Assembly (NCBI GenBank): GCA_011364975.1
Contig: RDOE01000054.1
Span: 1 to 21,076, forward strand
From: Promethearchaeota archaeon
GTDB lineage: Archaea > Asgardarchaeota > Lokiarchaeia > Sigyniarchaeales > SOKP01
DNA length: 21,076 bases
Direction of reading: 5' to 3'
Shown here: positions 1-21,076 of the stretch, piece after piece
How the letters are laid out: each line of letters starts with the position of its first letter
Position numbering within the stretch: the first letter of the stretch is position 1
Notes under the pieces: model-generated
What the model was told of the DNA's origin: nothing
Databases searched by the model: none
Seen by the model: the letters and a program-made list of their open reading frames with translations, nothing else
Translations under genes and position numbers: made by a program

Positions 1-456
1 TATTATTCCAAAACCTTCAACGGAAGAATGAATTACTTTTGTTCCTATAATGTCAACACCTTTATAAACAAATTTATCACCCGCCTTAAAGGGTACAATT
101 TTTTCAAGCATATTCAGATGATAATCAGATACAAACTTTAGAGTGTCGTTTGTTGTAATGAGAGTTCCTTTCTTGTAATAATTATAATTTCTATCATTTA
201 AACTTTCTCGAGAGGACTCAATAATAGCACTCAAATCGTTAAAGTGGTCGATATGGACATGAGTAACGATAAATAATTCAGTTTTGGTGGGATCTTCATG
301 GTATTGATTAATTCTAACGATAGCTCCTGGACCGGGATCAATATGTGCTTGTATTCCATTAAATTTGAAAAGTATGCCTCCGGTTGCTCTATATTGAGTC
401 CGGATATGGTGTCTCCCTCCACCAGATCCCAGGATTATTAATTCATCGTCAATCAT
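1..456 (-). CDS. MBL-fold metallo-hydrolase (RNase Z/PhnP-like), 5' part only; runs off the window edge
   Basis: Not in the ORF track. Manual translation from ATG at 456 is open to base 1: MIDDELIILGSGGGRHHIRTQYRATGGILFKFNGIQAHIDPGPG...FIVTHVHIDHFND...KVIHSSVEGFGII. It contains the LGSGGG start, the DPGPG motif and the HxHxDH metal-binding motif. Confidence 0.9.
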   Translation of the reverse strand, partial: MIDDELIILGSGGGRHHIRTQYRATGGILFKFNGIQAHIDPGPGAIVRINQYHEDPTKTELFIVTHVHIDHFNDLSAIIESSRESLNDRNYNYYKKGTLITTNDTLKFVSDYHLNMLEKIVPFKAGDKFVYKGVDIIGTKVIHSSVEGFGII

Positions 457-495
457 AACTTCTTATTAAAAATAGTGAATATAGTAAAATTAAGT

Positions 496-1041
496 TTAAT
501 ATTTACTTTTTTGAATTAAAGCTCTTGTTATGCACTTGAAGACCTCATCTACATTATATCCAGTTTTAGATGAAGTTTTGATATAGTCAAACATGTTAAA
601 GGTACTTTTTATATTTAAGGCAGATTCATCATCAATGGCTATAGCATCCTCAAGATCATATTTTGTTCCAACCAATAAGATAGGTAAGTTCATGTCATGT
701 AATCTAACGATATTGACCCAGTCAAGTATTCCTTGAATTTTTGGTAATCTTGTTAGGTCAATTAGTAATAAAGCCGCTCGAGAACCCATTATGAAACTAT
801 CAAGTAGATGACGGAAACGTTCTTGGCCTCCCAAATCCCATAATTGGAGTGAACATTTTGCATTATCAAACTCTACTTCCTTAAGAAAAAAATCTACTCC
901 GATAGTCGCTATTGTGGAATCATCAAAAACTCTATTCACAAATCTCCGGAGTAATGTAGTTTTACCTACGCCTCCATCTCCAGCAACAATTATCTTAAAT
1001 ACGAAATTTTTTTTCTGAGTCTTCAACAGCCTATTATCCAT
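496..1041 (-). CDS. Rab-like small GTPase (Ras superfamily)
   Basis: G1 GDGGVGKT, G2/RabF1 TIGVDF, G3 WDLGGQERF, G4 GTKYD, G5 SSK. No C-terminal Cys prenylation motif. Confidence 0.95.
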   Translation of the reverse strand: MDNRLLKTQKKNFVFKIIVAGDGGVGKTTLLRRFVNRVFDDSTIATIGVDFFLKEVEFDNAKCSLQLWDLGGQERFRHLLDSFIMGSRAALLLIDLTRLPKIQGILDWVNIVRLHDMNLPILLVGTKYDLEDAIAIDDESALNIKSTFNMFDYIKTSSKTGYNVDEVFKCITRALIQKSKY

Positions 1042-1097
1042 CCTATGTTAAATAATAAGAATTTAGCTTTTTACTTTATTATTTTATATATAAGATC

Positions 1098-3326
1098 TTA
1101 ACCATTCAAAAGAGATGTTATAATTTTGTCTATTTGATCCATTATTGGTTTTAAAGGGGATTTAAGTGTATTTTGAAGAGCTATCTTTGAAATCTCTGTA
1201 TCCTTTTTATTCAAGAGAGTTTTTATGACCTTTTTTGAGATTTCTTCAGCTTTTTTGCCTAATTCTCCTAACTTTTTATGAGAATCATTGTCTTTATTAA
1301 ATTTTTCAATTGGAAGCTCAAAAGGTAGTTTAAAAATGTGCCTAGAACTTTTCTTTATTCGAACTTGATTTGTAATCATATCAGCATTTAATATAGCTGA
1401 TAAATAATAAGCCTCATCAATATTTTCCGTAGCATAGAAACTTAAATCCCCTGTTACCAGGAAATTTCCTTGGATAACAGCACTATTTAAGATTGAACCA
1501 GAATTATTATATACAACTTTTAAATTTGATAATTGATGTTGGTTAATTAATTTAGACCATCTATTAAGATTATCCATAAGTGAAGTATGCTTAGTGGTGT
1601 CTTTTTTATACCTCAGGTATACCTTATTGACTTTATCATAAAAAAGTTTTGCATGTTCCTTTAATCCATTATAATCATATTCAAGGGTAGTTTTTTTAAG
1701 AGGTAAGAAGATTTCATAATAATCATAAACATAAAATTTTACTAATTCAGTACTTTTGATAGCTTTAAATATATAATCCTTTTCTATAAGCTCTGTTGTA
1801 AAAAATTTCTTATTCCAAGGTTGTTTTGCTCTTTTAAAAATCCGATCATCACACATTATTTGATATAAATCAGTACCTACGTTTTCATATTTAACAAAAA
1901 TAAGACTCCTTGGATTTAAATCAGCACCTTTGTGAAAAAGATTCTTATAATAACTTTCCCTAAGTGGTATTAATTTCTGTAGCTTTTCTTTTTCAATAAT
2001 TTTTTTAACAAAAGTCTTTGACCCCCTCTTTTCAATTGAATAAGGAACATATGTAGTAATAGCATTTTCTATCAAATCTATTGAATCAAAGTATGTAATA
2101 TTTTGTAGATTATTATTATTTAATGAAAACTGATTGACTGGAATTTCTAGATTATCTAGAATGAGATCATCTGAAGATTTTTGAGCAAATAAACAAATAA
2201 AATCAATATTAAAACTCTTTTTTATGGTGGTACTAAATTTCCATATTTTAAGATTTTTAAAACCTTTAAATGATCTAAAACGCGCAGCATGTGAACCGTT
2301 CAATACACCTTCAGTAATTACAAAAAAGATGTAACCATTTACTTTCATGAACTTACTTTTAGCTTGATAAAAAAATAATGAAGCAATTTCAATATTTAAT
2401 ATGTTTTTTGGATAAGGCTTAATCCCTAATTTATCTGATAATAATTTTATATCATTTTGTTGTTTAATGGATTCAATTTCACGTAAAGTATACCAAGGTG
2501 GATTTCCGATTATTAAGTCAAAATTTTTTGGCAATAAGCTATCATTTCCTAACAAAAAGTCATGAATCTTGAAATTATTCTTTAAAAGGGCGAAATTTAA
2601 TCCAGAAAAAAATAATATATTTAATTTTGTTAAATATAGTGAAATAGGATTAAGATCAAAGCCATAGATACCTTTAATCGCTCTCATTTTACTACCATGA
2701 TTGTTATTCGATTCATTAATCTTTTTAATTATTTCTATTAGAAAATTACCTGAACCACAACAAGGATCTAATACTTTATCTCCAAACTTATAGATTGCAT
2801 CTACCATCTTCTTTACTAAAAATGGGGGTGTATAAAACTCTCCAGAAGTATGTCTAATTTGAGGACTTAGAATTCCTTGAAATGCCACATCAAGCTTATA
2901 TTCTGGAGGACAATCATATTTGATAATTTGAGTTTCTATAAGCTCCATCAAGTATTCCGAGAAATCTGATTCTATTTTATCAAGTAAATCGATAAAAGGA
3001 CTAAAGTAGGAGATTTCGTTTTCAAAATTAAACTCAAATTCTTTTTTCATTAACTCATTTACATTAGATAGATACCTTGTTGAAAAATGGAGAATTTTAA
3101 CTTCTTCTCTGTTATTTAAAATATATTTAAGTATAAATGAAATCGAGATGAGAAAGATAATTCCATAGGAGATATATAAGCGTATGTTTGTGTTTTCTTT
3201 CCCATATAATTTAATATAAATGTCTTTCCATTTGTTATAATTTGAATTGTTTTCTATTAATTTTTCATTAAAGTAATCTTCAAGAAAATCAATTTCTTTT
3301 TCAAAATTAATTGAAAAATCTTTCAT
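1098..3326 (-). CDS. N6-adenine DNA methyltransferase, gamma class (Eco57I/type IIG-like MTase plus target-recognition region), no evident nuclease domain
   Basis: Motif X GEFYTP, motif I VLDPCCGSGNF, GFDLNP and motif IV IIGNPPW. C-terminal TRD-like segment KVVYN...EAYYLSAILN. Confidence 0.88.
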   Translation of the reverse strand: MKDFSINFEKEIDFLEDYFNEKLIENNSNYNKWKDIYIKLYGKENTNIRLYISYGIIFLISISFILKYILNNREEVKILHFSTRYLSNVNELMKKEFEFNFENEISYFSPFIDLLDKIESDFSEYLMELIETQIIKYDCPPEYKLDVAFQGILSPQIRHTSGEFYTPPFLVKKMVDAIYKFGDKVLDPCCGSGNFLIEIIKKINESNNNHGSKMRAIKGIYGFDLNPISLYLTKLNILFFSGLNFALLKNNFKIHDFLLGNDSLLPKNFDLIIGNPPWYTLREIESIKQQNDIKLLSDKLGIKPYPKNILNIEIASLFFYQAKSKFMKVNGYIFFVITEGVLNGSHAARFRSFKGFKNLKIWKFSTTIKKSFNIDFICLFAQKSSDDLILDNLEIPVNQFSLNNNNLQNITYFDSIDLIENAITTYVPYSIEKRGSKTFVKKIIEKEKLQKLIPLRESYYKNLFHKGADLNPRSLIFVKYENVGTDLYQIMCDDRIFKRAKQPWNKKFFTTELIEKDYIFKAIKSTELVKFYVYDYYEIFLPLKKTTLEYDYNGLKEHAKLFYDKVNKVYLRYKKDTTKHTSLMDNLNRWSKLINQHQLSNLKVVYNNSGSILNSAVIQGNFLVTGDLSFYATENIDEAYYLSAILNADMITNQVRIKKSSRHIFKLPFELPIEKFNKDNDSHKKLGELGKKAEEISKKVIKTLLNKKDTEISKIALQNTLKSPLKPIMDQIDKIITSLLNG

Positions 3327-3478
3327 GGTTTAATATTATGAATTCTAATAATTAGGTAATAGATTATTGAAGTAAAATATATTAGATATTTAAGGAATTA
3401 ATCTTTAAATATAAATTTAATAGACTAATAATATATTATAAATTTCAAACCATTTAATATAGAAAAATTGCTTTCATT

Positions 3479-4078
3479 TTGACTACAACCGATATAAAGC
3501 TTTCAAAAGACTTAGAAAAAGGCATTCATTTCTCATGTTTAATGTGTGGAACTTGTTGCCGAGGATTAGATGAAGGAGAGGTTTATTTATACGATGAGGA
3601 TATAAAATTATTAGCGAATCATTTGAACTTCAAAGGTTTTGAAGGATTAAAAGAATTTGCGAAAAAATATCTTAAAGTTATAAATGATTCCTTTTTATGG
3701 AAAGAACCAGGAGCAGAACGAAAAAGAACTTATAGATTTAAAACCCTCGCTTTCAGATTTACTGGAGATGATGATCATTGTCACTTTTTGAAAGATAATA
3801 TGTGTTCTATACACGAAGCAAGACCTTTTCAATGCCGCTGTTTTCCATTTTGGCAAATGATGATTTCAAACCGTTCAAACTTTACTAATTATTCAAAAAA
3901 GTGTCCTGGTTTAAGAGAATTAAAGGGTAATTTTTATTCCAAAGAAAACATAGTTGAATGGGCTCGAGCTGAACGAAAGTTGGAGTTAAACTACTTTTTA
4001 AAGATGAAAGCAAATGGATTTGACATATTAAAATTATATCCGTTCTTACCAAAACAATTGCTCGAGAATGGGGATTAG
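3479..4078 (+). CDS. YkgJ family (CxxCxxCC) Zn/Fe-S cluster protein
   Basis: CLMCGTCC, CHFL-x4-CSIHEARPFQCRCFPFW and CPG motifs; TTG start. Confidence 0.88.
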   Translation: MTTTDIKLSKDLEKGIHFSCLMCGTCCRGLDEGEVYLYDEDIKLLANHLNFKGFEGLKEFAKKYLKVINDSFLWKEPGAERKRTYRFKTLAFRFTGDDDHCHFLKDNMCSIHEARPFQCRCFPFWQMMISNRSNFTNYSKKCPGLRELKGNFYSKENIVEWARAERKLELNYFLKMKANGFDILKLYPFLPKQLLENGD

Positions 4079-4340
4079 TAGATTATATATTATAAGAATA
4101 TCCCCTTTTTACAAAAGCAAGGTTAATCTGTCCTATACTTTCTAGAAATCCTAAGAAGGTTGCGAACTGAGAAAATAACTCAAAAAATATTAAGTGGAGA
4201 TTATATATTTGACCATTAAGAAATCATAAAATACGAGTTCAAAAGCTAATTATCAAAATAGATTATTTTTAGCAAGAGAAAAGATTATTTCATTTAATTT
4301 TTTAGTTATAATTAATAAGTACAAGATTTTATAATAATCA

Positions 4341-4367
4341 TAAATTTACGATAAATTCGAAAGTTTA
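4341..4367. promoter_or_regulatory. Imperfect inverted repeat between a TATA-like box and the hdrA start (possible operator)
   Basis: TAAATTTACGA-taaat-TCGAAAGTTTA has 9 of 11 complementary pairs. TTTTATAA lies just upstream at 4327-4334 and AGAGGT (SD-like) just downstream. Confidence 0.3.
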
Positions 4368-4380
4368 AGAGGTATTATTT

Positions 4381-6780
4381 TTGAAGATTGGATTGTTTGT
4401 CTGCAATTGTGGTAAAAATATAAGCGGAACAATTGATACAGACAAAATTATTGAATATTTTAAGAAAAATTCAGAATTACATGTAATAGGAGATCAATAT
4501 TTATGTTCAGAAACAGGATTAACTAAGATTTCTGACGAGATCAAGGAAAAAAAGATTGACCGCGTTGTGATTGCTGCTTGTTCATTTAAACTACATGGGC
4601 AATTATTTAGAAAAACAATTGAAAAAGCGGGAATAAATAGATTTCTTATTTCTTTTGCAAATATTAGGGAACAAAATTCATGGGTTCATAGTGAGGAACC
4701 AGAAAAAGCGACTTTAAAAGCTATAGATCAGATAAATATGGCAATAGAACAAGTGAAACTATTAGAGCCATTAGATGTGAAGTATGCTAAAATAACACCT
4801 GCCACTCTTATAATAGGGGGAGGGATCGCTGGTATTAAAGCCGCATTAGTAATTGCTGATGCGGGGTATAAAGTCTATTTAGTAGAGAGGGATTTGACAA
4901 TTGGGGGTCACATGGCTCTATTTGATAAAACTTTTCCAACTCTTGATTGTAGTATTTGTATATTGGGCCCACTTATGAGTGAAGTGAAAGATCACCCTAA
5001 TATCGAATTATTTACCAATTCTGAAGTTGAGACGGTTGAGGGATATGTAGGTAATTTTGAAGTTGAAGTCTTAACTAAACCTCGCTTTATTGTGGAAGAG
5101 AATTGTGTTGGATGCGTTGATATATGTCGAGAAGTTTGTCCTATTGACGTAGAAAATACTTTTTACCCAAGGAAAGCTATTGATATACCTTATCCCCAAG
5201 CAATTCCACTTTTTCCTAATATTTTAGAAGAATATTGTATTGGATGTAAAGCATGTGCTCAAGCATGTGATCGAGATGCTATTGATTTTGATCAGGATAT
5301 TAAGAAGACTTATTTAAACGTTGGCAATATAATTGTAGCTACTGGTCTCAAAACGTTTGATCCATCTTTGTTGGGAGAACTAAATTATGAAAAGTATTCC
5401 GATGTAATAACCACTTTACAAATGGAACGTTTATTGAACAATGATGGTCCAACTCATGGAAAAGTGGTAAAACCTTCTAATGGAAGGCTCCCAAAAAAGG
5501 TATCTTTTATTTTGTGTGTTGGTTCAAGAAATAAAGCTATTCATCATGATTATTGTAGCCAAGTATGTTGTAATGCAGCAATTAAGCAAGCGATACTGCT
5601 GAAAAAGGAACATCCTGAAACTAAAGTTAATATTTATTATAACGATATACGAGCAATGGGGAAAAATTGTGAAGAATTCTATAATAGAGCCCAAGAGTCT
5701 TTCGGGATTAGGTTTATTAAGAGTAGTATCTCCGCAATTTTAAAAGATGATTTATCTGAGGAAGCTGAATTACTTATAAGGGGAGAAGATGTTATTGAAG
5801 GTAAGCTTTTTGAAAATAAAACAGATCTAGTAATATTAGCAGTAGGAATTGAACCTGCAGAGGGTACAGACAATCTGAGTCAAATTTTAAACATTTCTCA
5901 AGATTCATATGGATTTTTATTAGAAAAACATTTGAAAATGCGGCCCTCAGAATCTTCTGTGAATGGTATTTTTCTTGCAGGTGTGATACAAGGCCCCAAG
6001 GATATTCCAAATAGTATTGCTCAAGCTGAAAGTGCTGCAGCTAAAGCCATCGCTCAAATTGCTAAAGGAGAGGTTGAATTAGATCCACATTTAGTCCAAT
6101 TTAATGAAAAATTATGTGATTTATGTAGACTCTGTGAAAATATATGCATCTATAATGCCCTAAAAATTGAGGATAATAAACTGAATATTATCCAAGCTAA
6201 CTGCACTGGTTGTGGTGCATGTGCTGCAATGTGTCATAGTGATGCATTATCTATTCCAGGGTTTACCAAAAAACAAATTAGGGCTCAATTAGAAACGATT
6301 ACTAAGAGAAAGAGTGAATCTCCATTAATTGTGGCATTTCTTTGTAATTGGTGTTCATATATGGGAGCTGATCTTGCTGGCACTAGTAAAATTATCTATC
6401 CTACAAATGTAAGAGCGATTCATGTAATGTGCACTGCGATGTTAAACCCTAGTTTAGTATTTGAAGCCTTATTTAATGGAGCTGATGGAGTTTTAATTGC
6501 AGGATGTCATCCCCAAGATTGTCATTATGATACGGGATTTATTCAAGCAACCATTCGCTTTGAAAGTATTAGGGAAATGCTTATTGAAGCAGGTATTAAT
6601 GAAAATCGGGTACGGATAGAAAGCATATCTGCGGGAGAGGGAGAAAAGTATGCTAAAGTGGTAAATGAATTCAAATCTCAGATAGAATCACTTGGAACAA
6701 TTAAACCTGGTGAATATGCTAAGGTTGTAAAACCTGCTGAAAAGGAACCCAAAATAAAAGCTAAAATAGATGAATTATAA
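4381..6780 (+). CDS. hdrA: Heterodisulfide reductase subunit A fused to a C-terminal MvhD ([2Fe-2S] hydrogenase delta) domain
   Basis: N-terminal FVCNCG, AACS and NIREQ; FAD motif IIGGGIAG; DKTFPTLDCSIC; inserted and C-terminal 2x[4Fe-4S] ferredoxin motifs; CVGSR...CSQVCC; GPKDIP. From about 6320 an MvhD domain: AFLCNWCSYMGAD...VMC...GADGVLIAGCHPQDCHY. Confidence 0.95.
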   Translation: MKIGLFVCNCGKNISGTIDTDKIIEYFKKNSELHVIGDQYLCSETGLTKISDEIKEKKIDRVVIAACSFKLHGQLFRKTIEKAGINRFLISFANIREQNSWVHSEEPEKATLKAIDQINMAIEQVKLLEPLDVKYAKITPATLIIGGGIAGIKAALVIADAGYKVYLVERDLTIGGHMALFDKTFPTLDCSICILGPLMSEVKDHPNIELFTNSEVETVEGYVGNFEVEVLTKPRFIVEENCVGCVDICREVCPIDVENTFYPRKAIDIPYPQAIPLFPNILEEYCIGCKACAQACDRDAIDFDQDIKKTYLNVGNIIVATGLKTFDPSLLGELNYEKYSDVITTLQMERLLNNDGPTHGKVVKPSNGRLPKKVSFILCVGSRNKAIHHDYCSQVCCNAAIKQAILLKKEHPETKVNIYYNDIRAMGKNCEEFYNRAQESFGIRFIKSSISAILKDDLSEEAELLIRGEDVIEGKLFENKTDLVILAVGIEPAEGTDNLSQILNISQDSYGFLLEKHLKMRPSESSVNGIFLAGVIQGPKDIPNSIAQAESAAAKAIAQIAKGEVELDPHLVQFNEKLCDLCRLCENICIYNALKIEDNKLNIIQANCTGCGACAAMCHSDALSIPGFTKKQIRAQLETITKRKSESPLIVAFLCNWCSYMGADLAGTSKIIYPTNVRAIHVMCTAMLNPSLVFEALFNGADGVLIAGCHPQDCHYDTGFIQATIRFESIREMLIEAGINENRVRIESISAGEGEKYAKVVNEFKSQIESLGTIKPGEYAKVVKPAEKEPKIKAKIDEL

Positions 6781-6844
6781 AACGATCATATAATTATCAT
6801 TCACAACTATAATTTTTTACCCACATTAAGATACTTTTGTTAGA

Positions 6845-6869
6845 TTTAAAGTTATGATCATAATTTAAA
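6845..6869. promoter_or_regulatory. Palindrome upstream of the DUF711 gene (possible operator)
   Basis: Perfect 12-bp palindrome TTATGATCATAA at 6852-6863, flanked by TTTAAA on both sides (one extra base on the left). Confidence 0.35.
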
Positions 6870-6944
6870 GATTCCATAAATAATATCAATATTAATTCTT
6901 TCTTTTATTCTAATAAAAAGAATATAAAACTTACTAGAGTTACA

Positions 6945-8231
6945 ATGAGGATTAGAGCAATAACAATAGGACAAAAGATTCCATATTTAATCGATAATAA
7001 AAATTTTGAACTCAATCTTGAAAGTAATCTTCAGAAATTTAACCATTTCAACAATGATTTGACTGAACGATTCAAAGACATTAATATTGATGTTCAAACA
7101 AAACGATTGTGTTCCCAACCAATTTTGTCTTATGATCAACAATTATATGAGAAAAATTTAAATGAAACTCTAAATAAAATTCATGAACAACTTGCTATTG
7201 TAGAAAATCTAATTCTTAATCATGGAATTGATTACTTTGCATCTTGTGCTGTTTTAGCAGATGAGCAAATATTAAAGTATGGAGTTTATGAAAAATTATT
7301 ACTAAATGAGGTGCCTCAATTCATTAAAAAAAGAGACGCTTTTTTCACTTCTCTTCATGTAGCTTCAAGTGAAAATGGAATTAATTTATCTGCACTCCGT
7401 TCAGGAGCTAAAATAATAAAAAACTTATCAGAACCAGATCCATTCAAAAATTTAAATTTTTGCGTTAGTTCAAATATTTCTCCCGATACCCCATTTTTCC
7501 CTGCTGCATATCATATGTTGGAAAAACCTGCTTTTTCAATTGCTTTAGAAATGGCAGATGAAGTAATTAAAGTGTTTGAAGCATCAAAGAATGTTCATGA
7601 AGCCCAAATCAAATTAAGAGAGCATTTTGAACAAATATATGAGAATTTAGTCAATATCTGTGAAATCGTCGCAAAAACTCACAATATAGAATTCCACGGT
7701 ATCGATTTCTCTCCAGCACCATATCCCTTGATTGAAAAAAGTATAGGTAAGGCTATCGAAATGTTAAATTATGAATATTTCGGAGCTCATGGTTCATTAC
7801 TGGGAGTTGCTTTAATTAAAAATGCGATCCCTAAGAAGGATAAAATAATAGGGTTTTCTGGTTTTATGCCCTCTGTGTTAGAAGATTTTGTAATCGCAAA
7901 AAATTTAGCTGAAAACAACTTTAACCTAGACACGTTATTACTTTATGCAACTATGTGCGGAACTGGATTAGATTGCGTTCCATTACCAGGAGATATCACT
8001 GAAAAAGAATTATTTTACATATTATTAGATATTTGTACCATCTCATTGAGACTCAACAAACCATTAACAGCCCGATTGATGCCTATTCCGGGAAAAAAAG
8101 CTGGAGACGAAGTTAAATTTAATTTCGAATATTTTGCTCCATCGAAAGTTATGGAAATACGAAGGTTAAAAAATACAAAAACTAATGATATCTTTTCTCA
8201 AAAAATAAAAAATTTTAATTTTTTAAAGTAA
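6945..8231 (+). CDS. DUF711 (UPF0210) family protein
   Basis: MRIRAITIG start; TPFFPAAYH, GIDFSPAP, GFSGFMPSVLED, CGTGLDCVPLPGD and KPLTARLMPIPGK motifs typical of DUF711. Confidence 0.88.
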   Translation: MRIRAITIGQKIPYLIDNKNFELNLESNLQKFNHFNNDLTERFKDINIDVQTKRLCSQPILSYDQQLYEKNLNETLNKIHEQLAIVENLILNHGIDYFASCAVLADEQILKYGVYEKLLLNEVPQFIKKRDAFFTSLHVASSENGINLSALRSGAKIIKNLSEPDPFKNLNFCVSSNISPDTPFFPAAYHMLEKPAFSIALEMADEVIKVFEASKNVHEAQIKLREHFEQIYENLVNICEIVAKTHNIEFHGIDFSPAPYPLIEKSIGKAIEMLNYEYFGAHGSLLGVALIKNAIPKKDKIIGFSGFMPSVLEDFVIAKNLAENNFNLDTLLLYATMCGTGLDCVPLPGDITEKELFYILLDICTISLRLNKPLTARLMPIPGKKAGDEVKFNFEYFAPSKVMEIRRLKNTKTNDIFSQKIKNFNFLK

Positions 8232-8273
8232 TTTAGAATTTCCTTAATTATCCTAACTAAGGGTAAATTTGAT

Positions 8274-8534
8274 CTAGAACTTTTCTATTACCTTACCAGC
8301 AGGTAAGATTTCATAAAAAATCTCATCTTTTTCTTCAAACCTTTTAACGCATTCAGCTTGAAGTAAAAAATCCATATTATATTGAAATACAGAATCTTCA
8401 TTGATGATTTCTTCCTTTTTTAATATTTCAATTAACTTTTCTCTTGAAATTTTTTGCGATTCATTTACATATCTAAGCATTTCCCTTCTAATGGGATGAT
8501 TTACAGCTTTTAGGTGTGTTGCGTGATCAACCAT
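8274..8534 (-). CDS. Small ArsR-like winged-helix protein (paralog 2)
   Basis: LKAVNHPIRREML (ArsR-type first helix), FQYNMDFL recognition helix, wing ending YEILPAGKVIE. Confidence 0.8.
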   Translation of the reverse strand: MVDHATHLKAVNHPIRREMLRYVNESQKISREKLIEILKKEEIINEDSVFQYNMDFLLQAECVKRFEEKDEIFYEILPAGKVIEKF

Positions 8535-8570
8535 CTTATTTTCTCCCCTTTTTCACCCTTTTTTTACTTT

Positions 8571-8912
8571 TCACTTTAAATACTCGATAACTTTACCTGC
8601 TTGAGTGATTCGATAATAACAATTATCATTTTCCTTAATACTTTCAATACATAAAGCTTTCAAAAGAAAGTCAATGTTGTACCTAAATGTCGTAGGATCG
8701 TCCAAAAATCCTTTTCTCTTTAATTCTTCAAATAACTCCGATTCTAAAATTTGAGTAGAATGATGGATAATCTCTAGTATTTCTCTTCTTATTGGATGAT
8801 TAACTGCTTTTAAATAAAGAGAATGATAATATTTTGTTCCTTCAAGCGTTTTATTATAATCCTCAATGGTTTTGAATTCTGAATTGTTATCATTATCAAA
8901 TTCTTCAGGCAT
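8571..8912 (-). CDS. Small ArsR-like winged-helix protein (paralog 1)
   Basis: LKAVNHPIRREIL, FRYNIDFL and YRITQAGKVIE; clear paralog of 8274-8534. Confidence 0.8.
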   Translation of the reverse strand: MPEEFDNDNNSEFKTIEDYNKTLEGTKYYHSLYLKAVNHPIRREILEIIHHSTQILESELFEELKRKGFLDDPTTFRYNIDFLLKALCIESIKENDNCYYRITQAGKVIEYLK

Positions 8913-9015
8913 AAATGGAAAAAATTATCTACTTTGAAAAACTTTTACTCTATAATCCATAATGTTTTAAATTCAAATATAATAAGATTAACTAAATTTG
9001 GGTTATTAGATTATC

Positions 9016-10095
9016 ATGTCAATGCATAAATCTTTAAATATTGATGATATAAAAAAATTACTTGGAGCAGATGCAGATTCTCTTTTAAATCATACTTGTA
9101 CAGGAATTCCTAAAGAAAATATCCATACTCCCGGGCCTGACTTTATTGATCGCGTTTGGGAACATTCCGACAGAAACAATATTGTATTGACTAATATGCA
9201 CCGATTATTTAACCAAAGAGGCCGACTTGCGGGTACTGGTTACCTCTCTATTCTTCCCGTAGATCAGGGGATAGAACACACAGCTGGAGCGAGTTTTGCG
9301 GCTAATCCTAGATATTTTGATCCTGAAAATATTATTAAATTAGCGATAGATGGTGGATGCAATGCTGTAGCATCTACTCTAGGTGTATTAGGTTCCGTGA
9401 GTAGACGATATGCCCGAAAAATACCATTTCTTGTTAAACTCAATCATAATGAATTACTTTCCAAACCCGAAATATCTGATCAAACTATGTTTGCTAGTGT
9501 AGATCAAGCTTGGTCTATGGGTGCAGCAGCTGTTGGGTCAACAATCTACTTCGGGTCACAGGAATCTAGGCGCCAAATCCAAGAAACCTCAGAAGCGTTT
9601 AAATATGCTCACGAACTTGGCTTAGTGTGTGTATTATGGTGTTATTTAAGAAATCAAGAGGAATTTGTAAAAAATGGTAAGGATTATCACACTGCAAACG
9701 ATTTAGAAAGTCAAGCAAATCATTTGGGTGCTACAATAGAAGCTGATATTATTAAACAAAAAATATCTACGACTAGTAGAGGATTCTTAGACCTTAATTT
9801 TGGTAAAACTGATAAACTAGTTTATGAAAAATTAGCAACTGATCATCCCCTGGAATGGAATAGATACCAATTAACTAATTGTTATATGGGTAGAGTTGGT
9901 TTGATCAATTCAGGAGGAGAATCTGGTAAGAATGACCTTGCTGATGCTGTAACAGCTGCTGTTATAAATAAACGGTCTGGTGGCATGGGTCTTATTTTAG
10001 GAAGAAAAGCATTCAAAAAAACCACATCAGAAGGGATTGCGATTCTTAATGCTGTTCAGGATGTGTATCTTAATAAAGATATTACAATTGCGTAA
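9016..10095 (+). CDS. fbaB: Class I fructose-bisphosphate aldolase, bacterial FbaB/DhnA long type
   Basis: [35 protein letters not shown], Schiff-base Lys region [32 protein letters not shown] and C-terminal ITIA, all as in E. coli-type FbaB. Confidence 0.95.
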
Positions 10096-10106
10096 AATTT
10101 AAATCA

Positions 10107-10140
10107 ATTTTCTAATTTTTTTTTATTATTTTTCCTTTTT
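10107..10140 (+). terminator. Archaeal-type oligo-T terminator after fbaB
   Basis: Several T runs within 45 nt downstream of the fbaB stop. Confidence 0.5.
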
Positions 10141-10251
10141 GTGTTATTAAGATAATTAAAAATTGGGCTACAAAAATTAATTATATTACAGAACTTATAC
10201 TTATCATAAGATAAATCAAGATTAAATACAAAATTAAATAAAGAGAAAAAA

Positions 10252-10947
10252 ATGCCAAACTATTATCCAGATCCTAATAAAAATCCCTATCGAGTGTCTA
10301 GAGAACCTGTACGCCAACCAGTTGCTGAAAAAGTATCATCTACTAATGTAGACTTTGATACTCAGCGAATTTGCCCTTCATGTGGGAAACTTATTAAGAT
10401 CAGTCATAACTTTTGTAAATTTTGTGGAGTAGATCTTAGTTCGATTCCCGCTTTAGGAGAATCTGATAAAACCTTAAAAGCATTATCTGTAGCTGCATTA
10501 ACTGATTTAGATTACGAGGTTAGGAAGGATGCCATAGCCTCATTAGAAGAACTAGGGGGAAAAGAGATTTTAGGAGTATTTACTTATGTATTGTTAAATG
10601 ATCTTCATGAGCTTGTAAGAAAAGAAGCCGCTGATAAGTTAGGGAATATTCATAATCCCATATCGCTAGATATATTAACTAAAGCTTTAAAAGATAAAAG
10701 CCCATTAGTAAGAAAAGCAGCAATCGAAGCTTTAAAGAAAATCAAAAAAATGAATAAACCCCCACAACCAGAACCATTAGCAAAAAAAGAAGAACAACCG
10801 AGAAAGCAAGAAATTAAACAAGAGCAACAAATTGAAGCTGAATCAAAGAATGAAGTTAATGATGATAATGAAGATGATGATAATGAGGATACTGCTCCAC
10901 CCCTTAAAGAAATTGAACCTAGTGATGACGATATGTATAGGTTCTGA
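10252..10947 (+). CDS. Zinc-ribbon + HEAT (PBS-lyase-like) repeat protein with acidic disordered tail
   Basis: CPSCG-x9-CKFCG; three HEAT units (D.DYEVRKDAIASL, DLHELVRKEAADKL, DKSPLVRKAAIEAL); D/E-rich C-terminus. Confidence 0.85.
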   Translation: MPNYYPDPNKNPYRVSREPVRQPVAEKVSSTNVDFDTQRICPSCGKLIKISHNFCKFCGVDLSSIPALGESDKTLKALSVAALTDLDYEVRKDAIASLEELGGKEILGVFTYVLLNDLHELVRKEAADKLGNIHNPISLDILTKALKDKSPLVRKAAIEALKKIKKMNKPPQPEPLAKKEEQPRKQEIKQEQQIEAESKNEVNDDNEDDDNEDTAPPLKEIEPSDDDMYRF

Positions 10948-11005
10948 AATTATTTAATTTCATTTCAATTTTTTAATCAATTAACTATAAATTAATAAAA
11001 AAAGG

Positions 11006-11944
11006 TTAATCTAGATCACTCGGAATTTTAGGTAATTCACGTTTGGAAGCTGGTTTTTTCCCCTCACTATCATTTTTCTCTGATGGAAGCCTAGATTTCA
11101 GTACTTCTACAGCTTCCACAATGCCTTTCTTTTCATCGAAATAGACTCTAAATTTTTTGTTATCTAATTCCATTATTCCCTTTGGGAGGCTTTTAACCTC
11201 TTCCCAAACAGTGTCTACAATGCTTTCTCCAAAAATTTCAGTGACTTTAGAAACTGCACCATATAGGCTATATCCCAATATTAAGTTTTGCCTTTCATAC
11301 CCTTTAGGAACTTCCATAATGAGTATTTTTTCCTTAATTTTTTCTTTCTCTTCTCGTGAAAGATCAGGTGAGCTTTTTACTGACGTAGATGAACTCAATC
11401 TTTTTTGTTTTTGCGCGCTAGATTTTTGCGTTTTCACGGGATGACTAACAGCAAATGAGGAGATTATAATATCGTTATTATTATCTTCAAAACCAGGAGA
11501 ATAGTAATCTTCTTCTATTTGACTTAAATCTTCTTCTTTAGAAAGTCGTTCTACTTCTTTCATTCTTTCGCGTTCAATATTACGTATATAACGCATATCT
11601 GGAAGTCGCTCTTCTACTTCCATAGATTCAAGCTTAAACGCATTTAAGAATTCTTGAAGCTCATCTCCTTGATCAATTGAAACTATTTTACATCTATGAT
11701 ATCTTGAATCTTGGGTAAGCTCTTTTTGTAATTCTTGAGCAACTCGAGAACTTATGAATCTTTTCCTCACGGGAGATTTAGAGCCCTTCCAAATAAATAT
11801 CCTTCGTAAATCTTCTCTTATAATTATTAAAACTTGCTCTGGATTTAGATGATTTTGAAGTTCTTCTTGCTTAATAGTTAATTGTGTCTTTTCACCTGTA
11901 TTCTCAAGGTCATAAACTAAAAAATCTTCATACACTTTAGACAT
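11006..11944 (-). CDS. One-domain gelsolin-like protein with an extra C-terminal domain (Asgard 1DGelX-like)
   Basis: Residues about 5-105 follow the gelsolin repeat pattern LNPEQVLII...IFIWKGSKSP.RKRFISSRVAQEL...IVSIDQGDELQEFLNAF. An S/K-rich linker and a compact alpha/beta domain follow. Confidence 0.82.
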   Translation of the reverse strand: MSKVYEDFLVYDLENTGEKTQLTIKQEELQNHLNPEQVLIIIREDLRRIFIWKGSKSPVRKRFISSRVAQELQKELTQDSRYHRCKIVSIDQGDELQEFLNAFKLESMEVEERLPDMRYIRNIERERMKEVERLSKEEDLSQIEEDYYSPGFEDNNNDIIISSFAVSHPVKTQKSSAQKQKRLSSSTSVKSSPDLSREEKEKIKEKILIMEVPKGYERQNLILGYSLYGAVSKVTEIFGESIVDTVWEEVKSLPKGIMELDNKKFRVYFDEKKGIVEAVEVLKSRLPSEKNDSEGKKPASKRELPKIPSDLD

Positions 11945-12009
11945 AGATTCTCCTCAACTTCAAAATCTATCTTTTTATTTTTTTTTAAAATGATTTTACC
12001 AAAATAGTC

Positions 12010-12040
12010 TTTTTTCGCAAATTTAAAATTTCCGAAAAAA
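12010..12040. promoter_or_regulatory. 31-bp near-perfect palindrome upstream of the gelsolin gene
   Basis: TTTTTTCGCAAATTT-A-AAATTTCCGAAAAAA: 14 of 15 positions complementary, centred on 12025. Confidence 0.5.
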
Positions 12041-12128
12041 ATAATTGTACTAACCACAAGTCCAGTAAAGCGATTAAAACAATAAAAAAAATTTAAAAAA
12101 TTTAAGAATTGCATTTTGATTTTAAATA

Positions 12129-12845
12129 TTATCTAGTGTCGTGTAACACATTATCTACGGAAAGCACAAAACCTAACAAAATTCTGCGATCAGTTTTATT
12201 ATCTAATATCTTTAATACATACGTATCTTTAAAATCAAAAATTCCACCTAAGAAAATATCCCTCCATTTATCCGCTTTCTCAATCTCTGCTACAACTTCC
12301 CCCGTCACAACGTCATAAATCTTGAAAGAAAATCCCATGAACTTTCCTTGAGCTCTAAACCATTGAGTTCCATCTGGAGCTTCAAGAAAAAAGACTGGTC
12401 GAAATAATGAAAGTATTTTTTTCTTAATCCGTGCTATTAACTCCCCATCAGGGGTCTTTAAATCTTGAGCCGCTCTTGCTGTGATAAGTTTTGCATGGAT
12501 GGTTGCAACAACAGTACCATCAACTTCTTTTAATTCCACTCTCTTTCTTATACTCAATATTATCCGATGCATCTTTCCTATAATCTGATTATTTTCATCA
12601 AGAATGTCGCCAGAACCCCAATCCCAATACTTCTCTTTCAAAATATAATAATTCCGGTTTATATCAAACAATCCCAGGCCTTTAGTAGTAGGGATTGTTG
12701 CTTGAGAACTTGGTGGAGTGGCTGATAAAAGACTTACTTTTTCAGTCTGTTCCAGAATCTCACTTCCACAGTTTTGACAGAACTTCTGAATTGAATCCTT
12801 AAGTTCAGCCCCACAATTTGAACAAAAATTAGGTATCGTATTCAC
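12129..12845 (-). CDS. Zinc-ribbon + LURP-one-related (Tubby-C/scramblase fold) protein A
   Basis: N-terminal FCSNCG-x9-CQNCG; repeated beta-hairpin units (DENNQIIG, DGTVVATI, DGELIARIKKK); VAEIEK...DTYVLKI and a hydrophobic C-terminal helix ILLGFVLSVD. GTG start. Confidence 0.85.
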   Translation of the reverse strand: MNTIPNFCSNCGAELKDSIQKFCQNCGSEILEQTEKVSLLSATPPSSQATIPTTKGLGLFDINRNYYILKEKYWDWGSGDILDENNQIIGKMHRIILSIRKRVELKEVDGTVVATIHAKLITARAAQDLKTPDGELIARIKKKILSLFRPVFFLEAPDGTQWFRAQGKFMGFSFKIYDVVTGEVVAEIEKADKWRDIFLGGIFDFKDTYVLKILDNKTDRRILLGFVLSVDNVLHDTR

Positions 12846-12955
12846 CTACAGTTATGATTTAACTTTAATCAAAACAAGTAAACATCTGCTTATAAATTTA
12901 ATTCATAGATAAGATACTAAAAAAAGAATATAAAAAAATGATTTAGGAGATTTTA

Positions 12956-13489
12956 TTATCTATTCTCTTCTTTTTCATGATGGAGCATTAAAACTATGCC
13001 TAAAACTAACATTGCTGAATCATCATCTAAGTCAGGATTCATTTTCACGCCATAAGTACCTTTTAAAAGGCTTTTAAACAACTTCTTATGAATCTCGGCA
13101 ACTTCCTTACCATCTTTTAAAATCTTAAATTTTAAGGTGAAAATATTCCCCTTCATCGTAAACACTTGGTTTTCATTAGGATCTTCAAACCAATAACTAG
13201 GTTTAATGGCAACTAGTTTTCTTTTGAGCTGTCCAAGATATTGATTTTCATCCTGCTCGCCACCTTTGTAAAATTTGTAGGTAGATCGTAGTGAAATAAC
13301 CTTTTCATGAACGGTTAATACAGGATTTTCATTAAGATCTCTAATTCGGTAAGTATTACCAATTTTTATTAGTTTTCCCCTGAAGCTTCCAATGACTTCT
13401 TTATCTAAGTTCATAATTGTACCTTTATCTGTTAAAGAAATCATTTTTTCTTGAAGAATAAATTCTCTAGTTTTTTCTAATACTGACAT
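12956..13489 (-). CDS. LURP-one-related (Tubby-C/scramblase fold) protein B, no zinc ribbon
   Basis: LQEKMISLTDK start, EKVISLRSTY, MKGNIF..KFKI..DGKEVAEIHKK, TYGV and C-terminal helix MLVLGIVLML; YxjI/LOR-like pattern. Confidence 0.85.
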   Translation of the reverse strand: MSVLEKTREFILQEKMISLTDKGTIMNLDKEVIGSFRGKLIKIGNTYRIRDLNENPVLTVHEKVISLRSTYKFYKGGEQDENQYLGQLKRKLVAIKPSYWFEDPNENQVFTMKGNIFTLKFKILKDGKEVAEIHKKLFKSLLKGTYGVKMNPDLDDDSAMLVLGIVLMLHHEKEENR

Positions 13490-13705
13490 CTTCTACACTT
13501 CCTTATGATTTTTAAACCGTTTCTGGTATAAAATTATTAAATATTTTATTTAACAATTTTAAACTAATAATCAACTTCAGCTATAAAAATGTTTTTACCC
13601 TTTTATGATTCAATTTTATTCTAGATTTTTATAATGAGGACAGAAAGATTAAATAATTTAGAATGTGATTACTAAATTAAACTAAATAAAGCATGGTAAT
13701 TATAA

Positions 13706-14203
13706 ATGACAATTTTATTTACAGCTGAGGGTCATTTTCGAGAAGGATCTATAGGGAAAAAGTGGCAATTTGAAATGGAGTTAGGTAAAATTATACTAAC
13801 CGATACAGAATTAAATTTAATGAAGAAATCTAATATTTCTCTTACAGATTTAGGTACTTCTGTTGATAATTATAAAGAAGGATTTAAAATCCCCTTAGAA
13901 AATATAAAAAAAGCCTATAGTATACAAAATAGAAAAATTTATGTAGTAGTTGTGGAAACGAGAGATAATCATCTTTTCACAATCACTATGGCGGGGCATA
14001 GAAATCCCGCAAGAGTTGAAAGTATTAAGTTAAGTGAATTAATTAATACTGCAATTTTAGCTAATTTAGATGTGTTAAAAGAAACGTCTTCTCCTCAAAC
14101 TCATTTTCAAAAAAGAGATAATATCCTTGTTTGTGAATATTGTGGAGAGAAAAATAATCCTGGAGCTAGCTTTTGTAAGAATTGTGGTAAAAAAATAAAT
14201 TGA
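13706..14203 (+). CDS. PH-fold (GRAM/bPH-like) domain + C-terminal zinc ribbon protein
   Basis: GKIILTDTELNL and FKIPLENIKKA match the GxLxLT..xl.f and ipl..I patterns of GRAM/PH-like domains; then a C-terminal helix and CEYCGEKNNPGASFCKNCG. Confidence 0.65.
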   Translation: MTILFTAEGHFREGSIGKKWQFEMELGKIILTDTELNLMKKSNISLTDLGTSVDNYKEGFKIPLENIKKAYSIQNRKIYVVVVETRDNHLFTITMAGHRNPARVESIKLSELINTAILANLDVLKETSSPQTHFQKRDNILVCEYCGEKNNPGASFCKNCGKKIN

Positions 14204-14221
14204 TCATATTATCTTAATCAA

Positions 14222-15019
14222 TCAACGTCGACGATGTGGAGCCCCAAAAGGTCCAGGAATTCTACCCCTACGATATGGCCTTGGAAAAATTGGACCAGGA
14301 CCTACCATAGGACCCATTCCCCCTGTATCGTGGAGTACATTATCTATACTTAAAACAAAACCCACTAAAATACGCCTATCTGTCTCGTTATCCAAAATTT
14401 TTAAAGCATATGTATCAGCAAAGTCAAATAAACCTCTTAAAAAGACATCTCGCCATCTATCAGCTTTTTCAATCTCAGCTACAAGCTTACGAGTTCCTAC
14501 TTCGTAAACCTTAAACGACCATCCCATGAAGTTTCCTTCCGCCTCATACCATCGATTTCCAAAAGGATCTTCAAGATAAAAAACATGTCGAAAAAAAGTT
14601 AGTATTTTCCTTTTTATGCGAGCAATCATATTTCCTTGAGGATCTTTAAGATCCTGGGCACCGCGCGCTGAGACGATTTTACTATGTATTGTTGCAAGAA
14701 TCGTCCCATCTAATTCCTGGAGCTCTACTCGACGACGAATTGAAAAAATTATTCTATTCATTCTACCAATAAGTTGACCATTCTCATCCATAATATCTCC
14801 AAAACCTAGATCGAACCACCGTTCCTTAATTAAGTAGTAATTGCGATTAATATCAAATAAACCACCTTTAAGTTGACTCGATGAAGATGGTTGAGCGACT
14901 TTTTGTGGTTCATGGGTTAAACTTGAGGTTTTTTGAGCATTGTATAACTCTGTACCACATTCTTCACAATATCGTTGTTCTGGGTTAACTTTTGCTCCAC
15001 AATTTGGACAATCATTCAT
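14222..15019 (-). CDS. Zinc-ribbon + LURP-one-related (Tubby-C/scramblase fold) protein C with Pro/Gly/Arg tail
   Basis: Close paralog of 12129-12845 from GLFDINRNYY to DNVLHDT. Start placed at ATG 15019 (MNDCPNCG) to match paralog A, rather than TTG 15070. Confidence 0.85.
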   Translation of the reverse strand: MNDCPNCGAKVNPEQRYCEECGTELYNAQKTSSLTHEPQKVAQPSSSSQLKGGLFDINRNYYLIKERWFDLGFGDIMDENGQLIGRMNRIIFSIRRRVELQELDGTILATIHSKIVSARGAQDLKDPQGNMIARIKRKILTFFRHVFYLEDPFGNRWYEAEGNFMGWSFKVYEVGTRKLVAEIEKADRWRDVFLRGLFDFADTYALKILDNETDRRILVGFVLSIDNVLHDTGGMGPMVGPGPIFPRPYRRGRIPGPFGAPHRRR

Positions 15020-15198
15020 AATTATAAACTTATTAAACAATAAAATTAGTATTATTCTGTTAAACCACAATAGTCTATATTAACTAATAAATTTACGTTC
15101 TTGTGGTCTGTAATAGTTAGAGTTTAAAGTAATGTTTTAATTAGAGAATGATTTTAACTATTATATATTAGTAAAAAAAGGACTTCTAAACTTGTTTA

Positions 15199-15966
15199 AT
15201 GTCATCAATTCCTAAATTATTAAAACTAAAAGATTATATAACTTTAATCGGAACTACTATAGGTCTAATCGCTTTAATTGCAGGTAGCTTAGGAACTAGA
15301 GGTTCTATATCATTTGGTTTTTTTCTTACATCAATTTGTTTAGGAACTGACTTGATTGATGGATATATCGCACGAAAAACGGGCACTGTAAATGAGATGG
15401 GAAAAGAACTCGATTCATTAAGTGATTCAATAACATTTGGGATTGTTCCAGCAGTATTAACTTACTTAGCTTTTCGGACAGGTCAAATTTTTGATTTTAT
15501 TTTAATTATTGGGTGTATAATTTTTGCTTTAGGAGCGTTGTTAAGGTTAGCGAGATTTAATTTGTCTATTGATACAGGTTATGTCGGAGTTCCAACTCCG
15601 TTAAGTGCTCTATTAGTGATAATGTATTATTTTTCTAATTATTATTATGTTATTGCAGTAGGAGATATCTATGCTCCATTTTTAGATCTCGCTTACTATT
15701 TCATCCCATTTGGATTGATATTATTAGGATGGATGAATATTACTACTTTCATTAAATTTAGTGAAAAAAGCAAAATGACTTATATTATAGTAATAATTAT
15801 TGCACCTTTAAGCCCAATATTCGGCATTATTGGGGTTTCTAATCCATCGCCTATTCTTTCTTTAATAATTTCTTTATTTTTTATACTTACATTCTTTGGT
15901 TTTATCCTTTGGACATTTATCAGATCCTTGTTAAAGTATATTACGGAAAAAGAGAGCAAAAACTAA
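15199..15966 (+). CDS. pssA: CDP-alcohol phosphatidyltransferase, PssA subclass II / archaetidylserine synthase-like
   Basis: Signature DLIDGYIARKTGTVNEMGKELDSLSD, plus FGIVPA, LRLARFN and GVPTP typical of serine-specific members; multiple TM helices. Confidence 0.82.
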   Translation: MSSIPKLLKLKDYITLIGTTIGLIALIAGSLGTRGSISFGFFLTSICLGTDLIDGYIARKTGTVNEMGKELDSLSDSITFGIVPAVLTYLAFRTGQIFDFILIIGCIIFALGALLRLARFNLSIDTGYVGVPTPLSALLVIMYYFSNYYYVIAVGDIYAPFLDLAYYFIPFGLILLGWMNITTFIKFSEKSKMTYIIVIIIAPLSPIFGIIGVSNPSPILSLIISLFFILTFFGFILWTFIRSLLKYITEKESKN

Positions 15967-15978
15967 ATTACATACCCT

Positions 15979-17943
15979 TTATAATAATTTAGTCTTCCAT
16001 TCAGTGATACTTTCTCTAATGTGATTAATATCTAATTCACTTAATGTACTTATCTGATTCCTATATTGATTAATTTTACTTCTGATTTTATGTAAAGTGA
16101 CTGAAAATCCTTTCTTTTCTAAAATTAACTCTGAGATTTTGTCTAATTCTTCACTAAATTCTTCTCCCTTCATGTTAGATAATTTTTTTAATAAACTATT
16201 AAAGGCATTATCAATTTCCAAACCTACGGTGTCATCCGATGCAGGGATTATTTTAGATGTAAAGCTAATCTGCTCTTTTAGTTCTTCTGCTAAATTTGGA
16301 ATTATCTCTGAAGGTTCTAAACTCTTTGAAGTGGGCATTTCAACTATTTGTTTCTTAGTTTCGTCCTTTAAACTTTTATTAAGGATATTTTCTTTTATTT
16401 CTGGTTTTTTCGCTCCAGTAAAAGAATTAATAGCTTTTACAGGCTTAAAATCCTTCTGAAATTCGGTTTCTTTAGCCGGAGATGATGTACTAATCGATTT
16501 TGGAGTTTCAAGTAAATCAGTGCTAGCATTATTCCATAAACCCTTAGTTATTGGGTCTAATAATTTAACTAGCGGTAGATAGTTAGTCTCGAATCCAACA
16601 AAATCTTGTAGTGTATTAGAACTAGACTCTTGCATTGTTCCTAAGAGAATATGATGATTATCGTTTATTAGAATAATAATGTTATCATTTAATAATGTTC
16701 GATATTCAAGATTTTTGATTTCTTTATATTTTTTTACTAAACTATTTGTGTGAGCTTCTGAAGAAACAATTTTTACCTTTAGAGTATTAGGTTTCGTTTC
16801 AAAATCCTCAATGTTTAAATGCTCCTCTAATTTTGGAACAACAAGCAACACTTCATTAACAGAATTGGACATTATATTTTTAATAGATTCATTCACTCGT
16901 GATACACTATTAATATTTACTAAATTCTCGAATTGGAGTGTTATTTCTGATGTTATCGCTTTAAAATAATTCTTCATAGCTTTTTCTATAGGGTGGTTTA
17001 AAGCGGTAACAGAATCTACTGAATTTTTAATTATAGCGTCAATGTTCTCCAATATTATCTTTTCAAATTCTTCAAGATCTACTGAAAGACCGTCTTTTTT
17101 ATCTTTCACAATTTCCATAATTTTGTTAACACTATTTTCAAAACCATTAAGCATATTTAGAAGAAGCATTTTAAAGTCATTTCTGAGTTGAAATATTGAG
17201 TTAATTATATTTTTCAAAGATTCTATCGTAGTAGTAAATTCCTTTTCTATTTTGTTGTGCAATTCTCCAATAGAATCTTCCATCATTTTCTCAAATTGAT
17301 CTTGGAACACTTGTTCTATGATATATTTGACTTCACTTTCATACTTTTTCAACTCTAATAATTCAATTTTTTCTATAATTTCCTTCTTGATATTTGTTGT
17401 TAACTTGATTATCATTTTAAAATGAGTTTGAGTTATTGCTTTTATCGATTGATTGAGTTCATTAAATATATTCGTTATCAGGTTAAGATTTTCCATACCA
17501 TATACAATATCATCTATCTCCTGTTTTTGAATCAAAACATCTTCTTGATAATCATTTCTTACTTCATGAGTTTTGTCAAATAATGAATCCAACTCAATGA
17601 TTGTATTTTCACGTAATGCTTTTTCTAAAGAATTTTTCAATAACAACCGTAATTGTTTCTTAATATTATCTAAATTGGCATTAATATTCGCATAATATTT
17701 AGTAATTGGATTAAAAGGTGGTATTGCTAAATATTGAGATAAACCTCCCTTCTTCTGGGGTGGAATTGGAACTAAAAGTCCAATTTCAACCAATTCGTCT
17801 AGGGCTGCTTTAAAATTGTCTGGAGATATATTTGACACTATTGAATATAATTCGAATGATGATAATGGTGTACGCCCTAAACTTTTAAGATACATTTTTA
17901 TAGCGAATTCTGAAAGCTGAATTTGGTTTAGTAATTCCTCCAT
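15979..17943 (-). CDS. TrmB-like wHTH + long coiled coil + PLD-like (TrmB effector) domain + C-terminal helical domain
   Basis: N-terminal LSEFAIKMYL...LDELVEIGLL...YLAIPP; heptad-rich helical region about aa 70-345; IKNIMSNSVNEVLLVVP...VKIVSS...INDNHHILLG...LWNNA resembles the TrmB/PLD-like domain but has no HKD. Confidence 0.65.
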   Translation of the reverse strand: MEELLNQIQLSEFAIKMYLKSLGRTPLSSFELYSIVSNISPDNFKAALDELVEIGLLVPIPPQKKGGLSQYLAIPPFNPITKYYANINANLDNIKKQLRLLLKNSLEKALRENTIIELDSLFDKTHEVRNDYQEDVLIQKQEIDDIVYGMENLNLITNIFNELNQSIKAITQTHFKMIIKLTTNIKKEIIEKIELLELKKYESEVKYIIEQVFQDQFEKMMEDSIGELHNKIEKEFTTTIESLKNIINSIFQLRNDFKMLLLNMLNGFENSVNKIMEIVKDKKDGLSVDLEEFEKIILENIDAIIKNSVDSVTALNHPIEKAMKNYFKAITSEITLQFENLVNINSVSRVNESIKNIMSNSVNEVLLVVPKLEEHLNIEDFETKPNTLKVKIVSSEAHTNSLVKKYKEIKNLEYRTLLNDNIIILINDNHHILLGTMQESSSNTLQDFVGFETNYLPLVKLLDPITKGLWNNASTDLLETPKSISTSSPAKETEFQKDFKPVKAINSFTGAKKPEIKENILNKSLKDETKKQIVEMPTSKSLEPSEIIPNLAEELKEQISFTSKIIPASDDTVGLEIDNAFNSLLKKLSNMKGEEFSEELDKISELILEKKGFSVTLHKIRSKINQYRNQISTLSELDINHIRESITEWKTKLL

Positions 17944-18098
17944 TTTATTCCACCGTGCAAATCTTTAATGATTACTGATTATTCATTTTAAATAATAAGT
18001 AATATAAGTATTTATTTTTTAAATTTTGTATGGTAAAAATATTTAAAGAAAAATAATCTTTAACATAATTATTAGCTGGAGATGTTATAAATCTTAAT

Positions 18099-19496
18099 AT
18101 GAGCCATTTTGAAGATGTGTTTTTTTATTTAGATCTTGCTAAAGATATTTTAAAAAAAAAGGAGTTAAGTAAAGCTATAGAATATTATATCTCTGAAAAA
18201 AATAAGAGTAATATTCAAGGACATTATGGATTTTTACTTTTTCAACAACAAGGGAATCCTATCTTCATCACTGACAAAAAAGACTCGAATATTATCATTA
18301 ACGCAATAGAGGAAAATTGGAAAACTCGTCCGAAGAAGGAATCATTTTTTGAAAATGGATTATTCTATATTTTTTCTTATATTGCTGAAACAGTAAGAAA
18401 AAAGTCACAATTTAATAGAATTATTATTATTACAGACACTCCTAGTGATTTATCTGAAGATTATACGGAAGCGTTATTTGGTTTAGTCTCAAAAATCAAA
18501 ACATTTCCAACTTTTATTGATATTGTAAGAATATCCGAGGGACAACGTTTTTTTACTGATGATGTTAAACTAAATATTTTAGCAAATGACACAAAAGGAG
18601 GAATTTTTTATGTTTCAGATAAAAAAGAATTCTTACCCCTTATAAAAAAATTAGTCAAATCAAAACAATTGATTAGTACCTTCGAGGAGAAACCTGATAA
18701 GATTAAGATAAATAAAGAGGATTACTTCTTTTATTCTCACCTTGCTAAAAAACTAAAACCAATTGGATCAGACGAAGTCGGATTAAGATGTTCTTTATGT
18801 AAAGAAGAGATTTGCCCTGTGTGTATGGAAATAGGAGACAAACCGGTCATTTGCGAAGAATGTAAAACTCCCTTTCATAATTGTTGTATTACAAATTATA
18901 CAATACAATATAATATTGGAATTCCCCACATATTTCGTTGTCCTAAATGTGATATTTTACTACAAATTGAACAAGATGAAATCGTTCAACCATTTAATAG
19001 TGAAGAGCAATCAGTTTATGATTATCTTGAGAAAGAAAGAACCCCAAAATCAATCCCAGTAAGAGATACAGAAAAAATAGAAATAAAGCAGCAAATTAGT
19101 AATGAAACTAGTTTAGATGTTAAAACACCATCTAGAACCACAGAAAATGGCACAAATCTCCAAAAGCCTAACACCATACGAATTGGTGGTTTCTTTGGGA
19201 AAGTTTATACAGTCAGAAAAGACGGAAATAGGTTAATATATGAAAAAACAGATAAATCCTTCACATTTAATGATAATTTAGAAGAAAAGAATGATTTACC
19301 TAAAAATGGCCAACGAATTGTTCAAGAAAATCAAAATGTACCTCAGATATGGAAACCATCGCAGAATAAAAATGAACAAGTGGAAGATAGAGATAAATAC
19401 CTTTTTATTATATGCCCAGAATGTGGTAAACAGGTTAAAAATCAAATTCAAGGTATCAATAAATGTCCAAAATGTGGGTTTAAATTTTCGAATTAA
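18099..19496 (+). CDS. vWA-like domain + Cys/His-rich RING/PHD-like finger + C-terminal zinc ribbon (paralog 1)
   Basis: vWA strands FFYLD, YGFLLF, RIIIITD, FIDIVRI and LANDTKGGIFYV; finger CSLC..CPVC..CEEC..HNCC..H..CPKC; C-terminal CPEC...CPKCG. Confidence 0.75.
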   Translation: MSHFEDVFFYLDLAKDILKKKELSKAIEYYISEKNKSNIQGHYGFLLFQQQGNPIFITDKKDSNIIINAIEENWKTRPKKESFFENGLFYIFSYIAETVRKKSQFNRIIIITDTPSDLSEDYTEALFGLVSKIKTFPTFIDIVRISEGQRFFTDDVKLNILANDTKGGIFYVSDKKEFLPLIKKLVKSKQLISTFEEKPDKIKINKEDYFFYSHLAKKLKPIGSDEVGLRCSLCKEEICPVCMEIGDKPVICEECKTPFHNCCITNYTIQYNIGIPHIFRCPKCDILLQIEQDEIVQPFNSEEQSVYDYLEKERTPKSIPVRDTEKIEIKQQISNETSLDVKTPSRTTENGTNLQKPNTIRIGGFFGKVYTVRKDGNRLIYEKTDKSFTFNDNLEEKNDLPKNGQRIVQENQNVPQIWKPSQNKNEQVEDRDKYLFIICPECGKQVKNQIQGINKCPKCGFKFSN

Positions 19497-19636
19497 ACTA
19501 TTTGTATTCATAGTCTTTTTGATAAAAATAATGTAAGAACAGAAACATCAATAAAAATAAATAAAAATTCTCTTATTATTTTATATAAATTAACTTAACT
19601 TGCATTAAGCGATTTTAATTTTATTTCGGTGTAGGG

Positions 19637-21058
19637 ATGTTTCGAAGATCAACAATTAATTCAGAAGAGTTTATTTTTTATCTTGATTTGGAAGGGGAAT
19701 TTATAAAAAAGAAGAATATAGTTAAAAGTCTACATAATTTCGTTAAAGAAAAAGAAAGATTTAATAGCTCAACAAGTTATGGAGTAGTACTTTTCCAAGC
19801 TGATGATAATCCTATCACTATCTATAATGAGAAAGATGCTGAGGAAATTAGTAACATTGTTAATGAAAAATGGGATACTAGAGAAAAGACCGAGAGTTAT
19901 TTTGAAAATGGGTTATTTGAGGTCTTATCATATATTTTTCTAAAAAGCAGAGAAGCAAGAAAAAATTACAGAGTAATTGTGATTTCAGATACACCTAGTA
20001 ACTTATCAGAAGAATATCATAATGCCTTGTATGATTTACTTTTAAAGGCAAGATATTTTAACACGTTCATTGATATCGTACGACTGGGAGATGATAAATT
20101 CTATGAAGATGATGTTAAACTTAAAGTTATTACAAGTGAAACTCATGGTGGGGTTTTTTATTGTAATGAGCCTCGTTTATTTCAAGATATTTTAATATCG
20201 TTAGTACAAAATAAATCTGAATTCACAGTAATCCAACCTGATGAACAAAACCCGATACTTAAAGAGGATAAAATATTTTACGAGAAATTAGCAGTTGATT
20301 TAATATCATTAGATTCCAATGATGAAGAAGTTTGTGATATCTGTGAAAGAGAAATGTGTCCCATCTGTGAAGCTTACTCTGATGAAGTGCATAAATGTTT
20401 TAATTGTAATGCTAAATACCATGCATGTTGTGCAGCAGAATATTCAATCGCTAATCCTGTCGGATTTAAACATCTATTCAGATGCATTCAATGTGACACT
20501 TTACTAAAATTAGAGGAGGATTTTGTTGAACTTATCTATAAAGAAGAACATGATCAAGATATTGAAGAAATTCAAGAAGAGAAGCCCATACGTGAAATTA
20601 TTAATGAAGACACTTCCCTTGAAGATTTAGAGGAGGAAGAGGAGGAAGAGGAGGAATTCGAGGAATTAAGTAAACAAGAAATTCCTAAGATTGAACCAGA
20701 GGAAATGCAATTAGAAGAAATAAAGATAGATTTACCTAATCTTCGGAAACCACCTAGTTTGAAACTATCATCTCCGACTCCAACACAACAAGAAGAACTC
20801 CTCGAGAAGAAAGTTAAGATAGGGGGATATTTTGGTCAAGAAATAACAGTTAAAACGAAAACTGGTAATAATGTTTCTAGTTTGAATACTCATGAAGCCC
20901 TTATATCCTTAGCAGGCAGCACTAATCAAGTAAAAGAAAAAATCTCTATAACATCTTTAAAACCACCAAAAAAAACAACTATAAAATTATGTAAAATCTG
21001 TGGTACCACTTTAAGTAATATTAACAAATGTCCAATATGTGGTGCTAAGGTGGATTAA
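19637..21058 (+). CDS. vWA-like domain + Cys/His-rich RING/PHD-like finger + acidic linker + C-terminal zinc ribbon (paralog 2)
   Basis: Colinear paralog of 18099-19496 (FENGLF, DTPS.LSE.Y, FIDIVR, DDVKL); finger CDIC..CPIC..CFNC..HACC..H..CIQC; C-terminal CKIC...CPICG. Confidence 0.75.
   Translation: MFRRSTINSEEFIFYLDLEGEFIKKKNIVKSLHNFVKEKERFNSSTSYGVVLFQADDNPITIYNEKDAEEISNIVNEKWDTREKTESYFENGLFEVLSYIFLKSREARKNYRVIVISDTPSNLSEEYHNALYDLLLKARYFNTFIDIVRLGDDKFYEDDVKLKVITSETHGGVFYCNEPRLFQDILISLVQNKSEFTVIQPDEQNPILKEDKIFYEKLAVDLISLDSNDEEVCDICEREMCPICEAYSDEVHKCFNCNAKYHACCAAEYSIANPVGFKHLFRCIQCDTLLKLEEDFVELIYKEEHDQDIEEIQEEKPIREIINEDTSLEDLEEEEEEEEEFEELSKQEIPKIEPEEMQLEEIKIDLPNLRKPPSLKLSSPTPTQQEELLEKKVKIGGYFGQEITVKTKTGNNVSSLNTHEALISLAGSTNQVKEKISITSLKPPKKTTIKLCKICGTTLSNINKCPICGAKVD
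20630..20656 (+). repeat. Perfect tandem repeat (GAGGAGGAA)x3 encoding poly-Glu
   Basis: Read directly from the sequence; in frame, encoding E9. Confidence 0.9.
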
Positions 21059-21076
21059 TTAGAAAAATCTCTAATG

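What the first reader, a model, noticed from the sequence alone, without database searches (positions are those of the whole stretch)
10252..15966. Candidate Asgard membrane-lipid/actin locus: gelsolin + three Tubby/scramblase-fold paralogs + GRAM/PH-like protein + serine phospholipid synthase
Seen: seven contiguous genes encoding a zinc-ribbon-HEAT protein, a one-domain gelsolin, LURP-one-related proteins A, B and C, a PH/GRAM-like zinc-ribbon protein and a PssA-type synthase. LOR-B, LOR-A and gelsolin are co-oriented; LOR-C is divergent from pssA. Established: the LURP-one/LOR fold is shared with the Tubby C-terminal domain (phosphoinositide binding) and PLSCR scramblases; GRAM/PH domains often bind anionic lipids; eukaryotic gelsolins are regulated by Ca2+ and anionic lipids; PssA makes (archaetidyl/phosphatidyl)serine. 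Inference: the locus could make, sense or redistribute an anionic serine lipid and couple it to actin remodelling, a possible forerunner of PS-based membrane-cytoskeleton signalling. I know of no description of this gene neighbourhood, but co-location could be chance.
Basis: partly seen in the sequence, partly recalled or inferred. Interest (0 to 1): 0.8.

Follow-up and report, generated by a model that had tools for sequence, protein, structure and literature searches.

The report
Gelsolin gene linked to serine-lipid synthase
In a group of Lokiarchaeia, an actin-cutting gelsolin gene and a Tubby-fold gene stay beside the cell's only serine-lipid synthase gene while the surrounding genes are reshuffled, which hints at, but does not prove, an archaeal link between an acidic membrane lipid and the actin skeleton.

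Summary
All seven genes are present at the stated coordinates and orientations. Three labels need correcting. The gelsolin is a gelsolin domain plus a confident second domain "X" plus an invariant C-terminal RxLPKIPS tail, a 1DGelX-like build. The "PH/GRAM" call has only weak fold-level support. The synthase is the genome's only PssA-type enzyme but scores below the curated cut-offs.

GelX and pssA lie within about 3.5 kb in 54 of 61 genomes of the window's family that have a pssA match, across nine genera. The same holds in 4 of 11 genomes of a sister family and 1 of 1 of a third. At least six local architectures occur, and the other window genes are scattered in the sister family. A zinc-ribbon LOR gene usually sits between the two.

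LOR-B and the PH-like gene form a separate two-gene cassette, which in six relatives lies elsewhere. ZnR-HEAT is conserved only within the family.

No canonical PS decarboxylase was found in 25 genomes of the genus, so a serine lipid would be an end product.

Lipid binding, protein contacts and co-expression remain untested. A complex prediction gave no answer. The functional coupling is plausible (about 0.4) and, as far as I searched, undescribed.

The parts
10252..10947 (+). Zinc-ribbon + HEAT-repeat protein (231 aa) with an acidic C-terminal tail. It is convergent with GelX.
   Evidence: HEAT_2 E 1.9e-25 and Zn_ribbon_3 E 1.2e-5. It stays beside GelX in genera g1, g12, g16 and g19 of family f1. 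It has no match in the loci fetched from f2 and f3.
11006..11944 (-). GelX (312 aa): gelsolin domain, disordered linker, domain X and a conserved tail.
   Evidence: Pfam Gelsolin E 3.9e-5. AF2 model, mean pLDDT 73. Best structural match is Thorarchaeota ProGel 7c2f: Z 14.4, rmsd 1.5 A over 88 residues, and Foldseek E 3.7e-6.
11570..11944 (-). Gelsolin/cofilin-fold domain of GelX (aa 1-125).
   Evidence: pLDDT is about 90 over aa 10-105. Invariant residues include R47, R48, W52, K53, G54, D91, G93, D94 and E95 in 28 orthologues.
11084..11362 (-). Domain X of GelX (aa 195-287): one helix followed by five beta-strands. Its fold has not been identified.
   Evidence: pLDDT is about 90. R218, N220, G239 and W247 are invariant. 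Only 76 representatives among 1.84 billion proteins match at E<=1e-3. The structure searches covered model residues 2-111 only.
11018..11041 (-). Conserved C-terminal tail motif R-E-L-P-K-I-P-S (aa 302-309).
   Evidence: P308 is invariant; R302, L304 and I307 are conserved in at least 90% of the 28 orthologues spanning three families. The motif is absent from the two GelX paralogues of the same genome.
12129..12845 (-). LOR-A: N-terminal zinc ribbon plus a LURP-one-related (Tubby/scramblase-fold) domain.
   Evidence: LOR 35.9 bits and Zn_Ribbon_1 28.6 bits. In the tree it groups with the LOR of genus g12, support 96/93.
12956..13489 (-). LOR-B: LOR domain only. One half of the LOR-B/PH-like cassette.
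   Evidence: LOR 53.1 bits, Scramblase 25.6 bits (cut-off 25.4), Tubby_C_like 23.2 bits (cut-off 24.4). The PH-like gene is its divergent neighbour in 12 of 12 loci with an orthologue of >=74% identity.
13706..14203 (+). 165-aa protein: a possible PH-superfold domain plus a C-terminal zinc ribbon. The other half of the cassette.
   Evidence: Only zinc-ribbon Pfam hits. 46 homologues, all >=48% identical and unnamed or 'hypothetical'. The model is poor, pLDDT 50.5. Nearly all of its 50 best structural matches are PH, PTB, FERM-C or GRAM-type domains, Z 5.3-7.2.
14222..15070 (-). LOR-C: zinc ribbon plus LOR domain plus a Gly/Pro/Arg-rich tail specific to the genus. The true start is probably at 15019.
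   Evidence: LOR 39.7 bits. Orthologues lie between GelX and pssA in most f1 genera and in g8. Alignment A3. The g1 clade has 100/98 support.
15071..15198 (.). Divergent intergenic region between LOR-C and pssA, AT-rich, with TATA-like boxes.
   Evidence: GC 0.21. A [TC]TTTAA[TC] box lies within 80 nt upstream of pssA in 20 of 30 loci. No background control was run.
15199..15966 (+). PssA-type CDP-alcohol phosphatidyltransferase (255 aa), the probable archaetidylserine synthase.
   Evidence: PF01066 E 1.8e-14. pssA TIGR00473 96.3 bits against a cut-off of 107, and arch_ser_synth 74.5 against 240. The motif D51xxD54G55xxA58R59x8G68xxxD72xxxD76 is conserved in 28 orthologues. The orthologue is adjacent to psd in L015 and L065.

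Best explanation
The window holds an expanded copy of a gene neighbourhood conserved in one order of Lokiarchaeia.

The core is GelX, usually preceded on the same strand by a zinc-ribbon LOR (Tubby/scramblase-fold) gene, and in some genera by a Macro-domain gene. These are transcribed away from pssA, the cell's only PssA-type head-group synthase.

My reading of how it works, step by step:
1. PssA makes archaetidylserine. In this genus that lipid is an end product, because no canonical decarboxylase is found.
2. The ZnR-LOR proteins, and in this species also LOR-B and its PH-like partner, are peripheral proteins that dock on that anionic membrane.
3. GelX severs or caps lokiactin there. It would be positioned by its domain X or its RxLPKIPS tail, either directly or through LOR.
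4. The genes are co-regulated from back-to-back promoters.

What is shown: the gene identities at family or fold level, the conservation of the neighbourhood through several rearrangements, the lack of a Psd match in the genus, and the separate history of the LOR-B/PH-like cassette.

What is inferred: serine specificity, membrane and lipid binding of LOR, PH-like and GelX, actin severing by this GelX, co-regulation, and any physical contact.
For: Linkage within the family. GelX and pssA lie on one contig within about 3.5 kb in 54 of 61 f1 genomes with a pssA match: g1 19/23, g12 20/21, g13 3/4, g14 4/4, g15 2/2, g16 3/4, g17, g18 and g19 1/1 each. This is my hand tally. In 5 of the 7 misses, the pssA or LOR gene lies within about 400 bases of a contig start.

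Linkage outside the family. It holds in 4 of 11 f2 genomes (g2 3/3, g8 1/1) and in 1 of 1 f3 genome.

Local architectures differ while proximity is kept:
- LOR between the two genes.
- LOR flipped onto the pssA strand (g14).
- LOR absent, so GelX and pssA are directly divergent (g13, G166 of g15, g17).
- A Macro gene added (g8, g2).
- LOR replaced by an unrelated membrane protein (g2).
- The LOR-B/PH-like cassette inserted (part of g1).
- PhoU between the two, on the same strand (f3).

Control. None of the other window proteins matches the f2 and f3 loci. In two closed f2 genomes the DUF711 and HdrA homologues lie more than 80 kb from each other and more than 0.1 Mb from GelX-pssA.

LOR and GelX. 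LOR-Macro-GelX stays together in g9 even where pssA is 20 kb away.

The pssA orthologue is directly followed by psd in L015 (f3) and L065 (f5). Psd was found in 0 of 25 g1 genomes.

GelX has the gelsolin fold, and the genome encodes three actin-family genes.

Literature, passages read.
- Thor 1DGelX severs actin independently of Ca2+. As a GFP fusion in human cells it concentrates at nuclear-membrane and ER-like regions (PMC7444086).
- Cultured Asgard archaea express archaetidylserine synthase, and a Loki START protein binds PS liposomes (PMC12139934).
Against: - Within family f1, the genes on the other side of pssA (a 654-aa coiled-coil protein and two paralogous 465/473-aa proteins) are conserved just as well. 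Much of the f1 signal is therefore ordinary block synteny.
- The linkage is missing in g5, g10 and g11, and is loosened in g9.
- In f4 the GelX-like gene sits beside gyrB/gyrA, and no pssA match was found.
- ZnR-LOR genes in other Asgard classes have unrelated neighbours.
- Each gene in the window has its own AT-rich 110-216 bp upstream region, so no tight operon is evident.
- GelX relatives often carry HeH/SAP motifs: 10 of the 33 domain-X proteins I scanned, out of 76 found. That points to DNA rather than lipid.
- No function is known for the LOR family (PMC2639001).
- PssA scores below every curated serine-synthase cut-off.
Confidence: 0.4

Rival explanations
1. Inherited gene order without shared function. 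GelX, LOR and pssA are neighbours because they were neighbours in the ancestor of the order, in a slowly rearranging region. At most they share promoter space.
For: Across f1 the whole block from GelX to the 465/473-aa genes is syntenic. The linkage is lost in g5, g10, g11 and f4, and stretched to 20 kb in the closed g9 genome. All linked lineages belong to one order, so the cases are not independent origins.
Against: In f2 and f3 every other window gene has left, while GelX-pssA stays within 1.3-1.6 kb. Genes between the pair have been flipped, lost, replaced and inserted without separating it. In a different order, pssA-psd lies 1.4 kb from an actin gene; this is a single case.
Confidence: 0.3
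2. The LOR-(Macro)-GelX trio works on something other than the serine lipid. One possibility is a membrane-tethered or nucleoid-linked regulatory or ADP-ribose-signalling module, in the sense proposed for Tubby and PLSCR proteins. Under this reading pssA is only a divergent neighbour.
For: HeH/SAP/Ish1 motifs occur in 10 of the 33 domain-X proteins scanned and in the paralogue on contig C189. A SAP-like insert occurs in GelX orthologues of several genera. A Macro-domain gene lies between LOR and GelX in g2, g8 and g9. Zinc ribbons are present on four locus proteins. The scramblase/Tubby superfamily was proposed to be membrane-tethered transcription factors (PMC2639001). LOR-Macro-GelX persists in g9 without pssA nearby.
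Against: The window's GelX has no HeH/SAP motif; it has the RxLPKIPS tail instead. GelX-pssA adjacency persists where LOR and Macro are absent (g13, g17). The window contains no Macro gene, and the genome's two Macro genes lie on other contigs.
Confidence: 0.2
3. PssA supplies lipid for covalent anchoring of a protein, and the invariant C-terminal tail of GelX is the processing or attachment site. This would be by analogy with the haloarchaeal archaeosortase system that needs PssA and PssD homologues. That analogy is recalled, not read here.
For: The NCBIfam model 'protein sorting system archaetidylserine synthase' gives a weak hit, 39.6 bits. The tail motif is strictly conserved at the extreme C-terminus and is specific to the pssA-linked orthogroup.
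Against: 39.6 bits is far below that model's cut-off of 200. No archaeosortase, no PGF-CTERM-like hydrophobic segment and no signal peptide is seen on GelX (sequence). Psd is not found in the genus. GelX of g5 keeps the tail although it is unlinked from pssA.
Confidence: 0.03

Closest known systems
Thorarchaeota 1DGelX (Akil et al. 2020, PMC7444086; passages read)
   Same: A single gelsolin domain followed by an extra C-terminal region. It is an Asgard protein. The gelsolin domain of the window protein superposes on Thor ProGel, Z 14.4.
   Different: In the paper, domain X of Thor 1DGelX was predicted to be a coiled coil and was not solved. Here domain X is modelled with confidence as one helix plus five strands. 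Homology between the two X regions was not tested, because no Thor sequence was at hand. The RxLPKIPS tail and the pssA linkage are not mentioned in the passages I read.
Eukaryotic gelsolin/villin family regulated by Ca2+ and phosphoinositides
   Same: The gelsolin fold. The idea that an anionic lipid controls an actin-severing protein.
   Different: One repeat instead of three to six. No lipid-binding site was identified. The lipid in question is a serine lipid, suggested only by gene order. Ca2+ sites were not examined.
LURP-one-related/DUF567, PLSCR scramblase and Tubby C-terminal superfamily (PMC2639001; passages read)
   Same: All three LOR genes pass the Pfam LOR cut-off. LOR-B also touches the Scramblase model. 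A conserved hydrophobic C-terminal segment is present, as expected for the buried helix.
   Different: N-terminal zinc ribbons replace the eukaryotic N-terminal regions. No palmitoylation motif was examined. No lipid binding or scrambling is known for LOR proteins. The barrel fold itself was not modelled here.
pssA-psd lipid operons of archaea and bacteria
   Same: The same enzyme family with an intact catalytic motif. Orthologues in L015 and L065 are followed by psd.
   Different: In the window's genus no psd match was found (0 of 25 genomes). pssA is paired with cytoskeletal and Tubby-fold genes instead.
Archaeal 'bacterial PH (bPH_3) + zinc ribbon' proteins
   Same: Same length and same C-terminal zinc ribbon. 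They are the nearest named clusters in the ESM Atlas, scores 0.88-0.90. The structural matches are PH-superfold.
   Different: No Pfam bPH_3 or GRAM hit in 0 of 32 members. hhalign probability against four Asgard bPH_3 proteins is 0.2%.

Membership tests
Gelsolin repeat (PF00626) | Sequence match above the Pfam gathering score | tested here: met
   23.9 bits against a cut-off of 21, E 3.9e-5, aa 30-100. The whole-genome scan gives 26.5 bits.
Gelsolin repeat (PF00626) | Gelsolin/cofilin fold | tested here: met
   AF2 pLDDT is about 90 over aa 10-105. 7c2f ProGel gives Z 14.4, rmsd 1.5 A over 88 aa. The next matches are gelsolin, fragmin and villin domains, Z 11-12.6.
Gelsolin repeat (PF00626) | Binds, severs or caps actin; Ca2+ sites | not testable with these tools
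   Three actin-family genes are present in the genome.
Asgard 1DGelX architecture | One gelsolin domain followed by a non-gelsolin C-terminal domain | tested here: met
   The model has a gelsolin domain, a disordered stretch at 139-192 and a second domain at 195-287. The Pfam Gelsolin scan gives a single stretch, aa 30-100, in this protein. The fold searches covered only model residues 2-111, so domain X was not compared with gelsolin folds.
Asgard 1DGelX architecture | Domain X homologous to that of Thor 1DGelX | not tested
   No Thor 1DGelX sequence was available to me. The paper predicts a coiled coil, whereas this model is alpha+beta.
LURP-one-related / Tubby-like superfamily | Pfam LOR match above cut-off | tested here: met
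   35.9, 53.1 and 39.7 bits against a cut-off of 24.5 for LOR-A, LOR-B and LOR-C. These are the only three matches in the genome.
LURP-one-related / Tubby-like superfamily | 12-stranded barrel around a central C-terminal helix | not tested
The conserved hydrophobic C-terminal segment (…DRRILxGFVLSIDNVLHD) in A3 is compatible with it.
LURP-one-related / Tubby-like superfamily | Phosphoinositide or other lipid binding, or scrambling | not testable with these tools
   Not a shown property of LOR proteins. The family is described as uncharacterised.
PH / GRAM / bPH domains | Sequence match to a PH, GRAM or bPH model | tested here: not met
   0 of 32 family members match at E<=10. hhalign against Asgard bPH_3 gives probability 0.2%. 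A PDB profile search returns zinc-ribbon hits only.
PH / GRAM / bPH domains | PH superfold (seven-stranded sandwich capped by a C-terminal helix) | tested here: inconclusive
   The model is poor: pLDDT 50.5, and residues 1-62 are below 50. Nearly all of the 50 best chains are PH, PTB, FERM-C, TFIIH-p62 or MTMR6 PH-GRAM domains, Z 5.3-7.2, 64-91 residues aligned. The Atlas result is a lead only.
PssA-type (archaetidyl/phosphatidyl)serine synthase | CDP-alcohol phosphatidyltransferase domain with the motif Dx2DGx2ARx8Gx3Dx3D | tested here: met
   PF01066 54.8 bits. D51, D54, G55, A58, R59, G68, D72 and D76 are invariant or nearly so in 28 orthologues.
PssA-type (archaetidyl/phosphatidyl)serine synthase | Score above a curated equivalog cut-off | tested here: not met
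   TIGR00473 96.3 against 107. NF038087 74.5 against 240. TIGR04217 62.5 against 200. It is still the best-matching class, and the only paralogue of five with that profile.
PssA-type (archaetidyl/phosphatidyl)serine synthase | Genomic pairing with PS decarboxylase | tested here: met
   Met for the orthologues in L015 (f3) and L065 (f5), where psd follows pssA directly. In the window's genome and 24 congeners no Psd match was found.
PssA-type (archaetidyl/phosphatidyl)serine synthase | Serine as the accepted alcohol | not testable with these tools
   Needs an enzyme assay or lipidomics.
HEAT-repeat proteins | Pfam HEAT_2/HEAT match above cut-off | tested here: met
   HEAT_2 89.4 bits against 27.7, and HEAT 40.4 against 23.5.

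The most novel reading that the evidence does not exclude
Lokiarchaeia of this order possess a dedicated membrane-cytoskeleton module. A serine head-group lipid made by PssA is read by Tubby-fold (ZnR-LOR) and PH-like adaptors. These position or regulate a GelX gelsolin on lokiactin through domain X or the RxLPKIPS tail. If so, anionic-lipid control of actin severing predates eukaryotes.
Probability: 0.25. Interest if true: 0.85.

Novelty: new variant of a known kind. Interest (0 to 1): 0.6.

Why it matters
Asgard archaea have eukaryote-like actin regulators, but how those regulators are tied to membranes is unknown.

This work gives a gene-order link, retained through repeated local rearrangement, between a gelsolin, a Tubby/scramblase-fold protein and the only serine-lipid synthase. 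That yields a small, concrete set of proteins to test:
- liposome binding;
- severing assays with and without serine lipid;
- localisation in the cultured strains.

It bears on whether lipid-controlled actin remodelling existed before eukaryogenesis.

It also defines three uncharacterised elements worth structural work: domain X, the RxLPKIPS tail and the LOR-B/PH-like cassette.

Full-text searches found no description of this neighbourhood: Asgard + gelsolin + phosphatidylserine, Asgard/Tubby/scramblase, Asgard + LURP and Lokiarchaeota + archaetidylserine. Supplements of those papers were not read.

Tried and rejected
- **Complex prediction.** GelX full length with LOR-C residues 60-282, both as alignments. 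Score 0.00 twice; verdict 'no answer'; controls were not run. I draw no conclusion from it.
- **RNA evidence.** No RNA holder was listed for window 10252-15966.
- **Domain X fold.**
  - The Atlas search with residues 190-290 gave only unnamed Promethearchaeota clusters at 0.79.
- **PH-like protein.** There was no Pfam PH, GRAM or bPH hit and no bPH_3 match in the window's own genome. The PDB profile search gave zinc ribbons only. hhalign against four Asgard bPH_3 proteins gave probability 0.2%.
- **Is the 220-aa membrane protein that replaces LOR in genus g2 a divergent LOR?** hhalign probability 0.1%, so rejected.
- **Is the 654-aa neighbour of pssA related to the TrmB-type gene near pssA in L065?** BLASTP E 0.61, so rejected.
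- **Protein-lipidation reading** (weak anchor_synt_A hit). Kept only as a 3% rival.
- **ZnR-LOR neighbourhoods in other Asgard classes** (L037-L040). No gelsolin or lipid gene is nearby.
- **Conserved TATA-like boxes upstream of pssA**. These are descriptive only, because no background frequency was computed.

Full report
**What is in the window.**
The 21-kb window is contig C155 of a 3.74-Mb, 200-contig genome. GC is about 30%. Close homologues of its proteins are labelled Lokiarchaeota or Promethearchaeota in public records. The genome has three actin-family genes and five gelsolin-domain matches in four frames on four contigs.

- 10252-10947(+): ZnR-HEAT.
- 11006-11944(-): gelsolin.
- 12129-12845(-): ZnR-LOR 'A'.
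- 12956-13489(-): LOR 'B'.
- 13706-14203(+): a 165-aa protein with only a C-terminal zinc ribbon.
- 14222-15070(-): ZnR-LOR 'C'.
- 15199-15966(+): a CDP-alcohol phosphatidyltransferase nearest to pssA.

**Is the cluster more than chance within this genome?**
The three LOR genes are the only LOR matches in the genome.

The synthase is the only one of five CDP-alcohol transferases with a serine-synthase profile. Three of the other four look like archaetidylinositol-phosphate synthases; the fourth gives only weak matches.

Four of the seven proteins share the zinc-ribbon motif CxxCG-x4-20-[FYW]CxxCG. Only 31 of about 3342 crude ORF-genes have it. The only two of 2258 seven-gene windows with four or more such genes are this locus. 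Two of the four are paralogues, so the enrichment is less independent than the count suggests.

**The gelsolin is a GelX.**
An AlphaFold model built from 28 orthologues has mean pLDDT 73. It shows:
- a gelsolin domain, aa 8-104;
- a helix and a disordered linker;
- a second confident domain 'X', aa 195-287, made of one helix and five strands;
- a flexible tail.

The gelsolin domain matches Thor ProGel best: Z 14.4, rmsd 1.5 A over 88 residues, and Foldseek E 3.7e-6.

The tail ends in R-x-L-P-K-I-P-S. This motif is conserved in all 28 orthologues across three families and is absent from the two GelX paralogues of the same genome.

Domain X is rare. An exhaustive HMMER search of 1.84 billion representatives found 76 proteins at E<=1e-3, mostly with X at the same position in proteins of 310-440 aa. 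I scanned 33 of these. Ten carry a C-terminal HeH/SAP/Ish1 motif.

The architecture corresponds to the '1DGelX' class of Akil et al. In the passages I read, Thor 1DGelX severs actin without Ca2+ and, as a GFP fusion in human cells, concentrates at nuclear-membrane and ER-like regions (PMC7444086). Homology of the two X regions was not tested.

**The synthase.**
The catalytic motif Dx2DGx2ARx8Gx3Dx3D is intact and conserved. Scores fall below the curated cut-offs: pssA 96.3 against 107, and archaetidylserine synthase 74.5 against 240.

In each related genome, exactly one protein matches it at E<=1e-10. In two other lineages that orthologue is directly followed by a PS-decarboxylase gene: L015 in family f3 and L065 in family f5. 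This is the best available support for serine specificity.

No Psd match was found in the window's genome (99% complete) or in 24 congeners. In contrast, 6 of 11 f2 genomes have one. If the product is a serine lipid, it is not decarboxylated by a canonical enzyme in this genus.

**The PH-like protein.**
It belongs to a narrow family of 46 proteins, all >=48% identical and unnamed or 'hypothetical'.

None of 32 members hits a PH, bPH or GRAM model. Profile comparison with four Asgard bPH_3 proteins is negative.

The model is poor, pLDDT 50.5. Even so, nearly all of its 50 best structural matches are PH-superfold domains (PH, PTB, FERM-C, TFIIH p62, MTMR6 PH-GRAM), at Z 5.3-7.2 over 64-91 residues. 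The nearest named Atlas clusters are archaeal 'bPH_3 + zinc ribbon' proteins of the same length, scores 0.88-0.90.

I rate a PH-like fold as likely but unproven. Nothing supports lipid binding.

**Synteny inside the genus is uninformative.**
In relatives of the same genus the whole window is collinear, from HdrA to the 473-aa gene.

**Synteny across the family.**
I compared three searches of the same 301-genome draw of the phylum by hand.

GelX orthologues (E<=1e-20) occur in 67 of 68 genomes of family f1 and 7 of 7 of f2, and nowhere else. pssA orthologues occur in 61 of 68 f1 genomes and 7 of 7 f2 genomes, with a few elsewhere.

GelX and pssA lie on one contig within about 3.5 kb in 54 of the 61 f1 genomes that have a pssA match:

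| Genus | Linked / with pssA match |
|---|---|
| g1 | 19/23 |
| g12 | 20/21 |
| g13 | 3/4 |
| g14 | 4/4 |
| g15 | 2/2 |
| g16 | 3/4 |
| g17 | 1/1 |
| g18 | 1/1 |
| g19 | 1/1 |

In five of the seven misses the pssA or LOR gene lies within about 400 bases of a contig start, so those cases are uninformative rather than negative.

A caveat applies. Across f1 the genes beyond pssA (654-aa, 465-aa and 473-aa proteins) are retained as well. Part of the f1 signal is therefore ordinary block synteny.

**Synteny in the sister families is the informative part.**
In f2, GelX-pssA is kept in 4 of 11 genomes, namely g2 3/3 and g8 1/1. In f3 it is kept in 1 of 1. No other window protein matches those loci.

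In the two closed f2 genomes the DUF711 and HdrA homologues, which are adjacent in the window, lie more than 80 kb apart and more than 0.1 Mb from GelX-pssA.

The linkage is absent in g5, g10 and g11. In g9, LOR-Macro-GelX stays together but pssA is 20 kb away in the closed genome. In f4 the GelX-like gene lies beside gyrB/gyrA, and no pssA match was found.

**Local architectures.**
The pair survives at least six different arrangements:
- LOR between the two and co-directional with GelX (g1, g12, g16, g18, g19, g8).
- LOR flipped onto the pssA strand, GelX<>LOR>pssA (g14).
- No LOR, GelX and pssA directly divergent (g13, G166, g17).
- A Macro-domain gene added between LOR and GelX (g8, g9) or beside a replacement gene (g2).
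- LOR replaced by an unrelated 220-aa membrane protein (g2; hhalign probability 0.1%).
- The LOR-B/PH-like cassette inserted (part of g1).

Repeated change between the two genes without their separation is the main argument that proximity is maintained rather than merely inherited.

**History of the LOR genes.**
ZnR-LOR is widespread in the phylum: 153 of 301 genomes match. Its tree follows taxonomy. In other classes its neighbours are unrelated.

LOR-A groups with the LOR of genus g12 (support 96/93). LOR-C belongs to a g1-specific clade (100/98) that has gained a Gly/Pro/Arg-rich tail. The two are therefore not a recent tandem duplicate.

LOR-B and the PH-like gene are divergent neighbours in 12 of 12 loci with a LOR-B orthologue of >=74% identity. 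Six of these sit inside the GelX-pssA locus. The other six sit at another locus, 1.4-2.5 kb from a Ras-like GTPase gene. They form a cassette of their own that entered the locus in part of the genus.

**Interpretation.**
The evidence supports a conserved neighbourhood whose hub is GelX, with pssA and ZnR-LOR as recurrent partners.

The most economical functional reading is co-regulated production of an anionic serine lipid together with proteins that act at that membrane, including an actin-severing or capping gelsolin.

Two pieces of literature context fit this. Cultured Asgard archaea express archaetidylserine synthase, and a Loki START protein binds PS liposomes (PMC12139934, passages). Thor 1DGelX shows a membrane-like localisation in human cells.

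Several observations count against it.
- The linkage is lost in several genera.
- GelX relatives carry HeH/SAP motifs.
- No function is known for LOR proteins.
- Each gene in the window has its own AT-rich upstream region.
- There is no direct evidence for lipid binding, co-expression or contact.

A complex prediction gave no answer, and no RNA run holding the locus was listed.

I put the functional-coupling reading at 0.4, neutral retention at 0.3, a non-lipid role for the LOR-Macro-GelX trio at 0.2, and a protein-lipidation role at 0.03.

**Novelty.**
All the parts belong to known families or folds. The conserved gelsolin-Tubby-fold-PssA neighbourhood, domain X with its tail motif, and the LOR-B/PH-like cassette were not found in print by four full-text searches. 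I read only listings and selected passages, and no supplements. I class it as a new variant of a known kind, of moderate to high interest because it is directly testable.

Noticed in passing
L011:5805-6371(-), L013:7216-7794(-), L014:7949-8521(-), L016:7397-7972(+), L018:2134-2709(+): In family f2 (genera g2, g8, g9) a Macro-domain gene (PF01661, E 1e-34 to 1e-39) lies immediately upstream of GelX, between it and the ZnR-LOR or its replacement. The window's genome has two Macro genes, both on other contigs (C119, C150).
   Followed up: partly
L065 (G264, another order of the class): 6198-10179: pssA and psd form an operon. They are followed by a RimK-like ATP-grasp gene and then an actin gene (PF00022, E 2.6e-134) 1.4 kb from psd. 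This is a second, independent-looking pairing of pssA with the actin system, but it is a single case.
   Followed up: partly
alignment A2; G000 C189:4620-5585(-): GelX orthologues of g13, g15 and f3 carry two copies of domain X. Those of g12, g16, g17 and g19 carry a SAP/HeH-like insert (…MTVKDLKxYAxxxxIxLP…) before the tail. The paralogue on C189 ends in such a motif. Of 33 domain-X proteins scanned, 10 hit HeH/SAP/Ish1.
   Followed up: partly
window 14222-14320 (C-terminus of LOR-C): LOR-C of genus g1 has a Gly/Pro/Arg-rich tail (…GMGPMVGPGPIFPRPYRRGRIPGPFGAPHRRR). LOR-A and the LOR genes of other genera lack it. It might be a basic membrane-binding or proline-recognition segment.
   Followed up: no
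L041-L045, L048: Where the LOR-B/PH-like cassette lies outside the GelX-pssA locus (6 of 6 such loci), a Ras-like small GTPase gene sits 1.4-2.5 kb away. That gene is 30-34% identical to the window's gene at 496-1041.
   Followed up: no
window 18099-19496(+) and 19637-21058(+): Two tandem paralogues of 465 and 473 aa, about 33% identical in cross-matches. They have weak VWA and C-terminal zinc-ribbon signals. They are conserved next to the 654-aa coiled-coil gene and pssA throughout family f1.
   Followed up: no
window 8274-8534(-) and 8571-8912(-): Two small tandem paralogues of 86 and 113 aa, about 46% identical in cross-matches. There is a weak DUF7347 hit on the 113-aa gene only. Some relatives have one copy.
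   Followed up: no
window 496-1041(-), 1098-3326(-), 4381-6780(+): A Ras-family small GTPase (E 1e-38), an N6-adenine DNA methylase of MmeI type, and an HdrA-like flavoprotein fused to an MvhD/FlpD domain.
   Followed up: no
G025, G028, G032, G038: Several HdrA homologues in f2 genomes contain one to three in-frame TGA codons. These may be selenocysteine codons.
   Followed up: no
L013:9467-11194(-), L014:10152-11879(-), L017:4706-6424(+), L011:8281-9771(-): In f2 a PIN/P-loop ATPase gene (496-575 aa) is always convergent with pssA. It occupies the position that the 654-aa coiled-coil gene holds in f1.
   Followed up: no
L011:3471-4214(-): A YegS_C (lipid-kinase-like beta-sandwich) gene lies directly downstream of GelX in genus g8.
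   Followed up: no
window 15020-15070: The TTG-started N-terminus of the LOR-C ORF (17 hydrophobic residues) is probably not translated. Orthologues start just before the first CxxC.
   Followed up: partly

Follow-up and report, generated by a model that had tools for sequence, protein, structure and literature searches.

The window analysed here, a stretch of 21,076 nucleotides from Promethearchaeota archaeon (GCA_011364975.1 RDOE01000054.1:1-21076), contains two adjacent genes, P1 and P2, which we propose, with a probability of about 40%, to encode a putative ubiquitin-ligase-like adaptor pair. The genes are lineage-specific tandem paralogs of a vWA-RING family found only in a Loki-type Asgard class, and their host is a Loki-type Asgard archaeon. 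The features of the locus are listed below.

15979..17943, minus strand: conserved divergent neighbour of 654 aa, Promethearchaeota-specific, probably with a TrmB-like winged helix at its N terminus and a long helical region after it
17944..18098, no strand: AT-rich divergent intergenic region of 155 bp between the TrmB-like gene and P1, as read from the sequence; presumed shared promoter region
18099..19496, plus strand: gene P1 (P0001), 465 aa, from ORF and translation; vWA, RING-type finger, linker with beta-hairpin, zinc ribbon
18099..18683, plus strand: P1 vWA domain, aa 1-195, with remodelled MIDAS face D12-L-A-K-D16, E85-N86-G87 and D113-T-P-S116 (model and structural matches)
18783..18971, plus strand: P1 cross-brace C4HC3 RING-type finger, aa 229-291, with invariant ligands (finger-only model, pLDDT 82)
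19176..19247, plus strand: P1 linker beta-hairpin, aa 360-383, IRIGGFFG..., conserved; predicted strands 358-362, 368-375 and 378-383, block pLDDT 80-86
19410..19493, plus strand: P1 C-terminal C4 zinc ribbon, aa 438-465; C439, C442, C456 and C459 invariant in 40 orthologs
19637..21058, plus strand: gene P2 (P0002), 473 aa, from the ORF; P1 paralog of the same layout with an acidic first linker
20330..20515, plus strand: P2 RING-type finger, aa 232-293; ligands C233, C236, C254, C257, H262, C265, C283 and C286
20813..20866, plus strand: P2 hairpin motif, aa 393-410, VKIGGYFG..., aligning to the P1 hairpin; G396, G397, F399 and G400 invariant
20987..21055, plus strand: P2 C-terminal C4 zinc ribbon, aa 451-473; C452, C455, C465 and C468 invariant in 43 orthologs

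Conservation and origin of the pair

P1 and P2 align along their full length (BLASTP, 33% identity, E 3e-79), in agreement with the two adjacent co-oriented paralogs that had been described from the sequence alone (hereafter the sequence-only reading). Homologs number 373 for P1, with an Asgard label on every source name that gives an organism, and 426 for P2. The genes are not a chance occurrence, since they are conserved in 66 of the 68 sampled genomes of the same family; among the 55 genomes that have a P1-type match, 49 carry the pair side by side on the same strand. Mean column identity reaches 67% among P1 orthologs and 51% among P2 orthologs, and no family member was found outside one class in the 226 other genomes of the phylum sample.

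A 16-row clade (SH-aLRT 96) comprises the P1 and P2 clades and one further row; the genes of the sister family, single-copy in 6 of 7 genomes, branch outside it. The tree thus indicates that P1 and P2 are a recent local duplication within one Lokiarchaeial family. With this origin within a single archaeal family, the copies do not correspond to p44 and p34, the TFIIH pair with which the sequence-only reading had compared them.

The vWA domain and its MIDAS face

The AlphaFold2 model of P1 has a mean pLDDT of 80.8 and a pTM of 0.66, and its blocks within residues 1-190 average 89-98. In VIA-align comparisons, the best solved match of the modelled vWA domain was TFIIH p44 (Z 20.0, rmsd 2.5 A over 177 residues); p44 and Ssl1 together spanned Z 20.0-18.3, and ArnB (8s05_A, 18.2), Rpn10 (17.9) and integrin I domains (about 17.5) were also matched. 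The predicted fold is therefore the Rossmann-like alpha/beta vWA fold (p44, Rpn10, p34 and integrin I domains match it with Z of 20.0-17 across some 175-185 residues), which bears out the vWA-like N-terminal domain recognised earlier. Foldseek likewise placed p44, Ssl1 and p34/Tfb4 on top over about 350 columns (E 4.9e-11), and P2 gave a weak Pfam VWA match (E 0.0084).

By sequence, narrow P1-only or P2-only ortholog profiles found no vWA relative in the PDB, and the wider family profile matched Rpn10/PSMD4 best (E 4.5e-6), followed by p44 (1.2e-4) and BABAM1 (1.9e-4); the Rpn10 and p44 signal thus comes from the wider family, as the narrow profiles match no PDB vWA.

An intact MIDAS (D-x-S-x-S ... 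T ... D) is absent from both proteins, which read D-L-A-K-D in P0001 and D-L-E-G-E in P0002. The degenerate motifs noted previously (YLDLAKD and YLDLEGE) are indeed present, and only two of the five MIDAS positions are retained, the first Asp (D12) and the last (D113). Conservation on this face is nevertheless strong: among 62 family rows, D113 occurs in 62, G87 in 59 and D12 in 40, and 40 P1 orthologs share E85, N86, G87, D113, T114, P115 and S116 without exception. In P1 orthologs, position 14 is T, A or S and position 16 is D, E or N. In P2 orthologs, the third position of the motif is mostly hydrophobic. Thus, the classical metal site is replaced by other strongly conserved acidic and polar residues.

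The RING-type finger

The Cys/His finger that had been seen in the sequence has the spacing C-x2-C-x17-C-x2-C-x4-H-x2-C-x17-C-x2-C, a C4HC3 pattern. The P1 ligands C231, C234, C252, C255, H260, C281 and C284 are invariant across the 62 family rows, and position 263 is Cys in 56 of them and His in the other 6. The sequence-only reading had missed an additional C/C/C/H set in P1, with C239, C242 and C262 in 40/40 rows and H277 in 38/40. P2 has a corresponding extra set (C241/C244/C264/H279), which, like its ligands, is invariant or nearly so in 43 orthologs.

The finger-only P1 model contains a helix (H65-75) equivalent to the long central helix of RINGs. In a structure search independent of Foldseek, it matched FANCL (Z 7.2 and 7.0), Deltex (6.5), Listerin (6.5), APC11 (6.0) and, ranked below these, the p44 C-terminal RING (5.5). 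All 50 matches listed read as RING, U-box or RBR-type domains, including one titled "PHD finger", which is PHF7 in complex with UBE2D2. The model thus predicts a RING-type cross-brace fold for the finger, the kind of fold (RING or PHD) on which the sequence-only reading had staked its interpretation. Its suggestion that the segment CEECKTPFHNCC resembles the Ssl1 RING fared less well, as the likeness amounts to the generic C-x2-C-x4-H-x2-C core of PHD and RING-variant fingers.

By sequence, the finger profile matched NSE1 best (E 3.3e-4) and also PHD fingers (MTF2, KMT2D, KDM5D), RAF C1, Slx1 and Listerin, with p44 absent among the best 60 of 161 sequences matched. More family members match Prok-RING_1 than any other Pfam model (22/62 at E <= 0.01, best 1.9e-6), so that it is also the model hitting the finger most often; PHD matched 16/62. 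No curated RING cut-off was reached in Pfam, P0001 scoring 15 bits against the Prok-RING_1 cut-off of 29.1 and P0002 having no RING match.

Several positions correspond to what we take, from the RING literature, to be E2-contact sites (before ligand 2, in the central helix and the Pro after ligand 7). Position 233, before the second Cys, is hydrophobic (I/L/V/F/M) and position 267, four after ligand 6, is aromatic (Y/W/H/F), each in 57 of 62 family rows, and P282, after ligand 7, is found in 40/40 P1 orthologs, with I or V there in 33/43 P2 orthologs. The basic "linchpin" after the last Cys is absent: 36/40 P1 rows have D at position 285, and 38/43 P2 rows have D at position 287. F279, an aromatic residue two before ligand 7 as in PHD fingers, occurs in 56/62 rows.

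Linker, hairpin and zinc ribbon

A disordered linker had been proposed between the finger and the terminal ribbon. This holds for two parts of the P1 linker, residues 323-354 and 389-431 (AlphaFold2 pLDDT < 50), but not for the hairpin predicted between them at aa 360-383. A folded, conserved hairpin in the middle of the supposedly disordered linker had thus been overlooked; its F366 and G367 are invariant and G363, G364 and F365 nearly invariant in 40 orthologs. In P2, the first linker is acidic, with 33 D/E in 88 residues.

The terminal zinc ribbon was read correctly from the start, the four Cys being invariant in the orthologs of both proteins. Pfam gave a weak L37ae-type ribbon match for P1 and a weak rubredoxin-like match for P2, and among 62 family members Zn_ribbon_3 matched 13 and Zn_Ribbon_1 matched 10.

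Gene neighbourhood and ubiquitin genes

The TrmB-like gene lies directly upstream of and divergent from the pair in 13/13 related loci (L007-L019) and is 42% identical to the copy in another genus. The 654-aa protein has no Pfam match; in its Atlas clusters, 25-33% of members carry PF01978 TrmB. Its helical region is probably a coiled coil, judging from the residues. The neighbourhood of a single-copy homolog differs between genomes: in one, it adjoins a Ras-type GTPase and an actin gene, and in another, SDR and ABC genes are found there.

As the sequence-only reading had expected of an Asgard host, the genome encodes ubiquitin machinery. Genes for a ThiF-type E1, a UQ_con E2 and a JAB peptidase form one operon on contig C128, and a second E2 gene lies on C132. 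The operon is on a contig other than that of P1/P2, so there is no gene linkage.

Proposed function and alternative explanations

We suggest that P1 and P2 could act as a RING-type E3 ligase or an E3-like adaptor. The vWA domain would dock a partner or substrate through the conserved MIDAS-face residues, the RING finger would recruit the ubiquitin-charged E2 of the host E1-E2-JAB system, and the tethered hairpin and zinc ribbon may provide a second, movable contact. P1 and P2 probably work together, also with the TrmB-like neighbour, as their conserved adjacency suggests. In favour of the E3-like reading we count fold and layout, the E2-contact positions, the Prok-RING_1 matches, the host E1, E2 and JAB genes, selection, and the homologous vWA-2xRING proteins with intact MIDAS that the genome also encodes. 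Against it stand the Pfam RING scores below cut-off, the non-basic "linchpin" position, the PHD-type ligand spacing with PHD matches in 16/62 members, the location of the E1-E2-JAB operon on another contig, the failure of narrow P1 and P2 profiles to find a vWA relative in the PDB, and a neighbour resembling a DNA-binding regulator, which fits a role in transcription or repair as well.

The structural matches to p44 and p34 raise the question of whether the pair is instead a TFIIH-core-like scaffold, that is, a non-catalytic p44/p34-like heterodimer with RING and ribbon as protein-protein glue, which would bind and regulate either the archaeal XPD-type helicase or a transcription factor, for example the TrmB-like neighbour. 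We consider this unlikely. It draws on the leading Foldseek and VIA-align positions of p44, Ssl1 and p34, on the p44 RING among the finger matches, on an Atlas feature search returning eukaryotic TF2H2 clusters (0.88-0.85) and Tfb4 (0.81), which are leads only, and on an XPD-like gene in the genome and a probably DNA-binding neighbour; in addition, the available text of PMC4094531 and PMC5737387 describes a p34 MIDAS reduced to its first Asp and contacts of the p44 RING with p34. However, because the duplication took place inside one family, a resemblance of the pair to p44/p34 is a matter of convergence. The domain order also differs, Pfam matches to Ssl1, Tfb4 and C1_4 are lacking, Tfb2 was not found, XPD is on another contig, the family is confined to one class, and integrin I domains and ArnB have Z values just 2-2.5 under that of p44. 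A non-ligase adaptor of the ubiquitin or proteasome system like Rpn10 or BABAM1/MERIT40, with the vWA domain anchoring to the proteasome, Cdc48 or a JAB deubiquitinase and the zinc modules binding ubiquitin or clients, would agree with the best hit of the wider profile (BABAM1 being at the level of p44), with the Rpn10 vWA match and with the JAB peptidase gene. The layout of Rpn10, in which a long flexible linker leads from the vWA domain to a small terminal module, points the same way. We still find this reading improbable, as Pfam detects no UIM or other known ubiquitin-binding motif, the subfamily profiles have no Rpn10 match, and the conserved RING with its E2-type surface residues would be left without explanation.

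The identical C4HC3 spacing, F279, the Pfam PHD matches and the MTF2, KMT2D and KDM5D sequence hits would also suit a PHD-like reader or regulator, whose peptide-binding finger would act with the TrmB-like protein, its conserved neighbour, in gene regulation or chromatin binding and without ubiquitin chemistry. The long central RING helix of the finger model makes this quite improbable, as does the structure search, in which 49 of the 50 matches listed were RING, U-box or RBR-type domains and the remaining one was the PHF7-UBE2D2 complex. It is very improbable that the proteins are an ArnB- or Sec23/24-like signalling or coat module, active in phosphorylation-dependent regulation or membrane traffic. 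This idea is encouraged by the ArnB match and by the single-copy homolog beside a Ras-type GTPase and an actin gene, as well as by binding of the ArnA zinc ribbon to ArnB, a pair likened to the Sec23/24 core in the available text of PMC12852372. The GTPase/actin neighbourhood is not conserved, however, and the P1 model shows neither the split beta-sandwich nor the C-terminal helical bundle by which the same available text defines that core.

Comparison with known systems

The layouts of several known families do not fit. For the Rpn10 type, vWA + UIM, there is no UIM match (Pfam E <= 1) despite the vWA Z of 17.9. The p44/Ssl1 architecture (PF04056 + PF07975) does not correspond to one C4HC3 finger, a linker and a C4 ribbon with no C1_4. 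Of the ArnB/Sec23-24 core, which the accessible part of PMC12852372 defines by a beta-sandwich with the vWA inserted and a helical domain after it, neither element appears in the P1 model.

The likeness to TFIIH p44 is real in fold and layout; to that extent the earlier p44/p34 reading was right, these being the best solved look-alikes (Foldseek E 4.9e-11; Z 20.0-18.3), but P1/P2 have no Pfam membership and are not orthologous to p44 and p34. Both pairs are intracellular proteins with a vWA domain followed by zinc modules. Against the TFIIH option of the sequence-only reading, neither P0001 nor P0002 matches Ssl1 at E <= 1, Tfb4 or C1_4 in Pfam. A genome-wide Ssl1 search finds only genes on C123 and C192, not on the P1/P2 contig, and Tfb4 (PF03850) matches 1/62 family members, P0123, with 26.1 bits (cut-off 27). 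Tfb2/p52 was not found at E <= 0.1 in the genome, which is 99% complete, and the XPD-type DEAD_2 gene is on C180, another contig. The p44 RING is C4C4, whereas the P1/P2 finger is C4HC3 and structurally nearer to FANCL, Listerin and APC11. The order is vWA, RING, ribbon in both P1 and P2, unlike the vWA, central C4 finger and RING of p44. The accessible part of PMC5737387 places a cross-brace RING at the end of p44 and a C4 zinc domain at the end of p34. In that of PMC4094531, p34 likewise retains the first MIDAS Asp alone, and the two sources together have the p44 RING binding the p34 vWA in an E2-like manner and the p34 C4 domain binding the p44 RING.

Among the ubiquitin-system adaptors, Rpn10/PSMD4 and BABAM1 (MERIT40) resemble P1/P2 in having a vWA domain followed by a flexible tail; P1/P2 differ in the presence of a RING, the lack of a UIM and the absence of subfamily-profile matches. 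Structurally, the finger is matched best by RING-variant (C4HC3) E3 domains (FANCL, Listerin, Slx1, NSE1, APC11/Rbx; Z 7.2-5.4). Its additional Cys/His set, placed in the loop that joins ligand pairs 1 and 2, may resemble the third zinc site found in Rbx1 and APC11. P1/P2 differ from these ligases by the fused vWA, the lack of significant sequence-family membership and the lack of a basic residue after the last Cys. Prok-RING_1 (PF14446), a prokaryotic RING family reportedly described by Burroughs, Iyer and Aravind in 2011, resembles the P1/P2 finger as a group of prokaryotic RING fingers tied to ubiquitin-like systems; P0001 scores under its cut-off, P0002 has no match, and their genes are unlinked to E1 or E2. 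Plants possess vWA-RING E3 ligases, RGLG1/2, and the domain order and accessory domains of WAV3 and RGLG1/2 differ from those of P1/P2. Compared by description only, both share with P1/P2 a vWA and a RING in one chain, the E3 activity being that of the eukaryotic proteins. The available text of PMC12852372 presents the WAV3 family as plant and fungal vWA-RING E3 ligases.

The nearest comparison is provided by the vWA-2xRING genes of the same genome, P0122 (C123) and P0123 (C192), picked by the Pfam Ssl1 model with 46.5 and 33.8 bits (cut-off 27). They are homologous to P1/P2 over the vWA and first finger (BLASTP E 1e-7 and 7e-7), share the FRCPxC finger end and have the same phyletic range (68/68 genomes of family f1, 7/7 of f2 and 1/1 of f4). 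In contrast to P1/P2, they are MIDAS-intact, keeping D-x-S-R-S-M and the D..PNRL motif common to p44, and carry a second C-terminal finger instead of linker and ribbon; their RING helices are of the canonical C-x-x-x-W type. MIDAS-intact family members share the motif D.SRxM...D..PNRL with p44. The p44 likeness of P1/P2 is one of shared building blocks and possibly of distant common ancestry of the wider family. As a long shot, the Lokiarchaeial vWA-RING family, comprising P1/P2 and the MIDAS-intact members, might be the surviving archaeal sister group of eukaryotic p44, p34 and perhaps Rpn10, within which P1/P2 would have independently re-created a p44/p34-like heteromer in which a RING E3 activity would be tied to a partner, either a DNA-binding (TrmB-like) protein or a helicase. 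If so, the family would be a living model of the TFIIH structural core arising from a ubiquitin-ligase adaptor.

Conservation and arrangement of the gene pair

The two adjacent co-oriented paralogs noticed in the sequence-only reading are borne out as complete ORFs, P0001 and P0002 (with their orthologs, P1 and P2), whose full-length alignment shows 33% identity (E 3e-79). The contig of 21,076 bases (G+C ~0.30), which the window covers entirely, ends 18 bases beyond P0002 and belongs to a 99% complete genome of 3.74 Mb. The pair and its divergent neighbour are located as follows.

18099-19496, +, P0001, ORF of 465 aa
19637-21058, +, P0002, ORF of 473 aa
15979-17943, -, gene of a 654-aa protein without a Pfam match

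Homologs numbered 373 for P0001 and 426 for P0002, and all those with an organism in the source name were Asgard-labelled (Lokiarchaeota/Promethearchaeota, with some Thor-, Hod-, Hermod- and Odin-labelled bins). Of the 23 DNA runs listed, 20, from 7 studies, contained all or part of the window stretch; they were mostly metagenomes of sediment, estuary, mangrove and soil, and no RNA data sets containing it were listed. Literature searches found no description of an Asgard vWA + RING (or von Willebrand + RING finger) family and no paper describing a Lokiarchaeial one; the matches for Lokiarchaeota with both vWA and ubiquitin were unrelated, judged by title, and none of the TFIIH/Ssl1 matches listed mentioned Asgard archaea. 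The pair belongs to a real, conserved Lokiarchaeial family that is so far undescribed.

When 300 further genomes from the phylum were searched with P0001, matches came from its own taxonomic family (66 of 68 genomes), from the sister family (6 of 7) and, weakly, from the single genome of another, third family in that class; none were found in the other 27 families (224 genomes), which is no proof of absence. P1-type genes, defined by E <= 7e-108, occurred in 55 genomes including the source genome, and in 49 of them a P2-type gene lies immediately downstream on the same strand. The two matches are on separate contigs in five genomes (G077, G153, G261, G291 and G117), three of these cases being at contig ends, and are 3.8 kb apart in G279. 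The sister family carries a single vWA-RING copy per genome. No P1-type match was found in several genera (g4 and part of g6), and P1 may be dispensable. In one genome (G135:C118:14756-16461), the P1-type match is a short piece only, corresponding to query residues 251-400 and containing an in-frame TAA, and the adjoining P2-type gene is intact.

Directly upstream of the pair and divergent from it, a gene for a protein of 635-674 aa was present at all 13 related loci (L007-L019), its product (654 aa in the window) showing 42% identity between two genera. Promethearchaeota clusters of this protein carry the TrmB winged-helix family in 25-33% of members, and it probably consists of a winged helix of the TrmB type and, after this, a long helical region. 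The genes downstream of the pair are variable, and the neighbourhood in the sister family is wholly different. In one sister-family genome (L020:8245-11829; G213:C1), the single-copy gene and a Ras-family GTPase gene are divergently oriented, and an actin-family gene comes after the latter; this context is not conserved, with SDR and ABC transporter genes found in another genome of that family.

The window also holds a cluster of genes of the eukaryote-signature type (496-1041, -; 11006-11944, -; 12129-15070). They encode a small GTPase of the Ras/Roc family, a protein with gelsolin repeats and three LURP-one/scramblase/tubby-like (LOR) proteins, of which two carry zinc ribbons at the N-terminus. 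The small GTPase gene adjoins a gene (1098-3326, -) for a 742-aa N6-adenine DNA methylase that weakly matches an MmeI-type methyltransferase.

Modules of the protein

The structure of P0001 was modelled with AlphaFold2 from a 62-row alignment of the wider vWA-RING family (mean pLDDT 80.8, pTM 0.66; P0001 numbering is used below).

Residues 1-190, vWA domain, alpha/beta fold (block pLDDT 89-98)
Residues 206-215, helix before the finger
Residues 229-291, finger (block pLDDT 90-97)
Residues 323-354 and 389-431, disordered stretches
Residues 358-383, beta-hairpin
Residues 436-465, small C-terminal zinc ribbon

The N-terminal vWA-like domain and the terminal zinc ribbon previously read from the sequence are thus both reproduced, and the disordered linker ahead of the ribbon is partly so: a confidently folded beta-hairpin, overlooked earlier, separates the two disordered stretches. 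Small zinc ribbons are also carried by unrelated proteins of the window, namely, a HEAT-repeat protein (10252-10947, +) and a 165-aa protein of unknown type (13706-14203, +), and further ones are fused to LOR proteins and to the vWA-RING pair; a terminal zinc ribbon seems to be an add-on module used repeatedly in the source genome.

The MIDAS, the metal site of vWA domains, had been described as degenerate, and its motif is indeed broken (D-L-A-K-D in P0001, D-L-E-G-E in P0002), but its face is conserved: D113 occurs in all 62 rows of the family alignment and G87 in 59, and E85, N86, G87, D113, T114, P115 and S116 are unchanged throughout 40 P1 orthologs. Since these face residues persist, the site is better read as remodelled than as dead. 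Pfam searches gave almost nothing, with Prok-RING_1 for P0001 (15 bits) and VWA for P0002 (16.8 bits) both under the cut-off. A Pfam scan of 11 longer or odd family members revealed only zinc ribbons and vWA and, in one case each, a patatin-vWA fusion and an LRR protein, and provided no functional hint. The family relative P0228 (519 aa) has a patatin-like phospholipase domain N-terminal to a MIDAS-less vWA and lacks the finger.

The ligands of the finger are arranged as C4HC3 and are spaced as in PHD and RING-variant fingers. Seven ligands (C231, C234, C252, C255, H260, C281 and C284) are invariant over the 62 rows, and position 263 is Cys in 56 rows and His in the other 6, which substantiates the proposed Cys/His finger. 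P1 has an additional set, C239, C242 and C262 in 40/40 rows and H277 in 38/40, with C241, C244, C264 and H279 at the matching positions of P2. We infer a putative third zinc site, similar to the one in Rbx1 and APC11.

The finger modelled alone (pLDDT 82) was compared, without Foldseek, with 48,161 chains. Its matches were FANCL (Z 7.2 and 7.0), Deltex (6.5) and Listerin (6.5 and 6.4), and further APC11 (6.0) and Nse1 (5.8); the C-terminal RINGs of TFIIH gave 5.5 (p44) and 5.2 (Ssl1). All 50 rows listed were interpreted as RING, U-box or RBR-type, in agreement with the suggested RING/PHD-like cross-brace fold. Foldseek with the finger alone returned nothing at E <= 0.001, and its weak rows (E 0.03-0.2) were for the most part RINGs. 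The best sequence matches of the finger profile were NSE1, PHD fingers, RAF C1, Slx1 and Listerin, and p44 did not appear among the 60 listed (161 sequences matched in all). Given these structure and profile matches, the earlier comparison of CEECKTPFHNCC with the Ssl1 RING reflects a generic C-x2-C-x4-H-x2-C core and no specific likeness.

Relationship to TFIIH and other vWA proteins

In Foldseek searches with the full P0001 model, TFIIH p44 ranked at the top (E 4.9e-11), followed by Ssl1 and p34/Tfb4 and then by Rpn10 (2e-7) and the vWA of the BRCA1-A complex. VIA-align of the vWA domain gave Z scores of 20.0-18.9 for p44, 18.6-17.7 for Ssl1, 18.2 for ArnB, 17.9 for Rpn10, 17.6-17.2 for p34 and ~17.5 for integrin I domains. 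For the modelled domain, p44 is therefore the nearest match, yet it stands just 2-2.5 Z units above ordinary vWA domains. Against PDB sequences, a profile of the wide family matched Rpn10 (4.5e-6), p44 (1.2e-4) and a bacterial vWA (1.8e-4), and lower down BABAM1 (1.9e-4) and Tfb4 (8.8e-4). Profiles of P1 or P2 orthologs only gave no vWA matches, returning ribbon, PHD and C1 noise, and so the vWA sequence signal stems from the wider family. An Atlas feature search placed P0001's own clusters at 0.98-0.96, Ssl1-annotated Promethearchaeota clusters at 0.93, eukaryotic TF2H2 clusters at 0.88-0.85 and Tfb4 at 0.81, values that serve as leads only. Passages of PMC4094531 describe a p34 vWA with a disrupted MIDAS, parts of PMC5737387 cover the p34 vWA, p44 RING and C4 contacts, and ArnAB, Sec23/24 and WAV3 are treated in sections of PMC12852372.

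A search of the source genome with the Pfam Ssl1 model did not match the pair but matched two other genes, P0122 and P0123.

Contig C123, L003:1465-2640, +, P0122 (392 aa)
Contig C192, L004:820-2010, -, P0123 (397 aa)

Their Ssl1 scores are 46.5 and 33.8 bits (cut-off 27), and VWA_2 scores higher. Both have an intact D-x-S-R-S-M motif and two C4HC3 fingers each, with canonical C-x-x-x-W helices, and their homology to P0001/P0002 spans vWA and finger (E 1e-7 and 7e-7). The best PDB sequence matches of P0123 were a bacterial BatA-like vWA (2.1e-5), Rpn10 (4.7e-5) and p44 (7.1e-5). Within the phylum sample of 301 genomes, the Ssl1 model gave matches in the Loki-type class only, and it gave none in 14 control genomes (E <= 1e-5); across the sample, searches with P0122 and with the Ssl1 model showed the same range as those with P0001.

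Does the likeness to TFIIH extend to the pair as such, P1 and P2 being counterparts of p44 and p34? A maximum likelihood tree was built from 70 rows (residues 1-300 to 1-320; chosen representatives of at least 300 aa plus six locus translations, fragments excluded) and rooted on four MIDAS-intact rows. The P1 and P2 rows each form a clade (99 and 98, respectively), and these two make up, with one further row, a 16-row clade (SH-aLRT 96); the single-copy genes of the sister family fall outside it. Therefore, the P1/P2 duplication is local and recent and, as placed by this sequence tree, cannot be the eukaryotic p44/p34 split. The earlier TFIIH reading accordingly holds for layout and fold but fails for orthology of the pair.

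Possible functions

The genome encodes ubiquitin enzymes: an operon on contig C128 (L006:149-3467) contains E1 (ThiF), E2 (UQ_con) and a JAB peptidase, and a second, stand-alone E2 lies on C132. Behind the operon lies an open-ended ORF (203 aa or more) without a Pfam match. An XPD-type gene is located on C180, and Tfb2 was not found in the 99% complete genome.

In the family alignment, position 233 is hydrophobic (I/L/V/F/M) and position 267 aromatic (Y/W/H/F), each in 57 of 62 rows, and position 282 is P in all 40 P1 orthologs and I or V in 33 of 43 P2 orthologs; these three are presumably the E2-contact sites of canonical RINGs. With such residues conserved, the finger would serve as a RING E3 module. 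Against this reading stand the absence of a basic residue after the last Cys, the PHD-like ligand spacing, scores of P0001 and P0002 under every RING profile cut-off and the lack of linkage between the P1/P2 genes and the ubiquitin operon. This mixed evidence leads us to assign a probability of approximately 0.4 to P1/P2 being an E3-like adaptor. The predicted complex of full-length P1 and P2 from ortholog alignments scored 0.00 against a mark of 0.32 and is neutral on binding. Prokaryotic RING families were reportedly defined in a 2011 paper by Burroughs et al.

A TFIIH-like scaffold, suggested by the p44-like fold and layout and weakened by the local duplication, appears unlikely. The same grade applies to an adaptor of the Rpn10/BABAM1 type, in which the wide-family profile matches to both proteins are set against the silence of the P1 and P2 profiles. 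A PHD-like regulator would fit the ligand spacing and the PHD fingers among the profile matches, and the RING, U-box and RBR-type structural matches of the finger count against it; we consider it improbable. The least probable is an ArnB/Sec23-like module: ArnB does align well with the vWA domain, but a Sec23/24- or ArnB-type reading was rejected because the P0001 model has neither the beta-sandwich nor the helical domain.

Comparison with known systems

Asgard archaea possess a eukaryote-like ubiquitin system; to our knowledge, few of their E3 ligases are known, and we know of no substrates. The vWA-RING proteins are a conserved, class-restricted group of RING proteins with a docking domain of their own, which makes them concrete candidates for study with the organism's own E1 and E2. 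With respect to TFIIH, the results count against the P1/P2 pair as a direct ancestor of its core. The MIDAS-intact relatives P0122 and P0123 share the D.SRxM...D..PNRL motif with human p44, and among the prokaryotic families seen in the present analysis, only the vWA-RING family has the TFIIH p44/p34 core as its closest match of solved structure; through this likeness, the origin of that core becomes a testable question.
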